This document shows, one piece after another, positions 1-64,000 of a stretch of DNA of 64,000 nt. The stretch is taken from positions 14,103 through 78,102 of the forward strand of contig JBEGVS010000005.1 in assembly GCA_041178185.1 (NCBI GenBank), read 5' to 3'. The number at the start of each line of letters is the position of its first letter. Position 1 is the stretch's first letter. This DNA is from Pseudomonadota bacterium. Its GTDB lineage: Bacteria; Bdellovibrionota_C; UBA2361; OMII01. Below the pieces are notes generated by a model. The model did not search any database, had not been told where the DNA came from, and saw nothing but the letters and a program-made list of their open reading frames with translations. The position numbers and the translations under genes were made by a program.

Positions 1-480
1 TCCACGAACCTCCTCAAGCTGATGCTCCAACTCAGTTACCCGTCTTTGACTCGCCTCGAGCTCTCGTTTCAAGGCTGGGTTTGGATTCGGCGCTACCGCA
101 GGGGCTGCGGGAGCTGGAACGCTCTCGTGTCGCTCAGGGCGAGATTGCTGCGCCACACCTTTTGCTACAACTTCTTCAACGACGGGACGGTTTACCGCCC
201 CATTGACCTGCTCTTGTTTGATAATCGGCGCCTGATACGTGGCCGGCTTTAACTGCGCTTCCTGTGCCGAGGCTCCCGTGCTCTCGGGCTCAAATGCGCT
301 CTGACCCTTGGCGGAAAGTCCCTCCAAAAGCGCTCTCTCAGCGGCGACAAGTGCTGCGTCCTCTGAACTCTCACCGGACTGGGCATGAACGGCCCCGGCC
401 GTAACGAACGTTACCGCTACGAGAATCGCCAAACTATGCAGTACAACCGATGATGTTTTGGATCTGTGCGTTCGGAGCAT
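1..480 (-). CDS. partial CDS (N-terminal 160 codons; 3' end lies beyond window start): Sec-signal-peptide secreted protein, possibly a further periplasmic Tra/T4SS component
   Basis: Minus-strand ATG at 480-478 translates MLRTHRSKTSSVVLHSLAILVAVTFVTAGAVHAQSGESSED... and stays open in frame to position 1. Hydrophobic h-region followed by AxA-like cleavage site, then an Ala/Pro/Glu-rich region. Co-directional and immediately downstream of the tra gene string. Absent from the ORF track because it runs off the window. Confidence 0.4.
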   Translation of the reverse strand, partial: MLRTHRSKTSSVVLHSLAILVAVTFVTAGAVHAQSGESSEDAALVAAERALLEGLSAKGQSAFEPESTGASAQEAQLKPATYQAPIIKQEQVNGAVNRPVVEEVVAKGVAQQSRPERHESVPAPAAPAVAPNPNPALKRELEASQRRVTELEHQLEEVRG

Positions 481-609
481 AAGGAAAAACCACCTAACCG
501 AGAGGCTAACAAACCGCCTACCCCCGTTATGCACACCTATCCTGTGATGTGACCTGTTCGCTTCAGATTTTTTTTGAAGAACTCTAGGGGATTTTCCTAG
601 ACCGTGCCC

Positions 610-1038
610 CTACTCAAGCCCGAGTGAGCGCTTGATATCATTGAGCTTTTCAGGCTGTGCGGGGGCTTCTTTATCGGAGCCGCGGAAGACCTCCTGCCCG
701 GAATCTGAATCCTGCCCCCCCTGAAGGAGCTTCTCAACGGTCACATCCCCCGCTGCCGCCCCATCAGAGCGGGCCCCATCGGAGCGGGCCCCATCGGAGC
801 GGGCCTTAGTGCGACGGCGTGCCGCAAGGTACGAGTCGACATCGTCGCTTGCCATGGTGCTCTTCGCCGATACCTGACCGTATCCACGATCAAGCGAGGC
901 CTCGCGACTATCCTCTGTCGAGTGAGCGGAACCGGCTAACCGTAGAACCGCCACGAGCGCAGCGATGGCGAAGATCCCCACGATCTGAACCTTGCTACGG
1001 AGGGGAGCCACAAAGTTGGCGCCGCTTATGAGGCTCAT
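610..1038 (-). CDS. hypothetical small membrane protein (one TM helix) containing an ARSDG x3 tandem repeat
   Basis: ORF 610..1080. Internal ATG at 1038 (MSLISGANFVAPLRSKVQIVGIFAIAALVAVLRLAGS...) avoids overlap with the upstream lipoprotein gene. One hydrophobic helix. The 15-bp x3 DNA repeat at 761-805 encodes ARSDGARSDGARSDG. Co-oriented with the tra genes. Confidence 0.35.
   Translation of the reverse strand: MSLISGANFVAPLRSKVQIVGIFAIAALVAVLRLAGSAHSTEDSREASLDRGYGQVSAKSTMASDDVDSYLAARRRTKARSDGARSDGARSDGAAAGDVTVEKLLQGGQDSDSGQEVFRGSDKEAPAQPEKLNDIKRSLGLE
761..805. repeat. perfect/near-perfect 15-bp tandem repeat x3 (ccatc[a/g]gagcgggcc), in frame inside the CDS 610..1038
   Basis: Read directly: ccatcagagcgggcc / ccatcggagcgggcc / ccatcggagcgggcc at 761-775, 776-790 and 791-805. 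Confidence 0.75.
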
Positions 1039-1049
1039 GCATTCACCTA

Positions 1050-1340
1050 CTATCGAGACGGTTTGCGATAATACTGCCATCGACCCTGACGGATCTCAAC
1101 CACTTCGGAGTGAGCTGGTCGATAGTACACACCCTCTGGATCGAGTCCAGGTGGCACCTCTACTACATCAACCATCGGCTCCTCCCACGTGTACTCAACT
1201 ACACCGGGTACGTTGCGGACATTATACTCAATTACTGGTGGCACGACAGGTGCCGGCTCAGGGCGAGCGCACGCTGTTACCCCGGCGCTTACCAATATGG
1301 CGGCACTCAAACGAAGAGCGGTTGCCGTATACGATTTCAT
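1050..1340 (-). CDS. small lipoprotein (96 aa)
   Basis: N-terminus MKSYTATALRLSAAILVSAGVTAC has a signal peptide and a lipobox-like ...AGVTAC. Pro/Val-rich mature part. Sits between the traC-like gene and the downstream small ORFs on the same strand. Confidence 0.45.
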   Translation of the reverse strand: MKSYTATALRLSAAILVSAGVTACARPEPAPVVPPVIEYNVRNVPGVVEYTWEEPMVDVVEVPPGLDPEGVYYRPAHSEVVEIRQGRWQYYRKPSR

Positions 1341-1352
1341 AACCCAATCCTC

Positions 1353-4094
1353 CTACATTCCTGAATCTTTAAATCCTACATCCATCATAGCGTTCACTGC
1401 GCCCGCCACACTTCCGCCATCCAACTCCTCGGCTGAGAAGTTACCCATGAGGCGTTGCTGAAGGTCCTTGGCTCCGTACGGAGCGACGTTCACAACCTCC
1501 TCCAGAGCTCTACTGAAGTCACCATCGTGGCGAGTAAGAACGTCTTGGAAAAGCTGGTTGTCATCACCGTTGTTTGTGCTCACCCAGTAGAAAGCCGGTT
1601 CAACTGGTAGCACAAGCGCCCCTTCGCCGATGTCCGAGAGCAGGTAGAATTGCGACTCTACACCCTTGACCGTTCGAAGGCGCATAATGACATCCGCTTG
1701 TTGCGGTGTGAGGTTAAACGCCTCGGCAGTGAGGTGGAACTTATTCGGATCTTGCCGCAAGAAGATCTTATGGGCGCTGTTTTGCACGATCGCTTGACCG
1801 CCAGACCCAACATAGAAGTCCTCTCCCGACTGTGATGCAGCGATAACGATACCTTTACGTTTACGGTAGAGACGGAAGGCCGTCTCGATCGTATTTGATG
1901 CGGTCTTGCCGATAAGTTCATGAGCCTCATCGAACACGAGCACCTTTCGGGTATCGATCTCAGAGGGATCGTTCATGACCGTATCCGCCCATACCATCGC
2001 GATCTTGAGGAATACGCGCTGAAGGTCGGGGTTACGTGAAAGCGCCTTCAGATCGAATACGATCAGACGTTCTTTGAGTTTCAGAGAGCCGGGACGGTCG
2101 AAGAACCGCGCATAGGTTCCCTCACCGTAGTAATCAGCGATGAGAAGGCTGATACGTTGGCGACGACGAGCACTGTCCTCGGTTTCATCAACCCGTCTTG
2201 GAGCGCGCAACACAGAGACAACATCGCTCAAGATGAATTCGCGACGCATCGGACCACTCCGATAGATTCGATGCGCTTCAACGAGTGACTCGACGACACT
2301 TCCACGCTCCAACCTATCCGGGAGGTGCTGACCATCTGCCGCCATGTCGCAGATTACGTCGGCGCACATATCGATCAGGTCCTTGTAGTCATCGTTCTGT
2401 CGCTCAGCCGCGAGCGCACCGAGCCGTGCAAGGAAGTTCATCGCCGGAGCGCGAGACGGGGTAGCCTCATACACCTTTCCGCCGAAGAGTCTGGCAACCT
2501 TTTCGAATCCACAAGGTTGTCCGGTCATACCCTTGTCGAAGATGAAGGTAATCGGCTGCCGCTCAACCACCCGTCCATCCGACAGGGTTGAGTAGTGACC
2601 ACGATTCAACATCGTGATCAGGTAACACATGAGGTAGCTCTTACCGGCTCCCGATACACCGCTTATGAGAACGTTCGGGGCTATGTTCGAGTCGTAAAAA
2701 TCGAAACCAACGAGCTCACGATTCCACAACGACGGGAGGATAAACTGAGCACCTGAACTGCCACGCCAGTTGCCCCACAACGGGAAGAGGCGAGTTGCTC
2801 GTGACGACTGCATTACGGTAGTCCATCCAGCACCATCAGTTGCCGGATCATACGCTCCCGGGAGGGAGTTGATCATCACAGCCATGTCCGAGATCTCATG
2901 CACCATCCCTCGAGCGCCGTTGAGTTGCGGGAATGTAGCGACCGCCTCAGAGGTCGCCCGAATAGCTTCATCTTCGGTCTGACAGATGAAGGTCTGGTGA
3001 ACGCCGACTCGAACGATCTGCTCCCGTGAGTTGTACAGCTCCTGTCGAGCGCTACGGATAGCCGAGATCTGGTGTATCACCTTCTGGTTTGAGCGTCCGC
3101 CCGGGGCCCGTTCACGCATACCAAGCAAAGAATCGAGCTTATCAAGACGCTCAAGCTGCTTTTCTTTTGGGTCCTTTGAGAACGTTACGCTCAGAATGTT
3201 TTCGTACGGCGTCGACTGAAGAGGAGCGATCATGAGCGGCATGCAGCTCTTAGGGGGCTTCACCATCGACACAGAGCGATACACGCGACCATCCTTCTTG
3301 ATGATTCCATCGGTTGGATGCTCGACGTGCGTTTCAGAGATCTGGTTCGCTAAAAGGTCGTCGCGATCGTATTCGGGAACGGGAATCGATGTTCCACGTC
3401 CGCGGCGGTGCTTGCCGGGCTTCACGCTTCGTCGATTGAGGAGGGGATAGAGGACGTTGATGAGCTTCTGTCCGTCGACCTTGCGGGGATAGAATCCGAG
3501 GTCGGCGAGCTTCGCCGCAGTTCCATCCATGATGCCCTTAAAACGATTTGCATACGTGAGATACTCAGCATGCCGTTGGTCCGCGCTCAATCCAACGGCA
3601 CCGTACATGAACATCTTCATCGCCCGAGCGACCTGTGCAGCCAAGCCCTTGCCCTCCCACGGAGGGTCAAATCGGAAGCTCACGAAGAGACGAAGTCTGC
3701 GTGGACGGCGATGTAGGGATCGTGATTGAGACGCCATGCGAATGGAACGCACCCAACGTTTAGTCATCCAGCCGGCGGCCCCATTTAAGGGATAGGAGTA
3801 GAGGCTGTTGCGAAGGAGGTCCTCGACGTCGAAGGTTGTAATCCAACTAAATTGGGCGGAGATGGTATGCTCGAAGGAGTCAAGCATCTCCTGAACGCGC
3901 TCAGTTAATTGAAAAGCCTCGGCATCCGATACGGTTGTAATCCACTTAGGTTGAAGCTCCCAGACCGACCAGAGCGAGGCGTCTGTGTGGATAAATATCT
4001 CGTTCTCCTCGTCGTATCGAGCAAAAGGCAGGAGCTTGTTGAAGAGCTCTTCATCCTGAAACAACCTTTTTCGAGTTAACCTATTTATGCTCAT
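1353..4094 (-). CDS. traC: type IV secretion ATPase, TraC (F-type VirB4 homologue), 913 aa
   Basis: ATG at 4094. Walker A in the context LFPLWGNWRGSSGAQFILPSLWNRELVGFDFYDSNIAPNVLISGVSGAGKSYLM closely parallels the F TraC region ...LMPLVADNPLTPAGLL...MAVCGTSGAGKT. Walker B-like VLVFDEAHEL follows. The size (~900 aa) and position after the TraV-like gene fit F-type order. Confidence 0.8.
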   Translation of the reverse strand: MSINRLTRKRLFQDEELFNKLLPFARYDEENEIFIHTDASLWSVWELQPKWITTVSDAEAFQLTERVQEMLDSFEHTISAQFSWITTFDVEDLLRNSLYSYPLNGAAGWMTKRWVRSIRMASQSRSLHRRPRRLRLFVSFRFDPPWEGKGLAAQVARAMKMFMYGAVGLSADQRHAEYLTYANRFKGIMDGTAAKLADLGFYPRKVDGQKLINVLYPLLNRRSVKPGKHRRGRGTSIPVPEYDRDDLLANQISETHVEHPTDGIIKKDGRVYRSVSMVKPPKSCMPLMIAPLQSTPYENILSVTFSKDPKEKQLERLDKLDSLLGMRERAPGGRSNQKVIHQISAIRSARQELYNSREQIVRVGVHQTFICQTEDEAIRATSEAVATFPQLNGARGMVHEISDMAVMINSLPGAYDPATDGAGWTTVMQSSRATRLFPLWGNWRGSSGAQFILPSLWNRELVGFDFYDSNIAPNVLISGVSGAGKSYLMCYLITMLNRGHYSTLSDGRVVERQPITFIFDKGMTGQPCGFEKVARLFGGKVYEATPSRAPAMNFLARLGALAAERQNDDYKDLIDMCADVICDMAADGQHLPDRLERGSVVESLVEAHRIYRSGPMRREFILSDVVSVLRAPRRVDETEDSARRRQRISLLIADYYGEGTYARFFDRPGSLKLKERLIVFDLKALSRNPDLQRVFLKIAMVWADTVMNDPSEIDTRKVLVFDEAHELIGKTASNTIETAFRLYRKRKGIVIAASQSGEDFYVGSGGQAIVQNSAHKIFLRQDPNKFHLTAEAFNLTPQQADVIMRLRTVKGVESQFYLLSDIGEGALVLPVEPAFYWVSTNNGDDNQLFQDVLTRHDGDFSRALEEVVNVAPYGAKDLQQRLMGNFSAEELDGGSVAGAVNAMMDVGFKDSGM

Positions 4095-4099
4095 GAAAC

Positions 4100-4603
4100 C
4101 TACTCACTAAATAAGGTCGGCTCCAACGCGGTTCGCACCAGACACCGGACCTCTTTGTTTTCGTGGTCAACAACGACCTTTATCTGCGCCTTCTCTTCTA
4201 TAATCCGCGAGAGCTCATCAAGTGTTCCAAGATTTTGAATAGAAAATTTCTGATCGGTGAGAGATGGGCTTGTATACGAGGAATACCTAGCCATAGAAGC
4301 CAGGAGCTTGCACGTCTGATCTATGTTCGCATTCTTGAGTGAAAGCTCATACACCGGACGAAGGGGGGGAGCATCATACGAGGAGTCCGTACCGTCACTA
4401 TCGCGGGACGGCAACACCTCGGGCGGATGCACCCAACGGGTTCGGGCGTACACCTGCTCCGGTCCTGCGGTCGTATACGAGGGCAGGAAGAGCGTTCGTC
4501 CCTTCTTCGTTGTTGGCTCATAGGGCTTCACATCACTTGTGGAGCATCCAACGGATACGCCACACAGAATGAGCCCTACGATTATCTTGGAGACCCTTAT
4601 CAC
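4100..4603 (-). CDS. lipoprotein (167 aa), T4SS-associated by position, function unknown
   Basis: MIRVSKIIVGLILCGVSVGCSTSD is a signal peptide with a lipobox (VGC). GTG start. Lies between the TraV-like gene and traC, and overlaps the upstream gene by 4 nt, consistent with operon coupling. Confidence 0.5.
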   Translation of the reverse strand: MIRVSKIIVGLILCGVSVGCSTSDVKPYEPTTKKGRTLFLPSYTTAGPEQVYARTRWVHPPEVLPSRDSDGTDSSYDAPPLRPVYELSLKNANIDQTCKLLASMARYSSYTSPSLTDQKFSIQNLGTLDELSRIIEEKAQIKVVVDHENKEVRCLVRTALEPTLFSE

Positions 4604-5049
4604 CGTATATCCTCCGGATTAACGAATCCTACCGCGGAAGCGTTCCCACCGGTAGTACTTCCGAGTTGAGCCTCTAACTCAAACGCGTCCTGAAGTGCCC
4701 ACGACTCCTTCTTAACCTTGAGGTAGTAGTAGTGCGCTGGAACGAGGTCTCCATGGGCATTGAGGTGATCGGGAACCCACATGAGGCGAACCACGGCCGG
4801 CTGCATAACAGGATTATTCGGTTGAGGGGAGAGCGCTCGTTGGTAGGTCCCCATGGACTCAAGCGCAGCCCGGGCCTTTTCCCCCTTACCACCACCGCTT
4901 CCCTCGTTGAGAGCCGCGTCGTTCTTCTCCCCGAAATACGCCACCTCGGAGGGGGTTTCATAGAACGGATTGAGCACATGCGTCATGCTGGAGCATCCCG
5001 TGAGGAGCACCCCAAGTACCGGAATTATTGCGAGTCGTACACCTTTCAT
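4600..5049 (-). CDS. outer-membrane lipoprotein, TraV-like (F-type T4SS core lipoprotein)
   Basis: Internal ATG at 5049 gives MKGVRLAIIPVLGVLLTGCSS, with an LTGC lipobox. The C-terminal motif AVVRLMWVPDHLNAHGDLVPAHYYYLKVKKESW resembles the conserved TraV C-terminal region as I recall it (ALWIAPWVDNQGDLH..VYFVI). Its position immediately after the traB-like gene matches the F order. Confidence 0.45.
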   Translation of the reverse strand: MKGVRLAIIPVLGVLLTGCSSMTHVLNPFYETPSEVAYFGEKNDAALNEGSGGGKGEKARAALESMGTYQRALSPQPNNPVMQPAVVRLMWVPDHLNAHGDLVPAHYYYLKVKKESWALQDAFELEAQLGSTTGGNASAVGFVNPEDIR

Positions 5050-5068
5050 AACACTCACCTCGTCACCT

Positions 5069-6235
5069 TTAATCCAAAGACGTAAACACAACCGCTGGAT
5101 CCTCATCGTCGAGCTGCTCAAGGAGCTCTGGGATAGCCAATGATTGCGAGAATACAGCCGTCGCCTCACGTCCCGAGAGCACTTGCACTACGGGAACGAG
5201 TTGCGAGAGTCGGTCGCGAATAATCTGTTGCCATTCGGTCGCAGCCGAAGAGAGGGCGACACCACCAGCGTAGGCCGGAACGTCTCCAGAGTTTACGCTA
5301 CTCTGAGTATTTCCGTTCGCGTACACTCGGTTTTGCACGTTTGCAGCGGCGATACCTTGACCGAGACCCGCGAGACCTCCGGCCATACCAGCTCCAACGA
5401 TCGCCTTGCCGATCGGATCGATCAGAACACCCTCCATTCCTCGAATACCGTCCTCACCCACGATCCAACCATCGATCGGAAACTCCTTTCGCTTACCGTT
5501 TGGGAGTCGTAAAGAGAGTCGGGTAAGTCGGAAAAGCACCCGAGCGTCAGTCAAAGACCCCTGAGCAGCGGCGATAATACGAGCTTCTCCGAGGGGTACG
5601 CTGTTTCCATCCGGTCCCATAACGTCGCTGACCAGCTTCAGAACTACAGGATAGGGGGTTCCATCCGTCGGTGCGTTCACACCCGCAAGGAGTTTGACGC
5701 GCACAGAATCTCCAGGCATCAAAGCCGCAAGCTTAGGCTTAACTGGGAGTGCTGGTGGCGCGGCGCCCACATCTGGAGCTGCAAGGCTCTCAAGTTCATC
5801 CGGTTGAGCACCGACGAGGTCTGGAGCTGTAATCTCACCGATGCTCTGGGGGTTTCCCGCAGCGGCTGGTTGTGTGCCGGAGTTACTCTGAACCTCGGCG
5901 AGACGCTCAAGGATCTTCTTGAAGATCTCTGCGGTAGTCGCCTCGTACTCCTGCATGGCTTTCTTTTGCGTATCGAGGTCTTCGCGAAGCGCTGCGCTCT
6001 GCGTGGTCAATTGATTGAGCTGCCCATTGAATCGTTCGATCAGGTCGGTCCAACGTTCGTTTGGATCGTTATGCGAAGCGACAGCGTCAGCTTTAGGCTT
6101 CTGTTTAAGCCCACGACGGGGAGCTTGTGGCGCCAGGGCAAGGTACATCACACACCCGATCACCACGATGAAGATGATTTGAGTCTTCCTATCGCTCCGA
6201 AGCCGAAGTGGCAGGTCTCGAAGAAACTGTTTCAT
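5069..6235 (-). CDS. traB: TraB / VirB10-family T4SS inner-to-outer membrane spanning protein (388 aa)
   Basis: ATG at 6235 with an upstream AGAGGTAGAG RBS. N-terminal TM helix (IIFIVVIGCVMYLALA), then a coiled-coil (QLNQLTTQSAALREDLDTQKKAMQEYEA), a Pro/Ala-rich linker, and a C-terminal Gly-rich beta domain. This architecture is typical of VirB10/TraB/TrbI. Confidence 0.6.
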   Translation of the reverse strand: MKQFLRDLPLRLRSDRKTQIIFIVVIGCVMYLALAPQAPRRGLKQKPKADAVASHNDPNERWTDLIERFNGQLNQLTTQSAALREDLDTQKKAMQEYEATTAEIFKKILERLAEVQSNSGTQPAAAGNPQSIGEITAPDLVGAQPDELESLAAPDVGAAPPALPVKPKLAALMPGDSVRVKLLAGVNAPTDGTPYPVVLKLVSDVMGPDGNSVPLGEARIIAAAQGSLTDARVLFRLTRLSLRLPNGKRKEFPIDGWIVGEDGIRGMEGVLIDPIGKAIVGAGMAGGLAGLGQGIAAANVQNRVYANGNTQSSVNSGDVPAYAGGVALSSAATEWQQIIRDRLSQLVPVVQVLSGREATAVFSQSLAIPELLEQLDDEDPAVVFTSLD

Positions 6236-6246
6236 ATCTCTACCTC

Positions 6247-7062
6247 TTACCGTGCCCGCGTTACGATATAGACCTTTGCGCTATTTTTACCTGAGAGCTG
6301 GTCCTCGACGTTCATGGGACGAGGGGCTAGTTCCCAGGTCGACGCCGAGATAGCTCGCGTTCCATCAAGACGGAACGTTGCCGCATTTAATTTCTGTGTC
6401 TGGTCGAGAAGATTGGTCGTATCGAGTACGTATCCCCACAGGTTTGGCCCAACAAGGATCTTATCGATCTTCGCAAGAATGGCTCCATCGCTAACGACGG
6501 TCTGTCCCTTATGGCGCTCACTGATGGTATAGCCGGGAATCGCGCTCTTGCCGAACTCAGCTACGAGAACCATCTCACGCATAAGACCAGACACCTTACT
6601 TGGAGGAGCATAGTCGTAGGAGCGTTCCTTAAATGGAGCAACCTCCTCCTCATCAGCTCCGACGACGCTCTTGCCATCAGATACCGTGACCTGCGCATCT
6701 CTCGGATTGTCCGAATTGGCGCGACGAATACGGAGCGGGTACGAACGACCGTTATCGAGACGGACGAGGATGGCCTCACCGTTCTCGTTCAGACTCTGGT
6801 TCCCAAAAACCACGAGCGAGGAGTCCTTCTTATCGAGGGAGATTCCGGCGTTGGAGTTCTTAAATCCGTCCTTTATCTTGCCCCCTTCAAAGATGATCTC
6901 GGTTGGCTCGCCAACATTGACGAAAACCTCGACCTCTCCTCTTCCGGTGGTGTACTCAACATCACGCGCAAAAGCGTTTGTGAGAGCTGAGAGCGCCACC
7001 AAAACAGCGAGCGTCACTCGTGTGGTTGCGTTATGAATGCGTACTGCCTGCTTCATCGTCAT
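6247..7062 (-). CDS. traK: TraK-like (VirB9/secretin-N-like) periplasmic T4SS core protein, 271 aa
   Basis: ATG at 7062 with an AAGGAG RBS. Signal peptide (VTLAVLVALSALTNAFA). The position between the traE-like and traB-like genes matches F-type order. Confidence 0.5.
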   Translation of the reverse strand: MTMKQAVRIHNATTRVTLAVLVALSALTNAFARDVEYTTGRGEVEVFVNVGEPTEIIFEGGKIKDGFKNSNAGISLDKKDSSLVVFGNQSLNENGEAILVRLDNGRSYPLRIRRANSDNPRDAQVTVSDGKSVVGADEEEVAPFKERSYDYAPPSKVSGLMREMVLVAEFGKSAIPGYTISERHKGQTVVSDGAILAKIDKILVGPNLWGYVLDTTNLLDQTQKLNAATFRLDGTRAISASTWELAPRPMNVEDQLSGKNSAKVYIVTRAR

Positions 7063-7067
7063 ACTCC

Positions 7068-7763
7068 TTATGAATTCACTCCAGTTGTCGGGGGCTCGCC
7101 CTCGATATTCGATTTAAACGATACGCCGGTAATCACGATTCCGTACGGATTCAGTGGATTACGAGGTATCGTTGACATGGTAATCGTAAATCTACTCGTA
7201 ACGGTCGGAAGGGAGCTCCCTGCAATAACCTTCCAGCGCTCACCAACGAGCGAGACCGTAACCTCATTTCCATTTCGAGCTACCTTCGTTCGAAGTGGAT
7301 CAGTAAAGAATACCTGGGTCCGGCCCGTGCTTTCAATCGCTCCAAGCTCTGCTCCCATCATCTCTTCCTTGAATTTCGTGTATACAGGCTCCTTTAGCAT
7401 GGAGGCTGCGACCGTGAATTGGTTGCGGGCGGTTCCTGGCTGGTAGGTCGCTACGAGATTCACATAGGTATTCGCCGCGTTGATAAACTCGGTGTCAGGG
7501 ATATCCTGAGCAACGTGAATTCCGGGCTCTGGCTTGGAGGGAACGGTGAGGTTAATCACCCGCGTTGACCACATGACAAGAGCGAATATCAGCGCCACGC
7601 AGGTCATTGGGAATTGAATCAACGACAACGAACGCCACAGGAGCGCTTGGTCTTTGTAGTTCTCCCACAGCCGTATCGTATCGCTCTCAGAACGAGTAGC
7701 GTTCAGCCGTGTGTCAGCTACAACCTCTCGAACATTCGGAGCAGCCATTCGTCCCTTTCTCAT
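7068..7763 (-). CDS. traE: TraE-like (VirB8-family) bitopic inner-membrane T4SS protein
   Basis: ORF 7068..7769 has a TTG at 7769; ATG alternatives are at 7763 and 7748. One TM helix (LIQFPMTCVALIFALVMW) followed by a ~170-aa periplasmic domain. Position right after the traL-like gene. Confidence 0.5.
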   Translation of the reverse strand: MRKGRMAAPNVREVVADTRLNATRSESDTIRLWENYKDQALLWRSLSLIQFPMTCVALIFALVMWSTRVINLTVPSKPEPGIHVAQDIPDTEFINAANTYVNLVATYQPGTARNQFTVAASMLKEPVYTKFKEEMMGAELGAIESTGRTQVFFTDPLRTKVARNGNEVTVSLVGERWKVIAGSSLPTVTSRFTITMSTIPRNPLNPYGIVITGVSFKSNIEGEPPTTGVNS

Positions 7764-7783
7764 ACACAACCTCTCACTTGACC

Positions 7784-8188
7784 TTACGTTCGACCGGGAC
7801 GACGTGCGTCCTGGCTCGGCCTATTTCTCAATTCTTCAAGCCCTAACTGAGCGTACAAGCAGCCGTCCCTAACTGCCTTTATCGGAGCTCCACTCCATAA
7901 CGGTTGAAGCTTCGAAGGGGTCGGGATGCCCGGCGGCTCAAAACCGCAGGTCACCATCACCAGGTTTCGAACGCCACGTTCCTCATCCGGAAATTTCTTC
8001 CGAAGAAACGCGAGCGCCAGGGTCGTTCCGATCCAGATCATGACCAGTATCGGCATCCACTGCGCTGGTTTGTCGACCATGTTCGCGGCGAGAAACGAAG
8101 CCATGAAGCCGGCCATCCACTCGAAGGGCTTTGCCCCCGCGAAGGTCCAATCCTCATTTAAGCCTGGTATTACGTCGCCGCTGTCCAT
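7784..8188 (-). CDS. traL: TraL-like (VirB3-like) small inner-membrane T4SS protein, 134 aa
   Basis: ATG at 8188. Two hydrophobic segments (WMAGFMASFLAANMV and ILVMIWIGTTLALAFL). It is the second gene of the operon and precedes the traE-like gene. Confidence 0.4.
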   Translation of the reverse strand: MDSGDVIPGLNEDWTFAGAKPFEWMAGFMASFLAANMVDKPAQWMPILVMIWIGTTLALAFLRKKFPDEERGVRNLVMVTCGFEPPGIPTPSKLQPLWSGAPIKAVRDGCLYAQLGLEELRNRPSQDARRPGRT

Positions 8189-8220
8189 CGTTACCTGCCT
8201 CTCCCTGTAATCATCAGTTC

Positions 8221-8664
8221 TTACCTAGTTGCTTCAGGTAAAAGTCGGGGATCGGCCTCGAACCGAATACCTCCCTTAGTTGCGCGTGGTTGCGGGTCGA
8301 GAACTCGGTCAAGGTCCTCTGCACGATCAATCAAGGTGTTACGCCATTGCGTAGTATCTAACAGTTCGGAAGGACTGGCGATCTTTCTGCCCTTATCGAA
8401 TTCATGGATGGCCGCAATTATCAGGGAGCGGGCGCGCGCAAAGTGAGCAACGGCCTCGGTTGTCTGCTCCGGCCCGGCTCTTCCAAGGGTAGTACGTTTA
8501 GCCATAGCCCGGTCGGAATGGTGATGGGAGCTAGCCTCTCCGGGAAGTCGAGGGGAATGCCCGCTTTGACCACCATCGTAGCTGCCACCACCACCATCGG
8601 CGTAACTCGTTGAGCTGACGAAGCTAAGGGCTAAAATCGATAGAAAAAGACAACGTTTAATCAT
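8221..8664 (-). CDS. secreted Gly/His-rich protein, first gene of the tra operon (function unknown; not pilin-like)
   Basis: ATG at 8664 gives MIKRCLFLSILALSFVSSTSYA|DGGGGSYDGGQSGHSP.. with a clear Sec signal. The mature part is hydrophilic and contains HHH. There is no second hydrophobic segment as in TraA propilin. Confidence 0.4.
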   Translation of the reverse strand: MIKRCLFLSILALSFVSSTSYADGGGGSYDGGQSGHSPRLPGEASSHHHSDRAMAKRTTLGRAGPEQTTEAVAHFARARSLIIAAIHEFDKGRKIASPSELLDTTQWRNTLIDRAEDLDRVLDPQPRATKGGIRFEADPRLLPEATR

Positions 8665-8676
8665 GGACACCACCAC

Positions 8677-9073
8677 ACTTAACCAACCGTTTAGGGACGT
8701 TATCTCCCCAGATATGCCTTACCGTATCGAAAGATAGGGGCAAACTGCTCCAGCTATTCTGTAAAATCACAAAAATACCGAAGTACTTATTGAGGGCTAT
8801 CCAGAGAATCCCCTAGGAATCCTCGGATACCTTCACTAGCGGTATGAAACGAACTGATGGAAACGTGTCCTAAGAAGTGTGCTTGGTTGCGGGCCTCTGA
8901 TTGTTCAGTGGCGATACAACCCCTTAGAGGCTCCCGAGGGAGGAAGCCGGTCGCCCCAGCGGCCTACGGTGCGTGGCTCGCGCTTTTCATCGCCTTGATC
9001 TTACCTGGGGAGGGTCCTACACTTTCCGCTGGTTCACAGGTATTCGGTTCGGGGCGGATTTTTTAGAGGTTTT
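8677..9073. promoter_or_regulatory. ~400-bp divergent intergenic region between the tra operon (minus strand) and the 682-aa membrane protein/T4CP operon (plus strand); presumed bidirectional promoter/regulatory region
   Basis: Lower GC than the flanking sequence, with an AT-rich core (ctattctgtaaaatcacaaaaataccgaagtacttattgag) containing a TGTAAAAT -10-like element. Short palindromes are present (gaatcccctaggaatcc). No ORF with coding character. Confidence 0.3.
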
Positions 9074-11122
9074 GTGGCTGTCGACGGACTCCCTAACTCA
9101 CATCAGGATGACCTCAGTTGGCTCAAGGCCGGAGGCAAGGGGTCTGGTGCCCGCTTTGCGGCGATGGTCGTTTTGTGGTTTGGCGCGCTCGTTCTCTCCG
9201 TCCTGCTGATCTTTTTTATTCTTCACCAACTCCACGGAAGCCTCGATACCGCTCAATCCATTCAGCATCACCTCCTCGAACGCCAAGAGCCGTGGTCGGA
9301 GAGGATGGCTCAAGACCTTGAGAGCTATCGAGGGTGGTTGGAGCGGTACGGCACCGGAGCTGAGCTCTCGGTATTCGATGACATTTCAGCAGTGCTCGCT
9401 CAGAGCGCTCTTGCGATGTCCACCTCACCAAGCGAATCGCTTCTCGCATCCCTGTACGTCTCCGCTCACTCAGGAATCGTTCGAGCGCTCTTTCTCATCA
9501 TCGCCTCATTTCGCCTCTGGGTCGCAACCCTTCTTATCGCCGCATACTGCGGACTCACCTCCTATCGTCCGTACAAGGGCGACGACATCCTTGGACAAAC
9601 GGGCAATGGTAGACTCTTTTACTCCGGTGCCCGAGGTGGACTTGAGAACCTTGCGCCGTCAGGAGCCCCAGACGTGCTAGTGCGTGGATTGGCATGTCCG
9701 GACTACGCCACAAAAACGGAGACCCACGCCTCGTCGATCTGGAAGACCTTGAGCGAGTGGGGGGCTACCAACGCAACCAACGAGGCCCTTGCCGCGATAC
9801 TGACTAAGCATGGCGACACGGCATCATACATCCCCCGTCTTGAGGACGAGGGCATCTATGATCAGTGCTTTAAGGGCGCTTCGCTCAAAGAGCATGTACC
9901 AAACCTCCTTCAGGTGGCGTTGGAGCTTCATTCCTCGTACGCGTCGGGGAACTCTACCGATCTACCGGAGGACGCTCTGCCCGTGGATTCCTTACACGGC
10001 GCAAACTCTGAAACGTACGCTCGGGCACTTCAAGGAGCACTGCATCAGGTTCTTTCACCACACCTACGCACGCTCATCGGCCAGCTCTCCGCTCAGGAGG
10101 TAGCGACCTTCGTGCTTGCCCTCGAGAGTGGCAAGATTATCGCGCACTCGTACGAGGCGGGGAAATGGTTTCGACGCTCAAATTTCCCCCACTTGAGCGC
10201 GCGAGCCATCCTGCACTCAGTAGTTGCGTACCCTCGCGAGTTCGATTTCTTCTCCCGTCAACGAATACGACAGGCGTTGGTGTACGCATCTCGCACAAGC
10301 TCCTTTGCGCCCGTACGGATGCCGATCGGAATGACTGATGACATTTGGGCCCTTCGACAGTGGGCGGAGGTCCTCCTCGCGTCACCCCATGAATTATCAG
10401 ATGCGGTGCATGAGATCGAATTAGTGGGGCTTGTCCGCGCAGCTCACACCCGTTTCGAGCGAGAGGTGCTACCGAAGGCGCTCTCGTTCGTTCCCGAACT
10501 CACCACAACAAGTTTTACAACCATGTCGGATCTCTTCTTCCTCCCACTTGAGAGCATCGTTACCCTTCTTGGAAGGACCGTAGAGCCGCACATCCTCGCT
10601 CGCATCGCTCACCTGAGCTCGATCGTTGGCGTGAAGCAAAAGCAGAGGATTGAACGGGCCCAGGCATCAGAGGAGGGGGCAGGAACAACGCTCATCTACG
10701 ATCGGGTGTTCGCGCCTATCACAGACGAAGAGGTGGCGCAGTTAGCTAGTCTGCACACACTTAATCCCGCAGAGATTCGCGAATGGTCCTCACTTCGCAA
10801 CATCTTGGCTTCCTTTGGATGGCTCGCCCGACGAGTCGGCGACTACACCGTTCCCGAGAGCTCGATTATCTTCAGCGTTTTCAAAACCCCAGCGAACTAT
10901 CCCGGCGCCAATACCCTTAACCTGATCGGGAAGAGCGGTTTAGTTCCACTGCGCGGGTCCAAGTTTCGTGAGGTGTTGGGTGGCGACTGGGATAGAAAGT
11001 TCCAGAACTTCCAACGGGCGACTATGTCAGAGAGTAGGGAGGATTTCGAAAGGGTACTCAAGGGAATAGCGCAGGAGGTTGTGGAGGAGCCGATAACAGC
11101 TCCCCCGGCTTCCGTTTCATAA
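9074..11122 (+). CDS. hypothetical 682-aa inner-membrane protein encoded immediately upstream of, and probably co-transcribed with, the T4CP
   Basis: GTG at 9074 with an agagg RBS 8 nt upstream; alternative ATG at 9164. Two predicted TM helices (MVVLWFGALVLSVLLIFFIL and ALFLIIASFRLWVATLLIAAY), then ~500 aa of soluble sequence in which I see no recognisable motif (no Walker A, no relaxase HxH/Tyr motifs). The stop at 11122 is 12 nt before the T4CP ATG. Confidence 0.6.
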   Translation: MAVDGLPNSHQDDLSWLKAGGKGSGARFAAMVVLWFGALVLSVLLIFFILHQLHGSLDTAQSIQHHLLERQEPWSERMAQDLESYRGWLERYGTGAELSVFDDISAVLAQSALAMSTSPSESLLASLYVSAHSGIVRALFLIIASFRLWVATLLIAAYCGLTSYRPYKGDDILGQTGNGRLFYSGARGGLENLAPSGAPDVLVRGLACPDYATKTETHASSIWKTLSEWGATNATNEALAAILTKHGDTASYIPRLEDEGIYDQCFKGASLKEHVPNLLQVALELHSSYASGNSTDLPEDALPVDSLHGANSETYARALQGALHQVLSPHLRTLIGQLSAQEVATFVLALESGKIIAHSYEAGKWFRRSNFPHLSARAILHSVVAYPREFDFFSRQRIRQALVYASRTSSFAPVRMPIGMTDDIWALRQWAEVLLASPHELSDAVHEIELVGLVRAAHTRFEREVLPKALSFVPELTTTSFTTMSDLFFLPLESIVTLLGRTVEPHILARIAHLSSIVGVKQKQRIERAQASEEGAGTTLIYDRVFAPITDEEVAQLASLHTLNPAEIREWSSLRNILASFGWLARRVGDYTVPESSIIFSVFKTPANYPGANTLNLIGKSGLVPLRGSKFREVLGGDWDRKFQNFQRATMSESREDFERVLKGIAQEVVEEPITAPPASVS

Positions 11123-11134
11123 CTAAAAGGTATC

Positions 11135-13300
11135 ATGGCTCGAAACTATAAACGCACCGACTACCAAGCGCTCCGTCGAGAGGAGCTTCGGCGCGCCCTT
11201 GTTTCAAGCGGATTGGTATCGGCAGGGGTATTCGGTGCGGCGCTCTCTCCACTCCTTGCCAACCTGCCTCCAGCAGGGCTCATGGGACTTGGATTTCTCC
11301 CCGCTGCCGTACTCGGATCTGCCGCCTACACCTTCGCCAAGCAGCACTCTATTGAGCGAGCTCGTAAGCAGGAGTCCATCTTACGAGGGGGTAGGGAGGT
11401 GTTGGGGATGCCACCGGAACGAGATTGCTTCGGCAAAGCCCTTGAGGATGCTCGTAAGTCCGGAAAGAAGGTCCTTGATCGCTACTTGGTCGGATTCGAG
11501 CTCGACTCAGGTAAACCGCTGTGGGTTGATGACGACGAGATCTGCACACACGCGGCGGTGTTCGCAAAAACCGGCGTCGGAAAGACGCTCTGGCTAGAGT
11601 CCCTCATCTTTCAACAGATGGCGCGGGGACGTGCGAGCGGATGCACCTTCATCGACGCGAAGAGAGATTCAGCGACCCTCGCTCACATCATCTTGATGGC
11701 GCTCATCACGGGACGGATCGAGGACCTCGTAATCGTAGACCCATTTGACAGCGTTCATGCATACAACTTCGTCATGACAAATCAACGAGCCGACGTTAAG
11801 GCTCGTAAGGTGCTGCGTGCGGGGCTGCCTCCGACCTCTGACCAGAGCACCACCAAGCACTACGATCGACTCGCAGCGGACTCCATATATCGAATGGTTC
11901 GAGCCATGGAGAGCTTTGGGCTCGCCTGGTCGATACGTGATATCGCAGTTGCACTTTCTGCCTTTCAGCTTGCATATCCCCATCTCCGAAACATGCTCAA
12001 CAAGATCGGGGCTCGTCAGGCGATGGTCGAGCTTGGACACCTGGCGTCGAGCTACCGCAGCGTCAAGGGAGTGCTCGATACCGCTCGCATCACCGACAAC
12101 CTCCGGGGTATCGCTTCAGAGCTCCACGCGATATCTGGTAGCCAAGCTGGAGAGGTGTTCTGCACCAAGCACACCGATCTCGTGCTCACCGATGCGATCG
12201 TACGAGGGAAGATTATTTACTATATGCTTCCGCGGTTGGAAGAAGCTGAGAGCGCTGCCCGCATGGTGAAGGTTTTCCGCGAGGACCTTGAGGTCTCGAT
12301 CGGCGAGATAACATCCTCGCGGATTCACAATCTTGAGGACCCTCATCTGGTGATCATCGACGAGGGTTCCTCTACCTTTGGTCCAACTTGGGCAAACCTC
12401 TTTGAGCTCGCGCGCCGTGGTCGCTTCGCGCTCCTCTTCGGTGCTCAGTCGACGGGCGGGCTCACCGATGCCGCGATGGGGCTTAGCGAGGCGTTCTACG
12501 AGCGCGTCATGGCCAACGTTAATCTCAAGGTGATGATGCGAATCGGGGATAACCGAACCGCAGCTGACATGACCGAATGGTTTGGAAAGATCGCCTCCAC
12601 CAAGAAGTCTGTTGGAGCTGGCATCACCACCGGTATCCAAACGTCGCTACTCAAAGGATCCCTCGACCTGAATTCTCGCAGAACGGGTGGTGAATCTCAG
12701 TCGGTAAGCTACCAAGAAGCTGAAGAGGATCTCGTCAGCGCCGAGGAGCTCAAGCATGAGATGTCGGCGGAGAAGGGTTTGGCGTGGTTCGATCTCGGAA
12801 ATGGAAAGATCGTGAAAGGGCGCTCATTCTGGTTTAATGCCAACCTCCCGGAGACGTGGGAGGGGCGGGAGTTTATCGTTCATCCAGAGAAATTTGAGGT
12901 CGATGAGATCGGGCTCTCCGATTGGGTCGATGAGCAGATCCTCTCTCAGGAGCAGGACGAAACATCACAAAACTTCGCTCCTAAGGCGAAACCTGCGCCC
13001 GACCCTCAGGTGCCCCAACCGGACAAAAAAGGTACCGCTACCCAAAAGACTGTCACCGCTCCCGCCTCAGAACCCGTGCCTGATGGACCGTTCAGGCTCG
13101 GAGCGATCCCTAAGGGGGGAAGGCCGCGTGGCAGCGTTATGACCCTCAGCAGGCCAACCCCTCCACCTACAAAAGTGGTCGTAACGCAGGGCGCGCGCGT
13201 AGACCAGCGAGGAAAGGGGGGAGCAACGACCAATGAAAAGGGCCAACCGCCCGATAGCCCCAAAGGCCCGAAGACAGGTCCTTTCAAATTCAGAAAATAA
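11135..13300 (+). CDS. type IV coupling protein (TraD/VirD4/TraG-family ATPase), 721 aa, with a disordered Pro/Lys-rich C-terminal tail
   Basis: ATG at 11135 with an aaaagg RBS. Two N-terminal TM helices. Walker A AVFAKTGVGKT and Walker B HLVIIDEGSS. The last ~170 aa (QDETSQNFAPKAKPAPDPQVPQPDKKGTATQKT...PKGPKTGPFKFRK) are low-complexity. Confidence 0.8.
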   Translation: MARNYKRTDYQALRREELRRALVSSGLVSAGVFGAALSPLLANLPPAGLMGLGFLPAAVLGSAAYTFAKQHSIERARKQESILRGGREVLGMPPERDCFGKALEDARKSGKKVLDRYLVGFELDSGKPLWVDDDEICTHAAVFAKTGVGKTLWLESLIFQQMARGRASGCTFIDAKRDSATLAHIILMALITGRIEDLVIVDPFDSVHAYNFVMTNQRADVKARKVLRAGLPPTSDQSTTKHYDRLAADSIYRMVRAMESFGLAWSIRDIAVALSAFQLAYPHLRNMLNKIGARQAMVELGHLASSYRSVKGVLDTARITDNLRGIASELHAISGSQAGEVFCTKHTDLVLTDAIVRGKIIYYMLPRLEEAESAARMVKVFREDLEVSIGEITSSRIHNLEDPHLVIIDEGSSTFGPTWANLFELARRGRFALLFGAQSTGGLTDAAMGLSEAFYERVMANVNLKVMMRIGDNRTAADMTEWFGKIASTKKSVGAGITTGIQTSLLKGSLDLNSRRTGGESQSVSYQEAEEDLVSAEELKHEMSAEKGLAWFDLGNGKIVKGRSFWFNANLPETWEGREFIVHPEKFEVDEIGLSDWVDEQILSQEQDETSQNFAPKAKPAPDPQVPQPDKKGTATQKTVTAPASEPVPDGPFRLGAIPKGGRPRGSVMTLSRPTPPPTKVVVTQGARVDQRGKGGATTNEKGQPPDSPKGPKTGPFKFRK

Positions 13301-13650
13301 GGTGCCGAAACTACACGATTCCTTGAGCAAAAAGGTGTTATTGCAATTAGGTGGCCTTGGCGATAATCTGAAAGCCAGCTCGACTTTGGTAGCAAAGCGG
13401 GTCAATCGGCCTTCACTATCGTGAATCCGAGAAACTCGCAGAAGCTTTTCGGAAGCATCTCGAGCAGATCGAGCGATCGGAGTGCGACGCGGCGTATCAT
13501 CGACTGCGGACACGCTCGACCGCTCAGGGAAGAGTCATGTCGGATCGATCGGGAGCACAGGTCGATTGAATGTAACAAGGTACGGAGTAGGGCGCCATAT
13601 TCGAGGGGCGCGCACATCCCGAAAGGGTTTTAGAAGAGGTAAAGGTTTCT

Positions 13651-14130
13651 ATGTATCGCGGCGGTGTAACGTTCTCTATCAATAAATCCTTCGGACGCCT
13701 CCAACTCATTCCCGAAGCTCACGGCCTTCGTTTCTTCTACATTCCCATACTAGATGGCGTAGAATCACCAAACGCTCCAGGAAATCTCAACTTACTCCTT
13801 CCCATCGATGCAATAGGTGGACTGTGGGCAACAGCTCGCGCCTTCCTCTACGGCGTCGAATCGCTCGATGAAAACGTCATCCTTCAAAGCGGAGAGAGTG
13901 AGGGAGACTCAGATACTCTTATCAAGCTTTACCGTGACAAGCCTCGCGGACAGCAGGGACGCCTCAACGGTGAAGAGACCTGCTGGCTTCGTATCGTCAC
14001 CGGCCGCACCGAAGAGGAGCGTCGCCGAATTAAGCTTGGGCCCCGAGACCTGCTGTGCCTCGAGCTCGCCTGCAACTCGGTCATGATCCTCGCCGGTGAA
14101 GAGCGCACCCACCGACCTTCCCTCCAGTAG
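13651..14130 (+). CDS. hypothetical protein (159 aa)
   Basis: Lone ORF in the 1-kb gap between the T4CP and the convergent dehydrogenase gene. No motifs recognised; coding status uncertain. Confidence 0.25.
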   Translation: MYRGGVTFSINKSFGRLQLIPEAHGLRFFYIPILDGVESPNAPGNLNLLLPIDAIGGLWATARAFLYGVESLDENVILQSGESEGDSDTLIKLYRDKPRGQQGRLNGEETCWLRIVTGRTEEERRRIKLGPRDLLCLELACNSVMILAGEERTHRPSLQ

Positions 14131-14280
14131 TAAGGACTGTGTAGCCGTCGACGGGGAGAGGGGGTGCTTCACCACCCGCCCTGTTAGCCTCGTTGCGCTC
14201 AACTATATTATTGACCGATAAGTAAGGTTATCGGGACATATGAGGGTAGTTCCCGCATTACCGTGAGAACTCTAGCACCC

Positions 14281-16851
14281 CTACGGCTCATCCGGCTCTG
14301 TAAAGGCCCTGATTACGCTAGCCTTGCCAACTTGGCGCAGTACAGCCTTGGTACCCACCTTTACCTTACCCCTGAATACGGTGACGCCTCCCAAACGGTC
14401 ACGAACCGTCAACGTGATAGCGTACCAGCCGACCTTCCTAAAGGTTCTCGATACGGATGCGCCCGTCAGAACCTTTCTATCGGAGAACCTCCAGGTAAAC
14501 CGGAGCGGCTCTCCCTCCGGATCTCGCGACGCTCCCGCCTGAAGCCTAACCGTACGAGCCTTCAGTGAACGACTCTTAATACCGCGATTGGAGCCTAAGG
14601 TAACGGACACTGCCGGCGGCAGGTTTGAATACTGTGCCGTGAAGGTTCGCGCTTCGGTTCCGGTCACAAAGGTCCGCACCGGATCCGTGGAGCCATCGGA
14701 CCAGCGGATAAAGCTACGACCATTAGAGATGACGTTCGCGCTGATGGTTTGGCGCGAGCCCACGATCGGGTGGGCTACGTAGGGGGCCAATACCTCCTTC
14801 TCTTCGTCAATGTAGGCGATCTGGGCGCCGGGCGGCCTGCTCGCAAACGTGTAGGAGGTCGTGCGTGGCGGTATGGGACGGCACTTCTGATCGATGAGCT
14901 CCCCCTGCCCTTGAGCGCTCAAACACAGTTCGTAGGAGCAGTTGTCACAATGCTCCTCAGGTACAAACGAGCCCGTTGCTCCTGACACCTCACTCACGAG
15001 ATGTTCGTGAAGATTATGTCTTTGCAGAATGACCCACGACATCTCAACACCGCTGGATGGCTCTGTACGACCGCTAAAATTGACAGGTTTCCCGATCTCG
15101 TATCGATACGATTCAGCCGGAGCGTCGATAAAGGCGATCGGCGGATTGGCACCGGTACGGATCGTAAACGACTTGGTTGAGGCTGCAAACGGAGCGGTCG
15201 CTTCGCGTACGGTGAGTTCGGCCTTATAGGTACCAATATTCGTGTACACGTGCACCGGATTAGGCTCAGAGGATACATTGCCGTCTCCGAAATCCCACGA
15301 GAAGGTTATCGGCTGACCATCAGGATCGGCACTACCATCCGATGAGAAGCTCACAATTAGTGGGGTAGCGCCCACGAGCGGAGCCGCGGATGCCTTTATA
15401 GTTGGCGGATTGTTGCTCCCGACAATTGGGCGAAAGCGTCGCACCGCTCCCGTGCGGGTCTTTAGATCGAGAAACACACCGTAGATGTTTGAATCTGGTC
15501 CACTAATAAGCTGCACTGCGCCGAGATTAGAGCCAACCTCCTTAGCAAATTCATGCACGGTAGGAGCGCCATTCGCATCAAAGGTGAGGTACTTAATGAA
15601 GAGCCGCGCGTAATCGGCGAAAAAGAGCGCCCCCCGATATTTTTCCGGATAGGTCGTTCCTGAGTAGAATGCAACTCCGGTGATAGAGGCCCCGAGATCT
15701 TTTCCGGTGGCATCGTACGGATGTCGATAGGTGAAGAGTGGAGCCGTGACAACTCCAGGACCCTTAGCGTAGATGGCATTACAGAAATCAACCGTGGCGG
15801 GAGCCCGCTTAAAGCCAACCTGCCGCTCACTGACGGTCGCTTGGCCCTCCTGCTGCAAGCGGTCAGTGAATCCCCCCTCATAGCACGGCCACCCAAAGTT
15901 ACCCCCCTTCCCTACGTTAACCTCTTCGTAGTACGAGGTACCGACATCGCCCACGTACACCTGCCCGTTTGCGGGATTGATAGTGAAGCGAAACGGATTA
16001 CGGTATCCAAGGGACCACACCTTCGAACGATTGGACTCTGGATTGGCCGGGTCAAAAAATGGGTTCCCTGGCACACCCAGCCCGGTATCCGGATTCACCC
16101 GCACGACTCGACCGGACATCGCGTCTAAGTTCTGGGCGTTGAAAGCCACGGTTGATGGGTAGTCATAGTTCGCTGCATCGCCAAAGCTAGCCAAGAGCAT
16201 GCCGTCAGGGCCGAACATGAGGGACCCGGCGGTATGCGACAATGAATCCACAGGAAGGCAATCCTGTAGAGGAGTTCCGGCCATGGTAAGCCCCGTCATG
16301 CACGAGGCTCGTTCAGGATAGACAACCCCCGACGAGGTTGGCGGCGGTGCGATGAACTCAGGCTTGCTGTTCTTCCCAAGAATAATCTCCTCGCTACCCG
16401 CAAGAGCCACGTTGTATCCCCGTGCAGCATCCGCGGCGTATCGAACAACCCTGATCAGCCGCGAATCCTTTCCGTCCGGGGTGAATCCTGGAGGGTCCCA
16501 CACGTACGCGAGATACACATACGGTTTACTCGGGAAGCTGGGGTCCACTGCGATGCCGAGCAGTCCTCGGTCCGTGGATTTGTTGACGATCGTTGAGATA
16601 TCAAGAAAGGGGGTCGGTAGGAGCTGTCCGTTTTGTACCACGCGCACCGCTCCATCTTTCAGAGCGACAAATATTCGGGAATCCGGGGCGAATGCTATGG
16701 CGGTTGAGATGGGGATCCCCTCAACCACAACCTCCTCTATAAAGCGCTCGCCCGCGGCGAATTGCGATTCGGCTAACACCTCGACGCTTGATATGACCCC
16801 AAAAAAAACAAAGACAGAGACGATCACCTTAACAAGACGTCCACCTATCAT
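14281..16851 (-). CDS. secreted PQQ-dependent soluble sugar (glucose/sorbosone) dehydrogenase-like beta-propeller protein with C-terminal PKD domain(s), 856 aa
   Basis: ATG at 16851; signal peptide LVKVIVSVFVFFGVISSVEVLA. SGDH-family motifs are present (GLLGIAVDP, VWSLGYRNPFRFTINPANGQVYVGDVG, GGNFGWPCYEG). C-terminal PKD signature PITFSWDFGDG. Confidence 0.7.
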   Translation of the reverse strand: MIGGRLVKVIVSVFVFFGVISSVEVLAESQFAAGERFIEEVVVEGIPISTAIAFAPDSRIFVALKDGAVRVVQNGQLLPTPFLDISTIVNKSTDRGLLGIAVDPSFPSKPYVYLAYVWDPPGFTPDGKDSRLIRVVRYAADAARGYNVALAGSEEIILGKNSKPEFIAPPPTSSGVVYPERASCMTGLTMAGTPLQDCLPVDSLSHTAGSLMFGPDGMLLASFGDAANYDYPSTVAFNAQNLDAMSGRVVRVNPDTGLGVPGNPFFDPANPESNRSKVWSLGYRNPFRFTINPANGQVYVGDVGTSYYEEVNVGKGGNFGWPCYEGGFTDRLQQEGQATVSERQVGFKRAPATVDFCNAIYAKGPGVVTAPLFTYRHPYDATGKDLGASITGVAFYSGTTYPEKYRGALFFADYARLFIKYLTFDANGAPTVHEFAKEVGSNLGAVQLISGPDSNIYGVFLDLKTRTGAVRRFRPIVGSNNPPTIKASAAPLVGATPLIVSFSSDGSADPDGQPITFSWDFGDGNVSSEPNPVHVYTNIGTYKAELTVREATAPFAASTKSFTIRTGANPPIAFIDAPAESYRYEIGKPVNFSGRTEPSSGVEMSWVILQRHNLHEHLVSEVSGATGSFVPEEHCDNCSYELCLSAQGQGELIDQKCRPIPPRTTSYTFASRPPGAQIAYIDEEKEVLAPYVAHPIVGSRQTISANVISNGRSFIRWSDGSTDPVRTFVTGTEARTFTAQYSNLPPAVSVTLGSNRGIKSRSLKARTVRLQAGASRDPEGEPLRFTWRFSDRKVLTGASVSRTFRKVGWYAITLTVRDRLGGVTVFRGKVKVGTKAVLRQVGKASVIRAFTEPDEP

Positions 16852-17201
16852 AGTCCCCTCTCAGCACAGCGATGTTGTAGGTACGCAGTGATAGCGCCGC
16901 TTAGGGGGATATCATATGAGCTAGATCAAAGGACGAGAGCGGCGGATTTACTCGCACCCATCTCTCGGGAGACCCACCCCAGTATCGGTTAACACTCGTT
17001 GAGCATGCCGTTTATCTTCCGGGACCCTCGTGCGATGTCCCCTTGAACCGCATACTTAGCGAGACATTCCCGTCCTTGGGACCTTTCGCAAAGGTGTCCT
17101 CATTTTGCACTTAACTTTTCCACTAGACTGCCGAATACACTATGTGGAGCGCCCTGCTCTTCTCAGGGTTATCGATTTCGGATCACGATCGGCCGCTATT
17201 C

Positions 17202-18521
17202 ATGGGAACCATTTCACTCTGCATGATAGTCAAGAACGAGGAGCACACTCTGGGTCGCTGCTTATCAAGCGTGCGCGCCGTCGTGGACGAGATACTTGTA
17301 GTCGACACCGGCTCTACGGACCGAACGGTCGCTATCGCGCACGCTTTCGGTGCTCAGGTATTCCACGCCAATTGGGAGAATGACTTCTCACGCGCTAGAA
17401 ATTTCTCCCTCAGTAAGGCTACCAAGGATTGGATACTGGTCCTCGATGCTGATGAGGAGATAAACCCCCTCGACCACCCTCGGCTCCGCGAGATGACCCA
17501 GGACCCCACAAAGTGCTACTCCCTTCATCAACGCCACTACACCAACGATCTCCGAATTAACAACGCTCGGCGGTGCAGCGGCGAGCACCCGGCGATGGAG
17601 CGTGACTTTCAGGGATATTTCCAAAGCTCGTTGATTCGGTTGTGGCCGAACCATCGAGGTATCGTGTACGAGGGGATCGTACATGAATCGGTCACCTCCT
17701 CGGTCTCGTTGTGTACCGATCTCTCCGTTCAAGAGACCTCGTTTCTCATTCATCACTACGGCTTCACCGTGCACTCCTCTTCAGGACGAGAAGGCGTCAA
17801 GGGCAAGCTCTACACAGACCTTGGTCTTGAGAAGATTATACGAGAGCCCGACAATTGGCAGGCCTACTATGAGCTCGGGATTGAGCATAACCTCGCCGGG
17901 AGAATCCCCGAAGCTATCGCTGCATTCAAGGAAGCGGTACGGATCGATCCAACCCAACTTTGGGCGTGGAGCAATCTCGCGCACGTGCTCTCCGCGCACG
18001 GAGAGACTCAAGAGGCGCAGGCTGCATTCACACGAGCGCTCGCAATCGATCCCACCTGCAAGGAGGTACTGTGTAACTACGGACTCTTCTTCTATCGTCA
18101 CCGCTACTATTCCGACGCGGAAAAGGTTCTCAGAAAGGCTGTCACCGTGGATCCGTTGTTCGTGCCGGCTTGGTGTAACCTTGCGCTCGTGCTGTCCCGA
18201 TCGGGTAGAACAGCTCAAGCAGCACTCATATATAAAAGAGCTATTCAGGTTAATCCCCATTGCGTTACGGCGAGAGCTGCTCTCGCCTCGCTTTATAACG
18301 ATGTCGGAGACTTCAGAAAAGCTCGCGAGTGCGTTGAACCGGTCCGCGAACTTCCAGACCCACACAACGCCTTAGCGCTCCTCGCACTCGGGATCGCTTT
18401 GAAAGGGCTCTCGCATACCCAAGACTCCCTCTCGGTATTCTCACGCTTACTGGACGATCCTGACACAACGATGGAGGTGCGAGCCCTTGCGCATGACCAT
18501 ATGATGTCACTGGCTCACTAA
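17202..18521 (+). CDS. family-2 glycosyltransferase fused to C-terminal TPR repeats
   Basis: The ORF opens at 17142; the ATG at 17202 gives MGTISLCMIVKNEEHTLGRCLSSV..DTGSTDRT..LVLDADEE, with GT2 DxD-type motifs. The C-terminal half has TPR-like repeats (AYYELGIEHNLAGRIPEAIAAFKEAVRIDP; WSNLAHVLSAHGETQEAQAAFTRALAIDP). Confidence 0.7.
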   Translation: MGTISLCMIVKNEEHTLGRCLSSVRAVVDEILVVDTGSTDRTVAIAHAFGAQVFHANWENDFSRARNFSLSKATKDWILVLDADEEINPLDHPRLREMTQDPTKCYSLHQRHYTNDLRINNARRCSGEHPAMERDFQGYFQSSLIRLWPNHRGIVYEGIVHESVTSSVSLCTDLSVQETSFLIHHYGFTVHSSSGREGVKGKLYTDLGLEKIIREPDNWQAYYELGIEHNLAGRIPEAIAAFKEAVRIDPTQLWAWSNLAHVLSAHGETQEAQAAFTRALAIDPTCKEVLCNYGLFFYRHRYYSDAEKVLRKAVTVDPLFVPAWCNLALVLSRSGRTAQAALIYKRAIQVNPHCVTARAALASLYNDVGDFRKARECVEPVRELPDPHNALALLALGIALKGLSHTQDSLSVFSRLLDDPDTTMEVRALAHDHMMSLAH

Positions 18522-19585
18522 CCGACTGTCTCTCGGTAAAAAGTCTCTAAGTAATCCGAAAATCTCCCTGCGATCGCTGCCCAAGTTCTACCCTCAACCT
18601 GCTCACGCCCCGCTGCCACACACGAAGCCAGCATCTCATCATCGCGAAGCAAGGTATCAACGGCGCCGATGAAGCTTTCGAGGTAGGCCTGGGACCCAGG
18701 CTCCCCATCGATCAGGATACCAGCTCGCCCCACCGTCTCCGGAAGAGCTCCCAGTGCGCTGGTCGCGATGGCGCAGCCGGCTGCTTGTGCCTCAAGCGCT
18801 GTGATGCAGGAGGTCTCTTCAAAGGTATTCGGATAGCACAAGATCGAGGAGCGCATCATCTCTCGAGCTAATTGTTTCTGCGTAACATTTCCATGCTCGT
18901 GAAAGTGCGGAAATTTGCGCAGGGCGGCCAAAACCCTTTCGAACTCTACGACATCTCCCTCGGCGACCTGATTCTGATACACTCGGAAACCACCGAAACA
19001 GTGGAACTCAAGGTCGGGGTGGAGCTTAATAAGTGACGGCATTATCTCGGTCATCAGGTTAAGTCCTCGGTAGGGAACCGAGGAATAGATCAAACGTTTC
19101 CGAGAGCGCGGCTCGTGTCCCTCAAAGAGCGAGGGGTCGATACCGTTGCCGAGCACCCAAGCCTTTTCACGTGGAAAGCCAGAAGACTGACACAACACAT
19201 CGGCGTGCCATTCGCTCACTGCCAAGAGCGTATCAATTTGGGCCACAACCCGTTTATCCCCTAATCCCCGAGTGTAGGGTTGAAGCGGAGAATCGCCTGT
19301 CCATAAGAAACGCAGCTTTGCATCAACGGATAGAAAAAGATGATTCCAGTCTCGCACGCCCACAAAGACATCAACCCGACCGAGGTCATTGAGCGCATGG
19401 AGCGGCACGTACAACGGATCGCTCAACGGTGGGGCAGGATCGGTGGTGAACACGATCACCTCATGCCCCAGATCTCGCATGGAGCGTGATAGATGAATCA
19501 CTCCTGTCTCGGTGCCTCCGATCGGTTCGTGATCGATAGTTTTGTCGTTAAACGGTATCGTCTTAACGAAGAAAGCTATCCGCAT
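18518..19585 (-). CDS. family-1 (GT4-type) glycosyltransferase, 355 aa
   Basis: ATG at 19585. MRIAFFVKTIP...GGTETGVIHLSRSMRDLGHEV is a typical GT4 N-terminus, and the C-terminal E-x7-E region (SVPYRGLNL...FEETSCITALEAQAAGCAIATSALGALPE) is present. It converges on the GT2-TPR gene with a 4-nt overlap. Confidence 0.7.
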   Translation of the reverse strand: MRIAFFVKTIPFNDKTIDHEPIGGTETGVIHLSRSMRDLGHEVIVFTTDPAPPLSDPLYVPLHALNDLGRVDVFVGVRDWNHLFLSVDAKLRFLWTGDSPLQPYTRGLGDKRVVAQIDTLLAVSEWHADVLCQSSGFPREKAWVLGNGIDPSLFEGHEPRSRKRLIYSSVPYRGLNLMTEIMPSLIKLHPDLEFHCFGGFRVYQNQVAEGDVVEFERVLAALRKFPHFHEHGNVTQKQLAREMMRSSILCYPNTFEETSCITALEAQAAGCAIATSALGALPETVGRAGILIDGEPGSQAYLESFIGAVDTLLRDDEMLASCVAAGREQVEGRTWAAIAGRFSDYLETFYRETVG

Positions 19586-19599
19586 CTGAACAGCCTCTC

Positions 19600-20202
19600 T
19601 TACATTCCAAACGGAAAGTTTTTGTGGTCGATCGTCCCGCTCTCGCGTACGGAACGAAGTGCCCGCGCGTACTCACACAGCATAGCGACGCCATACCTAA
19701 GTCGCTCCCGCGTGGCCTGATCCCGTTCCCCCGCTGGCACATCACCGTGAAGCGTCTCCTCGACGTTCCGCACAATCACGTGCTCCGGTATGTAAACGAG
19801 TCTATTGTTCTTAAACGAGGAGACCCGCAGCTCCGAGATCGGGTAGCTTCCCCCGACCCCACTCGAGACCGAAACGATAAGAGCTGGCTTATGACCCACC
19901 TCGGCCGGAGAGCACAGAAGAAGGAAGTTTTTCAGGCCAGGCGGAACCATGCCCGCCCATTCGGGTGAGACGATCACGAGAGCATCACAGCTCTTCAACT
20001 TAGCCGATATCGGTCCCCAAGCGGCCTCCCATGTAGGATCGCCCGCCCACACCCCTTCATCCCAGAGCGGAAGGGGATTTTTTGAGAGCGATACTATGTC
20101 CGGCTCTGCTTGAGCCAACGTCACTTGGTGAGCGATGTACCGCGCTACGCGGTCACTTTGAGATTGTGCACGATGACTACCCGATACTATCGCTATCTTC
20201 AT
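19600..20202 (-). CDS. NADPH-dependent FMN reductase / flavodoxin-like fold oxidoreductase
   Basis: ATG at 20202 gives MKIAIVSGSHRAQSQSDRVARYIAH...ALVIVSPEWAGMVPPGLKNFLLL, the NADPH-dependent FMN reductase family signature. Confidence 0.65.
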   Translation of the reverse strand: MKIAIVSGSHRAQSQSDRVARYIAHQVTLAQAEPDIVSLSKNPLPLWDEGVWAGDPTWEAAWGPISAKLKSCDALVIVSPEWAGMVPPGLKNFLLLCSPAEVGHKPALIVSVSSGVGGSYPISELRVSSFKNNRLVYIPEHVIVRNVEETLHGDVPAGERDQATRERLRYGVAMLCEYARALRSVRESGTIDHKNFPFGM

Positions 20203-20372
20203 AGTTTTCACCCGTTTTCAAAGACCACAGCGACCGTACCAAATAGGCACCTACGACACCACCCACCAGTGCACCTGATGAGGTTAGTCGTAGGATTGAA
20301 AACAAACGAAGCTATGCCACCGGATAAACGCGGGTGTCTCGCTCTCGAGTGATGAACCGGGGATGGGAGGAT

Positions 20373-20582
20373 CTACGCACTGTCGCGCTGTTCAAGCCGA
20401 GCGTCGCTCTCTACAGGCTTGAGGGGATCGAGGCGGGTCATGAGGGATAGCGCTTTTTCCGCCTCTCTCTCAGCGGCGCGCTCCACGAATTCCTCGACAG
20501 TGCAACCGGCCATCTCAGCCGCGATTCGAACCTTCCGATACACCGAATCTTTGATGCGTACCTTGTTGCCACTACGAAACAT
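20373..20582 (-). CDS. small ribbon-helix-helix-like protein (possible orphan antitoxin-type DNA-binding protein), 69 aa
   Basis: KVRIKDSVYRKVRIAAEMAGCTVEEFVERAAEREAEKAL fits an RHH beta-strand followed by two helices (DUF1778/TacA-like pattern). No toxin partner is adjacent. Confidence 0.3.
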   Translation of the reverse strand: MFRSGNKVRIKDSVYRKVRIAAEMAGCTVEEFVERAAEREAEKALSLMTRLDPLKPVESDARLEQRDSA

Positions 20583-20709
20583 GGTTACTACCTACCCTTT
20601 CACTGGGCCGTTGTGGAGCGTCGTGACGCAGACCCTTTCCGTATGAATACCAAACCGCACTCCGTTAATAAAGCGGAACCTTAGCTCAGGAGCCATAGAA
20701 TGCAGGGTC

Positions 20710-21078
20710 TCACCCCCCGGCCCGCTTGGCCTTCACACCGCGACGTCCCAGCTCCCGGAGAATAAGCTCACACTGGTCACCCTGGATCTCGATAACCCCC
20801 TCCTTAAGCGCCCCTCCAGCCCCGCATAGGCGTTTCAGGTCCTTTAACAGCGCCTGTAGCTCAACGTGATTCATGGCTAACCCAGCGATGGTTGTTACGG
20901 TTTTCCCCCCTCGACCGCCGGTCTCTCGACGAACCCGCACGTTCCCGTCCCCTCGAACTTCCAACTTCCGAGCGTCAGCGCACCGGCACTTAGCTTTAGG
21001 GTTGCCGCAACCGGGACACACTGCCCCCTGCTCCGTCGTATATACCACTCTGTAGTCACTCTCTTTTGGTTTCGTCAT
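20710..21078 (-). CDS. yciH: translation initiation factor SUI1 / YciH family protein
   Basis: ATG at 21078. The Cys-x2-Cys...Cys-x-Cys N-terminal region (CPGCGNPKAKCRC) and the SUI1 core (VRVRRETGGRGGKTVTTIAGL...LKDLKRLCGAGGALKEGVIEIQGDQ) are diagnostic. Confidence 0.75.
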   Translation of the reverse strand: MTKPKESDYRVVYTTEQGAVCPGCGNPKAKCRCADARKLEVRGDGNVRVRRETGGRGGKTVTTIAGLAMNHVELQALLKDLKRLCGAGGALKEGVIEIQGDQCELILRELGRRGVKAKRAGG

Positions 21079-21118
21079 GGCGCGCCTCGTGGAACCAGAA
21101 TCCGCGGATAATGATAGA

Positions 21119-21745
21119 TCAATTCGACCGGCCCCCGTAGGCGCCCTTCATGGCAACTCCGACCAATTGCGACCGATACAACCTCTCGTCCAGCTGTCGA
21201 AGAGCACGCTCCTGACCGGGCAGTAGAAGCCGGTGATGTTTACGACGCCCTAGAAGAGCAACGATCACATCCCCTTGTCTATCATCGCACTCCCAGTTTA
21301 TCCGCTGACACGACGGCAGAGGCATCGGAGTCGAGTAGGAACGCAGGGTCTTCTCCCGCTCGAGGTTAAAGTAGAGCTCGAAATACGAAAGCACGAGTTC
21401 ACGTGCGGTACGAAAGACCGGCTCTCGATACCGAAGCCCTGGGAAATTGGACTTAGCTACCGCTCCCCACCGCCCCTTCCAGCGGAAGGAGCATAGGATG
21501 TGGTCGTCGTCCCGGGTGGCGCAGAGATCGATAAGAAGAGGCTCCAAGCCACAGCGCTTAAGCGCGGCTGCTGCTAAGAGGGATCCGTCAAAGCAATGGG
21601 CCTGACCATCTCGTAAAGCCGCCCTAGCCGATAAGTGGCCATCCTCGCACCTGTAGGGCAAGGCGTCCAAAAAACCTTGGATCTTCGAGGGGGTGTTAAG
21701 AGAGCGAAGGAGTCGCTCCTCACGCTTGTTCCAATCCCCCGTCAT
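21119..21745 (-). CDS. transglutaminase-like (papain-fold Cys/His) domain protein
   Basis: ATG at 21745 preceded by a GGAGGAGG RBS. GQAHCFDGSLLAAAALKRCGLEPLLIDL matches the transglutaminase-core catalytic Cys motif (GxCx[DE]xAxLxxAxLRxxGIPAR). The downstream DDDHILCSFRWKGRWGAVAKSN matches the HxW..GW..D His motif. Confidence 0.5.
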   Translation of the reverse strand: MTGDWNKREERLLRSLNTPSKIQGFLDALPYRCEDGHLSARAALRDGQAHCFDGSLLAAAALKRCGLEPLLIDLCATRDDDHILCSFRWKGRWGAVAKSNFPGLRYREPVFRTARELVLSYFELYFNLEREKTLRSYSTPMPLPSCQRINWECDDRQGDVIVALLGRRKHHRLLLPGQERALRQLDERLYRSQLVGVAMKGAYGGRSN

Positions 21746-21850
21746 ATGCCTCCTCCACGACAACCAACCCAGCAAGGTTGTACCCCCTTTTCTTCCATCG
21801 GGGGAGAGGGATTAAACGGTGATGTGGGAGACACGCCTGAAAACTGAAAG

Positions 21851-23371
21851 CTATGCAGCTACTCGGTGATGCGCGCTTTCTTTGGGTTTCAAAACGCTAA
21901 GGGGGAGCTTGACGGTAAATAACACCCCTCCATCCTGAGACAGCTCGACGCTCCCTCCTAGCTGTCGGGTAAGCGTTCTTACCAGGCTGAGACCGAGAGA
22001 CACGCTCTCATCAACGAGGTTCGATGGTACGGTCGTCTCTCCATTATCCCATACGGAGATCTGAACCCCACCTTCGGAAGAGCTCAGACCTATACGCAAC
22101 CTCATCGGTCGAGCCTCAGACTTAGCGTGCTTCAGACTGTTCGTCACCAACTCATTTACTATCAAACCGCACGTGATAGCAGTATCGATCGGGAATTGGA
22201 GGTCAGTCACCGAGTACTCGACCTCGATTGGTGTTTGGGAAGAGCTGGTAGAGCGAATCAACTGAGACACCAGGTCGTGCACGTAACCGCCAAAATTAAT
22301 GGTCGACAGCGATTCGGAACGATAGAGCTTCTCATGCACTAGGGCTAACGTTCGTATCCTCTCTTCGCTCTTTCTAAAAAGCCGTAACGCTGGCTCATCT
22401 CTGGCCTCCTTCGATTGAAGACGAAGAAGACTACAGATAAGTTGAAGATTGTTTTTGACCCGGTGATGAACCTCTTTGAGAAGCGCCTCCTTCTCAACAA
22501 GAGCGGCCGAGATCTTCTCCTCAACAGCCCTTTTGTCGCTCATGTTGCGAGCGATAATGGCGAATCCACCACCGCTCTGTTCAGGCAAATGAGAGACACT
22601 AAACCACACCGGCACGACCGTTCCATCGCCGGCGACCAAGGAAACCTCTCCCTGGCCCTTCAGGTATGGAAGCTCAACGCTCCGTTGCGCCTCCCTCCAC
22701 AGATTACTAGAGGTGCCGACCTGCACTATCGCCACCGACCTCCCCAGCACATCAACCACGCGCCTCTTGCACAGCTCCTCTGCTGCAGGGTTCCAATGCC
22801 AAATCGTTCCATCCTCATTCACTCCGATGACAGCCTCTTGAGAGGTTCTCACAAGAGCCTCGAAGCGGAACGCCTCCGCGGTCGATTTGGCGAGCGCGCT
22901 CGAACTAGCAGCGTATCGCTGATACAGCTCGCTCTGTTGGGCTCGGATCTCACTCGCCACGCGATCCGTAATTTGCATCTGGCCCCGTAGCACCTTGATA
23001 GTCTTTTGAGCGGACGCTGTACGAGCCAGAAGCCAGGGAAGCGCTACAAAACTCACCCCAAGGGCGAGCGACGCACCTACCCACTCTGCGAGCGAAAAGG
23101 GGTCGCGCTGATCAATCTCGAGCAACGACTTGACCAACTCGTCGACTCCGCCGACCATCAGAGAGACAGCAAAAATGGAGAGAGCGATCCGGATGCCCCG
23201 ACGAGCAAGTGAGAGCCGCTGGTTTGCGAGCGCAAGCATGGCAACCCCTCCCAGCGCGAGTGCCAGCCCAATACCGATATCGATGAAGGGATGGAGGTTC
23301 TCAAGCGTCGCGATGAAAGAGCGAGGGAGCTGCCAAAGGTTGGTGGTACTCACGAGAGATCTCCATAGCAT
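21851..23371 (-). CDS. membrane-bound sensor histidine kinase (TM region + PAS + HisKA_2/HWE-type + HATPase)
   Basis: ATG at 23371. Four N-terminal hydrophobic helices. PAS-like region (VIGVNEDGTIWHWNPAAEELCKRRVVDVLGRS). H-box EVHHRVKNNLQLICSLLRLQ (HisKA_2). G-box at the C-terminus. No adjacent response regulator. Confidence 0.7.
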   Translation of the reverse strand: MLWRSLVSTTNLWQLPRSFIATLENLHPFIDIGIGLALALGGVAMLALANQRLSLARRGIRIALSIFAVSLMVGGVDELVKSLLEIDQRDPFSLAEWVGASLALGVSFVALPWLLARTASAQKTIKVLRGQMQITDRVASEIRAQQSELYQRYAASSSALAKSTAEAFRFEALVRTSQEAVIGVNEDGTIWHWNPAAEELCKRRVVDVLGRSVAIVQVGTSSNLWREAQRSVELPYLKGQGEVSLVAGDGTVVPVWFSVSHLPEQSGGGFAIIARNMSDKRAVEEKISAALVEKEALLKEVHHRVKNNLQLICSLLRLQSKEARDEPALRLFRKSEERIRTLALVHEKLYRSESLSTINFGGYVHDLVSQLIRSTSSSQTPIEVEYSVTDLQFPIDTAITCGLIVNELVTNSLKHAKSEARPMRLRIGLSSSEGGVQISVWDNGETTVPSNLVDESVSLGLSLVRTLTRQLGGSVELSQDGGVLFTVKLPLSVLKPKESAHHRVAA

Positions 23372-23547
23372 CGATTACCCCCGATGCCCCTCCATCATAA
23401 GCCGATACTGATCCCACTTCTAGCCGAAAACGACCCCAAGAAAGGGGGCCTGTTCCCGATCATAGCGGGAACCTGGTGGGTATATGGGGAGAGACGGTGA
23501 CATCGCTCCCAGAACTAAGGGACCGTCGAGCGGAAAAGCGCGGCATG

Positions 23548-24051
23548 CTACCGAGCAGGGGGGAGGGTAGATGCTATGTGTAGCACTGCGCCCGATTCTA
23601 CTCCGTATCGTTTCATGGTGCCGCTCGCAAATTCAAGCACATACATACTTGGCTTGCCTATCGTTCGGGGGAGCTCATTGAGCGGCGGAACGTCATGCAG
23701 AATACCCACAACCTTCATATCTTTACCCACAAAAACCATATCGAGGGGAATGTAGGTGTTCTTCATCCAAAATGAATTCTCCCGCTCCTGCGGAAAAACG
23801 AAGATCATTCCGGCATCTTGAGGGAGAGAGCGCCTATACATAAGCCCCATCGCACGCTCTCCATCGTTGGCGCATACCTCTAGACGAAACGGAGGGGTTT
23901 CAACACCAGCCATCGTTGTGAAATGTCCCTCGACCACTGGGAGTTTAGAGGTCGCAGAGCAGGCAGAAACAACAAACGAGACAACGCACCCCAGCAGGAT
24001 TAACGATCGGGATATACGGGCGAGAGTGCGGTACGCTAGTGGGAGCCGCAT
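23548..24051 (-). CDS. DUF192-family protein (exported)
   Basis: ATG at 24051 overlaps the ETF-alpha stop (TAATG). Signal/TM N-terminus. Core GLMYRRSLPQDAGMIFVFPQERENSFWMKNTYIPLDMVFVGKDMKVVGI matches the DUF192 (COG1430) pattern. Confidence 0.6.
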   Translation of the reverse strand: MRLPLAYRTLARISRSLILLGCVVSFVVSACSATSKLPVVEGHFTTMAGVETPPFRLEVCANDGERAMGLMYRRSLPQDAGMIFVFPQERENSFWMKNTYIPLDMVFVGKDMKVVGILHDVPPLNELPRTIGKPSMYVLEFASGTMKRYGVESGAVLHIASTLPPAR

Positions 24052-25037
24052 TACGACCGAAGCCCTCTCACCTTTTCCGTTAATTCGGGAGCGACAGCGA
24101 AGAGATCCGCCACCAATCCGTAGTCCGCTATCTCAAAGATGGGAGCATCAGGATCTTTGTTGATCGCGACGATAACCTTAGAGTCCTTCATGCCCGCAAG
24201 ATGCTGAATTGCACCCGAAATACCCACGGAGATGTAGAGGTTCGGAGCAACAACCTTGCCTGTTTGCCCGACCTGCCAATCGTTCGGGGCGTACCCCGAG
24301 TCCACGGCCGCCCGTGAAGCCCCGATCGCGGCACCGAAGGCATCAGCAAGAGGGAAGACTACCTTCTGAAAATTCTCCGCCGAACCGAGGGCTCGTCCAC
24401 CACTGACGACGATTGCAGCATCGGAGAGCTCAGGACGATCAGCCTTCGATATCTCGTACCCAACGATCTCTCCGAAGCGCTGCTGCTCATGAAGCTCAGG
24501 ATCCCCAGCCAGAGCAAGCTCAGCGCACTCGGAACCGCCGGCCTCTTGCGTGGCAGGCGAAAAGGCGGTCGAGCGCACGGATACGACTCGACTCGAAGAC
24601 AACAGCTCAACCTCAGCGATAATATTTCCGGCGTACATCGGTCGCTTCACCGAACCATCTGCATTCACACCGATGATGTCCGAGGCTTGCGCCGCATCGA
24701 GGAGTACGGCGACTCGAGGTAGTACATCTTTACCGGTGCTACTCGCAAGACCCACCACGGTTGACGCAGATAACTCCTTGGCGGCGAGCGCTATCCCTCG
24801 CGCGTAGGGCTCTGCTCGATACTTTTCGAAGAGAGCGTCCTCTGAGTATCGCACGCTGGACAATCCGTAGCCGAGCATCTCTTTGGCAGCAACCTGAGCG
24901 CCCGCACCGAGCGCGACCCCCACAATTTGATTGGCCTGCCAAGGCCCCTTGAGCTCCCGGGCTGCGCTCAAGGCGCTCAAAGTGCCCTTTAGAACCTTTC
25001 CATCCACGTGCTGAATAAAGAGTAGAATATTTCCCAT
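24051..25037 (-). CDS. etfA: electron transfer flavoprotein alpha subunit
   Basis: [23 protein letters not shown]..., the C-terminal FAD-binding region ([92 protein letters not shown]) is highly characteristic. Confidence 0.85.
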
Positions 25038-25049
25038 CGCGTCTATCCT

Positions 25050-25799
25050 TTAGAGAACCTTCGCTTCGTTCTGAAGCGCATCAACGAGCTCTTGAACGCT
25101 GGCCACCTTACGACCGGCCTTACGGGTGCCCGGCATCGAGAGCCCACGAACCTTGACCTTCACATCAGGCGACACACCCAAGGCATCAAGAGTAAGCACC
25201 TCAAAGGGCTTCTTCTTGGCCTTCATCAGATTTGGAAGCGCCGCATACCGTGGCTCGTTAAGGCGAAGGTCGGTCGAAACCACACAGGGCAACGGAATCT
25301 TGATCGTTTCGAGGCCCCCATCAACCTCTCGAGTCACGGTCGCCGCACCACCATCGACGACAACCTTAGAGGCGAAACACGCCTGCGGAAGGTTGAGACG
25401 ACCCGCTACGAGTTGCGCTGTCTGATTGGCGTCAGAATCGATCGCTTGCTTACCAAGCATAATCATCGAGTAATCTCCCCTCTTGAACACCTCCGCGATC
25501 ACTCGCGAAGCGAGGTCTGAGTCGGCAGCGCCGTCGTGCTTCACGAGTATGGCCGAGTCGGCTCCCATAGCGAGAGCGTACTCAAGACGCGCGCGAACAT
25601 CCTCTGGACCGACGCTCACGATAACGATCTCCGTCACTATCCCCTTCTCCTTCAGTCGGATTGCCTCCTCTACTGCGATCTCATCAAAGGTGTTGAGAAT
25701 CCACTTGATTCCATCGGTCTGGATACCGGAACCATCGGGAAGGAGTTTGAGCTTAAGCTGCCAATCAGGAACGCGTTTTACGGGAACAAGTATTTTCAT
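25050..25799 (-). CDS. etfB: electron transfer flavoprotein beta subunit
   Basis: MKILVPVKRVPDW...NTFDEIAVEEAIRLKEKG..EIVIVSVGP is the ETF-beta signature. A 12-nt gap separates it from etfA. Confidence 0.85.
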   Translation of the reverse strand: MKILVPVKRVPDWQLKLKLLPDGSGIQTDGIKWILNTFDEIAVEEAIRLKEKGIVTEIVIVSVGPEDVRARLEYALAMGADSAILVKHDGAADSDLASRVIAEVFKRGDYSMIMLGKQAIDSDANQTAQLVAGRLNLPQACFASKVVVDGGAATVTREVDGGLETIKIPLPCVVSTDLRLNEPRYAALPNLMKAKKKPFEVLTLDALGVSPDVKVKVRGLSMPGTRKAGRKVASVQELVDALQNEAKVL

Positions 25800-25995
25800 G
25801 CATCAACTCTAACCTATACGTCGGTCATCCGACCAGGGATTTCTATCGTTGGATGCACGGGAAGCCTATTAGTTTCAGGGCATTCGGAAGATTTTGTGGA
25901 GTATGGATTACGAGCCCACGGAGGCGGCCCGGCCCGGCCCGGTAGCAAGAGGCGGGCCGGGATTCCAGCTCCGCATCTCCTGCCCTCAGGATCCG

Positions 25996-27414
25996 CTATC
26001 CGGTTGCGATCAAAGCCTCGGAGAAGGGAGGCCGTAGGAGACGCGCCCGACCAACCTTAGCCGCCTGAGCCAAGGTGGGATGGGTCTTCTCAAGTCGTGA
26101 GAGCTGATTGAGATGGTCTGCCGTCTGGCTCACCAAGCGCGCGACATCTCCGTCGGCGACCCCTGATAGTCGCAAGAACCCCGAGAACTCCTGCCAGGTC
26201 TCCGAATCCATCCACGTGATGACCGTCAACGCGGCATCAGGTAGGACCACCACCTCTGCACTCCCAGGGCCCTGGTACTGGGTTTTCACACGCTCAACGA
26301 TGTGAGACATCTGCTCAAAGAGCTCCTGCTTTATCGGATTCGCCTTGAGTCTAAAGTATGGTCGATGGGGATCCCCTGCGATACTCGCAACCAGTCCTAC
26401 CAACTCAAAAAGGGCGCAGTCGTCGAAAAGTTTATCGGAGATTGCCTCGGCCAACTCAAGCACTAGGCTCGTACACAGCTCGGCAGCCCAGTATCCCTTC
26501 TCGGTAAGACTTCCACCCTCGAGATATCCGAGAGCGCGCAATCCATCAAGGGACTGCAGCAAGGAGGTCTCCTGCTTCTGCTCAAGGTCATCGGCCTCTC
26601 GTAGCTTGCGGCGAATGCGCTTCTCCGCTTTTTTCCGCCTCTCGCCGCTTAAGCCCCTATCGCTCTCGCAGTTCTGCTGATCCGTAATCGCCTCCTCTCG
26701 GAGCCTGCTCGCATTTTTTCTATCCAGGAAAGCTGCGAGACTTCTCTCGACCGTGAACTGAAGGTCGTCCACATTTCGATAGCGAAGGAGGTTAAGAACG
26801 GTTGAAGGGGCTGCGAAGTATGAGGACCGCAAGGGCTCCGGCGGTCGCTTTGACACCTCAAGTAAGACCCGTGCGTCAGAGAATTTACTCGGTGTTATGA
26901 CACACACTCCGACGGCGTCCTTTCCTCGACGACCGGCCCGTCCAGCCATCTGCTGAAACTCAGAGGAGGATAACACACTGAAACCCTCCGAACCTCGCCG
27001 AGAGTGCGCCGTAACCACTACGGTTCGAGCTGGGAAATCAACCCCGGCGGCGACCGTTCCGGTGGCGATCATAAGTCGCAACATGCTGCGCGACATGAGC
27101 TCCTCGAGTAGCAGGCGCCAAATGAGAAGCTGCCCCGCGTGGTGCGCCCCCACCCCGGTTGTAATGAGAGCCTGATACTGGGGATAGCCCGTAATAAAGT
27201 CGGGGTCGAACCCGTACTTCGAGATCACGGCTTGAACTTCAGCCTCAAGTTGTTGTTGCCGTTGGAGCGGTAAGATCGCATGCGGGTTCCGAGATAGGCT
27301 CTCCACGTCCGAATCACACTGCTTCCGGGCGGTCCGAAATAAAATTGCCGGAAGTAACTCGTCCCGTTCAAGCTCTCGGAGAATCGTGTTTACAGGAAAA
27401 TCAGCGTACAACAT
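25996..27414 (-). CDS. Ski2-like (HelY/Mtr4-type) superfamily-2 RNA helicase, C-terminal part (RecA2 + winged-helix/ratchet region), 472 aa
   Basis: Motif VI QMAGRAGRRGKD and TAHSRRGSEGF (motif V region). Begins MLYADFPVNTILRELERDELLPAILFRTARKQCDSD, resembling the start of the Ski2 RecA2 domain. Its ATG overlaps the stop of the N-terminal part by 1 nt (TAATG). Confidence 0.65.
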   Translation of the reverse strand: MLYADFPVNTILRELERDELLPAILFRTARKQCDSDVESLSRNPHAILPLQRQQQLEAEVQAVISKYGFDPDFITGYPQYQALITTGVGAHHAGQLLIWRLLLEELMSRSMLRLMIATGTVAAGVDFPARTVVVTAHSRRGSEGFSVLSSSEFQQMAGRAGRRGKDAVGVCVITPSKFSDARVLLEVSKRPPEPLRSSYFAAPSTVLNLLRYRNVDDLQFTVERSLAAFLDRKNASRLREEAITDQQNCESDRGLSGERRKKAEKRIRRKLREADDLEQKQETSLLQSLDGLRALGYLEGGSLTEKGYWAAELCTSLVLELAEAISDKLFDDCALFELVGLVASIAGDPHRPYFRLKANPIKQELFEQMSHIVERVKTQYQGPGSAEVVVLPDAALTVITWMDSETWQEFSGFLRLSGVADGDVARLVSQTADHLNQLSRLEKTHPTLAQAAKVGRARLLRPPFSEALIATG

Positions 27415-28271
27415 TATCGTCCCCTCTTCCCACGACCACGAGTGCTTCCACCACGTTGACCGCGGCCCCCACGTCCCCGGCTGCCGCGCTCGGGCCGACC
27501 TCCATCTCGCTCAAATCGACCTTTCACACGAGTTCCCGTCTCATCCACCGACATCGAACCGTAGAAGTGTGCGACCTCTGGCGAAAGGTGTCCCTTCTCG
27601 TCTGCGAGCGGGATCACACCGAATTTCGGATGCATGAATCCAAAGCGAAGCTCAACCGGTCGATCCTTCTTCATGACGATTCGGCACTCTTTGTTTCGAG
27701 TTTCTTCGATCCACGCAGCGATCTCCTCTGCGTTCGATATGGACGCCGACAACATTAAGAGCGTTGAAGAGTGCGGGGTCAGGATGATGCTCTCCTCCCA
27801 CACCGCGCCCCGTTGAGGATCCGCGATGTAGTGAACCTCGTCCAGAATCACGAGCGAATACCGACCGGCCCCCTTATAGAGCTCGTTGCGATATATTTCG
27901 GTTGTGGCGATAACCACATCGGAATCACCCTCGATCTTGCGATCGCCGGTCAAAAGCCCAACGGAGTGATCAGGAGCGAAGATTCGCTGAAATTCGGTGT
28001 ATTTCGTGTTGGACAGCGCCTTGAGTGGCGTGGTGTAGACGGCGTGCTGCCCCTTCTTTATCAGATGGCGCATCGCCTCGATTGCGATGAAGGTTTTACC
28101 GGAGCCGGTTGGTGCCACCACGAGAGTGTCAATTCCATTCGCAAGGTTTTCGATGGCCTGCTTTTGGAAGTCATCGACGATGAAATCTTCTTTTTTCGGG
28201 ACACCGATACCCGATAGAAAGCGCTGTCGCGACTCCTCAATTGCACTATCTTTTAACATTGATCTCTTCAT
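27414..28271 (-). CDS. Ski2-like superfamily-2 helicase, N-terminal part (RecA1: motifs I, Ia, II, III) ending in an Arg/Gly-rich tail, 285 aa
   Basis: Motif I VVAPTGSGKT, Ia TTPLKALSNTKYTEF, II ILDEVHYI, III LSAS. Followed by RPVELRFGFMHP... and then GRPERGSRGRGGRGQRGGSTRGRGKRGR before the stop. Confidence 0.7.
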   Translation of the reverse strand: MKRSMLKDSAIEESRQRFLSGIGVPKKEDFIVDDFQKQAIENLANGIDTLVVAPTGSGKTFIAIEAMRHLIKKGQHAVYTTPLKALSNTKYTEFQRIFAPDHSVGLLTGDRKIEGDSDVVIATTEIYRNELYKGAGRYSLVILDEVHYIADPQRGAVWEESIILTPHSSTLLMLSASISNAEEIAAWIEETRNKECRIVMKKDRPVELRFGFMHPKFGVIPLADEKGHLSPEVAHFYGSMSVDETGTRVKGRFERDGGRPERGSRGRGGRGQRGGSTRGRGKRGR

Positions 28272-28274
28272 GCA

Positions 28275-29027
28275 TTACTCCATCACGGTCGGCTCAGCTG
28301 CGGGCGCGGGAAGCTCATACCGACAGGAGACAAAACTACGAACAAATACCGGCGCAGACTGCGCAAGCTCCTCAACAGATCCATCGAACGCTATCGTACC
28401 ATCAAAAAGGGCGAGAACTCGTTCAACGCACGGAAGTAGCCGACGCAGGTCGTGGCTCACCATGACGGTTGTTGGACGATACTCCCGATGAAGTTCTACG
28501 ATGAGATCCATGATAACGCTGCTCGCAACCGGGTCCAAGCCGCTTGTTGGATCGTCGAGAAGTAGGATGCGGGGCCGGCCAACTAATGCACGCGCCAAGG
28601 AAACCCGCCGACGCATACCACCACTCAACTGCCCGGGCATCTTCGACGCGGCTTTCACTAAACCGACACGAGCGAGGATGCGGCCGACCTTCTCACACAC
28701 CTCCTCTCGTACGTCACGGGGCAACGCGGTGGTTGGAACCTTTCCCCCCACAAGAGGGAAGGCAACGTTGTCGTAGACCGTCATCGAATCGAAGAGTGCG
28801 CCCTCTTGAAACATCAGCCCAACATCCGCCAGCGAGGCACCCTTCTCGAAGAGAACGGAGCCGTACTCACACCTGCAGGTGTTCGCAATAATCTTAAGCA
28901 GAACACTCTTCCCGCCGCCACTCGGGCCGATAAGCCCATTTATCGATGCCGGCTTCAAGGCGAAGCTGACGCCCTGCAGAACCGGACGGTCACCAAAGCT
29001 TCGATAGAGATCATTTACGCGCAACAC
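28275..29027 (-). CDS. ABC transporter ATP-binding protein (stand-alone NBD; MlaF/ABC-ATPase-like)
   Basis: GTG at 29027. Walker A GPSGGGKS, ABC signature LSGGMRRRVSLARAL, Walker B ILLLDDPTSGLD, H-loop VMVSHD. No permease gene is adjacent. Confidence 0.7.
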   Translation of the reverse strand: MLRVNDLYRSFGDRPVLQGVSFALKPASINGLIGPSGGGKSVLLKIIANTCRCEYGSVLFEKGASLADVGLMFQEGALFDSMTVYDNVAFPLVGGKVPTTALPRDVREEVCEKVGRILARVGLVKAASKMPGQLSGGMRRRVSLARALVGRPRILLLDDPTSGLDPVASSVIMDLIVELHREYRPTTVMVSHDLRRLLPCVERVLALFDGTIAFDGSVEELAQSAPVFVRSFVSCRYELPAPAAEPTVME

Positions 29028-29051
29028 GAAATACTTTCTTTCCTCTCTACT

Positions 29052-30113
29052 CTACGCGGAGTACATATCACATGAGACGTCAGTAGGTTCCGTTTCTTCA
29101 CCATGAATAGCCGCCGGACGCCAACGTCCCTCGCGCACCGCCACGAGGAGCGATTCATGATCCTTGAGCGTATTCAATTGTAGGAGCTGCTTCCGCCAGG
29201 GAGCGCCTCTACACATCTGCGAGGCGAGCTGCTTAAACTTTCCTCCGCACGCACTCTCTTGAAAGTCCTCTCGTAAAAGCTCCATGTACCGGAAGAGCAC
29301 ATCGAGCATCAGGTCATGATTACCCTTCAGACGAGAGGGCTGATCGTTCAAAATCTCAGAGAACACGAAGGGATTCATCATACTCGCCCGACCGATGAAC
29401 AGTCCGGCCACCTTCCCCTTTAACCGAGCCTCAGCGGTCTTGCGACACACAACATCACCGCTACCGAGAACCGGTATGGATAGGCGCTCAGCCACCTCCT
29501 GAACGAGGTCCCAATCAGCCTCTCCACGATAGAGCTGAGAGCGGGTCCGGCCATGTATCGCGAGCGCCTCGACCCCCTCTCCTTCAGCCATTGTGGCGAC
29601 TTCAAGGGCGTTCCTCGAACCGTCATCCCAGCCGGCGCGTATCTTAATTGTAAGCGGGATGGAGACAGCGCGTTTAACCTCTCTGATAATCTTTTGCAGG
29701 TGGTCGGGTTGCCGCATCAGCTCACATCCACCACCACGCTTCACAACTTTCGGCGCCGGACATCCACAATTGATGTCAACGAGATCGGCTCCTACATCCT
29801 GCACCATGAGCGCAGCGTCACGCATCCGATCAACGTCATACCCAAAAATCTGCACGCAGTAGGGACGCTCCTGCTCCGAGAACCTCATCATCTCAAGGGT
29901 CCGCTGAGAACCTCGGGTCATACCCTCGACCGAAACGAACTCACTTACCACCAACCCTACCGCTCCGGGGTTGAGCTCCTTGATCAGACGACGGAAAGGG
30001 CGCGTCGTCACTCCGCTCATCGGCGAGAGAACGAGACCTGGATTCACTTGGATATGGCGGATCTGATACGACTTAATCACACAAACACCCACGAACTTTT
30101 CTTGATAAAACAT
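29052..30113 (-). CDS. tRNA-dihydrouridine synthase (Dus family, TIM-barrel flavoenzyme)
   Basis: ATG at 30113. LVLSPMSGVTTRPFRRL..., VQIFGYD..DINCGCP..KVVKRGGG (the catalytic Cys loop) and the IPLTIKIR lysine region. Overlaps the upstream kinase gene by ~40 nt. Confidence 0.75.
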   Translation of the reverse strand: MFYQEKFVGVCVIKSYQIRHIQVNPGLVLSPMSGVTTRPFRRLIKELNPGAVGLVVSEFVSVEGMTRGSQRTLEMMRFSEQERPYCVQIFGYDVDRMRDAALMVQDVGADLVDINCGCPAPKVVKRGGGCELMRQPDHLQKIIREVKRAVSIPLTIKIRAGWDDGSRNALEVATMAEGEGVEALAIHGRTRSQLYRGEADWDLVQEVAERLSIPVLGSGDVVCRKTAEARLKGKVAGLFIGRASMMNPFVFSEILNDQPSRLKGNHDLMLDVLFRYMELLREDFQESACGGKFKQLASQMCRGAPWRKQLLQLNTLKDHESLLVAVREGRWRPAAIHGEETEPTDVSCDMYSA

Positions 30114-31530
30114 CTATCAGGAACGGCTTCTGAATAAAGTCCCTCCCACCACCGCTCAGGATACGAGCGACTACATCTCCCGAACTGAAACCGCTTACGA
30201 GGAGCACCCGAACATCCGGGTTCATCTTCTGTAAGCGGATGAACACATCCTCCCCCGAAAGACCGGGCATGAGGATATCTAAGATCACGAGATCAAACGC
30301 CCCTCGCTCCTCAGCATAGATCTCAAGCCCTTCTAGACCGGAGGACGCCATGACGACTTCGTATCCCAGGTGCGAGAGACTTAACCCGAGGACGTTACGA
30401 ACAGCGTACTCATCGTCAACTATCAGGATGCGTTCGCCACGGCCACGAACCGGCCCGCTCTCCTCAGAATCTCCGTCGACATGGGGAGACTCATCCGTAA
30501 CCGAGGGAAGAACGATGCGGAACTCAGTGCCTTTATGTTTTTCAGAGCGCACGACTATCGCGCCTCCGAGCTGCTTCACGATGGAGTGAACGGTGCTAAG
30601 ACCGAGACCGGTTCCGCCCTCCTTCTTGGTGGTGAAGTAAGGCTCAAAAAGACGCTCTTTGACCTCATCGTCCATCCCCTCGCCCGTATCTTTCACAACG
30701 AGCGCGCAATAGGTCGCGGCGGGGGGCTCCGCACCAAAAAGTTCGTGAACCTCCTCGGCGCTACATAGTCGGTCTACCGTCACCTCGATGGTGCCTCGCC
30801 CTTTGATGGCATCACGGGCGTTTACGATAAGGTTAATGATGACCTGACTTAGATAGGCCTCGGAGGCCATAACGAAGAGCGGGTTGCTGAGTGGGTCCCA
30901 AGCCAACCGTATCTCGGAGGGGATAGCGCTCTTTATGAGCGTTGAAATGCGAGAGATGATGTCGACCACGTCGATCCTGGTCGATATCTCTCCACCATCG
31001 ATTCGAGAGAAGCGCAGTATCTGCTGGGTCAGGGACGCGGCACGCAGCGCTCCCTCTTCGATTGCGGCGAGGGATTCAACGTGGCTCCCATCGCCCGGTA
31101 AAACGCTGCGCGCGTACGCAAGATGGCCGAGAATTCCGGTCAAGAGATTGTTGAAATCGTGAGCGACCCCTCCGGCTAACAATCCGAGGGTCTCAAGCCT
31201 TTGTCCGTGAAATACCTCACTGGCCCGGTCTTCGGAAAATGTCGAGAGGATTCGCACCAGGAGAAACTCCCCATCGAAGGTCGCTATTCTGACGAGCAAA
31301 GGTCCCCGTCCAGCCAACTGAAACTCGGTGGAGAACTCCCGATTACTCCACGGAATACGCTCGACCTCGGGCCAAAAGATGTGCGCGGGAGCACCCACGA
31401 GCTCATGAAGCTCAATGCCGAGCAAGGTGGCGAAGCTTGTATTGGCGCCCACGCAGGTGAGCTCTCGAGAGAGAACGCAGTGCGGCTCCGGTAAATTCTC
31501 AAGAATGGAGTGGACGAATGAATCAGACAT
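30073..31530 (-). CDS. hybrid sensor histidine kinase / response regulator (PAS - HisKA - HATPase - REC), cytoplasmic
   Basis: ATG at 31530. H-box LAGGVAHDFNNLLTGILGH. N/G boxes (IVNARDAI, DTGEGM, GGTGLGLS). C-terminal receiver RILIVDDE...DLVILDILMPGLSG..KPF. Confidence 0.75.
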   Translation of the reverse strand: MSDSFVHSILENLPEPHCVLSRELTCVGANTSFATLLGIELHELVGAPAHIFWPEVERIPWSNREFSTEFQLAGRGPLLVRIATFDGEFLLVRILSTFSEDRASEVFHGQRLETLGLLAGGVAHDFNNLLTGILGHLAYARSVLPGDGSHVESLAAIEEGALRAASLTQQILRFSRIDGGEISTRIDVVDIISRISTLIKSAIPSEIRLAWDPLSNPLFVMASEAYLSQVIINLIVNARDAIKGRGTIEVTVDRLCSAEEVHELFGAEPPAATYCALVVKDTGEGMDDEVKERLFEPYFTTKKEGGTGLGLSTVHSIVKQLGGAIVVRSEKHKGTEFRIVLPSVTDESPHVDGDSEESGPVRGRGERILIVDDEYAVRNVLGLSLSHLGYEVVMASSGLEGLEIYAEERGAFDLVILDILMPGLSGEDVFIRLQKMNPDVRVLLVSGFSSGDVVARILSGGGRDFIQKPFLIDVLSRKVRGCLCD

Positions 31531-32078
31531 TTTCTGAAGGGACTACCGAGCGAGCTACACTACTGAAGGATATGCAGGGCCCCGCTTCGAAGACCCCCAA
31601 GACCGAGCAACCTACCGAGCTAATTGATATTTTGTAGATACGCCCAGCTGCCCCACTATACGTGGTTGGTCCCTCTTTTATCAACGTCCTCTCTTTTATC
31701 CACACCGCCACGAGAATAGGGACCTCCCGGCTTTATAAGGATATAGAAATACTGCCTATTTCAGCCAGCAAGGGAACTCCTCCTACCCCAACTACTCGCC
31801 GCCGATCTAACCGTACCGCCAGTGTCGCCCGGTCAGAGGCCCCATCCTACCCTCTCGATGGGTGCCGTCAGGAACTCACCGATCCACTCAAAACGAGCTA
31901 ATTTAGCTCCTATTTTAGGTGCACGAGCGTACCTGAAGAAATAGTTGGATCCCTTTCACGGCCGCACGAATCTCAATTCCTGAGGTGGCGATCACCTCAC
32001 TGTAGTTAGGCTTGTAACCTGAAATGAATGTGGTAGGTTTTATCAACCGTAAGTTTTTTTAACGGGGAGTCAGTAGTT

Positions 32079-32384
32079 ATGTCTGAGTCTGAGTCCGAGA
32101 TCCTCAAAGGGGTAGTAAAGTGGTTCAATGACGCCAAAGGTTTTGGCTTCATTCAACACACAAGTGGTCGTGATGTATTCGTGCACTACTCGGTAATTTC
32201 ATCCGATGGGTTCAAAACCCTGAAAGATGGGGAGACCGTAATGTACGAATTGAAGGAGGGTCCGAAAGGCCTCCAGGCTTCTAAGGTAGTTCGCACGAAG
32301 AGTGAAGAGGAAGCCGCTCAAGAAGCTGCCCAGAACGCAGACGCGGAGGCAACCGCCGCGATTGAGTCCGAATCCGCGGAGTAA
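32079..32384 (+). CDS. cold-shock protein (CspA family) with an acidic Glu/Ala-rich C-terminal extension
   Basis: ATG at 32079 with a ggggag [20 protein letters not shown] (RNP1), VFVHYSVI (RNP2), then ~35 aa [26 protein letters not shown]. About 550 bp of non-coding sequence lies upstream. Confidence 0.85.
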
Positions 32385-32412
32385 TCAAAGATTGCTTCTG
32401 TAGGTTTGACCG

Positions 32413-32450
32413 GCCCCGGCCACGAGTGATCGTGGCCGGGGCTTCTGTTA
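32413..32450 (+). terminator. rho-independent terminator downstream of csp
   Basis: Perfect 13-bp GC-rich stem (ggccccggccacga / tcgtggccggggc, 32413-32425 and 32430-32442) with a gtga tetraloop, followed by ttctgtta. Confidence 0.6.
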
Positions 32451-32568
32451 TGACGCTCCGAAATCTGATCACTGGAATCTGAATCACTAGGCTTCGTTGA
32501 CCAAAATCTCTCAGACACAGTCGAGAGCCACACCTCTCTCACCCTGCCCGCCCAAGAAACTACCTGCC

Positions 32569-32967
32569 TCACGCACGACACCCCCGTATCGCTCTCCTCA
32601 AAGCGGTAAGATCACCCTGAGCAGCTTTGCACGCCGCGGCCTGGTGCGATCGTTCGCACGCCCGATCTGCGACACTCGCCAGAACCTCTACAGCGTCTGA
32701 AGGCGAAACCTGCTCAAAGCGTTGCGGCGACATCCGTTCGTGCATCACCATGCCATCAACACAGTAGAGTCGACCGTGGGGAAGCGTCACCGGCAGCGCC
32801 CGAATCTCTTTTCGCTGAACTGACCTGCGCAGATCCGAGACACCCATGCGCCCATTTTCAGTGGTCACGTGAAGCCGGGAAGATAGAAGCATCATAGAGC
32901 CTGCGGCGAAAGCAACCCCAACTGAGAGCTGAAGAAACTTCGTAAGGTACCAGACGTGACTGACCAT
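32569..32967 (-). CDS. hypothetical small membrane-anchored protein (132 aa)
   Basis: ATG at 32967 with a GGTGGT RBS-like element upstream. One N-terminal hydrophobic helix (LQLSVGVAFAAGSMMLLS). Co-directional with the IMPase gene. Coding status uncertain. Confidence 0.3.
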   Translation of the reverse strand: MVSHVWYLTKFLQLSVGVAFAAGSMMLLSSRLHVTTENGRMGVSDLRRSVQRKEIRALPVTLPHGRLYCVDGMVMHERMSPQRFEQVSPSDAVEVLASVADRACERSHQAAACKAAQGDLTALRRAIRGCRA

Positions 32968-33150
32968 ACCACCACACTACACAGCAACAGGCGACTATTC
33001 CCGTTTGGGCAATGACCGTACCAACCGCCGTAGCTCCCCCTAACCCCTTAGTTCGTCCCGCATCCCCCGGGCAGGAAGGGCACCGCACTTCCGAACTCGC
33101 TAGTATTTGCAGATCTCCTAAGAGAAACCCGTACCGCTTGTAGCGCCACC

Positions 33151-33987
33151 TTACCGGAGGGCCTCAAGCACCTTCTTATGAACAGCAGGATTCACGGAGA
33201 GCACAAGATTGGGCAGTACCCGCGAAGGCACCGATCGAAAACTGGGGATGGCATTCCCATAAAAATCCGTAAGCATCGCCCCACTCTCTGTTGCGATAAA
33301 GGCAATCGAGCCCCCATCGATCGCCTGACAGGTGCGGTAGACCACCGCTGATGCGGTTCCCTCGAGAATATCGGTGGAATGGTAGCGACCAGGCTCTGCG
33401 GTATATGCTGTTACGAGATCCTTCGCCAGCATCGTTTTCGAAATACGCTCTGTAAGCTCTGGAGAATTAAAAAGCAACACAGGCCCGTCCCCCTTCCTCA
33501 CATCCCAGCGAAGGCCGGGCCGCCCAGAGGCGACATCCTCCCGTGTGAGAAGATATGCCCCCGATCCCTTCGTTGCGACAAAGCACCTATTTCGGCGAGG
33601 CATGTAGCAGATCGAACCGACGATCTCACGGTCGTCATGCAACGTGACGATGATCTGATAATATTCCTTACCATCGATGTACGGACGGGTTCCATCGACC
33701 GGGTCGAGAAGAATTTCCAGCGCTGAATTCCCAAGGAAGTATTTCCTGTTCAGCGATTGCTCCTGCTCCTCGGAGAAGTAACAGAGGTTTGGGAAGCGAG
33801 CTAGGAGTGCAACCTCGAGGAAGGCCTGAATTGAGAGGTCTGCATCTGAGAGAGCATGGTGAAAGATAGTGTCCCCACCCTTCTGCTCCCGGCTAGCCAC
33901 GCGCGCTTGAATCTCGGCGCTGTAGGCGCCGGCCGTGACTACATACGGGAGAAGATAACGAAGCACTTCATTCATATCTGTTTGCAT
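33151..33987 (-). CDS. inositol monophosphatase-family phosphatase (IMPase/CysQ-like)
   Basis: The ORF runs to 34041; the ATG at 33987 gives MQTDMNEVLRYLL.... Metal-binding motif ILLDPVDGTRPY and the downstream WDVRKG...GPVLL region are typical of the IMPase/FBPase fold. Confidence 0.7.
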   Translation of the reverse strand: MQTDMNEVLRYLLPYVVTAGAYSAEIQARVASREQKGGDTIFHHALSDADLSIQAFLEVALLARFPNLCYFSEEQEQSLNRKYFLGNSALEILLDPVDGTRPYIDGKEYYQIIVTLHDDREIVGSICYMPRRNRCFVATKGSGAYLLTREDVASGRPGLRWDVRKGDGPVLLFNSPELTERISKTMLAKDLVTAYTAEPGRYHSTDILEGTASAVVYRTCQAIDGGSIAFIATESGAMLTDFYGNAIPSFRSVPSRVLPNLVLSVNPAVHKKVLEALR

Positions 33988-34507
33988 GGGGAAAAAGTAG
34001 CAAAGACGGAGAGCAACGACCACCTGTTTCAGGGAGTGCACGTGGCATCTTTGTCGATCCGTCCCTCGAAAATTACCAAGGCATGCCTATCTGTACGATA
34101 GAGCGGAGAGCTTTGGTGGGCACGTTCATCTGGATTTCAGCCCCCTTTGAGGAATCTCCACCCGTCATGATTCAACATATACACACAGCGGAGAGATGCC
34201 ATGTATTCAAACAGCGGTGGAAAGAGCAATCGAGGGCTGCGGCACCCCGTGACAAGCCTGTTCGACGAGGCCAATGGTTATTCGAGCAGTCCCTCGACGC
34301 GCCGCGATCAGCTTCCTGTTTATCGACAGGAATGGGGACTGGCCTAGCGCGCGGACCTCTCCGGACCAGGGCCACGCACTTGAACGAGACCTCTATCGGT
34401 CACCCCAGGCAATGCTTAATCGGCCCAAATTGCTTTTTTATCTATTAGAACATCGAAAGATCCCCTACTATCACTCAGAGAATTTAACATTTTCAGATGA
34501 TACGGTT

Positions 34508-36094
34508 ATGATCTTTCCTCGCCTTAGGTTTGACTTTCTCCGGCAAGACATTAGCGCAGGCTTTGTAGTTTTTCTGGTAGCCCTCCCCCTGTGTCTCGGC
34601 ATCGCGATTGCATCCGAAGCTCCCCCACTATCTGGACTTATCACGGGCATCGTCGCTGGAATCCTAGTGTCCTTTCTTGCGGGTAGCGAGCTCAGTGTGA
34701 GTGGTCCCGCCGCAGGCCTCACGGTCACGGTGATCAGCGCAACGCAGTCCATCGGGTCCTTTCAGGGACTCCTCGTGGCAACCATGCTCTCAGGCGTTTT
34801 CCAACTTCTTTTTGGCGCGCTTCGTGCTGGGCACCTCGCAACGTTTTTCCCCTCTGCCGTCATTAAAGGGATGCTTGCGGGAATAGGTATCATCATCGCC
34901 TTCAAACAACTCCCACACGCGATCGGCTGGAAAAGCCCGTTCAATCCAGAAGAGGGAATGTTCTGTTTCTTTTCGCCCTTCTGCCTTAAGAGCCTATGGG
35001 AGCAAGTAAGCACCACCGGTGGACACTTTAACCTCGTCGCTATCCTCATCTCAGGGACCTCACTGATAATTCTTCTTTGGTGGCCATTGATAACCTCTCG
35101 GCTGCCAAGGGCGTTATCGATTCTTCCGGGCCCACTAGCGGTCGTTTTCGTCGGACTGATAATCAACGATATCTTGACGGCGATAGCGCCGAGCATCGCT
35201 CTGACCTCCAACGAGGGACAGTTAGTGACCATTCCCACAATAACGAGCCTCAGCGATCTCTTCTCCCACGGGCCGACCGATGTATGGTCCTGGCTCGGGT
35301 CGCCGAGGGTCTGGAGCGCAGCCCTCATCATCGCAATGATCGGAAGCTTGGAGACACTTCTTAGCCTTGAAGCGGTCGACAAACTCGACCCCCTTCGACG
35401 GGTGTCACGACCGAACCGTGAGCTGGTCGCGCAAGGGATCGGCAACATCGCTGCTGGCGGGCTCGGTGGTATCCCGATGACATCGGTTATCGTGCGCAGT
35501 AGTACAAACGTGTATTCCGGTGGACGCACCCGGCTCTCGGGCATCGTTCACGGATTTCTCCTACTGTTGAGCGTTGTCGCTATCCCCGACCTGCTTAATC
35601 AGATTCCCCTCGCCACCCTTGCAGCGATCCTTATTTTGGTTGGATACAAGCTCGCCAACGCAACCCTCATCAAAGAGGTGTGGCGGAGCGGTCTTGATCA
35701 GTTCCTTCCATTCGCGATTACAGCTTTGGGGGTAGTGGTATTTGATCTCCTCACAGGAGTATTGATCGGAACCGTCTTCGGGTTAGGAGTGGTTCTCGTC
35801 ATGAACCATCACTCAGCCTTCTCGGTGGTGCACGATGGTGAATACTACTTTTTGCGGTTCGCCAAGGATGTCACGTTTCTTCAGAAGATAGCTCTTAAGC
35901 GAGAGCTCGCGAGGCTCCCGAACGACTCCCAAATTGTGATCGACTGTGGAGGGGCGATGTTTATTGATCATGACATCCTGGAGCTTCTCAAGGACTTTAA
36001 GGAGTCCGCAGTAGACCGCCGCATCTCGGTCGAGGTTACAAACCTCCCTTCATCGAAATTCAATTTACTCTCCGCTTTTTCAAAGAGGCCATAA
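34508..36094 (+). CDS. SulP-family anion (sulfate/bicarbonate) transporter with C-terminal STAS domain
   Basis: The ORF opens at 34274; the ATG at 34508 gives MIFPRLRFDFLRQDISAGFVVFLVALPLCLGIAIASEAPPLSGLITGIVAGIL, the SulP N-terminal signature. More than 10 TM helices, then the STAS region (YYFLRFAKDVTFLQKIALKREL...IVIDCGGAMFIDHDILELL). Confidence 0.75.
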   Translation: MIFPRLRFDFLRQDISAGFVVFLVALPLCLGIAIASEAPPLSGLITGIVAGILVSFLAGSELSVSGPAAGLTVTVISATQSIGSFQGLLVATMLSGVFQLLFGALRAGHLATFFPSAVIKGMLAGIGIIIAFKQLPHAIGWKSPFNPEEGMFCFFSPFCLKSLWEQVSTTGGHFNLVAILISGTSLIILLWWPLITSRLPRALSILPGPLAVVFVGLIINDILTAIAPSIALTSNEGQLVTIPTITSLSDLFSHGPTDVWSWLGSPRVWSAALIIAMIGSLETLLSLEAVDKLDPLRRVSRPNRELVAQGIGNIAAGGLGGIPMTSVIVRSSTNVYSGGRTRLSGIVHGFLLLLSVVAIPDLLNQIPLATLAAILILVGYKLANATLIKEVWRSGLDQFLPFAITALGVVVFDLLTGVLIGTVFGLGVVLVMNHHSAFSVVHDGEYYFLRFAKDVTFLQKIALKRELARLPNDSQIVIDCGGAMFIDHDILELLKDFKESAVDRRISVEVTNLPSSKFNLLSAFSKRP

Positions 36095-36095
36095 A

Positions 36096-36725
36096 ATGGA
36101 CAAATACAAAAGGCTCCTTCTCGCTAACAAGGCTTGGGTACAAGGAAAGCTCTCCCTCTCACCAAATTTCTTCGGGGACTTAGCGAAGGAGCAGAAGCCT
36201 GAATTTCTCTGGATCGGATGTTCGGATAGCCGAGTTCCGGCGGAAGAGATCACCGGAACCGCACCCGGAGAGATCTTCACGCACCGCAACATCGCCAATC
36301 TTGTTAACCACACCGACTTCAACCTGTTGAGCGTTCTCACCTTTGCCGTCGAATACCTCAAGGTGAAGCACGTTATCGTCTGCGGTCACTATGGCTGCGG
36401 TGGTGTCAAAGCCGCACTTTCATCCCACCGTTACGGCGTTCTCGATGAGTGGCTCCGTCAGATTAAGGACTCCTACCATGCGAATAAAGATATCGTGACG
36501 CATGCGGGAGATCTCGATCATCAGGCCGATAAGCTTGTAGAGATAAACATCCACGAGCAACTCAAGAACCTGATGAAGACCAACGTCATCCAGAAAGCGT
36601 GGCACGAGGAACGGCGTCCGGTCCTCCATGGTTGGGTCTATGGAATAAGTGATGGCCTTCTGAAGAGCTTGTACAAGATAGAGCCCGGAAGTCCTATCGA
36701 CGATATCTATCGCTTTGACTTCTAG
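36096..36725 (+). CDS. beta-class carbonic anhydrase
   Basis: Starts 2 nt after the SulP stop. Zinc ligand motifs are present ([10 protein letters not shown]; [12 protein letters not shown]). Confidence 0.8.
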
Positions 36726-36800
36726 TTAAACACCAGCACTCGGTTTCCCCGCTGCGGTATCAGTCGTGCCAGGTACAGAGGGACATCCTTTCCCTCTCTC

Positions 36801-37112
36801 CTACCGCTTCTGTTGCAAGCAGTAGCCCCCTGAAGCGTAGTAGCCATTCGGGCACGTGCCGTTTTTAGGTACCGCCGGTCGAGCGTCCTTGCGAACCGCC
36901 ACGCAGTACTTCCCACTGGTAAAGTATCCGCTCGGACACTGACCCGCCCGCAGCATCGCCGGCTTCGCGTCGTCCTTGATCGGGATGCAGTACTTGCCAC
37001 TCGTGTAGAACCCCGGCGGACACGCTCCCTCTTTAGGAAGGGCACTCTGAGCACGCCCCTCTCCGACGGAGAGACCGAGGACCAGTACGAGCCATATCAA
37101 TGACCGAGCCAT
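36801..37112 (-). CDS. secreted miniprotein made of three tandem CPxG[FY][FY]xSGxYC repeats
   Basis: The ORF runs to 37139 (GTG); the ATG at 37112 gives the signal peptide MARSLIWLVLVLGLSVGEGRA. The mature part contains ACPPGFYTSGKYCIPIKDDAKPA / QCPSGYFTSGKYCVAVRKDARPA / TCPNGYYASGGYCLQQKR. Confidence 0.5.
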   Translation of the reverse strand: MARSLIWLVLVLGLSVGEGRAQSALPKEGACPPGFYTSGKYCIPIKDDAKPAMLRAGQCPSGYFTSGKYCVAVRKDARPAVPKNGTCPNGYYASGGYCLQQKR

Positions 37113-37342
37113 GTTACGTTCCTCCCGAGGTCGACCCACCTTGCATTCCTGTCGGTATTAGCTCTCTTTAGTGTGACTGTGCAAGCATAACCCACTGCGA
37201 ATCCTCCGCAGCGCTATTGCCACTCCGCTCGCTGACACTCAACGTGTAACCTCTTGTTCGAATCATAAAACAAGCTCCAAAGATTGGAAACTACGCTGAA
37301 AAACGACATACTAAGGCTTCTTTCATTTCAGAGAAGTAGATC

Positions 37343-37801
37343 ATGAGAGAACCTCAAAAACCATCGGTTACCATACAGGGCGTTACAGTGGAGCGCCAGG
37401 ACATCATCCAACACCTTCGGCTACCCGCGAGCTTCGTCGGCAGGGGAAATCAGTTAGGCGATGGAACGATCCCCTCCCTCATTCAGGAGCATCCAAGTGA
37501 ACTAAGACGGATCGGGCTCTACCAAAAAGATGTGTACGCGCCCTATTGCACCAATGTCGAGGAGGGAACGTGGGCCATCAAGACTCACAAGGTGTGGTTT
37601 GATGAGCACCGCGGAAGACCACTCGACGAGGAGACCATCACTATCCTCGAGAGTCTTCCGCTCTCACTTTCATCATCGCCGCGTCGAGAACTCCTTGAGT
37701 ACTTGCCGCCAACGTACTGCAAAAACCGAGAGGATGCGGCGTTGCTGGTTGACCTTCTCCAGAAGGCTGGCCCCACGCACCTGTGGCGCCAAAATCGGTA
37801 A
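37343..37801 (+). CDS. hypothetical protein (152 aa)
   Basis: ORF of reasonable length convergent with alaS. No motifs recognised. Confidence 0.3.
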   Translation: MREPQKPSVTIQGVTVERQDIIQHLRLPASFVGRGNQLGDGTIPSLIQEHPSELRRIGLYQKDVYAPYCTNVEEGTWAIKTHKVWFDEHRGRPLDEETITILESLPLSLSSSPRRELLEYLPPTYCKNREDAALLVDLLQKAGPTHLWRQNR

Positions 37802-37898
37802 CGTCGCGCGAGCCACCAATCAGCTCTTCGTGTAAGAGGGGCTCCCGCTGTGCAGTATGAAGAGGGCCCCGATGTTCGGCATCAGGGGGGTGAAGGCC

Positions 37899-39803
37899 CT
37901 AACCTATGAGCGCTGCCTTAACCCGTTTGATGCCAGCACCCACGTTCTCCTGCTTCTGAATCTTAAATCGCCTCGAGCCCTCCGCGATCTCGGCAGTTGA
38001 GCTCACGTGAGGACCACCGCAGAACTCCGCAGAGAACCAGTTCTTTTGGTCTCCAACGAAGTACACACTTACGATATCAGGATACTTCGCCCCGAACTCC
38101 ATCTGAGCACCAAGGGCTTCAGCCTCTTCACGCGGCATCTCCACCCTCACAACCGGCAAACTCTCACTGATCTGCTGATTAACGAGCTCCTCGACCTTTG
38201 CAATCTCGTCTGGGGTCATCTTGCGGTCGAGGTTAAAGTCCATGCGCAGACGTTCTGCCGTGATATTACTTCCCTTCTGCCGGATGTTTGAGTCAACAAC
38301 CTTCTGCATGGCAGCAAGGAGAAGGTGGTGCGCTGTGTGCAGCTTAGTTGTCTCCCTGGATTGATCCGCAAGACCACCTTTAAACTTCTGCTCAGCTCCG
38401 GCACGGGAGAGTTCACGATGGCGCTTCTCCGCTGCAGCGAACTCCTGAGAGATCGCCTTGGCCTGTTCATCGGTCACCTTGAGCTCATCCAGTGTGAGCT
38501 CGAGAGGGAATCCATATGATTCGTAAATGAAGAAGGCCTGATCACCAGAGATCAGCTTTCCAGGCTCAAGCTGCGACTGGATCTTTGAGAGCTCCTTAAG
38601 TCCCTTCGCGAGGGTCTGATTGAAAGCTACCTCTTCGTCATGAATCTTTTGAAGAACTACCTTCCGATTCTCCTCAAGATGCGGGTACGCATGCGCGAGG
38701 GTGTTGATAACCGCATCCGCAACCTCTGCGGTAAACTCCCGCTCAAGGCCAAGCTTCTTTCCGAAACGCACAAGGCGTCGAATGAAGCGCCGCAGGATAT
38801 ACCCCTGGTCCTTGTTCGATGGAGAGACCCCATCCGCTAAGATAAAAGTTGCGGCTCGGCCGTGATCCGCAATGACACGGAATGCAGCGGTGTCCTCGTT
38901 TTCCCTTCCATCTGTCTTGTAGGATCGTCCCGATAGAGCCGCGACTCGGTCGATGATAGGACGATAGATGTCGCTCTCGAAGATCTCCGTCTTCCCTTGA
39001 ACGATCATGCAAACACGCTCAAATCCTCCGCCAAAATCGATATTCTTCTGGGCCAGGGGCTCCCACTTCATCTCGGCGTTGAGCTTGTACTCCATGAATA
39101 CGTTATTGCCGATCTCAACGAACCTACCCGAATCATCGTTAATATCGTACCTATCCTGTATGCGCTCAGGCACGCCCAGGTCATAGAACATCTCAGAGGT
39201 GGGGCCCCCAAGTTCTCCCGGCGCATCTGCGCGCTGCCACCAGTTCTTCTTCTTATTGTACGGGAAGATGTGGTACTTCCACCCTTTGGACTGCTCCAAA
39301 GTTGGGGGCACGTTGTACACGTCCTCGCTGAACTCAGCCTCAACCCCATACTGACGGAAGACCTTTTTCCAGGTCTCGATTGCGAGATCGTCGCGAGGCG
39401 CGGTTTCGTCGCCAGCAAACACCGACACGTAGAGACGCTCTGGGTCCATGCCATATACCTTGACCCACAGCTCCATAATCCACGGAATCTGTTGTTCCTT
39501 CGAAAAGTCACCGAGAGACCAGTCGCCGATCATCTCGAACATGAGGGTGTGCCGATTATCACCCACCTCCAGCATGTCCTCGTAATTGGTCCGAAGGCAT
39601 CGCTGAATATTACAAAGGCGCTTTCCAAGCGGGTGCGGTTGCCCCCCAAGGTACGGAACGAGCGGGAACATCCCCGAATTAACGAAGAGGAGCGTTGAAT
39701 CCACATTGGGGACCAGTGACATGTTGGGGACTACGCCACACTTGCGGGGAGCCTGAGTCCAAAACTCAATAAACTTTTCTCGTACTTCTCGTGATGTCAG
39801 CAT
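37899..39803 (-). CDS. alaS: alanyl-tRNA synthetase, short form (catalytic + tRNA-recognition + editing domains; no C-terminal C-Ala domain)
   Basis: ATG at 39803 with an AAGGAAG RBS (the ORF extends to 39863). Class-II AlaRS motifs: FVNSGMFPLVPY, HHTLMFEMIGDWSLGDFSK, YDLGVPE...FVEIGNNVFMEY, FGGGFERV. Editing-domain HxxxH (HTAHHLLLAAM) and C-terminal CGGPHVSSTAEIAEGSRRFKI. ~635 aa versus ~870 aa for canonical bacterial AlaRS. Confidence 0.8.
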   Translation of the reverse strand: MLTSREVREKFIEFWTQAPRKCGVVPNMSLVPNVDSTLLFVNSGMFPLVPYLGGQPHPLGKRLCNIQRCLRTNYEDMLEVGDNRHTLMFEMIGDWSLGDFSKEQQIPWIMELWVKVYGMDPERLYVSVFAGDETAPRDDLAIETWKKVFRQYGVEAEFSEDVYNVPPTLEQSKGWKYHIFPYNKKKNWWQRADAPGELGGPTSEMFYDLGVPERIQDRYDINDDSGRFVEIGNNVFMEYKLNAEMKWEPLAQKNIDFGGGFERVCMIVQGKTEIFESDIYRPIIDRVAALSGRSYKTDGRENEDTAAFRVIADHGRAATFILADGVSPSNKDQGYILRRFIRRLVRFGKKLGLEREFTAEVADAVINTLAHAYPHLEENRKVVLQKIHDEEVAFNQTLAKGLKELSKIQSQLEPGKLISGDQAFFIYESYGFPLELTLDELKVTDEQAKAISQEFAAAEKRHRELSRAGAEQKFKGGLADQSRETTKLHTAHHLLLAAMQKVVDSNIRQKGSNITAERLRMDFNLDRKMTPDEIAKVEELVNQQISESLPVVRVEMPREEAEALGAQMEFGAKYPDIVSVYFVGDQKNWFSAEFCGGPHVSSTAEIAEGSRRFKIQKQENVGAGIKRVKAALIG

Positions 39804-40029
39804 AGTCTTCCTTGGGTGGCGGAGGGCCAGTGCGGCCACATGACTGGTATATCTCACCGCCATTTCATACGTGCGTACGGCAGTGTAATCGTGACCGGAG
39901 GAGCTGGCAAGTCGGGCTTACAGGGGGAAAATCCCTGCTAAACGGGGGCATACGGGAGATCTTTACGAAGCGCTTGGATGCGAGCATGGTCGATTGCCCG
40001 GTTCAGGCCATCTCCCGCGGAATCATCAA

Positions 40030-41358
40030 CTACCGACCGGAAACCACGTCGAGCTCGGGAACGACCTCAACATCGGTCGCCAACACGTATCCCCCTCGCC
40101 CCTTCTTCGAGCGGAGTCTAAGCCACCGACCGACCCGCCCTTCAACGAGGACTCGGTCTCCCGGCTCAAGCTGGCCGATCACCCTTCCCCCATAGCTCGG
40201 AGCTGACACCACTGAGGCGCGATTCAAAACACGGTACGTTCTCTGGTCATCACCTCCCCGTGATGAGGAACCTGGAAGCACAGCCTGAGGGGCTCCCCCC
40301 TGAAGCTCCTCACGACGACTCGCTGAGGGTCGGATACGACCACGTTCAACCCGCTCACGGAACTCAGGCCCCTCGATCGGCCCCCGTGTGTTCACCTCCT
40401 CTTTAGGACCAGGAGGTGAAGATTCAGTTTTGGCGAGTTGAGACTCGGGAGATGACTGAGGCATCGGCCCTTTAACCGATTGAGCGGCGCGAGCAGTGGC
40501 CGGTTCCGTATTTGTCCCCTCACCGATGGAATAGAAGAGCGCTCCGAGTCGCCCACTTGGATCTCGTCGACCCGGAAGCTCTGTCGCTTGGTTAATATCG
40601 AGTGGCGTCTGCTCAAAGCTCTCTGATGCGATATCCAATGCAGGGGTTCGAATGTGAGGAAACATCCGGTCGATCGTAATCAACGCGACGACCGTAATCA
40701 GACACACCGTCGTCCACACAAGACGTTTCTGTCCACTGCGCGGCAAGCCAACTGAAGGATGTTGAGCGGATGTTGGTGCGGTCGCCTCCGCAGAGACGCT
40801 TTGCAGGGACCGGAAAGAGCTGGTGCTACTGCGCTCCCGACTACCTCGAGCTTCCTGTATTCCAAGCCGCGCGAGCGAACCCCGCACGTCGTTGACATGG
40901 GCGGTATCGCCCACCTCTTGGAGACGCTGAAGCACCAAGAGACCGGTCTCTTTCAGCAGAGGGCTCAACGAGTCGGTTACGCTCTCAGGCGCGAGCTTTT
41001 TGCATACGGCATCAAACGGTGCAGAAAGAAAGGAGACAGGCATCGAGAAAGCGCCGAGATGTCCCCGAATCCACCACAACTTCACCCCAAGATCATCTCC
41101 GTGCGCGAGACGGCCCTCAGCGAGACGAACGATCTCAGTCCACTTGGACTCGGCGGCAAGCAACTCAAATTCATTTCTTGCTGGTGGTTGCTGGGTTGTG
41201 GAGGCATCGCCGATCGTCCATGACGAAGAGCGCGAAGACCCGTGCGAGAGCTCAAGGTCGATCGAGATCTCCTTCTCTTGCGGGGCCTCCGCTCGAGCCA
41301 GGAGCGCCTCTAACCCGAGGTCGATCCGCTCCCTATTTTTAGCTCCCTTGGTATCCAT
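40030..41358 (-). CDS. bitopic membrane protein with disordered Ser/Pro-rich periplasmic region and C-terminal bacterial SH3 (SH3b) domain
   Basis: ATG at 41358. Single TM helix LVWTTVCLITVVALITI. C-terminal YRVLNRASVVSAPSYGGRVIGQLEPGDRVLVEGRVGRWLRLRSKKGRGGYVLATDV matches the SH3b fold pattern. Confidence 0.5.
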   Translation of the reverse strand: MDTKGAKNRERIDLGLEALLARAEAPQEKEISIDLELSHGSSRSSSWTIGDASTTQQPPARNEFELLAAESKWTEIVRLAEGRLAHGDDLGVKLWWIRGHLGAFSMPVSFLSAPFDAVCKKLAPESVTDSLSPLLKETGLLVLQRLQEVGDTAHVNDVRGSLARLGIQEARGSRERSSTSSFRSLQSVSAEATAPTSAQHPSVGLPRSGQKRLVWTTVCLITVVALITIDRMFPHIRTPALDIASESFEQTPLDINQATELPGRRDPSGRLGALFYSIGEGTNTEPATARAAQSVKGPMPQSSPESQLAKTESSPPGPKEEVNTRGPIEGPEFRERVERGRIRPSASRREELQGGAPQAVLPGSSSRGGDDQRTYRVLNRASVVSAPSYGGRVIGQLEPGDRVLVEGRVGRWLRLRSKKGRGGYVLATDVEVVPELDVVSGR

Positions 41359-41482
41359 ACCCTCACCGTGGCATGCCCCTTACAAAGGAACACACCCAAC
41401 GTGGCTACTCGTCCTTACAGCCTTACTGTACTATCGTACCGGCAGGCACCTCCCTACTGAAGTGCCATAACGGGGTTTTTCT

Positions 41483-42070
41483 ATGGTAAGACGCTTCCCA
41501 GGTGCCCGATGGCTCCTTAATGTTCTCCTCTCGATACTCCTAACTGGCTGTTTCGCCTCGGAGCTTCCGCCACTAACGCCACCTTCAGGGCTCGAAAAGC
41601 TCCTCTCTGTATCAGATTCCACTATTCCCGTACGGATTCAAACAGAGGGCCTCAACGACAGGTCCCTCGGTCACCAGTACCTCTTCCTTCTCTTGCCGCT
41701 CACGAGAATACACGTTCCCACACTTGCGACGGACCTGCGCACGCAACTCTCCGTCGCGTGTGGCGTGCGCGGCTATCGATGCAGCGAAGAGCCAACACCA
41801 ACATCGAAGCGTGTGCTCGAGATCACCATTCGAGATCTCTCCGTAAATGGATATGACCTAGTCGTGGTGAGAAAACCAACCGCTTCAGTGACCCTGTCGG
41901 GACAAATCTTTGAGAGTGGTCGCCTCGTGCGAGCCTGCGAGGATCACTATACCGCCACCAATACAGCGCACTACGCGTTCGCCGGGGAGTTACAGAACGC
42001 TCTCGGCGAAGCGCTCCTTCATGGTAGCTACAAGCTCCTCGATTGTCTTGGAATGAAACAAAGCACCTGA
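41483..42070 (+). CDS. lipoprotein (195 aa), function unknown
   Basis: MVRRFPGARWLLNVLLSILLTGCFAS is a signal peptide with an LTGC lipobox. Confidence 0.45.
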   Translation: MVRRFPGARWLLNVLLSILLTGCFASELPPLTPPSGLEKLLSVSDSTIPVRIQTEGLNDRSLGHQYLFLLLPLTRIHVPTLATDLRTQLSVACGVRGYRCSEEPTPTSKRVLEITIRDLSVNGYDLVVVRKPTASVTLSGQIFESGRLVRACEDHYTATNTAHYAFAGELQNALGEALLHGSYKLLDCLGMKQST

Positions 42071-42096
42071 GCGCCAGGAGCCTATGTGAGCGTGGA

Positions 42097-42675
42097 ATGA
42101 AACGAGCATCTGTTCTGTTGATAGCGGTCGTATCGGAAGCGATTCTCGTCGTGGTTGCCTATGCGGTCGCCTACCTATTCGCGCTCGACCTGGCGTGGAG
42201 AGTATCGGCTCACGCGCTCACAGTGGGAGTTGCAGCAGCGTTCCCCCTCCTGCTCGGAAACCATCTTTTATGGCGATGGACGCTCCGCAATCAAAACTCT
42301 GTGTACGCCCGATTTAGCCGTGAGGTCGTGATTCCGCTCTGTCGTAGGGTTTCGCCCATCGACGCCCTCCTGATCGGGCTCCTTTCAGGCATAGGAGAGG
42401 AAGCGCTCTTTCGGGGGAGCCTCAACCTTTTAGTGACCCGATGGGGAGGGCTATGGCTTGCGCTGATCGTTACAAGCCTTGCATTTGCGTGTATTCACTT
42501 CATCGGCTCGTTCAAACGATATGGCGCAATGATACCTCTATACTCGGCCGTCGGCGGTATCCTCTGGTTAGTGTGGTTTGAGACAGACTCCCTTGCCGCG
42601 GCAGCGGCAACACACGCAACGTACAATTTTCTCGCCATTATTTCGATCCGTCGCATGGCGGAACGTAGTTCGTAA
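42097..42675 (+). CDS. CPBP-family intramembrane metalloprotease (CAAX protease / Abi-type)
   Basis: The ORF opens at 42043; the ATG at 42097 gives MKRASVLLIAVV.... Conserved motifs GIGEEALFRGSL (EExxxR), FACIHF (FxxxH) and a downstream H. Confidence 0.65.
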   Translation: MKRASVLLIAVVSEAILVVVAYAVAYLFALDLAWRVSAHALTVGVAAAFPLLLGNHLLWRWTLRNQNSVYARFSREVVIPLCRRVSPIDALLIGLLSGIGEEALFRGSLNLLVTRWGGLWLALIVTSLAFACIHFIGSFKRYGAMIPLYSAVGGILWLVWFETDSLAAAAATHATYNFLAIISIRRMAERSS

Positions 42676-42694
42676 GGTTTCGAGGCAACGACAG

Positions 42695-43978
42695 CTACGA
42701 GAACATCTTTCGTGATTCGCGGATGGCGCTCACAACCGCTTGAAAGTCCGATTCGCACGAGTAGATCCCGAAGCTCATCCGAACTGTGGCAGGAACTCCA
42801 AGTTTTCGCAGCGTCGGCATGGCGCAATGATTTCCGGCCCGAATCTGCACGTTATGCGTATCGGCTATCGTTGCGAAGTCGTGCGGATGCACAAGATCTA
42901 TCGTAAAGGAGCATACCGATGTTTGCTTTCCTCCCGAAACTCCAGGGCCGTGCAGCGTCACCCCCGGTTCTCCCTTGAGGAGGTCAATAGCGCTCTGAAC
43001 AAGTTCGACCTCATGGGAATTAATCTCTGATCGTGAGAAACGAGAGAGGAAGTCAACCGCTGCTCCAAGAGCGATCGCCTCCGGAAACGCAGGGGTACCC
43101 GCCTCGAATCGTTGAGGCACCTCAGCCCATCCCGAGCCTTCAACGCTCACGTACGAGATCATGTCACCGCCACCTTGGAAGGGTTGCAGTGACTCAAGCC
43201 GCTCCGGCCTCCCGTATAAAACCCCGATCCCGGTTGGACCGTACATCTTGTGTCCCGAGCAAACGTAGAAGTCGCATCCAAGCTGTTCAACATCGACCCC
43301 GAGATGCGTGACACCTTGCGCCCCATCTACCAAGGTCATAGCTCCATGGCTCTTTGCGAGCCGAACGACCTCCTCGATTGGCGTAATAGTTCCAAGTGAA
43401 TTCGCAAGCTGAGTGCAAGCCACCATCTTCGGCTTCAACGACGAGAGCTTCGTCTTGAAGTCATGCATATCAAGCTGTCCATCGGGTGTAATATCGGTGA
43501 ATACAACCTTGAGACCTCGGCGCTTGGCAAGCATCTGCCATGGCACGATGTTGCTGTGATGCTCCAAGAGGGTTACTAAGATGACATCCTGAGGTTGAAA
43601 AAGCAGCTCAGCACCGTATGCGACAAGGTTGATAGCTTCCGTAGCACCTCGCGTGAAGATGATTGACCTCTCTGAGGTGGCTCCAAGATATCGCGCGATC
43701 TTTCGACGGGCTTCATCATACATCTCAGTCGCAACAGCGCTGAGGCTATACGCTCCACGGTGCACATTTGCGTTGTGATTGACGAGCACATCACGCAGCG
43801 TATCCAACACGACTAGAGGCTTCTGAGTTGTCGCAGCTGAGTCGAGGTAACACCCTCCCGGCCCCTCGGTGAAGAAGGGAAAGTGCTCTCGGATAGCTTT
43901 GCCAGGATGAAGAATGTCGCTTCCTGGTTCGACTGATTTTTGCGCCACGTTCACGGTCCTTTGCGTCAGATGGGCCAC
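42695..43978 (-). CDS. sufS: cysteine desulfurase, SufS/CsdA (class V aminotransferase, group II)
   Basis: GTG at 43978. PLP-Lys region FYVCSGHKMYGPTGIGVLY and the active-site Cys loop VQIRAGNHCAMP (SufS-type RAGHHCA). Confidence 0.8.
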   Translation of the reverse strand: MAHLTQRTVNVAQKSVEPGSDILHPGKAIREHFPFFTEGPGGCYLDSAATTQKPLVVLDTLRDVLVNHNANVHRGAYSLSAVATEMYDEARRKIARYLGATSERSIIFTRGATEAINLVAYGAELLFQPQDVILVTLLEHHSNIVPWQMLAKRRGLKVVFTDITPDGQLDMHDFKTKLSSLKPKMVACTQLANSLGTITPIEEVVRLAKSHGAMTLVDGAQGVTHLGVDVEQLGCDFYVCSGHKMYGPTGIGVLYGRPERLESLQPFQGGGDMISYVSVEGSGWAEVPQRFEAGTPAFPEAIALGAAVDFLSRFSRSEINSHEVELVQSAIDLLKGEPGVTLHGPGVSGGKQTSVCSFTIDLVHPHDFATIADTHNVQIRAGNHCAMPTLRKLGVPATVRMSFGIYSCESDFQAVVSAIRESRKMFS

Positions 43979-44676
43979 TTAAGACCCTGAAAAGCATATA
44001 GAATTTTGGCCCAATGATCAACCGAGGGCAACAGGTGAGGGTTCTCGCATGGGACCACACTCAAACGCCCCCGTCCACATCACCGTCCCATACCACCGAG
44101 CGGTAGCACAACGGTCAGGAAACGAACAGATAACGACAGCTGTACGGGGTGGTAACTTTCTCGGCGTGGATGAAAATAATCCTTGACCTTCATGATCCCC
44201 AAGGATTATTCTCCGGCTCCGGTTTTGCTCAGGGTTTAGCCTTTGTAGGTTAACAGCCCGTTGAAGCGGGAACCTCATTCGATACTAGCTCAGCAGTTAA
44301 GAAGCCACGCAGCGCCCTCCGTTGAAGAACAGAAAGGGACCGGGCTTTTGTTCTGTTGAGTCAGGGTTGGAGGGTTCAGAAGTGATACGAACACTTGAGA
44401 GTCGTGCCACTGAAGTGCGGTATACGCCCCGTAGAAAACGTTCTGTTACATATAATAGGTCACCTCGTTAAGGTGCCCCTCCCCTCTAAATTCAGTGTAG
44501 CTCACTGAGCCAAAAAGGAGCGTGACGGTAGTCATGGAGGAAGATCGGCGCGGTTGGTTTTATCTGGGGTCTGGATGTACGGACAACGGATGGTGTTCTG
44601 ACTGAAGAGCTTGACGGAAATGATTTCGTCGCAAGCTTCGGTCAGAGATGAATAACTTTTTGATGGGACAACAATC

Positions 44677-44967
44677 ATGAAATTCTGGTCAAATTCTGAT
44701 GTTCCGACCTCTGGTGCTGCGATTCCCGAACTGCGATTACTTGCAGCGGTTCTTCAACGGGCGATCCATGATTTCATCGGTGGTGAGGGAGATGTTCGTG
44801 AAGGTGCTCGCTCATGGCTCATGGACGAAGAGCCGACCGACGCTCCACTTTCCTTCAAGTTTATTTGCGAGGCTCTTGACCTCGACAGCGAGAGCCTTCG
44901 AAAGGCTATCGGGCGACAAGCTGAAGCGCAGCTTCGAGAGTTCGCCGCCAACGACGCTTTAGCGTAA
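44677..44967 (+). CDS. small putative HTH protein (sigma-70 region-4 / LuxR-like helix-turn-helix), paralogue A
   Basis: 96 aa. ARSWLMDEEPTDAPLSFKFICEALDLDSESLRKAI aligns with paralogue B at 47242..47604 (AFTWVMDTSAEEPFSFNGVCDALGISPEYLRLGL). The spacing resembles sigma region 4.2 (LSYEEIAEILGVSxGTVKSRL). Confidence 0.45.
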   Translation: MKFWSNSDVPTSGAAIPELRLLAAVLQRAIHDFIGGEGDVREGARSWLMDEEPTDAPLSFKFICEALDLDSESLRKAIGRQAEAQLREFAANDALA

Positions 44968-45266
44968 CGTCACCGTGATAGAGGGTCTCAACCTCTACGG
45001 TATCTTCCTAGACAATAAGGCTAGATCGTAGCGAGGGCGCGACGTGAGAGGGAATAAGTTCCCTGTCATATCGCGCCCTTAAGTTTTTGATACTTTCAGG
45101 TCTCGAGTAACCCGGGGTATACTCTCAGTAGGGCAGATAGATCTGATGAGACCCCAAATCTTCATCTTACCTATCGAAACCCTTGCACAATGTAGCTTCT
45201 CTGACAGGCGGGTGTGAAACATCATCCGACCAACGGGGTCGTGTTACAAAGGGATGGTGACGGCGC

Positions 45267-45542
45267 ATGAGCGATGGAGTAGCAAAGGGCAATAACCCCG
45301 TATTGTGGGAGAAGTTCTTGGCGGATCTCGATGAGAAGTTGCAGCTCGGTCTTCTCGATAGAATGCGCAGGGTCCAAGCCTACCACTTCGAGTCGGACAC
45401 CCTCTTCGTCGAACCCGGTTCAAAGGAGGACGAAGCCTACCTTAAAAAGAGCGCTCAATTTACCCAGCTTTGTCTTCTAGCACAGGACTCAACCGGGGTG
45501 ACCGAGGTCAAATTCAGACCGGCAGCTCCATCAGAAGAATAG
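45267..45542 (+). CDS. hypothetical small protein, weakly DnaA-N-terminal-domain-like
   Basis: NPVLWEKFLADLDEKLQLGLLDRMRRVQAYHFESDTLFVEPGSKEDEAYLKK loosely follows the DnaA_N pattern (LW..CL..L...L....F..WI.PL......L.L..PN.F). Weak. Confidence 0.3.
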   Translation: MSDGVAKGNNPVLWEKFLADLDEKLQLGLLDRMRRVQAYHFESDTLFVEPGSKEDEAYLKKSAQFTQLCLLAQDSTGVTEVKFRPAAPSEE

Positions 45543-45603
45543 CTCTTCGACGAAATTTCTTTGGACTCTTTCCTTCCGTCGCCGCTTTTGCGACCTTTGT
45601 GAC

Positions 45604-45822
45604 ATGGACACGCGGAAAAAAACGGGGAGCAAAGATTCGAAAGAGGTTACCCACTGCAAGATATGTGGGATCCCCCTTCCTCCCCCTCACGATCCCACCC
45701 GCTCCCCATTTTGCTCAGAGCGATGTCGCATGAACGACCTCTCGAAATGGTTTGGAGAGAACTACCGCATAGCGTCTCATCCGGTTCCACAATCACAGGG
45801 CGAAGAGGAGAGCGAGTCCTAA
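45604..45822 (+). CDS. yacG: DNA gyrase inhibitor YacG (zinc-ribbon)
   Basis: CKICGIPLPPP...RSPFCSERCRMNDLSKWFGENYRI matches YacG (CPxC...PFCSxRCxxIDLGxWxxExxxI). Acidic C-terminal tail. Confidence 0.65.
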   Translation: MDTRKKTGSKDSKEVTHCKICGIPLPPPHDPTRSPFCSERCRMNDLSKWFGENYRIASHPVPQSQGEEESES

Positions 45823-45833
45823 ATAAAAGAGGG

Positions 45834-47021
45834 CTAACGAGGATCGCTGACCAACCCGACAAACAACGGCGCCCGAGAGGGACGGTGAACGAGCGCAAAC
45901 ACGAACGGCCGATCAACCTTCACCTCTTTCGGTTCCGGAGTGTGTGGCATAAACGCCCCGCGGGTCATGGTGATCGCCGTAGCTGCGGCGGCCTCGGTCC
46001 CCTCTTCGTCTACAGAGACGACCGCCTCATGGAGGATCTGCCCGATCCCACCGACCCCACGCGCCGATATCCCCGAGTAGTCACCACCCTGAAAATCGCC
46101 AAGACCGTATGCAGAAAGTTGAGAGAGAAGTTCGGTACCAAAGCGCACCTTCAACCGGGGTAGCGACAACGTAACCTTCGCATAATCTATGTCCCCCAAC
46201 GCCTTGGTGAGCAGCTCAGACGAGAGCCCTTCGGCCACCTCTCCTACAGAGAGCCTCTTCTTGGGCACGAGTACTACGAAGGTAAAATCAAACCCCTGGT
46301 AGGGAAGTCGCACACCTTGCCATTCCCCATCTTCGAAGTAATCCATGTTCTCGGTTTTGTGCATCATCGCCACCTTGACCGGCGTGGCGGGATTGGTCCA
46401 AAACTCCCCCTCCTTCGTTGCCTTTTTCTCAAAATGGGTTAGCCAGGCGGCCTTAAAGTACAACGCGTTGACAAGGACGCAGGTAGTGAGCTCCGTTACC
46501 GAACCAGGGGGTAGCAGGCTCGGAATCAAGGCATTCGTCGCACTCGAAACCCACGTATTGATTTTGCCTCGAGCCGTGTCAGGGGGACTGAACGCGATGT
46601 TTCGGGGCTCAGACTCGAAGATTCGGGTGCTATCGGCGACGTAGCTCTTCTGAACATCATATCCGTTGGCGAGCCAAACCGAATTAGCGAGACGCGACGT
46701 GACGAACTCGCCGGAGCGAACAATCTGGGAATTCATGGTGGCGTAGACACCCTGGAGATCAGAGGCAAAGGGCGCCGGTAACAATTTCGTATCAAGAAGC
46801 GTCGCTGTCCTCCCACGAGCACCTAGTCGAAGGAGCATCAGGGCCGAGTGAATGCTGTACGGAGAGACGGTGATATTCGGCCCCCTCTTCGCCTCCTCTT
46901 TCAGGAGGAAGACACCGAGATCTAGCTGCTTACGAGCGATATCCCCCTCGGTAACTTGGGCGAGAGCCTGAGGGCCCGAGATAGACAAGATCAGCACGAA
47001 GATGCAAATGAAACGTTTCAT
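45834..47021 (-). CDS. secreted serpin (serine protease inhibitor), 395 aa
   Basis: ATG at 47021; signal peptide MKRFICIFVLILSISGPQALA. Serpin motifs: NALYFKAAWLTHF (breach/shutter), hinge EEGTEAAAATAITMT, reactive-centre-loop region, C-terminal DRPFVFALVH. Confidence 0.8.
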   Translation of the reverse strand: MKRFICIFVLILSISGPQALAQVTEGDIARKQLDLGVFLLKEEAKRGPNITVSPYSIHSALMLLRLGARGRTATLLDTKLLPAPFASDLQGVYATMNSQIVRSGEFVTSRLANSVWLANGYDVQKSYVADSTRIFESEPRNIAFSPPDTARGKINTWVSSATNALIPSLLPPGSVTELTTCVLVNALYFKAAWLTHFEKKATKEGEFWTNPATPVKVAMMHKTENMDYFEDGEWQGVRLPYQGFDFTFVVLVPKKRLSVGEVAEGLSSELLTKALGDIDYAKVTLSLPRLKVRFGTELLSQLSAYGLGDFQGGDYSGISARGVGGIGQILHEAVVSVDEEGTEAAAATAITMTRGAFMPHTPEPKEVKVDRPFVFALVHRPSRAPLFVGLVSDPR

Positions 47022-47241
47022 GGTGGTGACTACCTCGTTACGAAAGGGGGAAACCTAAGGTTTCCACCCAGCATGTTCGTACCAAAGAGTACCGTAAAGG
47101 GGGCTTCGCTCCTAGAGAAGACCACTCCTCACCCTTCGTGAACCTATTCCATGCCTTCTCCGGCTCTAGGAACACGACTCCGGGAGCGAGCGCTCGCCTT
47201 GGGTCCCACTGCGCCGCAGGTAGACCGCCCTAATGGGAGAC

Positions 47242-47604
47242 CTAGAAGTTACGGCGGGCCTTTCCTATCTCATGCAAAAGTGAGGTCGATGCGTTCATAA
47301 GCCCCAGTCGCAGATACTCGGGAGATATCCCTAACGCATCGCACACCCCATTGAAGGAGAAAGGCTCCTCGGCTGATGTATCCATTACCCACGTAAAAGC
47401 CTCGGCGTATCGAGCCTTTTCGGTAGGGGTACTTGCAACGGCATAGGCGATATACGCTTGGATGCCATCGAAGAGAAGAGCACCCAACAACGAACGTTCC
47501 GGACCGCGGGCGTAGCCGCGAGTGCTTTCGACGATCTCTTCGGTCACCGACCGAGCGAAATTCGATGGGGAAACTACCGAATTAAGGAACTCAGGGACTG
47601 ACAT
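47242..47604 (-). CDS. small putative HTH protein, paralogue B of 44677..44967
   Basis: 120 aa. Shares ~35 aligned positions with paralogue A (ERSLLGALL..I.AYI......E.AR....TWVMD....EPFSF..VCDALG.S.E.LR..L). Confidence 0.45.
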   Translation of the reverse strand: MSVPEFLNSVVSPSNFARSVTEEIVESTRGYARGPERSLLGALLFDGIQAYIAYAVASTPTEKARYAEAFTWVMDTSAEEPFSFNGVCDALGISPEYLRLGLMNASTSLLHEIGKARRNF

Positions 47605-47765
47605 ACAAGCCTCCGCAAAAACAACGTGCTTATAATTCGGATGCCGGAGACCCTCGTTCGGTGCTCGGAACGTATGAAAGGTTAGCTTCCCTGCTCAGGG
47701 GTTGTCATAAGGTGTGCAGAGGTGTCGGTTTTAGAATCCCAAGGGGGCGAACTACGGAGCGCTTC

Positions 47766-49649
47766 CTACAGGAAGATACAGAGCGCTATCACCGGGACCA
47801 AAGCTACCGGAATAAGCGGCGTAACGAATCCGGCGAACACCAGACACACCGATACAAAGGTAGCAAAAAGGAGCCAGGCTCGTGCCCTGAGCACCTCATG
47901 AACGTGCCGGCGGCACTCCTTGACGAGAGCGGGCACCAGATCGAGGTGAGAGCTTAACGCTACAACGGAAGCTGATGGGACCTCCAGTGTGTTGGGCTTA
48001 AGGAGGGCTATCTCTGGGGAGTGTGAGCGTCCGACCAGATCCGACTCGTCGCCACGAACCAACAACACATCCGCGGACAGCTCTCGTTCACCTTCATCAA
48101 TAATCCTTCCCGTGAGGTTCCGGGGCCATTTTAGAAGAGCTTCATCGGACAGGAGATCGGTCTGACCATAGGCAACTACAAACCGCGCGATCAGGTCATC
48201 TCCGATGGCTACAAGCACAACTCTCTCCTGAGCCCCCTCTTCGACCAAACTCTCGGTCGGCTGAATCAGAATCCCCCGATCAACGAGGAAATCCTCGGAC
48301 CCGATTGAGAACTCGATACCCTTGACCGTTCCACAAATGCCCCTGTCCTCATACTCATGAAGATCGATCACACGTTCGGTAACGACGCTACCTACAACCC
48401 GCTGGCAGTAATCACCGATCGTAGCAAGCGCGGGGTCTTCGGCACGACCAACGATAGAGGAGATGCACGAGCAGAGAGAGCTCTCGCTTATCCGGTCGTC
48501 CATCAAGGTAAGATCCTTCACGTGACACGCCGTTGACGACGCGAGCCTGGAGGGATCGTATGCAACGGTGCGAACATTGTAGAGCTCTGTCCACGCCTTG
48601 GCAGAATTAATGAGAAGTCCCCGCTGTGCCCACGCACGAACCAAGCGACTACGGGTGCCGTACAGAGCCTCTCCGAGTTGGAGCAACAAGGCAACGGTGA
48701 GGATCGAGCCACCTGCAAGGAGGATCGTAGCCCCACTCGCTCCCCGCTCATCCCAGAAGATAGCCGAGGAGACGAAACAGAAGAGCAGCACGTACACGAG
48801 GGGTGTCACAATATGGTCGTGGTCCCGCTTCAACGAGTCCTCAACCCACCGAAGTCCCGGCAGAACCGCCTGCTCCAGTCGTTTGAGGCACGAGTCATAC
48901 GAGGCTGTGAGGGCCTGGACGGTAGCCTCGCCACTGAGAACATAAGAACCCGCGAATACCACATCGGTCTCATCCTTGACCCGGAAATGGGTCTCTGGTG
49001 AGAGGTACCGCTCAAGAACAGCACACGTGCCAGCCCGCACGCGACAGTCGGTGGGAACTATGATACCGGCGGTGAGTGGGAACGCCTCTCCCTCTGCCAC
49101 CATCTTCGCGTCAGCCGGAAAATTCGGCACCAGCGAGGTCATCTGATCTGCCTGATCCCATACTCGGGCTATCAGCGCACGGACGAGGAGAACAGCCCCA
49201 ACGGTAAGAGCTGGGCCTCCAAGAAGCGCAGCACCTATCGACTCCTGCCCACCTCCGGGCACAAACGCTGCCATGAGTGCGGCGAAGCTGACGAGGAGCG
49301 CTCCCGTTGCCGGTACGAAGGTAAGGGGTGAATAGCGCCGCCCAGAATTCTTGAGGAGGAATGCGAGCTCTCGGGCGATGATCGCGGTTGCGATCAGGCC
49401 GCCCACTCCACATGCAGTCCTGAGGCTATCACGCCCCAAACCCGCGGACTCGAGACCGAAGCCGATCAGGCCGACGCCCACCAGGGCGGTGCCGAGACCG
49501 AGTCGTCTCCACAGCGGTTCAGGGGAAAAATGTTCTGGAGAATGGGGAGGAGGTGAGGATGTGTCGATGGGGTTCGTTGATGAAGTGACAGCTGCGGTAT
49601 GACCCGCAGCCGCGTCGATTGCTCCCGTGCTCTCAGCCGGTAGACTCAT
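47766..49649 (-). CDS. P1B-type (heavy-metal) P-type ATPase homologue with degenerate catalytic motifs (probable non-catalytic/pseudo-ATPase membrane protein), 627 aa
   Basis: ATG at 49649. N-terminal TM helices. The actuator-domain region IIVPTDCRVRAGTCAVLERYLSPETHFRVKDETDVVFAGSYVLSGEATVQALTAS parallels GD.V.V.PGE.IPVDG.V..G.S.VDESMLTGES.PV.K..GD.V..GT.N..G. However TGES is replaced by SPET, CPC by AGGSILT, DKTGT by DPSRL and GDGxND by GDDLIAR. Two C-terminal TM helices. Confidence 0.5.
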   Translation of the reverse strand: MSLPAESTGAIDAAAGHTAAVTSSTNPIDTSSPPPHSPEHFSPEPLWRRLGLGTALVGVGLIGFGLESAGLGRDSLRTACGVGGLIATAIIARELAFLLKNSGRRYSPLTFVPATGALLVSFAALMAAFVPGGGQESIGAALLGGPALTVGAVLLVRALIARVWDQADQMTSLVPNFPADAKMVAEGEAFPLTAGIIVPTDCRVRAGTCAVLERYLSPETHFRVKDETDVVFAGSYVLSGEATVQALTASYDSCLKRLEQAVLPGLRWVEDSLKRDHDHIVTPLVYVLLFCFVSSAIFWDERGASGATILLAGGSILTVALLLQLGEALYGTRSRLVRAWAQRGLLINSAKAWTELYNVRTVAYDPSRLASSTACHVKDLTLMDDRISESSLCSCISSIVGRAEDPALATIGDYCQRVVGSVVTERVIDLHEYEDRGICGTVKGIEFSIGSEDFLVDRGILIQPTESLVEEGAQERVVLVAIGDDLIARFVVAYGQTDLLSDEALLKWPRNLTGRIIDEGERELSADVLLVRGDESDLVGRSHSPEIALLKPNTLEVPSASVVALSSHLDLVPALVKECRRHVHEVLRARAWLLFATFVSVCLVFAGFVTPLIPVALVPVIALCIFL

Positions 49650-49688
49650 GCAACGACCTCCTCAAAGGAAGTTAGCCCTACAGGGGAA

Positions 49689-49913
49689 TTACTCGCTCTT
49701 AGCCTCAGCTGAAGCGGCGGCAACGTACTTCTTCTTAAGCTTCGAAAGCTTCTTGTCTTCGAAAACAACGTGCTTTCGAGCAACTGGATCGTACTTGCGA
49801 ATCTTGAGCTTGTTCTCGCCCTTACCCTTCTTCTTGTTCTTACGGTTGGTGTAGAAGAAGCCGGTGCCTTCTGACGAAACTAAGAAAAAGGTTTCTTTTG
49901 CGGCCTTAGCCAT
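49689..49913 (-). CDS. rpmG: 50S ribosomal protein L33 with a ~20-aa C-terminal extension
   Basis: [56 protein letters not shown] matches L33 ([28 protein letters not shown]...[20 protein letters not shown]). The extra [17 protein letters not shown] tail is unusual. Confidence 0.7.
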
Positions 49914-50272
49914 AATAAATCCTCACAACTAGAGCTTCCTCAAAGGCAGACCCAGAAAAAGGGTGTCGGGACGGAAGCACTCCCAAGCCCCTGGTTTGTA
50001 GCCTAAAACGGGGTACGTTTCAACCCAAGCGTGCGATTTCGTAGCGAGATGTTTGATGCTGAGGGTTGCGCGACCATAGGCACAACGGGGCGCAACAGAA
50101 GAGACACTGGCTGCGTATGCTGTCAGATCCGTTGAGGAATTTAGCGCGGACACCCCCACAGCAGCAATCCCAGCATCCACATACCTCCCACCGGAGCCCG
50201 TTTTTCACCTTATGTTACGTACACCAGGGCCCCTGCCTTTTGTGCATAGGGAGGCAGTGAGCCGCAGCCTCT

Positions 50273-51472
50273 CTATGAGCGGGGTCCCACAACGACCGAT
50301 ACGGAATTACCACCAAATCCGGCTGTATTGATGAGCACGACCCGAGTCGCTCCCTCACGGCGGGCCCGTATCGGGGTCTCATAGGGGAATCCGCTCCAAC
50401 GAGCACCCTGAATGAGCGCCTGGGCGAACGCCAAACTAACCATACCGGAGGCACCGTAGGTGTGGCCCGTGAGATGTTTCGTTGAGGCCACCGTGATCTG
50501 GTCGGAGAAGACTCGGGAAACGGCGCTCAATTCCGCCTCATCTCCTTTCAAAGACCCAGGGGCATGCACCACGACCGTATCGACGATCACCCCCTCGGGC
50601 ATCGCAGCGAGAGCCATCCGCATCGAGCGCTCGAAGGCCCGTCCATCTGGGGAGAGTCCAGTTGCTGTCGGGGTCTCCTCGACGGCCCATCCGAGCCCGA
50701 GCAGCGCGAGATCTCCCTCCACCTCGGCTCCATCATCAGCCATAACGAGGGCCGTCCCCGCACCCTCTCCCAGGGCGACCGTGTTGGATGAGACCGCGAG
50801 ACTTCCACACGGCCGACACGGCCACGGAGTCGCGCCATCGGAGTAGAGTCGAAGCGCCTCGAGGTGCGCGATAGTGTACGGCGTCAAACACGCTTCGGCT
50901 CCACCGAAGAGAGCAACAGTGCTCATTCCGCTCCGAACAAAAGCGCAGGCCGTCAACAGGGATTGAAACGCGGAGGAGCAGGTCATCGAGGTTCCGATGC
51001 TCACAACCGAACCCCGCTCCCCTCTCGCACCGAGCCGAGAGACGCACTCTTGAGCGACCCACGAAGAGATAGTGCCTGCGGTAGTTGTCGGCGATGTTTC
51101 AGTCGGAACCTTGGAGGGATCTCCCGTGAAATCGCCGATCGTTCTCTCGAGGGCGTGCGTAGCACCGCGCGAGGAACCGATCGTCACGCATCCGATAGCG
51201 AAATGCCGACCCCGAGCTGCATCCAACGTATCCCGTGCAGCTGCTATCGCGAGATGGGCAACCCTATCGAGCCTGCTGTAGCGCTCCTCCTGAGCGACCG
51301 CTCTCACGAGCTCCTCACCACGCTGCGACAAGGGGAATATCGGTCGGTTTCCTCGTTCAGCGCACGGCACAGCGGAGAGCGAGGGCTCCTCAAGAAATTC
51401 CGCGATATCCTCCCGCGATGTGCCGAGAGGAGAGATGGTGGAGAGCCCTCGCAGGATCAAACGTCTATCCAT
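50273..51472 (-). CDS. beta-ketoacyl-ACP synthase (FabF/FabB-like KAS I/II fold)
   Basis: The ORF runs to 51478 (TTG); ATG at 51472 gives MDRRLILRGLSTISPLG. Active-site Cys region GTSMTCSSAF, His motifs VVHAPGS and HLTGHTYGASG, C-terminal NTAGFGGNSVSVVVG. Confidence 0.75.
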   Translation of the reverse strand: MDRRLILRGLSTISPLGTSREDIAEFLEEPSLSAVPCAERGNRPIFPLSQRGEELVRAVAQEERYSRLDRVAHLAIAAARDTLDAARGRHFAIGCVTIGSSRGATHALERTIGDFTGDPSKVPTETSPTTTAGTISSWVAQECVSRLGARGERGSVVSIGTSMTCSSAFQSLLTACAFVRSGMSTVALFGGAEACLTPYTIAHLEALRLYSDGATPWPCRPCGSLAVSSNTVALGEGAGTALVMADDGAEVEGDLALLGLGWAVEETPTATGLSPDGRAFERSMRMALAAMPEGVIVDTVVVHAPGSLKGDEAELSAVSRVFSDQITVASTKHLTGHTYGASGMVSLAFAQALIQGARWSGFPYETPIRARREGATRVVLINTAGFGGNSVSVVVGPRS

Positions 51473-52607
51473 GCACAACCTCCTTGGGAAGACTCTCCGC
51501 GATAAGTCCGAGACAGAAGCGCACCTCTTCTACCGTATTGAATGAATGGAGGCAGAGCCTAATCCGCTCAGAGCCGGCGGGAACGGTTGGAGAGCGGATT
51601 GCCTTGGCGAAGACCCCCGCACTTTGAAGAGCAGCTTCGACCATGAGCACCCGCTCATTTGAGGGGAGAACTACACCTTGAATCGGGGAGGTCGATTCAA
51701 GAAAGGAGAGCGATGAAAACTCACCTCGCAAAGCTCGAACACTCTCTATGAGAAAGCGCACGGCATCCCGCTCTGCACAGGCGTCCGCCATCAAGCGATA
51801 GGCTCGATCGATATAGCGAAGCGTTACGAGATCGGGAGCTGTCGAATAAATGAAAGGACGAGCGAAATTTATCAGGTACTCACGCAACATCTCACTACCT
51901 AAGACGATGGCGCCGCGATACCCGACCGCTTTGCCAAAGGTATGTACCCTTGCAAAGATGCGGGACTGAAGACCGAGGCTTTGAACCAACCCCTCCCCTC
52001 GCTTTCCGTAGATACCCGTTGCATGCGCCTCATCAACGATAAGATACGCGCCGTGCTCATCGCACAACGAACACAGCTCTTTGAGTGGAGAGAGGTCCCC
52101 ATCCATCGAGTAGAGGGACTCCACCGCTATAAAGAGATCTCCTCGGGCTTGCGCTATTTTGTTGCGCAGATCTTCCAGGTCATTGTGACGGAAGGAGTAT
52201 GAGCGCGCAGCACTTAAACGAATGCCATCGCGCATCGACGCATGGACTAACTCATCGTATATGATCGTGTCGTGGCGTGTCCCAATACTGCTGAGGACAC
52301 CTACATTCGCTTCATAGCCTGAGCCGAAGAGCAGGGCTGCGGGCGCATCGTGAAACTCCGCTAAAAAGCTCTCAAGGTCCTCGTGCGCTCGTGTCGTCCC
52401 GCTCACCAACCGGGAACCGGTCGCTCCCATAACGCCGAACTCAGCCACCGGTCCCAACTGGGTCGATGCGAGCTGCCGGGAGAGGCCAAGGTAATCATTT
52501 GAGCAGAGGTCGATTCCCCCGGCTACAACGGTCAGGCGACGCAACGACCCCGCCTCGCGTCGATCGCGCAACGCATCCTCCATGCTTTTCGGACTTCTCG
52601 GGTTCAT
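51465..52607 (-). CDS. alpha-oxoamine synthase, 8-amino-7-oxononanoate synthase (BioF)-like PLP enzyme
   Basis: ATG at 52607. CSNDYLGLS, GSGYEANVG, IVDEAHATG, and the PLP lysine in HTFGKAVG. Overlaps the KAS gene start by 8 nt. Confidence 0.7.
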   Translation of the reverse strand: MNPRSPKSMEDALRDRREAGSLRRLTVVAGGIDLCSNDYLGLSRQLASTQLGPVAEFGVMGATGSRLVSGTTRAHEDLESFLAEFHDAPAALLFGSGYEANVGVLSSIGTRHDTIIYDELVHASMRDGIRLSAARSYSFRHNDLEDLRNKIAQARGDLFIAVESLYSMDGDLSPLKELCSLCDEHGAYLIVDEAHATGIYGKRGEGLVQSLGLQSRIFARVHTFGKAVGYRGAIVLGSEMLREYLINFARPFIYSTAPDLVTLRYIDRAYRLMADACAERDAVRFLIESVRALRGEFSSLSFLESTSPIQGVVLPSNERVLMVEAALQSAGVFAKAIRSPTVPAGSERIRLCLHSFNTVEEVRFCLGLIAESLPKEVVHG

Positions 52608-52687
52608 ATACGTTGCCAGCCTCTTGAGCGGATTGTATGGTAGCAGAACTCACGAGAGATACAAAAAGGTATAAACACTGGGTAATT

Positions 52688-53950
52688 ATGAACGTTTTTG
52701 AAGAACTGACGTGGCGCGGACTCATCCAGGACATCTCCGATCCTGAGGCTCTCTCGAAACTCAAAACGGGCGACGCTTTCTATATCGGGTTTGATCCTAC
52801 AGCTCCCTCTTTTCAGGTGGGAAACCTCGTTCCCCTCTTGGTAGCTATCCATCTTACGAAAGCGGGCCTCAAACCGATCCTTCTCTTCGGCGGCGCGACC
52901 GGCATGATCGGCGACCCAGGCGGGAAGAGCGCTGAGCGAAACCTCCTTCCACTTGAACAGGTAGCGGAGAACGTCAAACTCCAACAGACCCAAGCTGCCG
53001 ACCTATGGAGGAGCGCAGGCCTCACGGTCATCCCCGAGATCGTCAATAATATCGAGTGGACGAAAGATGTCTCCATGCTCACCTTCCTTCGAGATGTAGG
53101 TAAACACTTTACCATCAACTACATGCTCGCGAAGGAGTCCGTAAAATCACGCCTCTCTGGAGACGGCATCTCCTACACTGAGTTCAGCTACCAGCTCCTG
53201 CAGGCGTTCGACTTTCTTCATCTCTACCAAAACAGGAACTGCAAGCTCCAGATAGGTGGCTCCGACCAGTGGGGGAACATAACCTCTGGACTTGAATTAA
53301 TCCGCCGCAAGGTACAGGGCGAGGCGTACGCGCTCTCGTTTCCTCTGATCACCAACAGTGAGGGGAAGAAGTTCGGCAAATCTGAGGGTAACGCGGTATG
53401 GCTCAGTCCAAAGTTGACCACCCCGTACAAGTTCCATCAGTTCTGGCTTAACGTTCAGGACGCCGAGGCGATTCGACTCCTTAAGATCTTCACCCTTGAA
53501 TCGAAAGAGAAGATCGAAGAGATCGAAGCGCTCATGAAGGCAGCTCCTGAGAAACGGGATGCTCAAAAGTTCCTTGCTGACACCATCTGCACATTTGTGC
53601 ATGGGGCGGAAGCTACCTCCGACGCTAAGAAGTGCGCACAGGCGCTCTTTAGCGGCACGCTCTCCGAACTCTCTAACGAGCAGATCCTAGAGATTTTCGA
53701 TGACGCTCCTTCAAGCGCTCTCACGCGTTCGCAAGTTGAGGAGCTCGACATCCTAACCCTTCTGAGCACCACGGTTTCAAAATCGAAGGGCGAGGCTCGC
53801 CGACTTGTGCAGGCAGGCGGTATCTACCTCGACAGTGAGCGAGTATCGAACGAGGCTCTTAAGCTCAAAGATACCGCCATCCTCTCGAAAGGTTTCATCG
53901 TTCTTCGAAGCGGCAAGAAGAACTACCACCTTGTACGCCTCGCTGACTAA
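52688..53950 (+). CDS. tyrS: tyrosyl-tRNA synthetase (class I, with C-terminal S4 domain)
   Basis: The ORF opens at 52637; the ATG at 52688 gives MNVFEELTWRGLIQDIS. HIGH-type motif region YIGFDPTAPSFQVGNL and KMSKS-type KFGKSEGN. C-terminal S4-like KGEARRLVQAGGIYLD. Confidence 0.85.
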   Translation: MNVFEELTWRGLIQDISDPEALSKLKTGDAFYIGFDPTAPSFQVGNLVPLLVAIHLTKAGLKPILLFGGATGMIGDPGGKSAERNLLPLEQVAENVKLQQTQAADLWRSAGLTVIPEIVNNIEWTKDVSMLTFLRDVGKHFTINYMLAKESVKSRLSGDGISYTEFSYQLLQAFDFLHLYQNRNCKLQIGGSDQWGNITSGLELIRRKVQGEAYALSFPLITNSEGKKFGKSEGNAVWLSPKLTTPYKFHQFWLNVQDAEAIRLLKIFTLESKEKIEEIEALMKAAPEKRDAQKFLADTICTFVHGAEATSDAKKCAQALFSGTLSELSNEQILEIFDDAPSSALTRSQVEELDILTLLSTTVSKSKGEARRLVQAGGIYLDSERVSNEALKLKDTAILSKGFIVLRSGKKNYHLVRLAD

Positions 53951-53983
53951 GAACCTCGCCTAGCAGGAGTGCGCAGAGGTTTT

Positions 53984-54430
53984 ATGAGCGTACGGACGTT
54001 TCAGGAGGGAGATGAAGTTCAGATAATCTCCCTCAAAAAGATGGGCGTGATTCAGACCCCGCTCGGCGGAGAAAGATATCGTGTTGCGATCGGATCGCTG
54101 TCGATCGCCTGTAGCGCTCACGACCTCGTACTCCATGAAGGTCCCCGTCCTAGATCCGGCACAACGCAACACCGATCGCTCCCGCCAAGCTCCTCACGCC
54201 CCCCGCAATCTCTCGACCTTCATGGGCTGACCGTCGAGGAAGCTGTGCGCAAACTAGACGCATGGCTCGATTCGGTAATCCTCTCGGACCTCTCTCATGT
54301 GAAAGTAATCCACGGGCTAGGAACAGGAAGGGTTCAACGAGCGGTGCACCAGCGCCTGCAGATCTTCAAGGCAGTGAAACGTTTTGCTCTTAATCAGTCG
54401 AACCCCGGCGAGACCGACGTCTACCTCTAG
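53984..54430 (+). CDS. Smr-domain protein (small MutS2-related endonuclease-like)
   Basis: ATG at 53984 with an agagg RBS (the ORF opens at a GTG at 53969). LDLHGLTVEEAVRKLDAWLDSVILSDLSHVKVIHGLGTGRVQRAVHQRL is the Smr signature. Confidence 0.6.
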   Translation: MSVRTFQEGDEVQIISLKKMGVIQTPLGGERYRVAIGSLSIACSAHDLVLHEGPRPRSGTTQHRSLPPSSSRPPQSLDLHGLTVEEAVRKLDAWLDSVILSDLSHVKVIHGLGTGRVQRAVHQRLQIFKAVKRFALNQSNPGETDVYL

Positions 54431-54649
54431 ACGATCCTCGACACGGTCCACTATGCAGAGAAGGGCCCCACCTCTCAACACCGTCACAGACACCTCTTCT
54501 TCGATGTAAAAAAATTTTCTTCACCCTAGTGCCATTACTACAACCGCTGTAATCTGCCGCTCTCGCTCTTGCGGAACTATTCGCGGGAAGAAGCGAGCGC
54601 CGCAAAAATGCGGTCATGTAAGTTATGTACCTAAGGAGATAGTTCGTTC

Positions 54650-57103
54650 ATGTCATCCGCTGTTCAGTCAGAGCCTTCCATACCCCCTGCAACCTCGTAT
54701 AGCGCGGGAGATAGCCAGACGGCGAACGGTTCAGACGAGATACTAGCGGGCGATCCAACCCAATTCGCGCGTTGGTTTCAGGAGCAATTTCCAGCGATAC
54801 CCTTTCGCTCCGCCCTCGCAGTTATTCGCTTAGCCGCTGAAAAGGCAACCGTTCCATTCATCGCGCGCTATCGAAAGGAGCAGACCGGAAACCTTGACGA
54901 GGTCGCTATCGGAAACATCATCGACGCGGTGACGCGATGGAAGAGCATCGTTGAACGAAAGGCCTTTATCCTCTCCGAGATCGAGGCCCAAGGTAAGTTG
55001 ACCCCTGAGCTCAGGAGCCAGATCGAAGCAACATTTGACCTCTTAGTGCTCGAGGACCTCTATCTTCCCTATAAGCGAAAACGAAAGACAAAAGCCACTA
55101 TCGCCCGCGAGGCAGGGCTTGAGCCGCTTGCGCAGTGGATTTGGGATTGCGCCCACGGCGCTGCTTTTAACTCAGAGGACACCTTGCAGAGCAAGGCCCA
55201 GTCCTTTGTAAACGCCGAAGTCGGCATTGCGGACACGGCGGCGGCGATTCAGGGCGCGGAATCAATCCTGATCGAGCGGATCTCTGAGGTAGTCGAGTTA
55301 CGGCAAGAGGTACGAAACCAGCTCTTCACCAACGGACATCTCGCCTCAACCAAGGGCGAGAAAGCGAAGGTCCCGAGTAAGTTCGATAGGTATTTTGAGT
55401 ACAACGAACCGATAGCGGCTCTCATGAAGCGCGAGAACAGCCATCGATACCTAGCGGTCCGTCGAGGAGAGGGGGAAGGAGAGCTCGCGCTCTCTATCGG
55501 TAGCGCCCCACAGAACGAGGCTCTCATGGCGAATCTGCTCACCATGTATCAGAACCACGCCTGCCCAACGAAGGGGAGCCCCGGCGAAAAGCAACTTCTG
55601 ATGTCGGCTCGACTAGCGCTCAGGGTGTACGTGCTTCTGTCGATTGAGAACGAGATCCACTCTGCACTCCGAGAGGTTGCCGACACCGCCGCTATCGAGG
55701 TCTTTAGTGAAAATGTAAGAAAGGTGCTCCTTGCATCTCCACTGGGTAGTAAGTGCGTACTCGGCGTTGACCCAGGCCTACGAACGGGGTGCAAGCTCGC
55801 GCTCATTAACTCATCGGGCGAATTTCTCGCCAGCGGCGTTATTCACCTCCTCACTCCGGAGCAGCAAGCGCATTCGTACCAGCAGCTCAAGACGGTGCTT
55901 GAGAACGGCAAGGTTGAGGCGATAGCGGTTGGAAACGGTACCGCTGCGCGCGAAACCGAGAAATTCTTACGCGACACGGTCTCCAAGATGAGCCTCAAGA
56001 TACCAGTTGTGATGGTGAGCGAGTCAGGTGCGAGCATTTACAGCGCAAGCGAGGTCGCCCGAGAGGAGTTCCCGGACCTCGATGTAACGGTACGAGGCGC
56101 GATCTCGATCGCACGCCGCCTTCAAGATCCCCTTGCAGAGCTGGTGAAGGTCGATCCAAAGAGTATCGGCGTGGGGCAATACCAGCACGACGTATCCCAA
56201 TACGCCCTTAAGAGCGCCCTCGAGCGCGTGGTGGAATCATGCGTGAACACCGTGGGTGTCAACGTTAACACCGCCTCGCGACACCTGCTCGCCTACGTCT
56301 CTGGAATTGGTCCCTCACTAGCCCGCTCCCTGGTCGAGCATCGCGCGAAGAAGGGCCTTTTCACCTCGCGTGAGCAGCTCAAGGAGGTGCCGTATTTTGG
56401 CGAGCGAGCGTTCGAACAAGCCGCAGGGTTCCTCCGAATCCCGAACAGCTCCAATCCACTCGATACCACGGGGGTCCATCCGGAACGTTACACAGCCCTT
56501 GAAACCTTTGCTGCGCAGAACCAAAAGAACCTTGGAGATCTCCTTGGCAAAGGAGTTGCTGCCCTCAAGAGCAATACCCAACTCAAACAGACCCTCGGAG
56601 ACTTCACCTTTAACGATATCATTCAGGAGTTGGAGAAGCCGGGCCGAGATCCGCGCTCAGAGTTTGAGTACGTTCAGTATCGAGAGGATATTCATGAGCT
56701 CTCCGATTTAAAGCCCGGGATGGTATGCACGGGAGTGGTTACCAACGTCACGAATTTCGGAGCGTTTGTGGATATCGGTGTTCATCAAGATGGGCTCGTG
56801 CATATCTCCCAACTCAGCGACTCCTTCGTGAAGGATCCTCGCACAGTGGTAAGCGCCGGCGACAAGGTGCAGGTACGCGTTCTTGAGGTTAACGTAGAGA
56901 AGCGTCAGATCGCATTGACGATGAAAAAGAACGCGGAGCGAAGACCCTCCTCCAGCGAATCGCATGGCGCACCTACCTCACGGGGTGAGCAACGAACTCG
57001 GGAAGGCTCCTCGAGGCACTCGCGATCTATGAGCACCCTCCCTCAATCCCAAAGCATCGGGAATAACCCCTTCGCGAACCTTGGAGCGATGCTCAAGAGG
57101 TAA
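54650..57103 (+). CDS. tex: Tex-family transcription accessory protein (YqgF/HhH/S1 domains), 817 aa
   Basis: ATG at 54650 with an AAGGAGA RBS. N-terminal VPFIARYRKEQTGNLDEV. YqgF-like region VLGVDPGLRTGCKLALIN. HhH region. C-terminal S1 domain GMVCTGVVTNVTNFGAFVDIGVHQDGLVHISQLSDSFVKDPRTVVSAGDKVQVRVLEVNVEKRQIALTMK. Confidence 0.85.
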   Translation: MSSAVQSEPSIPPATSYSAGDSQTANGSDEILAGDPTQFARWFQEQFPAIPFRSALAVIRLAAEKATVPFIARYRKEQTGNLDEVAIGNIIDAVTRWKSIVERKAFILSEIEAQGKLTPELRSQIEATFDLLVLEDLYLPYKRKRKTKATIAREAGLEPLAQWIWDCAHGAAFNSEDTLQSKAQSFVNAEVGIADTAAAIQGAESILIERISEVVELRQEVRNQLFTNGHLASTKGEKAKVPSKFDRYFEYNEPIAALMKRENSHRYLAVRRGEGEGELALSIGSAPQNEALMANLLTMYQNHACPTKGSPGEKQLLMSARLALRVYVLLSIENEIHSALREVADTAAIEVFSENVRKVLLASPLGSKCVLGVDPGLRTGCKLALINSSGEFLASGVIHLLTPEQQAHSYQQLKTVLENGKVEAIAVGNGTAARETEKFLRDTVSKMSLKIPVVMVSESGASIYSASEVAREEFPDLDVTVRGAISIARRLQDPLAELVKVDPKSIGVGQYQHDVSQYALKSALERVVESCVNTVGVNVNTASRHLLAYVSGIGPSLARSLVEHRAKKGLFTSREQLKEVPYFGERAFEQAAGFLRIPNSSNPLDTTGVHPERYTALETFAAQNQKNLGDLLGKGVAALKSNTQLKQTLGDFTFNDIIQELEKPGRDPRSEFEYVQYREDIHELSDLKPGMVCTGVVTNVTNFGAFVDIGVHQDGLVHISQLSDSFVKDPRTVVSAGDKVQVRVLEVNVEKRQIALTMKKNAERRPSSSESHGAPTSRGEQRTREGSSRHSRSMSTLPQSQSIGNNPFANLGAMLKR

Positions 57104-57683
57104 GCGAGGGGGGCGGGCCCTATCCTCGACCCGATGCGGCCTCTTAGAGAACTCCACCGAAGCCGCTCACACGGAGCGGCCCACGCGGAGCTTTACACGC
57201 TCTCTTTTTGGAGGTTATCCAACTTAATCTTTTTAGCGCGAGCTAGATCACGGTGAGCGTCTACTCGTCACCGTCCTGCGCGGCTCTTCCTGGCGAACCA
57301 AAGCCGAGGATTGTGGGAGTGCTGCCCGGACCTCCGGGCTCTAACATGTGATTATCAAAAGGGCCTCCAGCCGGCGTATTCCGGAGGAAATAGAGGGGAA
57401 AACGACCTCGTGGGAAATTGCATCGCTCTCGGGGGAACAGACATAAGCATGGCCACACGTGCGCGTCCTCGTGACGATGATTGGGACACCTTGCAGGGCC
57501 ACAGATTCGGGGTTCCGGCGGTAGTACAATCGGCACAACCGAAGGGACCTTGCGTTCGCCTCCCACAACTTTGCCTGAACTCCAAAGGAGTGGTACCTTC
57601 ACGAACCACGCACTGACAAGCCCCAGGAAGAAAAAGACCTAAAGACTAGCTTAACCTCTGCCCAAAACGTAACGGCCGTGAAC

Positions 57684-58955
57684 ATGAACCAGATCACAAA
57701 AGCTCCCGAAGAGATCACCGTCTCCATCACCAGCCTCGCGTCAGGAGGTAGCTTCGTGGGCACCATCTCGGCACCGGAACGGCATGCCGGGAAGAAAGCC
57801 TTCATTCCCTATACCGCTCCTGGCGAGAACGTAACCGCAACTATTACACTCAACAAAAAGAGCTTCGTAAACGGAGCGCTCATCGCCGTCTCGAATCCCT
57901 CTCCCGATCGAACCACCCCGCCGTGCCCGGTGTTCGGCCAATGCGGCGGGTGCGATATCCAACACCTCAAGTTACCGACGCAACGTTCCCTCAAATCTCA
58001 GATGGTGGCAGATCTCCTCCGCGTCCATGGTGGAATCGAGGTGCCAGGCGATGTGCAGGTACTAGGAGAGGATCTCCCAGGATTGAACTATCGACGAAGG
58101 ATGTCGTTCCACATCAACAAAAAGGGGGAGTTTGGCCTCTACCGTAAACACGCCCGCTCCATCGTTGAGATAGACAACTGTCCGATCTCAACACCGGCGA
58201 TTAATGCATGTCTCAAAGAGAACCTCGACCTCTTCCGGGCGTGCGCTCCTGAGTGCGAGACGGTCACGATTGAGGATCACGACGAGGGAATCTTCATAGC
58301 GCTTGAGGTTCACCCCCGAAACGACAAAGCGCTCACAACACTCGAACCGAAGCCCGCCTTTCAGGAGCTCCTCAAGCGGGTACCGAACCTCCAAGTAAAC
58401 TACCGCCACAAACCTATCTTTAAGGCTGCCGGACGATCACTCGACGCCCCTCCTGTTGGACACTTCTCTCAGAACAATCGCGCCGCAAACGATCTGATGA
58501 TCGACTATATCAAGCAGCACGTTACCACCGAGCGAGTCACCGACCTCTACGCTGGAGCCGGCAATATCTCGATACCCCTCGCGCAGGCGGGCCATATCGT
58601 CACCGCCGTTGAGCTCGATCCTCATCTCGTTGAGTTCGGTCAATCTCGGGCCGTGGCGGCCGATCTCGGCCTCTCCCTCACCTTTTACCACCAAGGGTGT
58701 GAGAAATGGATCGATGCCCATACTCCGGATACGACGGTAGTGCTGGACCCCCCGCGCAGCGGTGCGCTTGAGGTGTGTCAGCGACTCTCCCCGAGCGTCT
58801 CAACGACGCTCGTCTACGTTAGCTGCTACCCACCGACCTTCGCACGTGATGTGCAGGTACTCGTCGAGCGCGGATACAAACTTCAAAGTGTGAAGATGTT
58901 GGATATGTTCCCCCAAACGTACCATGCGGAGCTGATTGGGGTACTCGTTGCCTAA
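57684..58955 (+). CDS. 23S rRNA (uracil-C5)-methyltransferase RlmD/RumA family (TRAM + 4Fe-4S Cys cluster + class I SAM MTase)
   Basis: GTG at 57678 / ATG at 57684. TRAM-like N-terminus. Cys cluster CPVFGQCGGCDIQH. SAM motif DLYAGAGNISIPLA. Catalytic VVLDPPRSG and C-terminal YVSCYPPTFARD. Confidence 0.75.
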   Translation: MNQITKAPEEITVSITSLASGGSFVGTISAPERHAGKKAFIPYTAPGENVTATITLNKKSFVNGALIAVSNPSPDRTTPPCPVFGQCGGCDIQHLKLPTQRSLKSQMVADLLRVHGGIEVPGDVQVLGEDLPGLNYRRRMSFHINKKGEFGLYRKHARSIVEIDNCPISTPAINACLKENLDLFRACAPECETVTIEDHDEGIFIALEVHPRNDKALTTLEPKPAFQELLKRVPNLQVNYRHKPIFKAAGRSLDAPPVGHFSQNNRAANDLMIDYIKQHVTTERVTDLYAGAGNISIPLAQAGHIVTAVELDPHLVEFGQSRAVAADLGLSLTFYHQGCEKWIDAHTPDTTVVLDPPRSGALEVCQRLSPSVSTTLVYVSCYPPTFARDVQVLVERGYKLQSVKMLDMFPQTYHAELIGVLVA

Positions 58956-59013
58956 CCTCTAGGTCCACATTCCCGGTTTCACCCCCGTTGCCTCGGATGC
59001 TATAAGGGGTCCC

Positions 59014-59583
59014 ATGCGACACATCATCCTTTCACTCTTTTTTGGCACCGCTCTCCTGTGTTCCGGCCACCTGTGCTCCATTCAAAGCTCCTTGGCGCAG
59101 GATAGATACACCGATGGGAAGTACAGCGACCTTGTCCCTACGAGCCCCAAGGAGGGGTGGTCGAAACTTGAGCCGATCGATAAGGGCGAAGGAGCGCCGT
59201 TTTGGTCGCACGTGCTCTTGTGGATCCCCAACCGTATCCTGGACTTTATTGACATCTTTCGGATAGACGTGGGCGTTGGCCCCTCCTTTGGGGCGGTGGC
59301 TCGGGTCACAAAGTATGGGGAGATCGGCTATCGACAGATGGCTCCGGCGTCCGTTCGCGTCGGAGATTTCGGTCGACAGATGCCTTTCCTTATCGAAACG
59401 AGCAACGAATTTGGTGTTGGACCTGCCTACGTGAACTCATCTGACCGCAAGGTGTGTGACGGAGAGATCGGCCTTGGGGCCGACCTGCTCGTAGCCGGAG
59501 CATACGGGGGAGTATGCGTTGACGAATTCGCCGATTTTGTGGCCGGAATCTTTTTCATCGACCTGAAAGATGACGATCTCTAA
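59014..59583 (+). CDS. hypothetical secreted protein (189 aa)
   Basis: ATG at 59014 with an aagggg RBS. Signal peptide MRHIILSLFFGTALLCSGHLCSIQSSLA. Gly-rich beta-type composition. No motif recognised. Confidence 0.4.
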   Translation: MRHIILSLFFGTALLCSGHLCSIQSSLAQDRYTDGKYSDLVPTSPKEGWSKLEPIDKGEGAPFWSHVLLWIPNRILDFIDIFRIDVGVGPSFGAVARVTKYGEIGYRQMAPASVRVGDFGRQMPFLIETSNEFGVGPAYVNSSDRKVCDGEIGLGADLLVAGAYGGVCVDEFADFVAGIFFIDLKDDDL

Positions 59584-59593
59584 CAGGCGTGCC

Positions 59594-60121
59594 ATGACCC
59601 TCATGCAGCAGATCGAGCTCCTCTTTTCGAGGACTGTGAGGCGGTCCACCAACCCGCCTAATGCTCGCCGGATGCGAGGCCCACGAACTCGGCCACCGGC
59701 GGAAAGCGACGAGTTCCTTCGCAATCTGTGGACTGGCCTGAGAAGTGAGTTCTATCCCGAACGACCGGAGCTCGATTCGTATGTAGTCACCTGGAGCAAT
59801 CGTCCACAAAAGCGAGTGCTCGCTTCCTGCAACATCAGACAGCGCCGGGTCGTGGTCGCGAGAGAGCTCTTTGAGCCAACCGCCTGTCGGTGGATAGCTC
59901 CGGTCCTCTACCATGAGCTGTGTCACGCAGTTATCGGAGAGGGGGTACACCTTCGCAGCGGCAAACGGCAGTGGCATGGCTATCAGTTTCGGGCTCTTGA
60001 GTCGCGGCATCCCGACATCCCCGCCATGAACGCCTGGATCCGATCCGGTGGTTGGGCAATGGCGGTTCGGTCTCATCGCGCTCGCCGAGCCTGGTCACGC
60101 CGCAAAACCGCAATCGGTTAA
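59594..60121 (+). CDS. SprT-like zinc metallopeptidase-fold protein
   Basis: The ORF opens at 59570; ATG at 59594. The HExxH motif context ...IAPVLYHELCHAV... and the upstream CNIRQRRVVVARELF resemble the SprT family. Confidence 0.5.
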   Translation: MTLMQQIELLFSRTVRRSTNPPNARRMRGPRTRPPAESDEFLRNLWTGLRSEFYPERPELDSYVVTWSNRPQKRVLASCNIRQRRVVVARELFEPTACRWIAPVLYHELCHAVIGEGVHLRSGKRQWHGYQFRALESRHPDIPAMNAWIRSGGWAMAVRSHRARRAWSRRKTAIG

Positions 60122-60161
60122 CGCCCCTCCCCTCGATCTCCGATCCGACGTATAGTGTCGC

Positions 60162-61070
60162 ATGCTCTCGCGTCGCGCCCTCTTACAGTCTGCAGCTCTT
60201 GCCGGAACCGGAATCGCCGCAGCAGCTCTCACACACGATATGCGTCCCGACGGGTACACCGGGACACCGATCTGTGAGCGACTTAAGCTTACCATTCCCG
60301 ATCTTCCCCCAGCGTTCCTTGGATATCGCATCGGATACCTCACCGATCTCCACCTTGGGTTGTGGGTGCCCCAATCATGGATCACCGACGCATTCGAGAG
60401 GCTAATCGCTGAGAAGGTAGACATCCTCCTCCTCGGTGGTGACTACATCTTTGTGAGCGATAACCCCTTGTGGGAGACGACTCATTGTCTGAGGAATACC
60501 GACTACCTCGGGATCTCCCGACGAGAGATGGCGCGGCGCGCTTTTTCCGACATCTGTCGAGTGATGGCCGGATATTCATTCACGGACGGAATCGTGGGTG
60601 TGGTGGGCAATCACGAACATTGGAACTCCCTTGAAACCTTTACCACCGCAGCTCGTGACTATCCCTCCCTGAAGTTCTTGATAAATGAAACTCACCGAAT
60701 CACTCGAGGCGCGTCATCCCTTGAGATATTCGGTGTCGATGACTTTCTGACCGGTTTCCCGATCAAACCTCCACCACGAACGAGCAATACTCCGCGCATT
60801 ATGATCAGTCACAACCCGGACTACGTAGCCATGCTGAGTGATGACGAGCGGGAGTCATTCGATCTCGCTCTCTGTGGCCACACGCATGGTGGACAGGTGC
60901 GCATCCCGGGCCTTATGGGGGTCGTCATCCCCGTTCAAGATCCGCGCTTTATGTCGGGACTCACCGATATCGGAACGGGATATGTATACACCTCACGGGG
61001 ACTTGGGGTGGTCGGATTACCGATTCGAGTCAACTGCCCACCGGAGATTACGGTTATTGAGCTGACCTAA
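60162..61070 (+). CDS. calcineurin-like metallophosphoesterase with twin-arginine (TAT) signal
   Basis: MLSRRALLQSAALAGTGIAAAAL has the RR motif. MPE motifs: ILLLGGDYIF (GDxxD/GDY), GNHEHW (GNHE), CGHTHGG (GHxH). Confidence 0.7.
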   Translation: MLSRRALLQSAALAGTGIAAAALTHDMRPDGYTGTPICERLKLTIPDLPPAFLGYRIGYLTDLHLGLWVPQSWITDAFERLIAEKVDILLLGGDYIFVSDNPLWETTHCLRNTDYLGISRREMARRAFSDICRVMAGYSFTDGIVGVVGNHEHWNSLETFTTAARDYPSLKFLINETHRITRGASSLEIFGVDDFLTGFPIKPPPRTSNTPRIMISHNPDYVAMLSDDERESFDLALCGHTHGGQVRIPGLMGVVIPVQDPRFMSGLTDIGTGYVYTSRGLGVVGLPIRVNCPPEITVIELT

Positions 61071-61625
61071 ATAGGAGCTCCCACCGAATCACAACATCCC
61101 TCACAGCGGCACTCTGATGACGTAACGCAAGCCCCACACAACAGGGCGGGCCCCATGTTCCCTCTCCGGAGAGGGGCCTGCAGGTGACCACCCAACCCAC
61201 TCCCCTCGGGCTCTTAGCCGTCCAGCGCTCAAGGCGACCCCATGACCTGTGCGTACACGATGGCTGCCAATCCGTTGTAACACCCTGGGATTACTGGCTA
61301 TATATACAACCAACTCGATTAAACCCGGGGCTCGCCCTAAACGGTGCCACCTGTCCATCCAGCACAACCCCGATCTCTTTACTTATCCCCCTGTTTTTTG
61401 CTAAAAAACCCCATCACTTAATGGCACGCATCGTACGTGGAGCGTGGTTCCCCGAAGGGAACGTAATGTAAGCATGGATTTGAAATGGTAGTTGGAGCTA
61501 TGAACGACGAAGTTGATTCTGAGAAGACAGCAGCAAAAGGCAGCACTGATTCGGTAGGTGGTGCTCCCCGGGCTCGCGAGCCACGTGCTGCAGCTCCAGG
61601 CGATGACCGCGCTCGCGCAGGCGCC

Positions 61626-61829
61626 ATGGAGGTAGTCGTTTCTCACAACATCGAGAAGGCTATGAAGATCCTCAAGCGTAAGCTTATCAAAGAGGGCCTC
61701 TTCAAGGAGCTCAAGGCTCGTAAGTACTACGAGAAGCCATCCGAGCGCCGCAAGCGTAAGGAGAAGGAGTCTCGCAAGAAGGCTCGAAAAGAGCAGGCTC
61801 GCATCAGCAAGGGGCCAGGCCTCATGTAA
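61626..61829 (+). CDS. rpsU: 30S ribosomal protein S21
   Basis: MEVVVSHNIEKAMKILKRKLIKEGLFKELKARKYYEKPSERRKRKEKESRKKARKEQ matches S21 (V.V..NE..E.ALRRFKR....EGI..E.RRR.FYEKPS..RKR). The ORF opens further upstream at 61485, but the S21 homology begins at this internal ATG. Confidence 0.6.
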   Translation: MEVVVSHNIEKAMKILKRKLIKEGLFKELKARKYYEKPSERRKRKEKESRKKARKEQARISKGPGLM

Positions 61830-61855
61830 TCTTCGCTCTCATGAGCAAGATTCTC

Positions 61856-61886
61856 AAAGAGGAGCCGTTCGGCTCCTCTTTTTTTG
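61856..61886 (+). terminator. rho-independent terminator after rpsU
   Basis: aaagaggagcc-gttc-ggctcctcttt stem-loop followed directly by a T7 run. Confidence 0.7.
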
Positions 61887-62146
61887 CCTTTCGAGCTAGC
61901 GCCACCTGTCAACAGCTCGCCCCCCCAAACGCCTTCAACATCGAAGGCTCAAGATAGTCGCGTCACTACCAAAGAGTTCCCATTCTCGGCCCGGAGGAGG
62001 CCCCAATCACTCCGTTATGACGGGTGAAATGAGCGTTTCCTGCACGAGAGCCCTTTGCCTTATCTTCCTAACAGGGTACTTTTCCCTTGTATGCATTTGG
62101 CTCTCCCCGAGCACAAGCGCCGCAATGTGAAGCAGAGAAACCGCCT

Positions 62147-63391
62147 GTGAGAATCATCTCCCGATACGTGCTGAAAGAGGTCTTCACCTTCTTCTCAATC
62201 AGCCTCCTCACCTTCACGGGCCTCCTCCTCACCGTCAGGATGCTTAAGCTCACATCCCTGATCGTGAATCGTGGAGTTGAGGTCGGCCAAATCGCAAAGG
62301 TGTTCCTCGCGATCATTCCAACTTTTCTTGAGATAGCGCTCCCCATGTCGACCCTTCTTGGGGTGATGCTCGCGTTTGCGCGTATGTGCGGGGACTCCGA
62401 AATGGTGGTTCTTCGCGCGAGCGGAATCAGCATCCTGAAGTTCATCGTCCCCATCGGCATCTTCGCCCTCGTCGTCGGTTCAAGCGGTCTCTTCGTCTCG
62501 TTTGTGTTGCGACCGTGGGGATTCTCTACCCTCTCTACCGCGCTCTTTGAGATAGCTCGATCCAAAAGCACCTCGGGACTCACCGAGGGGGTCTTCAACA
62601 AGATTGGGCAACTTACTCTGTATGCCGAAAAGATCGACTACCAAACGGGTGACCTCTCGCGAGTAATCGTTGATGACAAACGCAACGATACGCAACGCAA
62701 GGTTGTGGTCGCGCGTCGAGGAAAGATCGTAGCCGACGAGGAGACGCAAACGCTCTCCCTCTTGTTGGGTGAGGGGATCGCTCATGAAACCGATGGCGAA
62801 AACTACTCTCGTACCGAGTTCCAATCAAACAGCTTGAGCGTTAACCCGATGGAGCTCAAAGACGAGGCAAAAAAAGGGGCAGTGGCTCGTGAACTCTCCG
62901 GCCCCAAGCTCCAGGAGACCGTCGAGTACTACAAGCAGAAAATACGGGCGATCGAAGGGGATACGATCGAGGTATACGGTCAGACCCTCACCAAGAAAGA
63001 GCTGCTCAAAAAATTTCGTCGCGCCAAGATTGAGTACGGTCAACGACTATCCCTCCCCTACGCCTCTGTCGTGATGGCGTTTATCGGTATGGCGCTCGGA
63101 ATCATGTCCCCTCGCACGCAGCGCACCTGGGGAGCTGGCTTCGCAGCCACCCTCGGTCTCGTAGTTTTCATCCTGTACTATTCGATCTTTTCGATTGGCC
63201 TCACGATGGCGGATAGCGGGGCGCTCAAGGTGTGGATCGCTCTGTGGGCTCCCAACATCATCACTACCGCTATTGCGGTACTTCTCGTCTACAAAGTGGG
63301 CACCGAGCAGTGGCAATCGGTTTCTGAGGGAGCGCAAAAAGCCTTAGAGCGTGTGGCTACCTTCGCGAAACGTTGGAGGAAGCACTCATGA
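62147..63391 (+). CDS. LPS export ABC permease LptF/LptG family (YjgP/YjgQ)
   Basis: GTG at 62147 gives VRIISRYVLKEVFTFFSISLLTFTGLLL (the characteristic LptF/G N-terminus); alternative ATG at 62087. Six TM segments and a central periplasmic beta-jellyroll region. Confidence 0.7.
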   Translation: MRIISRYVLKEVFTFFSISLLTFTGLLLTVRMLKLTSLIVNRGVEVGQIAKVFLAIIPTFLEIALPMSTLLGVMLAFARMCGDSEMVVLRASGISILKFIVPIGIFALVVGSSGLFVSFVLRPWGFSTLSTALFEIARSKSTSGLTEGVFNKIGQLTLYAEKIDYQTGDLSRVIVDDKRNDTQRKVVVARRGKIVADEETQTLSLLLGEGIAHETDGENYSRTEFQSNSLSVNPMELKDEAKKGAVARELSGPKLQETVEYYKQKIRAIEGDTIEVYGQTLTKKELLKKFRRAKIEYGQRLSLPYASVVMAFIGMALGIMSPRTQRTWGAGFAATLGLVVFILYYSIFSIGLTMADSGALKVWIALWAPNIITTAIAVLLVYKVGTEQWQSVSEGAQKALERVATFAKRWRKHS

Positions 63392-64000
63392 AGATCCTCC
63401 ATCGATACATACTTTCGCTCCTCATAAAGAACTTCCTAATCGGACTTACGACCTTTGTGTTCCTGTTTCTCGTCGTTGATTTTATCGACCGTATCGACAA
63501 CGTGCTCAGCGAAGGGGCCTCGGTGTGGCTGATACTGCAGTATTTCTTGTGCAAAGTTCCACTTATGGCACAGTTGATGTTGCCGGTGGCGCTTATCTTT
63601 GCCACCCTCTTTACGTACGGACTCCTCTCTAAGAGCTCCGAGATTACCGCGATGCGAGCCTCAGGCCTCACGGTTGCATGGCTCGGTCGTCCGTTGATGA
63701 TGTTTGGAATAGCCCTCTCCCTTTTCTCCCTCTTTCTAGGGGAGGTCATCGTTCCGATCTCGGAACGGAGACAAAAGGAGCTCTACAACATCGACATTCG
63801 GCAAAAGGATAAAAAGGGCGGCTATAGTCAATCAGACTTCTGGTGGCGCCAGGGGCAGAACTTTTACGCCTTTGACCTCTTCGATTCACGGACCAATACC
63901 ATTCACTCCCTCTCACAATTTGAGATCCCTGAGGACTGGCGGGTGGCTCAACGAACCGACGCCCGAACCGCTCACTGGATCGACCAAGGACTAGGATGGA
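63389..64000 (+). CDS. second LptF/LptG-family permease, 5' part (continues beyond window end)
   Basis: The ATG at 63389 overlaps the preceding stop (ATGA). MKILHRYILSLLIKNFLIGLTTFVFLFLVVDFIDRIDN is the LptG/LptF signature start. No stop codon before position 64000. Confidence 0.65.

Follow-up and report, generated by a model that had tools for sequence, protein, structure and literature searches.

The window analysed here, a stretch of 64,000 nucleotides, carries at its start a type IV secretion system (T4SS) block composed of a minus-strand gene string and a divergent plus-strand operon that ends in the gene for a type IV coupling protein (T4CP). A sequence-only reading of this DNA had described a contiguous minus-strand string, a diverging T4CP operon and a chromosomal location, and we could confirm each of them: profiles back TraE, TraK, TraB/VirB10, TraV and a TraC-type VirB4, a 682-aa gene and then the T4CP gene follow one another on the plus strand, and the block sits between housekeeping genes. 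The window start truncates the module: positions 480 to 1 are the 5' part of a gene that extends past position 1. The features are as follows.

1-480, minus strand: first 160 codons (5' part) of an exported protein with coiled coil and SH3b; ATG at 480-478, signal peptide
610-1038, minus strand: small single-pass membrane protein (ORF list, translation)
1050-1340, minus strand: 96-aa lipoprotein, lipobox VTAC (translation)
1353-4094, minus strand: TraC-type VirB4 ATPase, 913 aa (PF11130, 5e-13; PF19044, 5.6e-10; TIGR02746, 4.6e-55)
4100-4603, minus strand: extra lipoprotein with a C-terminal N0/STN-fold domain (fold)
4600-5049, minus strand: TraV-like lipoprotein (VirB7 analogue), 149 aa, lipobox LTGC (PF09676, 5e-4)
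5069-6235, minus strand: TraB/VirB10-like protein (TrbI PF03743, 1.6e-14; PRK13729 F-type TraB, 1.3e-13)
6247-7062, minus strand: TraK/VirB9-like periplasmic protein with a signal peptide (orthologue profile matches)
7068-7769, minus strand: TraE (VirB8-like) bitopic inner-membrane protein (PF05309, 2e-6; TIGR02761, 1.3e-4)
7784-8188, minus strand: 134-aa membrane protein at the TraL/VirB3 position (position and topology only)
8221-8664/8676, minus strand: exported protein of 147-151 aa, first gene of the operon (signal peptide, translation)
8665-9073: divergent intergenic (promoter) region between both operons
9074-11122, plus strand: 682-aa orphan directly upstream of the T4CP (ORF)
11135-13300, plus strand: T4CP (TraG-D_C PF12696, 1.9e-5; TIGR03743 SXT_TraD, 6e-16; NF041447, IncI TrbC, 3.9e-14)
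13651-14130, plus strand: 159-aa cytoplasmic orphan (ORF)
14281-16851: GSDH/PKD protein
24051-25799: ETF
37899-39863: AlaRS
42695-43978: class-V aminotransferase
52637-53950: TyrRS

Right after the T4CP come a conserved orphan, the GSDH/PKD protein, two glycosyltransferases and an FMN reductase. The block had been said to run straight into a tRNA synthetase, but these five genes intervene first and AlaRS is reached only at 37899-39863. The intergenic region between the operons showed no enrichment of sigma-70 consensus sites and no family in an Rfam search.

The translation of TraC contains Walker A (GVSGAGKS) and Walker B (LVFDEAH) motifs. TraB has an N-terminal transmembrane segment, a coiled coil, a Pro-rich linker and the TrbI domain, and its sole PDB matches are the TraB proteins of F-like plasmids (F/pED208; 7spb and 7okn, 8e-10). 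PF09676 was found in 14 of 16 TraV orthologues. The TraK copy of the window matches weakly (TraK_N, 0.088, about 0.09; TIGR02756, 0.014), while its orthologues give TraK_C in 11/18 cases (best 1.9e-6) and TraK_N in 8/18 (3.2e-4). The TraL-like gene of the sequence-only reading stands as to position and topology, and the protein is conserved in all loci, but none of 17 orthologues matches Pfam TraL or VirB3. The extra lipoprotein noted earlier between TraV and TraC is indeed there and can now be described as an N0-domain protein, with a fold resembling Legionella DotD and Xanthomonas VirB7; it is presumed to be an additional subunit of the outer-membrane complex.

Three smaller proteins of the string gave no family in profile searches. 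The first-gene product, present in all loci, carries the signal peptide and the Gly/His-rich N-terminus that had led to its description as a His/Gly-rich secreted protein, followed by a conserved helical-looking C-terminus. The 96-aa lipoprotein is 38-85% identical across loci and has a strongly conserved C-terminal motif. The small single-pass membrane protein is weakly conserved overall, with a variable low-complexity stretch (ARSDG three times) and a conserved C-terminus; its orthologue in L002, a close relative, begins at an internal Met. In general T4SS terms, the block combines a VirB4-family ATPase with intact NTP-binding motifs (PF11130, PF19044, TIGR02746, TIGR00929), an envelope-spanning core of VirB7/9/10 analogues (TraV, TraK, TraB) and the VirB8-like TraE; no VirB6-like polytopic inner-membrane protein was recognised in it.

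The T4CP displays two N-terminal transmembrane segments, Walker A (KTGVGKT) and Walker B (VIIDEG) motifs and a Pro/Lys-rich tail. Its sole PDB match is Legionella DotL (6sz9, 9e-11), and in BLASTP it is closer to R64 TrbC (1e-7) than to R388 TrwB (0.027). The T4CP operon is non-adjacent in five of the 13 loci checked for gene order (L031, L033, L046, L050 and L056), so that the T4CP is perhaps not universal. The 682-aa protein, restricted to the clade and proposed here as a partner of the T4CP, starts with two transmembrane helices, followed by a large alpha/beta domain in the cytoplasm. No structural homologue could be detected for it, and it resembles neither R64 TrbA nor any DotM structure. 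The 159-aa orphan has 64 invariant columns in 11 orthologues, a conservation equal to that of IspG, and remains in the neighbourhood of the T4SS also in loci whose T4CP operon lies elsewhere, as seen from its positions in L033, L034, L046 and L056. Searches of Pfam, NCBIfam and the PDB returned no match for it, and it is a candidate adaptor, chaperone or regulator. These two tightly conserved orphans probably define a new substrate-recruitment module.

The continuation of the module past position 1 was read from relatives with 95-96% TraC identity, in which the SH3b protein is followed by an M23 peptidase and then, about 2.5-3 kb past position 1, by a VirB2/TrbC-type pilin. The product of 1-480 aligns to a 330-aa L002 protein carrying SH3_3 (5e-9), and the end of that gene overlaps the start of the gene for the M23 peptidase (profile, 1.3e-33; HxxxD and HxH motifs intact). 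The L002 pilin has a long signal peptide and two hydrophobic helices, and matches the TrbC/VirB2 family PF04956 (5.6e-4) instead of a TraA-type propilin. The module had been thought to have no propilin gene; this apparent lack arises because the window edge cuts the module, the pilin lying just outside in the closest relatives. A pilin HMM found the gene in 34 of the 40 loci that reach that far, the pilin being absent from the locus in the other six. The pilin core is highly conserved, and the gene has a promoter-sized gap and a terminator of its own and is duplicated in L033. Extension in the relatives thus recovered SH3b, M23, pilin, ispG and tgt, the last two being the housekeeping neighbours of the block on this side, and no TraW, TraU, TraN, TraF, TraH, TraG or relaxase.

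Profile searches assigned the ORFs to the TraE, TraK, TraB, TraV and TraC families, with a VirB4-type ATPase and no Dot/Icm family matches, so that the F-plasmid gene order with F-family core proteins claimed by the sequence-only reading is upheld. TraC scores 186.9 bits against the F model TIGR02746 (cut-off 567), 106 against VirB4_CagE and 52.8 against the MPF-G TraC model, and its best 5000 plasmid matches are all traC/trhC. Members of the clade share at least 66% identity in TraC (67-96% for the homologues in the 59 species-level genomes), against no more than 30% to sequences outside the clade and no more than 26% to all plasmid TraC sequences. In a set of 1.84 billion representatives of 50% clusters, a single full-length one (71%) stands for the whole clade, and the full-length relative next in line is 30% identical. 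In a rough neighbour-joining VirB4 tree built without MPF-G, B or C references, TraC joined the TraC-type proteins as against TrwK (MPF-T) and TraU (MPF-I) in 87% of bootstraps, but only 24% placed it inside the canonical F/IncC/IncHI group; that group excluding it had a bootstrap of 95.5%. From these comparisons, TraC is an isolated deep branch. Among the MPF-F core and inner-membrane profiles, four of five are supported (TraB, TraK, TraV and TraE), TraL being the exception. The MPF-F definition also includes TraW, TraU, TraF, TrbC, TraH, TraN and TraG (PMC4027160), none of which was found between the housekeeping flanks (L002, window) or among the window ORFs scanned. With seven of 12 MPF-F profile families missing from the locus and TraC outside the canonical F group in the rough tree, membership in MPF-F, as proposed earlier, is not supported.

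The resemblance to F-type systems (MPF-F; F, pED208, IncC, IncHI) lies in the order (L)-E-K-B-V-(x)-C, in the TraE, TraK, TraB and TraV families, in a VirB4 of the TraC type whose N-terminal domain is PF11130, in the lack of VirB11 and in the best TraB and TraC matches being F-family. In contrast to those systems, the locus is chromosomal and vertically inherited, lacks the seven families above and a relaxase, has a VirB2/TrbC pilin, an M23/SH3b pair and an added N0 lipoprotein, and its TraC is only about 20% identical to that of F. MPF-G systems of the ICEclc/ICEHin1056 type have homologues of TraK, TraB, TraV, TraL and TraE and two VirB2-like pilins (PMC4027160). They share with this locus TraK/B/V/E homologues and a VirB2-like pilin, and our TraB matches TIGR03752 weakly. 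MPF-G systems also carry an N0-type PilL lipoprotein; however, they keep TraW/U/F/H homologues and reside on mobile ICEs, and TraC prefers the F model (187 against 53 bits). With Dot/Icm and IncI (MPF-I, T4B) only the DotD-like fold and the DotL-like T4CP are shared: VirB4 is of the TraC type and not DotO/TraU (16% identity to R64 TraU), profile searches gave no matches to the DotC/DotH/DotG/DotB families, and in sequence the N0 lipoprotein does not resemble R64 TraH. The TraC-type VirB4 and the lack of DotC/H/G/B-type matches speak against membership in Dot/Icm (MPF-I). The bacteria-killing X-T4SS of Xanthomonadales is MPF-T (VirB1-11), whereas the core here is TraE/K/B/V/C. Patescibacteria have a distinct, chromosomal, mostly relaxase-less and lineage-wide T4SS with VirB2-like pilins, read as having been recruited for a lifestyle on other cells (PMC12102498). 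Our block agrees with it in all these structural and genomic respects, including its phylogenetic distinctness, and differs in phylum, in envelope complex and in ancestry, theirs being a monoderm MPF-FATA system and ours a diderm one of TraC/F descent.

The block is syntenic in 59 species-level metagenome-assembled genomes, nearly all labelled Bdellovibrionota and representing uncultured, mostly freshwater bacteria, with a common order from the exported first gene through the pilin, then ispG, a PRT-like gene and tgt. Pairwise TraC and IspG distances are correlated (Pearson 0.91, slope 0.85, intercept about 0), and a neighbour-joining tree of TraC has 8 of 13 splits in common with one of IspG and the PRT-like protein combined (Robinson-Foulds distance 10; random mean 25.6, minimum 20). 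IspG is physically linked to the block, and co-divergence alone also fits an ancient co-transfer of the whole region. The mean distance of the T4CP is 0.24, against 0.22 for IspG. dN/dS is 0.017 for TraC, 0.022 for the T4CP and 0.010 for the 159-aa orphan; synonymous sites are close to saturated even in the comparison with the 95%-identical relative. Comparison of composition gave host-like values and no foreign signature (GC 0.554 against 0.559; GC3, p = 0.14; RSCU, r = 0.94 against 0.96 for the control). The comparative sequence data thus indicate that the block is vertically inherited under strong purifying selection in at least 59 species.

The search for mobility genes took in every large ORF of the window and part of the smaller ones. 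In agreement with the earlier reading, no relaxase, integrase or other T4SS gene was found among them and no att-like or flanking repeats were seen; likewise, no tRNA was found in the window and no relaxase in the L002 flanks. The hallmarks of a conjugative element (relaxase, integrase, att/tRNA target, variable insertion context, foreign composition) are therefore missing from the sequence covered, and the profile is that of MOB-less effector-translocating T4SSs (PMC4027160): a T4CP, no relaxase in the scanned ORFs and stable chromosomal inheritance. The earlier suspicion of a non-standard, non-conjugative system is upheld as probable, and the lineage-wide vertical inheritance, which a reading of the sequence by itself could not reveal, is the central fact. 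Without a mobile element and with vertical descent under strong selection, the machine probably serves the cell itself and not plasmid transfer.

An integrated conjugative element or plasmid remnant, either decaying or recently inserted site-specifically by ispG in many species, would account for gene order and families like those of conjugative F-like systems, and chromosomal tra clusters are usually ICEs. This origin is highly improbable: it is contradicted by shared flanks across 59 species without integrase, att or tRNA, by the host-like composition, by the co-divergence and congruent trees of TraC and IspG, by dN/dS near 0.02 with the examined ORFs intact, and by the isolation of the family from every plasmid TraC. 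Rather improbable too is an organelle that only forms a pilus or mediates adhesion, with a VirB2-type pilus for prey or surface attachment and vestigial translocation. The conserved pilin core with its own gap and terminator and its L033 duplicate speak for it, as do several sublineages in which the TraL-to-TraC block persists with no T4CP operon beside it; yet the T4CP, where present, is as conserved as IspG, with low dN/dS and intact Walker motifs, and the core is kept in the six loci without a nearby pilin.

A function in DNA transport is unlikely, albeit less so than the two former alternatives; it could take the form of conjugation or mobilisation served by a relaxase in trans, or of the release or uptake of DNA known from the Neisseria GGI and Helicobacter ComB. 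In its favour, T4CPs were DNA translocases in their ancestral state, and for each core protein the closest labelled relatives are proteins of conjugation. The relaxase scan covered this window and flanks of about 10 kb, and a relaxase, like the missing F-type genes, may be encoded farther away in these genomes. The GGI, which is F-like and chromosomal, retains TraI/TraD along with all of the F set, and ComB works without a T4CP; this gene set fits neither of them. The GGI system has been named as a T4SS for DNA secretion (PMC4027160). Against DNA transport stand the lack of a relaxase, an oriT-like feature or a DNA-processing gene in the window ORFs scanned and in the syntenic flanks of the 59 loci, and the fact that MOB-less T4SSs with a T4CP usually secrete protein (PMC4027160).

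The explanation that we prefer, with moderate confidence, is a domesticated, streamlined and vertically inherited chromosomal T4SS whose origin lies in the TraC (F-like) branch and which the lineage has taken over as a core structure of its cells, with protein translocation favoured. The Sec-exported M23/SH3b pair would take the part of a VirB1 transglycosylase in opening the cell wall, and TraC would power the assembly of a VirB2-type pilus through a ring of TraV, TraK, TraB and the N0 lipoprotein. The T4CP with its 682-aa partner, and possibly the 159-aa adaptor, would recruit cytoplasmic substrates to the channel, resulting in contact-dependent protein delivery into another cell, either a prey bacterium or a eukaryotic host. 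Since relaxase-less systems containing a T4CP are typically protein translocators, protein delivery is favoured over DNA transfer; we infer this step by analogy, with putative substrates, effectors and target cell. More tentatively, and with doubt prevailing, the system could represent an undescribed T4SS class, in which an F-lineage machine was domesticated early and reduced to a minimal core with the N0 lipoprotein, M23/SH3b pair, VirB2 pilin and T4CP partner, serving as the contact-dependent injector of the lineage against prey or host.

To our knowledge, the anciently fixed non-conjugative T4SSs are of the P/VirB type (Rickettsiales rvh, Bartonella, Brucella, Xanthomonadales) and the I type (Dot/Icm). 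The MPF-FATA-derived system of Patescibacteria is a recent addition (PMC12102498). If our explanation is right, the locus would stem from a separate domestication event in the F/TraC branch, distinct from the P/VirB, I and MPF-FATA cases; full-text literature searches gave no description of a conserved T4SS in Bdellovibrionota. This phylum is known for predation, and a contact-dependent injector would be, as far as we know, the first vertically inherited effector translocator from the F branch. The minimal gene set would show which F components (TraW/U/F/H/N/G) are dispensable once mating ends, and the locus offers a tangible molecular entry point to the lifestyle of a freshwater lineage that is abundant but uncultured.

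The block is probably an F-lineage type IV secretion system (T4SS) that has been domesticated, minimised and re-accessorised. Profile searches on the translated ORFs assigned TraE, TraK, TraB, TraV and TraC, TraL excepted, to F-like families, bearing out the gene string proposed in the sequence-only reading. The operon of the type IV coupling protein (T4CP) does diverge from this string, the gene for a 682-aa protein preceding that for the T4CP on the plus strand. The profile matches together with the T4CP motifs therefore confirm the earlier reader's observation. The minus-strand genes from 8676 to 610 are tightly packed and uninterrupted among the window ORFs, and the features of the two operons are as follows.

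Genes of the T4SS block
8221-8664, minus strand: first gene, exported 147-aa protein, common to all loci
7068-7769, minus strand: TraE (PF05309, 2e-6)
6247-7062, minus strand: TraK (window copy weak; TraK_C in 11 of 18 orthologues, best 1.9e-6, TraK_N in 8 of 18)
5069-6235, minus strand: TraB/VirB10 (TrbI, 1.6e-14; F-type TraB model, 1.3e-13)
4600-5049, minus strand: TraV (window copy at the Pfam threshold; 14 of 16 orthologues match)
1353-4094, minus strand: TraC-type VirB4 (PF11130, 5e-13; TIGR02746, 187 bits, against 106 for the generic VirB4 model and 53 for the MPF-G TraC model)
9074-11122, plus strand: 682-aa protein, upstream of the T4CP
11135-13300, plus strand: T4CP (TraG-D_C; SXT_TraD, 6e-16; IncI TrbC model, 4e-14)

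The PDB matches of TraB are exclusively TraB proteins of F-like plasmids (8e-10), and a profile search of TraK against PDB sequences gave no match. The 134-aa gene is TraL-like by position and membrane topology only, the part of that claim that stood; assignment to TraL by profile was rejected, with no match in 17 orthologues. Profile searches detected no family for the 147-aa protein of the first gene, no VirB6-like or VirB5-like protein was found, an Rfam search gave no match and a scan for promoter and terminator consensus revealed no enrichment. A 22-nt inverted repeat (8251-8272 and 9038-9059, 91% complementary, 765 nt apart) flanks the first gene as well as the promoter region from which the two T4SS operons diverge, possibly by chance. 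The small membrane protein at 610-1038 (minus strand), 3' of the gene for a 96-aa lipoprotein, carries a tandem peptide repeat (ARSDG, three times) that varies among close relatives.

The exported protein encoded at 480-1 is cut by the window edge after its first 160 codons. No longer contig was found by exact TraC or 682-aa protein sequence, the lipoprotein sequence led only to short contigs breaking off in TraC, and the reading beyond position 1 was taken from the syntenic loci of three relatives, L001, L002 and L057. In L002, whose TraC is 95% identical, the full counterpart is 330 aa long and combines a coiled coil with an SH3b domain. The last part of its gene overlaps the first part of that for an M23 peptidase (M23, 1.3e-33). 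This peptidase carries a signal peptide, and its HxxxD and HxH motifs are intact. After a gap of 291 bp there is a 130-aa protein matching the TrbC/VirB2 pilin family (PF04956), with a long signal peptide and two hydrophobic helices, and a terminator-like hairpin lies 3' of its gene. Of 40 related loci reaching that far, an HMM built from these pilins recovered the gene in 34, among them L001 and L057 (96% identical). The propilin gene reported as missing thus lies just outside the window in relatives, its absence being an artefact of the window edge, and the pilin is of the VirB2 type, not the TraA type.

Past the pilin, L002 carries a kinase-like gene on the opposite strand, then ispG, a PRT-like gene, a ZIP transporter and tgt. 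The module spans about 17 kb, with housekeeping genes at the pilin side (L002) and ordinary chromosomal genes at the window side. None of traW/U/N/F/H/G, trbC, a relaxase or an integrase was found in it; the extension past position 1, proposed as a place to look for those tra genes and a relaxase, yielded the pilin instead in L002. Opposite the pilin gene, L002 encodes a 749-aa protein (15938-18187, minus strand) whose N-terminus gives a weak kinase-like match, with a transmembrane segment in the middle and a long helical stretch at the C-terminus; the protein is syntenic across many relatives and fast-evolving (22-78% identity). Locus L033 has two tandem pilin genes (15965-16865), the AT-rich L034 has an extra 174-aa membrane ORF (13391-13915) between the small transmembrane and SH3b genes and no pilin gene in the locus, and some sublineages lack a T4CP or pilin gene next to the block.

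In translation, the T4CP shows two transmembrane segments and intact Walker motifs. Among solved structures it matches only Legionella DotL in sequence (9e-11), and it aligns more strongly with R64 TrbC (1e-7) than with R388 TrwB (0.027). The 682-aa protein has 131 homologues, all of about 680 aa and all from this clade, with a Pfam domain in none of the 131; it evolves fast (mean distance 0.60), and AF2 models it with confidence (pLDDT 82.5). It has no relation to R64 TrbA, the DotM homologue. A cytoplasmic 159-aa orphan (13651-14130, plus strand) has 64 invariant columns across 11 orthologues from 11 species and no match in Pfam, NCBIfam or the PDB. This orphan adjoins the T4SS even in loci where the T4CP operon does not (L033, L046, L056), and in L034, where that operon has moved downstream, it is still beside the T4SS. 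The three proteins may together constitute a substrate-recruitment module.

Scanning one genome per species, we found TraC homologues of 67-96% identity in 59 loci. Almost all of these belong to MAGs that carry the label Bdellovibrionota, Oligoflexia or 'Deltaproteobacteria', with lakes and rivers as their main sources; many of the loci sit on contigs 100-540 kb long. According to a tblastn matrix, gene order is identical in all 59, as is the ispG-side flank in every locus whose contig extends there. IspG served as yardstick, with the caveat that it is linked to the block, though it is an essential single-copy gene: pairwise TraC distances follow those of IspG (Pearson 0.91, slope 0.85, intercept -0.03), and TraC, the T4CP and the orphan are conserved like it (mean distances 0.25, 0.24 and 0.22, against 0.22 for IspG). 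The NJ tree of TraC and that of IspG combined with the PRT-like protein agree in 8 of 13 internal splits (RF 10, against a mean of 25.6 and a lowest value of 20 over 1000 label permutations). Relative to L002, dN/dS is 0.017 for TraC, 0.022 for the T4CP and 0.010 for the orphan, with synonymous sites near saturation (pS ~0.67). The composition check against flanking genes came out host-like, T4SS genes matching the rest of the window in GC, GC3 and codon usage. The reported lack of an integrase, relaxase or att site held: the window ORFs scanned include no relaxase, integrase or extra T4SS gene, and neither a tRNA nor a flanking repeat was found. The block is not a mobile element; it has been inherited vertically with its parts intact, and no DNA-processing genes were found nearby.

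To place the block among known systems, TraC was searched against 1.84 billion 50%-identity cluster representatives, where the whole clade collapses into a single representative of full length (71% identity, 1537 bits). After it, the nearest full-length relative has 30% identity (220 bits) and the remainder 23-28%; the few outgroups named at source, MAGs of Planctomycetota, Ratteibacteria and Nitrospirota among them, are called 'TraC' or 'TraC family'. The best 5000 matches in 72,556 plasmids are all traC or trhC at no more than 26% identity, and the annotated neighbourhood of the top-scoring plasmid TraC (140 bits), on a Myxococcus plasmid, shows no recognisable similarity. In a rough NJ tree of VirB4 proteins (references: F, IncC and IncHI TraC, R388 TrwK and R64 TraU), 100% of bootstraps recover the clade as monophyletic, and 87% place it within the TraC-type radiation, apart from TrwK and TraU. 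It joins the canonical F-plasmid group (itself at 95.5%) in only 24%, in a tree without MPF-G, B or C references. MPF-F is defined by twelve profile families (PMC4027160), of which the locus has four (B, K, V, E), a fifth by position (L), and lacks seven. The closest conceptual precedent is the T4SS of Patescibacteria, which like the block is lineage-wide and relaxase-less but derives from MPF-FATA (PMC12102498). A full-text literature search returned nothing relevant on T4SSs in Bdellovibrionota or Oligoflexia. The block, whose function is putative, is of more interest than a routine tra island.

The lipoprotein encoded between TraV and TraC (4100-4603, minus strand) combines a lipobox with a poorly ordered linker and, at the C-terminus, a domain of some 70 aa predicted with pLDDT >90. 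This N0 domain resembles Legionella DotD and Xanthomonas VirB7 in fold only; neither R64 TraH nor any PDB sequence is similar to the lipoprotein. In T4B and X-T4SS machines, lipoproteins with an N0 domain serve as accessory subunits of the ring, and they are not known from F. Here, this lipoprotein would strengthen a TraV/K/B ring through which TraC would power assembly of a VirB2 pilus; the M23/SH3b pair may take the place of VirB1, and the T4CP complex would pass cytoplasmic substrates into the channel.

Attack on other cells is a known trait of the host phylum. T4SSs that lack a relaxase (MOB) but carry a T4CP are typically protein translocators (PMC4027160). On these two grounds, contact-dependent protein delivery is the favoured candidate function. 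A DNA-related function would call on a relaxase encoded in trans, and we consider it unlikely; a role as a pilus or adhesion organelle only appears quite improbable. That the block is an ICE or the remnant of one is highly improbable, being contradicted by the synteny of the 59 loci, the co-divergence with IspG, the low dN/dS, the host-like composition and the lack of mobility genes among the window ORFs scanned.

The block had been described as running straight into tRNA synthetase, ETF and Suf genes. Instead, the T4CP is followed by the conserved orphan, a GSDH/PKD protein, glycosyltransferases and an FMN reductase, while ETF, AlaRS, a class-V aminotransferase and TyrRS lie 10-40 kb farther along. 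The gene at 14281-16851 (minus strand), adjoining the T4SS block and previously taken for a tRNA synthetase, encodes an 856-aa protein with a glucose/sorbosone dehydrogenase and two PKD domains. A Ski2/Hel308-like helicase appears divided into two abutting ORFs (25996-27414 and 27414-28271, minus strand), with DSHCT-containing (472 aa) and DEAD-box (285 aa) parts, which could reflect a frameshift, an assembly error or a genuine split gene. A bacterial SH3 domain is also found at the C-terminus of a second protein (40030-41358, minus strand; PF08239, 3.5e-7), which is not linked to the T4SS. Serpins are uncommon in bacteria and at times tied to interactions with other organisms; a full-length serpin gene is found at 45834-47021 (minus strand; PF00079, 3e-85).

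What the first reader, a model, noticed from the sequence alone, without database searches (positions are those of the whole stretch)
25996..28271. Ski2-like RNA helicase encoded as two ORFs split exactly between RecA1 and RecA2, with an RGG-rich tail on the first
ORF 27414..28271 carries motifs I-III and ends in GRPERGSRGRGGRGQRGGSTRGRGKRGR. ORF 25996..27414 starts on the overlapping TAATG and carries motifs IV-VI plus C-terminal domains. Eukaryotic Mtr4/Ski2 have a Gly/Arg-rich low-complexity insert at this same inter-domain position. This could therefore be either an authentic frameshift or pseudogene, a programmed frameshift, or a genuine two-polypeptide helicase. The Arg/Gly tail would be an RNA-binding element in any case.
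Basis: partly seen in the sequence, partly recalled or inferred. Interest (0 to 1): 0.5.

Follow-up and report, generated by a model that had tools for sequence, protein, structure and literature searches.

The report
Naturally split two-gene Ski2-like helicase
A bacterial relative of the eukaryotic RNA-decay helicases Ski2/Mtr4 is encoded here as two overlapping genes; the split is not an error, because about 80 related species keep it at the same disordered arginine/glycine-rich loop, and at least three other gene contexts carry a split at the same site.

Summary
On the minus strand, ORF1 (27414..28271, 285 aa) carries helicase motifs I-III and a roughly 40-residue Arg/Gly tail. ORF2 (25996..27414, 472 aa) starts on the overlapping TAATG and carries motifs IV-VI plus a DSHCT domain.

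It is a genuine two-gene helicase, not a frameshift, pseudogene or programmed frameshift.
- All 240 closest database proteins are half-sized.
- In 79 of 79 related species-level genomes that hold both halves (mostly Bdellovibrionota MAGs, 51-93% identity), an ORF1 homologue with a real stop sits directly upstream of an ORF2 homologue.
- All three stop codons and all three relative reading frames occur.
- dN/dS is 0.01-0.05 for both halves.

Sixty-one of 80 junctions lie within -4..+6 nt. The last Arg codons of the tail are enriched in AGG and form a Shine-Dalgarno-like site, so translational coupling is likely.

The tail sits where yeast Ski2 has its own RG-rich loop, and fused bacterial relatives have basic loops there too. 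Other lineages are split at the same loop: one without a tail, one with the gene order reversed.

Heterodimer assembly and RNA-helicase activity are inferred, not shown. I found no published description. Verdict: a new variant of a known kind, of moderate interest.

The parts
27414..28271 (-). helN (ORF1, 285 aa): RecA1 with motifs I-III, a conserved beta-hairpin plus short helix, and a disordered Arg/Gly tail. NCBI MEY4667642.1, named 'hypothetical protein'.
28092..28115 (-). Motif I (Walker A), APTGSGKT, ORF1 residues 53-60
   Evidence: Read from the translation. Invariant in alignments A2 and A3.
27831..27842 (-). Motif II, DEVH (DExH box), ORF1 residues 144-147
   Evidence: D144, E145 and H147 are invariant across 14 paired homologues.
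27741..27749 (-). Motif III, SAS, ORF1 residues 175-177
27606..27662 (-). RPVELRFGFMHPKFGVIPL (ORF1 residues 204-222): conserved beta-hairpin after RecA1 and before the tail. Probably the first strands of RecA2, supplied in trans to ORF2.
   Evidence: R204, V206, L208, R209, F212, P215, G218, P221 and L222 are invariant. AF2 predicts strands 207-214 and 218-221 with pLDDT above 90. It aligns to RPVPLEINIW..LIPV of Ski2. The assignment to RecA2 is inferred from the general SF2 fold and was not measured here.
27417..27542 (-). Arg/Gly-rich disordered tail, ORF1 residues about 244-285
   Evidence: AF2 pLDDT is below 50 from residue 243. R+G make up 27 of the last 45 residues, and 19-34 of 45 in all 120 homologues. 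It aligns to the yeast Ski2 RG loop. It resembles the RGG boxes of SERBP1, SmD1 and uS5 at marginal E-values. dN/dS is 0.05-0.28, against 0.01-0.05 for the cores.
27412..27426 (-). Coupling junction: Shine-Dalgarno-like GAGGGG (27426..27421) inside the last tail codons, stop TAA (27416..27414), overlapping start ATG (27414..27412)
   Evidence: Across 80 loci, 61 junctions lie within -4..+6 nt. An SD-like core lies 6-16 nt upstream of the start in 52 of 80. AGG makes up 30% of Arg codons in the last 5 codons against 9% elsewhere.
25996..27414 (-). helC (ORF2, 472 aa): the rest of RecA2 (motifs IV-VI), a winged-helix region, a two-helix hairpin and the DSHCT helical bundle. NCBI MEY4667641.1, named 'HelY: helicase'.
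27331..27351 (-). Motif IV, PAILFRT, ORF2 residues 22-28
   Evidence: Invariant in A1
27025..27063 (-). Motif V, TGTVAAGVDFPAR, ORF2 residues 118-130
   Evidence: Invariant in A1
26923..26952 (-). Motif VI, QMAGRAGRRG, ORF2 residues 155-164 (arginine finger region that completes the ATP site with ORF1)
   Evidence: Invariant in A1. That the ATP site is shared between the two chains follows from the general SF2 mechanism and is an inference.
26533..26739 (-). Two long antiparallel helices (ORF2 residues about 226-294), at the position of the Mtr4/Ski2 arch but without a KOW/fist module
   Evidence: AF2 helices 511-536 and 543-579 of the concatenated model, pLDDT above 95. No arch-domain Pfam hit. 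The best target-normalised TM-scores are to the shorter Mtr4 chains of about 700 modelled residues.
26026..26511 (-). DSHCT (PF08148) helical-bundle ('ratchet') domain, ORF2 residues 302-463
   Evidence: E 2.4e-14, 53.9 bits against a cut-off of 22.7. AF2 pLDDT above 90.

Best explanation
This is a genuine two-gene, two-polypeptide Ski2/Mtr4/HelY-type DExH helicase.

HelN (ORF1) carries RecA1, which holds the ATP-binding motifs I-III. It also carries a conserved beta-hairpin and ends in a disordered Arg/Gly tail. HelC (ORF2) carries the rest of the motor, motifs IV-VI including the arginine finger, plus a winged-helix region, a minimal two-helix arch and the DSHCT ratchet bundle.

The two genes probably lie on one mRNA and are translationally coupled. 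The stop and start overlap (TAATG), and the last purine-rich Arg/Gly codons of the tail double as the ribosome-binding site of helC. This would yield the halves in equal amounts and next to each other.

The halves then assemble into a heterodimer that rebuilds the four-domain helicase ring. The ATPase site forms at the HelN/HelC interface. Contacts from the HelN hairpin and from the DSHCT bundle probably hold the two chains together.

The gene was cut in the long, basic, disordered loop that the whole family carries between that hairpin and the helix before motif IV. The RG tail is the retained upstream part of this loop. It most likely serves as a flexible RNA-binding arm.

The cellular role is probably 3'-to-5' RNA unwinding in RNA processing or decay.

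Shown here: two intact genes, their conservation, purifying selection, the junction anatomy, and family and fold assignment. Inferred: coupling, heterodimer formation, the shared ATP site, RNA binding by the tail, and substrate and polarity.
For: Half-sized homologues only.
- ORF2's best 120 cluster representatives (60-100% identity) are mostly about 470 aa; none is longer than 492 aa and three are shorter fragments.
- ORF1's best 120 (65-100% identity) are 258-331 aa, and every one has an R/G-rich tail.

Genome context.
- In 79 of 79 species-level genomes that hold both halves, helN lies directly upstream of helC on the same strand and ends in a real stop.
- Stop codons across the 80 junctions (79 relatives plus the window) are TAA 39, TAG 29, TGA 12. 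Starts are ATG 65, GTG 12, TTG 3. Gaps lie within -4..+6 nt in 61 of 80.
- The relative frame of helC is -1 in 48 loci, 0 in 19 and +1 in 13. No single recoding event could fuse the two.

Selection. dN/dS is 0.01-0.05 for both cores with dS near saturation.

Coupling signals. An SD-like core lies 6-16 nt upstream of the helC start in 52 of 80 loci. AGG is 30% of Arg codons in the last five codons, against 9% in the rest of the tail and genes.

Family.
- DEAD and DSHCT Pfam hits.
- The best solved relatives of both halves are Ski2, Mtr4 and FRH.
- The AF2 model of the concatenated pair has mean pLDDT 81 and pTM 0.73, with the tail disordered. Its 34 best PDB fold matches are all Mtr4, FRH or Ski2, at E 1e-31 to 5e-21.

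Loop homology. The tail aligns to the yeast Ski2 RG loop. Fused relatives have basic loops of 42-133 residues at the same place.

Recurrence of the cut site.
- L081: same synteny, helN of 236 aa without a tail.
- P0248 contig and L084: other gene contexts.
- L082 and L083: helC placed before helN.

The nearest fused relatives are only about 35% identical.
Against: - No experiment and no inter-chain structure supports the heterodimer. The tools gave no coordinates, so I could not measure contacts.
- In the better model, the N-terminal half of RecA2 (concatenated residues 290-450) has low confidence. In the other model RecA1 is poor. The assembled geometry therefore rests on homology.
- Nineteen of 80 junctions have spacers of 9 nt or more or larger overlaps, and five exceed 80 nt. 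Tight coupling is common but not universal.
- L081 lacks the RG tail, so the tail is dispensable for a split helicase.
- The substrate is unproven. NCBIfam's nearest named models are Hel308 DNA helicases, although the scores are far below their cut-offs.
Confidence: 0.78

Rival explanations
1. The split is a recent frameshift mutation, a pseudogene, or a sequencing or assembly indel in a normally single helicase gene.
For: The two ORFs overlap by one base in different frames, which is what a 1-nt indel would produce. The more distant family members are single genes of 700-1000 aa.
Against: Every close homologue in public data is half-sized. Seventy-nine independently assembled species-level genomes carry the same split, with different stop codons, spacers and frames. 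Both halves have dN/dS of 0.01-0.05. The helC start codon and N-terminus are conserved.
Confidence: 0.02
2. A programmed -1 ribosomal frameshift, or stop-codon readthrough, produces a single fused helicase, with or without the separate halves.
For: ORF2's frame is open for 94 nt upstream of the ORF1 stop in the window. A G-rich SD-like element precedes the stop, and such elements stimulate some bacterial frameshifts.
Against: The window has no X XXY YYZ slippery heptamer in the overlap, and only 3 of 48 loci in the -1 configuration have one. The relative frame is -1, 0 or +1 in different species. In some species helC's frame is open for only a few codons upstream, and some have spacers of 14-438 nt. 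No common recoding mechanism could exist. helC has its own conserved start codon and SD. Two lineages have the gene order reversed.
Confidence: 0.03
3. Both genes are real, but the products do not rebuild one helicase. HelN would act alone as an RNA-binding, ATP-binding protein, and HelC would act as a separate adaptor.
For: No interaction data exist. HelN has its own RNA-binding-like tail. Isolated RecA1 domains can bind nucleotide.
Against: The two genes are strictly adjacent in 79 of 79 genomes and in all four other split gene contexts examined. Catalytic residues are invariant on both sides: Walker A and DEVH in HelN, motifs V and VI with the arginine finger in HelC. These residues are useful only if the two lobes form one ATP site, by the established SF2 mechanism. 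The HelN hairpin has no obvious role alone, yet it is invariant.
Confidence: 0.07
4. The split enzyme is a DNA repair helicase of the Hel308/HelQ kind rather than an RNA helicase.
For: The best NCBIfam models are Hel308 and 'ATP-dependent DNA helicase' equivalogs. Hel308, Hjm and PolQ are the second tier of fold matches.
Against: The NCBIfam scores (about 100 and 63 bits) are far below the Hel308 cut-off of 1200. The C-terminal domain is DSHCT, the mark of the Mtr4/Ski2/HelY branch. By both sequence and fold, Ski2, Mtr4 and FRH rank ahead of Hel308: E 1e-44 against 1e-20, and 1e-31 against 4e-18. From my own knowledge, the characterised bacterial relative M. smegmatis HelY is RNA-dependent.
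Confidence: 0.1

Closest known systems
Eukaryotic Ski2 / Mtr4 (Dob1) / FRH, the exosome-associated DExH helicases
   Same: DExH motifs I-VI. DSHCT helical bundle. Best sequence matches (E 4e-44 for ORF1, 9e-24 for ORF2) and best fold matches. A Gly/Arg-rich disordered segment at the same place as the yeast Ski2 loop, between the RPVPL hairpin and motif IV. Four-domain ring core as described for Mtr4 (PMC4267639).
   Different: The eukaryotic proteins are single polypeptides of about 1000-1290 aa with a large arch/KOW insertion and N-terminal partner-binding regions. Here the core is two polypeptides (285 + 472 aa), the arch is reduced to a two-helix hairpin, and there is no exosome context.
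Bacterial HelY (Mycobacterium Ski2-like helicase) and other fused bacterial DSHCT helicases
   Same: Same family name in public annotation. Same domain order. Fused relatives also have a basic loop at the cut position.
   Different: The fused relatives are single genes of 700-1000 aa and are at most about 35-40% identical over RecA2. The clade studied here is uniformly split. HelY biochemistry (RNA-stimulated ATPase, 3'-to-5' unwinding) is recalled from the literature and was not tested here.
Other naturally divided SF2 enzymes (Cas3'/Cas3'' of type I CRISPR systems; the split reverse gyrase of Nanoarchaeum equitans), recalled from general knowledge
   Same: A multi-domain helicase-containing enzyme is encoded by two genes whose products must assemble.
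   Different: In those cases the cut separates an accessory domain (HD nuclease, topoisomerase) from an intact helicase core. Here the cut passes through the motor itself, so the ATP site would be formed by two chains.
RGG/RG-box RNA-binding regions (for example SERBP1, SmD1 tail, uS5 N-terminus)
   Same: The composition and repeat pattern of the tail. These proteins are its only PDB sequence matches when the junction segment (tail plus flanks) is searched on its own, at E 0.03-0.2.
   Different: Those are eukaryotic and often arginine-methylated. Here the region is a bacterial C-terminal tail whose last codons also act as a ribosome-binding site. RNA binding is untested.

Membership tests
Ski2-like DExH helicases, Mtr4/Ski2/HelY (DSHCT) branch | SF2 motifs I, Ia, II (DExH), III, IV, V and VI all present and intact | tested here: met
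   APTGSGKT, TPLKALSN, DEVH and SAS in ORF1. PAILFRT, TGTVAAGVDFPAR and QMAGRAGRRG in ORF2. All are invariant among homologues.
Ski2-like DExH helicases, Mtr4/Ski2/HelY (DSHCT) branch | C-terminal DSHCT (PF08148) helical-bundle domain | tested here: met
   ORF2 residues 302-463, 53.9 bits against a cut-off of 22.7. Confidently modelled helical bundle.
Ski2-like DExH helicases, Mtr4/Ski2/HelY (DSHCT) branch | Overall fold closest to solved Ski2/Mtr4 structures | tested here: met
   The top 34 Foldseek PDB matches are Mtr4, FRH or Ski2, with E 1e-31 to 5e-21 and TMq 0.43-0.56. The model has a low-confidence stretch in RecA2.
Ski2-like DExH helicases, Mtr4/Ski2/HelY (DSHCT) branch | Arch (stalk plus KOW/fist) insertion | tested here: not met
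   No arch Pfam hit. Only two long helices occupy that position. This feature defines Mtr4/Ski2 proper, not the wider branch.
Ski2-like DExH helicases, Mtr4/Ski2/HelY (DSHCT) branch | Helicase core on a single polypeptide | tested here: not met
   Two genes with stop and start, conserved in 79 of 79 related genomes.
Ski2-like DExH helicases, Mtr4/Ski2/HelY (DSHCT) branch | RNA-stimulated ATPase and 3'-to-5' RNA unwinding | not testable with these tools
   Needs biochemistry with HelN, HelC and both together.
Hel308 / Hjm DNA helicases | Score above the NCBIfam equivalog cut-off; domain 5 helix-loop-helix instead of DSHCT | tested here: not met
   NF040935 scores 100.7 bits (ORF1) and 63.3 bits (ORF2) against a cut-off of 1200. 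The C-terminus is DSHCT.
Translationally coupled overlapping gene pair | Stop of the upstream gene overlaps or abuts the start of the downstream gene, with a Shine-Dalgarno site inside the upstream coding sequence | tested here: met
   TAATG in the window, with GAGGGG 6 nt upstream of the ATG. Sixty-one of 80 junctions lie within -4..+6 nt, 52 of 80 have an SD-like core, and AGG is enriched in the last 5 codons. Actual coupling of translation was not measured.
Programmed ribosomal frameshift site | Slippery heptamer in the overlap, and a conserved frame relation between the two ORFs | tested here: not met
   No heptamer in the window, and 3 of 48 elsewhere. Frame relation -1, 0 and +1 in 48, 19 and 13 loci.
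RGG/RG-motif disordered RNA-binding region | Clustered RG/RGG repeats in a predicted disordered segment | tested here: met
   R+G make up 27 of the last 45 residues, with RGRGGRGQRGG. pLDDT is below 50. Composition is conserved while sequence is not. RNA binding itself is not testable here.

The most novel reading that the evidence does not exclude
The motor core of HelY/Ski2-type helicases has been split repeatedly in bacterial evolution at one hot spot, the long basic disordered loop after the first RecA2 hairpin. This gave obligate heterodimeric helicases whose ATP site is shared by two polypeptides. Different lineages show different outcomes: a tail kept on HelN, no tail, a K/R tail, or reversed gene order with the basic region moved to the HelN N-terminus. 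In the Bdellovibrionota clade, the retained RG loop would have become both an RNA-tethering (possibly condensate-forming) arm and the ribosome-binding site that couples synthesis of the two halves. The RG loop of eukaryotic Ski2 would then be an inherited family feature, not a eukaryotic invention.
Probability: 0.4. Interest if true: 0.7.

Novelty: new variant of a known kind. Interest (0 to 1): 0.55.

Why it matters
- SF2 helicases are taught as two RecA lobes on one chain. A widespread, selected natural version with the lobes on two chains shows that the covalent link is dispensable. It also offers a ready-made system for asking what the inter-lobe linker contributes, such as coupling of ATP hydrolysis to translocation or autoinhibition.
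- It points to a conserved, basic, disordered loop shared with yeast Ski2. To my knowledge the function of that loop is unstudied. The bacterial tail can be deleted or swapped without touching the fold.
- It gives a clean example of dual-use coding sequence, where Arg/Gly codons also act as a Shine-Dalgarno site.
- It is a practical annotation warning. In the public record of this very sequence, ORF1 is labelled 'hypothetical protein' and ORF2 'HelY'. Automated pipelines could flag such pairs as pseudogenes.

Tried and rejected
2. A block alignment of half-sized rows was misaligned by MAFFT (A4; local tests).
   - A version with only 8 close ORF1 rows ran but gave a poor model: mean pLDDT 65, RecA1 unreliable.
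   - Adding 40 fused relatives as bridging rows fixed the alignment and gave pLDDT 81. The N-terminal half of RecA2 stayed at low confidence.
   - No coordinates are returned, so I could not measure inter-chain contacts or the packing of the HelN hairpin.
3. Literature searches for split SF2 or Ski2/HelY/DSHCT helicases in bacteria found nothing relevant. This covers the held library only.
4. Papers on the Ski2 and Mtr4 structures in the library did not state domain boundaries. The assignment of the hairpin to RecA2 therefore rests on my knowledge of the fold.
5. The promoter and terminator scan around the operon gave nothing above chance.
6. P0259 could not be located on a contig.
7. Considered and rejected: pseudogene or assembly error, programmed frameshift, membership of Hel308 (see rival explanations and membership test).
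Full report
**What is in the window**

On the minus strand, ORF1 (27414..28271, 285 aa) is followed by ORF2 (25996..27414, 472 aa). The junction reads ...GGA CGA TAA TG TTG..., so the stop TAA (27416..27414) and the start ATG (27414..27412) share one base and ORF2 lies in the -1 frame.

Pfam places a DEAD/DEAH domain on ORF1 residues 35-183. On ORF2 it places a weak Helicase_C match (112-164) and a DSHCT domain (302-463). Read directly, ORF1 has motifs I (APTGSGKT), Ia, II (DEVH) and III (SAS). ORF2 has IV (PAILFRT), V (TGTVAAGVDFPAR) and VI (QMAGRAGRRG).

ORF1 ends in GRFERDGGRPERGSRGRGGRGQRGGSTRGRGKRGR.

**Family**

Against all solved structures, both halves hit Ski2, Mtr4/Dob1 and FRH first (ORF1 E 4e-44, ORF2 E 9e-24). 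Brr2, Hel308 and PolQ come well behind. NCBIfam's nearest models are Hel308 equivalogs, but the scores of about 100 and 63 bits are far below the cut-off of 1200, so this is not Hel308.

I predicted the structure of the two products joined head to tail, using a block alignment that included 40 fused relatives as bridges. The model has mean pLDDT 81.4 and pTM 0.73.
- Residues 1-240 are above 90. This covers RecA1, a beta-hairpin at 207-221 and a short helix.
- Residues 243-290, the tail, are below 50 and so predicted disordered.
- Residues 450-750 are above 90. This covers the end of RecA2, the winged-helix region, two long helices at 511-536 and 543-579, and the DSHCT bundle.
- Residues 290-450 are poorly modelled.

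The model's 34 best PDB fold matches are all Mtr4, FRH or Ski2 (E 1e-31 to 5e-21). Hel308 and Hjm follow. The four-domain ring core (two RecA domains, winged helix, ratchet bundle) is the established architecture of this family (PMC4267639). No arch/KOW module is present; only a two-helix hairpin occupies its position.

**Is the split real?**

Yes. The evidence:
- *Homologue sizes.* The 120 best database clusters for ORF2 (60-100% identity) are mostly about 470 aa; none is longer than 492 aa and three are shorter fragments. The 120 best for ORF1 (65-100% identity) are 258-331 aa.
- *Genome arrangement.* A scan of one genome per species returned 80 loci, nearly all Bdellovibrionota, 'Oligoflexia' or 'delta proteobacterium' MAGs, with ORF2 identity of 51-93%. 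In all 79 that hold both halves, the ORF1 homologue lies directly upstream on the same strand and ends in a genuine stop.
- *Junction diversity.* Across the 80 junctions (79 relatives plus the window) the stops are TAA 39, TAG 29, TGA 12, and the starts are ATG 65, GTG 12, TTG 3. The distance from the ORF1 stop to the ORF2 start is -4 to +6 nt in 61 of 80.
- *Reading frames.* ORF2 sits at -1 in 48 loci, in frame behind the stop in 19, and at +1 in 13.
- *Selection.* Pairwise dN/dS is 0.01-0.05 for the ORF1 core and for ORF2, with synonymous sites near saturation. For the tail it is 0.05-0.28.

A mutation, an assembly error or a pseudogene cannot produce this pattern. Programmed frameshifting is excluded as a general mechanism for three reasons: the frame relation is not conserved, the window has no slippery heptamer, and only 3 of 48 loci in the -1 configuration have one.

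In a profile-free scan of 1.84 billion representatives, the split clade stands apart at 514 and 338 bits. The next hits, at 210 bits or less and 37% identity or less, are mostly fused proteins of 700-1000 aa whose RecA2 starts at residue 250-350.

**The junction as an expression device**

In the window, GAGGGG (27426..27421) lies 6 nt before the ATG, inside the codons for the last tail residues. Across the 80 loci, a GGAG/GAGG/AGGA core lies 6-16 nt upstream of the ORF2 start in 52.

AGG accounts for 30% of Arg codons in the last five codons of ORF1. It accounts for 9% in the rest of the tail and 9% in the rest of both genes. For AGA plus AGG the figures are 46% against 22-23%.

The end of the tail therefore appears to be selected at the nucleotide level as a ribosome-binding site. 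Together with the overlapping or abutting stop and start, this is the classical anatomy of translational coupling. Coupling itself is inferred.

**The tail and the cut site**

All 120 ORF1 homologues end in an R/G(/S/K)-rich segment, with 19-34 R+G among the last 45 residues. The sequence and length vary, and the segment nearly always ends in RR or RK.

HMMER aligns the window's tail to the yeast Ski2 segment GRGGSTARGGRGGSNTRDGRGGRGNSTRGGANRG. That segment lies between Ski2's RPVPL strand and its motif IV region.

Fused bacterial and eukaryotic relatives also carry a loop of 42-133 residues with 15-41% R+G+K at this place. Searched on its own with its flanking residues, the tail matches only RGG boxes (SERBP1, SmD1, uS5), at marginal E-values.

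The cut thus lies at the downstream end of a family-wide disordered basic loop. ORF2 begins with the helix that precedes motif IV.

Upstream of the tail, ORF1 keeps a strongly conserved RPVELRxGFxHPxxGxxPL hairpin, with nine invariant residues. In SF2 helicases the strand that follows motif III and the inter-lobe linker belongs to the second RecA lobe; this is from my knowledge of the fold. If that holds here, HelN donates the first strands of RecA2 to HelC, which would give an intimate interface. I could not verify this, because the tools return no coordinates.

**The same cut elsewhere**

About ten of the 150 best representatives are complete C-halves that begin at the same point. I looked up five of these (P0245, P0248, P0249, P0270, P0302); all have a separate DEAD gene beside them.
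- *L081.* Same neighbourhood (hybrid kinase, ABC ATPase, helN, helC). helN is 236 aa and ends right after the hairpin with no basic tail. The genes overlap by 11 nt.
- *A JGI contig (P0248).* helN of 287 aa, a 26-nt spacer and helC of 554 aa, in a different context.
- *L084.* helN of 262 aa with a K/R-rich tail, a 15-nt spacer and helC of 558 aa.
- *L082 and L083.* Two genomes with shared synteny, in which helC comes first and helN second. In L082 helN has an Arg/His/Pro-rich low-complexity region at its N-terminus; in L083 the corresponding region is Pro/Ala/Lys-rich.

Fission at this loop is therefore recurrent or ancient, and the RG tail is not obligatory.

**Context**

In the window, helN starts 3 nt after the stop of a generic ABC ATPase gene (28275..29027). 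Upstream of that gene lie a Dus tRNA-dihydrouridine synthase and a PAS-HisKA-HATPase-REC hybrid kinase. etfB, etfA and DUF192 follow downstream after a 196-nt gap. The ABC ATPase lies directly upstream of helN in 76 related loci, Dus in 57 and the kinase in 64. etfBA is present in only 27-29.

**Mechanism proposed**

One mRNA carries both genes. Ribosomes finishing helN re-initiate, or initiate nearby, on helC. The two chains then assemble into a Ski2-like ring. The ATP site forms between HelN motifs I-III and HelC motifs V-VI. RNA is threaded 3'-to-5' over the RecA lobes and the DSHCT ratchet. The RG tail acts as a flexible RNA-binding arm.

Shown: the genes, their conservation, selection, junction anatomy, family and fold. 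Inferred: coupling, heterodimer formation, substrate and tail function.

**Novelty**

Public annotation names ORF2 'HelY: helicase' and ORF1 'hypothetical protein'. Six literature searches and look-ups found no description of a split bacterial Ski2/HelY/DSHCT helicase. That is absence from the held library only.

Known divided SF2 enzymes (Cas3'/Cas3'', the Nanoarchaeum reverse gyrase; from my own knowledge) separate accessory domains from an intact motor. Here the motor itself is divided. I rate this a new variant of a known kind, of moderate interest.

Noticed in passing
window 28275..31530 (- strand); loci L001-L081: helN/helC sit at the end of a conserved same-strand gene string: PAS-HisKA-HATPase-REC hybrid kinase (30073..31530), Dus tRNA-dihydrouridine synthase (29052..30113), and a lone ABC ATPase with no adjacent permease gene (28275..29027, stop 3 nt before the helN start). 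The ABC ATPase lies directly upstream of helN in 76 related loci and in the deep-branching L081. Dus is there in 57 and the kinase in 64. I did not explore a possible functional link between the orphan ABC ATPase and the helicase.
   Followed up: partly
L082 3001..6070; L083 3001..6194: In two genomes with shared synteny (Lum_binding, MFS, helC, helN), the gene order of the split helicase is reversed, with helC first. In L082 helN has an Arg/His/Pro-rich low-complexity region at its N-terminus; in L083 the corresponding region is Pro/Ala/Lys-rich. In L083, helC is further broken into products of 487 and 136 aa.
   Followed up: partly
L081 2301..4386: A deep-branching member (41% identity) has the same neighbourhood and is split at the same point, but its helN is 236 aa and has no Arg/Gly tail. 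The genes overlap by 11 nt.
   Followed up: yes
L084 2197..4677; JGI contig carrying P0248: Two further split pairs in unrelated gene contexts. One has helN of 262 aa with a K/R-rich tail, a 15-nt spacer and helC of 558 aa. The other has helN of 287 aa, a 26-nt spacer and helC of 554 aa, next to Peptidase_M50 and Peptidase_S55 genes.
   Followed up: partly
L035 4001..4438: In one long-read MAG, a 219-bp unit that spans the junction (the last ~26 tail codons, the stop, and the first 46 codons of helC) is present in three tandem copies. This creates two 72-aa chimeric ORFs ahead of the full helC. It is either a real tandem duplication or an assembly artefact.
   Followed up: partly
window 23548..25799 (- strand): etfB (25050..25799), etfA (24051..25037) and a DUF192 gene (23548..24051) follow helC after a 196-nt gap. 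They are conserved downstream only in the closer relatives, 27-29 loci.
   Followed up: partly
protein P0149 (ORF1 homologue, 293 aa): One ORF1 homologue, 86% identical, has a tail of different composition (…GPRGIQAAQENGGRRSRGSHARIVEPR). It looks like the usual tail read in another frame, and is possibly a real or artefactual frameshift inside the low-complexity region.
   Followed up: no

Follow-up and report, generated by a model that had tools for sequence, protein, structure and literature searches.

A gene on the minus strand at 36801–37112 of the analysed DNA (a stretch of 64,000 nucleotides from a Pseudomonadota bacterium, hereafter the window) encodes an exported miniprotein whose mature part is composed of three related units, each with a hairpin flanked by two cysteines. 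The hairpin itself is a known motif, while the three-unit domain, the family to which the protein belongs, and the concerted change of one hairpin position in all three units (+5, the fifth residue after the first Cys of a unit) are undescribed. Our confidence in this descriptive part of the work, that is, in the gene, its export signal, the repeats, the family, the fold prediction, and the concerted position, is very high; the functional readings discussed at the end are graded separately.

The Gene and Its Export Signal

The coding sequence of the precursor comprises 103 codons starting from the ATG at 37112 and a stop codon at 36801–36803. In the list of open reading frames, this minus-strand ORF is extended to an in-frame GTG at 37139, but the ATG is taken as the start and the GTG is considered unlikely because a Shine–Dalgarno element, GGGAGGAA (37119–37126, minus strand, as read from the sequence), is located 6 nt 5′ of the ATG. 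Judged by its sequence, with a strong Shine–Dalgarno element, a conserved mature region, and a variable signal peptide, this is a real, translated gene.

Residues 1–21 of the precursor (MARSLIWLVLVLGLSVGEGRA, 37050–37112, minus strand) bear a hydrophobic core followed by a small-x-small site. Together with the QS that comes next, this N-terminus looks like a Sec-type leader, which by the AxA-type rule would be cleaved after GRA, before Gln22. The mature protein is then 82 aa long with a pI of 9.4, and it contains 6 Cys, 7 Tyr, 2 Phe, 12 Lys and Arg, 10 Gly, and 9 Pro, in agreement with the initial annotation, which had proposed a signal peptide and a mature protein of about 80 residues; the cleavage site remains a predicted one.

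The flanking signals are less distinct. A weak sigma-70-like promoter match, TTTCCA-17-TATGAT (37262–37290, minus strand), lies about 150 nt upstream of the ATG and is regarded as tentative, the consensus scan having returned 1 site versus 0.5 expected in shuffled sequences. The sequence upstream of the gene shows no conservation among related loci, and an Rfam scan of the leader for regulatory RNA gave no match. On the 3′ side, the convergent β-carbonic anhydrase gene shares with the miniprotein gene an intergenic spacer (36726–36800, minus strand) for which RNA folding gives two stem-loops (−29.8 kcal/mol, z = −3.3 versus shuffles), the first of which begins at the stop codon. The stem-loops may represent a terminator, perhaps a bidirectional one, or a transcript stabiliser, but a U-tract is absent and the terminator scan left this spacer unflagged.

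Gene Neighbourhood

The region 33151–41358 is a housekeeping neighbourhood. It comprises an inositol monophosphatase-family gene (33151–34041, minus strand), a SulP/STAS transporter gene (34274–36094, plus strand) directly followed by the β-carbonic anhydrase gene (36096–36725, plus strand), and, on the other side of the miniprotein gene, a 152-aa ORF with no Pfam match (37343–37801, plus strand), the alanyl-tRNA synthetase gene alaS (37899–39863, minus strand), and a gene for an SH3_3-domain protein (40030–41358, minus strand). Thus, the miniprotein gene is located downstream of alaS and is convergent with the β-carbonic anhydrase/SulP pair. The same arrangement is found in five Bdellovibrionota loci besides, and the SulP–carbonic anhydrase pairing is conserved among related loci. 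The syntenic loci of Bdellovibrionota have no counterpart of the 152-aa ORF, which in the window separates alaS from the miniprotein gene, and in these loci only 62–368 bp lie between the miniprotein gene and the preceding alaS; the ORF may be a lineage-specific insertion or a non-gene.

An all-against-all comparison of the ORFs within 5 kb in 30 loci, supplemented by eight annotated contigs, revealed no neighbour conserved beyond close relatives or across phyla. The neighbours found across phyla include DUF945, HNH, HipA/HTH, DNA ligase, a Cas9 locus, and others, and in these loci no immunity, export, modification, or processing genes were seen near the miniprotein gene. One relative with five units (P0171, 184 aa) adjoins a type II CRISPR-Cas9/Cas1 locus and a Usp gene, with IS1595 transposase genes on its flanks; at a distance of 4 kb there is another gene for 184 aa, which may be its duplicate (L032, 5001–5555 and 9416–9970).

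Three Units with a Period of 28 Residues

The mature protein consists almost entirely of the repeats, all encoded on the minus strand. Unit 1 occupies residues 23–50 (36963–37046; SALPKEGACPPGFYTSGKYCIPIKDDAK) with its core CPPGFYTSGKYC at 36987–37022, unit 2 occupies residues 51–78 (36879–36962; PAMLRAGQCPSGYFTSGKYCVAVRKDAR) with the core CPSGYFTSGKYC at 36903–36938, and unit 3, together with a basic tail, occupies residues 79–103 (36804–36878; PAVPKNGTCPNGYYASGGYCLQQKR) with the core CPNGYYASGGYC at 36819–36854. With their flanks, the cores read SALPKEGA-CPPGFYTSGKYC-IPIKDDAK, PAMLRAGQ-CPSGYFTSGKYC-VAVRKDAR, and PAVPKNGT-CPNGYYASGGYC-LQQKR, the last five residues (LQQKR) forming the tail. 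The number of three tandem units given in the initial annotation holds, while the period of about 26 residues does not: the cores start at codons 37022, 36938, and 36854, i.e., exactly 28 aa apart. Each unit indeed has two cysteines 11 residues apart (at i and i+11), and the three CPxG[FY][FY]xSGxYC cores described before are found nowhere else in the window. The six-frame translation of the window (127,996 residues) contains even the more relaxed pattern C..G[FYW]...G..C only 3 times, always in the miniprotein, with 0.026 occurrences expected from composition.

At the DNA level, the units are only 53–59% identical, about half of the identical residues are specified by different codons, and Tandem Repeats Finder reported no repeat in the window DNA. 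The low identity and the absence of a Tandem Repeats Finder match indicate that the triplication is old and that the likeness of the units is maintained at the protein level. A tandem DNA repeat or a recent duplication, considered as another source of the pattern, is ruled out by the same null result, the DNA divergence, and the differing codons.

A Family of Hypothetical Proteins in Diderm Bacteria

A word-indexed search returned 16 close homologues with 53–79% identity, all of which are three-unit proteins with invariant cysteines and variable signal peptides. A HMMER scan of 1.84 billion cluster representatives (clusters at 50% identity) extended the family to 1188 clusters at E ≤ 1e-3 and 455 at E ≤ 1e-10, most of them 95–125 aa long, while a profile search of a 90%-identity database gave 1025 clusters, of which every named one is a “hypothetical protein”. 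Members are found mostly in Proteobacteria, spanning the Alpha-, Beta-, and Gammaproteobacteria, and in Bdellovibrionota, with a few phage and plasmid copies. Among species-representative genomes, the closest relatives (55–74%) belong to Bdellovibrionota and “Deltaproteobacteria” MAGs, and more distant ones (33–55%) to Beijerinckiaceae, Burkholderiaceae, Alcaligenaceae, Polynucleobacter, Chromatiaceae, Methylococcales, Desulfocapsaceae, Alcanivorax, and Myxococcales. Judging from the closest relatives, the window most probably derives from a freshwater member of the Bdellovibrionota. Among the cultured carriers are Microvirga terrae, Bosea, Sulfurospirillum diekertiae, Alteromonas mediterranea, and Ca. 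Thiodictyon, where the copies reside on plasmids or chromids and are unannotated or named “hypothetical”.

Viral copies are of both lengths. The Synechococcus phage S-CBS4 protein gp076 (L037, 2986–3177) is a 63-aa two-unit relative, MISLLILAQLAQPLPRTGSCPIGYYISSSYCVPTQTARNAIQREGSTCPMGYYISGTYCVRNR, whose gene sits among recombination and nucleotide-metabolism genes, and the two IMG/VR contigs L042 and L043 both bear three-unit relatives.

Scans of the window protein and ten relatives against Pfam, NCBIfam, and PHROGs gave no family model, only partial matches to eukaryotic Cys modules, and a literature search by motif strings returned only papers on eukaryotic EGF, thionin, and venom proteins and none on a bacterial family. 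With a single repeat as a query, the check proposed in the initial annotation, Pfam cEGF scores 15–16 bits. As far as sampled, this family is undescribed and confined to diderm bacteria and their phages and plasmids.

Two points raised along with the initial annotation concerned the homologues. All six cysteines are invariant in 17 close and 80–142 distant homologues, and the repeat number is variable: among 166 proteins, 114 have three units and 33 have two, with a few bearing four (P0167), five (P0171), two plus three (P0021), or six units arranged as 2 × 3 (P0017 and P0020). In the latter two proteins, the linker types alternate as they do in three-unit proteins, suggesting that whole three-unit modules have been duplicated and that the triplet is the structural unit. 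Larger relatives are for the most part explained by such duplications of entire modules (2 × 3 or 2 + 3). When eight concatenated consensus repeats were used as a query, no long arrays were retrieved, and mostly three-repeat proteins were returned. “Long” relatives are for the most part over-called ORFs bearing the same C-terminal module; the only genuine domain fusions are one TPR protein and one ABC-permease protein, the latter with an N-terminal permease domain and counted as support for export.

The per-unit signature of the family is x-[AP]-[ILV]-x-[KR]-x-G-x-C-P-x-G-[YFW]-x-x-S-G-x-Y-C-[VL]. Among the 948 units compared, neither the two cysteines nor the Gly at +3 ever vary, conservation reaches 91–99% for Pro at +1, Ser at +7, Gly at +8, and Tyr at +10, and Lys or Arg at −4 is present in 811 units (about 86%). 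The units are spaced by 27–28 residues and can be told apart by what follows the second Cys: an “xP” specific to unit 1 (about 95% of the family), a “[VL]A” specific to unit 2 (about 88%), and, after the last Cys of unit 3, a tail of 3–5 residues in the majority of members. Ahead of the first Cys, 217 of 224 members have a hydrophobic 10-mer, and the mature proteins are consistently basic (median pI 8.9, with 95% of members above 8). The window protein has every feature of the family: the leader, the 28-aa spacing, IP after unit 1, VA after unit 2, and the five-residue tail.

A β-proteobacterial subgroup (L021–L029, Alcaligenaceae/Burkholderiaceae) possesses an extra pair of cysteines, one in an N-terminal “ACRNP” and the other in the linker 2 sequence “NSCHAFF”. 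This pattern suggests that a fourth disulfide connects the N-terminus with linker 2, which would be consistent with the N-terminal segment lying near linker 2 in a compact fold. The same subgroup has G-G-G in place of the [KR]-x-G leader and Ser instead of Tyr before the second Cys, and in its loci a conserved gene for a 551-aa secreted protein comes next on the same strand.

Predicted Structure

AlphaFold2, run with an alignment of 128 sequences, predicted the mature window protein with a mean pLDDT of 84.5 and a pTM of 0.65; every unit is modelled as a short strand followed by a two-stranded β-hairpin. For a relative with 44% identity (P0211), the same strand pattern was obtained with a pLDDT of 91–95 for the mature domain and a pTM of 0.66, and its N-terminal leader of about 30 residues was predicted to be disordered. 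The pTM of about 0.65 argues for a fixed packing of the units rather than beads on a string. A Foldseek search gave no significant structural match, the list being dominated by TNFR-family and megalin chains. Structure prediction, which had been named as a check, thus yields confident strand-hairpin units without a match to a known fold, and the models point to one rigid three-unit domain whose fold would have no solved counterpart. Within each unit, the two cysteines probably form their own disulfide, given the predicted hairpin and the analogy with SRP, GBP, and EGF hairpins considered below.

Likeness to Known Hairpin Modules

A sequence profile search of the PDB produced a single significant match, the stress-response peptide-1 of Manduca sexta (SRP1, 6EE9; RVGTCPSGYVRRGTFC / RVGTCPSGYVRRGTFCFPDD), with an E-value of 3e-4 for the full profile and 0.009 for a single-repeat profile; SRP2, insulin-like receptor, and the furin repeats of R-spondin-2 were non-significant. 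The insect GBP/ENF/SRP peptides and the bacterial units are alike in being short β-hairpins, here a predicted one, closed by a single disulfide, C-x2-G-[aromatic]-x3-G-x2-C, and SRP1 shares with the bacterial units the [KR]-x-G-x-C-P-S-G-Y start and the C-x10-C spacing. The published GBP/ENF consensus is C-x2-G-x(4,6)-G-x(1,2)-C-[KR], and NMR structures of these peptides resemble the C-terminal sub-domain of EGF (PMC6439351). All three units of the window protein read C-x2-G-x4-G-x2-C and hence contain the GBP core, but the [KR] after the second Cys is replaced by I, V, and L in the window protein and mostly by V, L, I, or T in the family. Moreover, the insect peptides are free peptides of 19–25 aa derived from the C-terminus of a precursor, whereas the bacterial units are fused in threes into a predicted rigid domain, and this prediction argues against the release of free peptides. 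The match to 6EE9, which extends over about 20 residues with 18–23 bits, is too short to imply common descent.

EGF modules (cEGF, EGF_3) and the CC, Sushi, and CPW_WPC domains likewise share with the units a C-x-x-G-[YF]-x-x-x-G-x-x-C hairpin. In EGF modules, this hairpin lies between the last two cysteines, and it is exactly this stretch that the Pfam alignments cover. The whole window protein scores 22.1 bits with cEGF (PF12662), below the cut-off of 26.6. The CC domain (PF04942) scores 21.1 bits versus a cut-off of 20.6, the match involving only profile positions 10–31 of 34 and only unit 3; the same partial match is seen in some relatives, as are partial matches to Sushi, EGF_3, and CPW_WPC. 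In the literature, the pentapeptides CPSGY and CPPGY appear in EGF modules of Notch, fibrillin, and thrombospondin. An EGF module, however, has six cysteines forming three disulfides, whereas the window protein has two per 28-aa unit and six in total. The nematode CC domain has four conserved cysteines including a CC dipeptide, and no CC dipeptide occurs in the 103 residues of the window protein. On the sequence evidence, the EGF/GBP likeness is that of a shared minimal disulfide-stapled hairpin and not of family membership.

Furin-like and TNFR repeats (insulin receptor, Fu repeats of R-spondin) are elongated arrays of disulfide-pinned hairpins with “SCPSGYY”-like strings. Their matches were all non-significant (E 1.4–10, TM 0.2), and these repeats differ from the bacterial units in having 2–4 disulfides per module and in lacking the [AP]-[ILV]-x-[KR]-x-G leader strand. 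MXAN_6577-like (NF041328), the one NCBIfam model to give a signal at all, likewise describes a bacterial, secreted, Cys-rich protein; membership in it is rejected by a score of 14.2 bits versus a cut-off of 100. A 672-aa protein (P0074), Firmicutes-like and membrane-anchored, bears 11 units C-x-S-G-Y-T-L-S-G-T-K-C with Thr-rich linkers and exceeds the Pfam thresholds of cEGF, Sushi, and EGF_3; the protein seems to be a distinct and longer array of the same hairpin motif.

Concerted Variation within the Hairpins

Against the conserved background of the hairpin, positions +5, +6, and +9 are variable (entropy 2.2–2.7 bits), with +5 reaching 2.7 bits and accommodating Y, S, H, F, T, R, N, I, V, and W across the family. 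Within a single protein, however, the repeats tend to agree: the same residue is found in all three repeats at +5 in 55% of proteins and at +6 in 63%, versus 6–7% in shuffled data. In pairs at least 72% identical at the other unit positions, +5 differs in none of the units in 1475 cases and in all three in 4132, whereas it differs in one unit in 692 and in two units in 670; because the pairs share ancestry and are not independent, these counts overstate the number of +5 change events. Independent change at +5 would give mostly one- or two-unit differences, whereas the observed differences are clearly bimodal, comprising either none or all three of the units.

The codons used at these positions bear on how the matching is maintained. 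Arg at +5 in all three units of one gene is specified by AGA, CGG, and CGT, Ser at +5 in another gene by AGC, TCA, and AGT, and TCN and AGY codons are mixed within single genes for Ser at +6. Gene conversion as the source of matched repeats is ruled out, for the few informative genes, by these codons of different families and by the diverged DNA of the units. The same-codon fraction is 0.50 within genes versus 0.39 between genes, a baseline that is confounded by codon usage. The mixed codon families and the divergence of the unit DNA imply that selection at the protein level keeps the hairpins matched, as would be expected if the hairpins were equivalent sites, or together made up a single composite site, with the matched residue setting the specificity. 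The hairpins of the window protein are less uniform than those of many relatives (FYT / YFT / YYA).

Possible Functions

The reading that we favour, although it stops short of being probable, is that of a stand-alone multivalent binding module acting in the periplasm or at the cell surface, with three matched sites for an anionic repetitive ligand. According to this proposal, the Sec-exported basic protein of 82 aa would fold as one domain of three related but non-equivalent units, each formed by a short strand, [AP]-[ILV]-x-[KR]-x-G-x, and a 12-residue hairpin, C-P-x-G-[YFW]-x-x-S-G-x-Y-C, closed by one disulfide. The protein would act alone. Its three hairpins would present matched surfaces rich in Tyr, Ser, Gly, and Asn together with the conserved Lys/Arg, the residue at +5 would set the specificity, and selection would hold it equal in the three hairpins. 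That the ligand is anionic and either repetitive or symmetric is suggested by the basic pI and the conserved Lys/Arg, by the hairpins rich in Tyr, Ser, Gly, and Asn, and by the modular repeat number; it would most likely be a component of the envelope, for example LPS, EPS, or a glycan of the cell wall. The periplasm or the cell surface is the presumed location, and the signal peptide is compatible with either of them or with release. What counts against this reading is that the conserved Tyr, Ser, and Gly could all be structural, that no neighbouring gene conserved across phyla points to a pathway, and that the hairpins of the window protein itself match less closely than those of many relatives.

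A more far-reaching version of this proposal, which we consider rather unlikely, sees in the protein a minimal, tunable binder scaffold of natural origin. Its fold would be one not seen before, and its specificity would be reset by changing +5 in the three hairpins simultaneously. The three stapled hairpins would then form one pseudo-symmetric recognition surface or site, and each lineage would recognise a surface polymer or a trimeric envelope protein of its own, of a competitor, or of a phage.

Several other functions are conceivable for a protein of this kind. A hypervariable residue in a rigid loop is typical of canonical protease inhibitor families, and the miniprotein, which is small, basic, disulfide-rich, and exported from a stand-alone gene that does not need partner genes, has just a single hypervariable residue in a rigid conserved loop; it might inhibit exported or foreign enzymes, for instance a protease or a hydrolase of the cell wall, in a multi-headed manner, the hairpins being the reactive loops and +5 a P1-like specificity residue by analogy with Bowman–Birk or Kazal inhibitors. 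We consider this improbable: sequence and fold searches of Pfam and PDB gave no inhibitor-family match, the heads are kept identical here while those of known multi-headed inhibitors usually differ, and +5 is placed on a predicted strand five residues past the Cys, whereas in Bowman–Birk loops the variable residue is found two residues after the Cys. The resemblance to insect peptides raises the idea of a polyprotein precursor that would be cut at the conserved Lys/Arg into single-disulfide signal or effector peptides, like GBP/ENF/SRP. Such processing would account for the profile matches to Manduca SRP1 (6EE9), for the fit of every unit to the published GBP motif C-x2-G-x(4,6)-G-x(1,2)-C (PMC6439351), and for the Lys or Arg ahead of each hairpin, but it is the least probable of the functions considered, since AlphaFold shows one rigid domain with the linkers as strands (pTM about 0.65, pLDDT up to 95), the linkers are conserved and position-specific, the extra Cys pair of β-proteobacterial members appears to tie the N-terminal segment to linker 2, the [KR] of the GBP motif after the second Cys is absent, and no processing protease or exporter is linked to the gene.

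Antimicrobial and adhesive roles had been put forward, besides a lectin-like one, in the initial annotation, whose interpretation is partly borne out. A secreted antimicrobial or bacteriocin-like peptide, or a predation effector directed against the envelopes of other cells, would suit a small, cationic, Cys-stabilised protein with a secretion signal; weak defensin-like and thionin-like motif matches were found, none of them significant, Bdellovibrionota, the probable host phylum, includes predators, and the hypervariable position could reflect an arms race. Such a role is nevertheless very unlikely, given that in 30+ loci no adjacent gene for immunity, modification, or dedicated export is conserved, the leader is an ordinary Sec signal peptide, the mature protein has no amphipathic or hydrophobic segment, and the gene keeps its position in Bdellovibrionota while the family is broadly distributed in non-predatory Proteobacteria. 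There is an equally slight chance that the protein is a structural or adhesive matrix component, a Tyr/Lys/Gly/Ser-rich non-specific glue for parts of the envelope or biofilm, whose composition would be comparable to that of mussel foot proteins built from EGF-like repeats. The 7 Tyr, 2 Phe, 12 Lys and Arg, and 10 Gly in 82 residues, the basic pI conserved family-wide, and the independence from partner genes accord with such a glue, which, however, would require neither a matched +5 nor strict spacing and invariant structural residues; in addition, there is no sign that the protein leaves the periplasm, and the eight-repeat query revealed no long repeat arrays.

Significance

Whichever function the miniprotein serves, a hairpin familiar from animals (EGF/GBP) defines a bacterial family of more than 1000 clusters distributed over several phyla. 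The protein-level matching of a hypervariable residue is an unusual evolutionary signature, and it marks the place where function should be sought. As the domain of about 80 residues is predicted with high confidence, it should be an easy target for structural work and binding screens, and the family could supply a very small, disulfide-stable binder scaffold. If the binder-scaffold reading is true, these proteins would be bacterial recognition modules of a new class and would offer a compact template on which to engineer binders. With its ligand identified, an envelope protein that is common in Proteobacteria and Bdellovibrionota of fresh water and soil, and so far named “hypothetical”, would gain a role.
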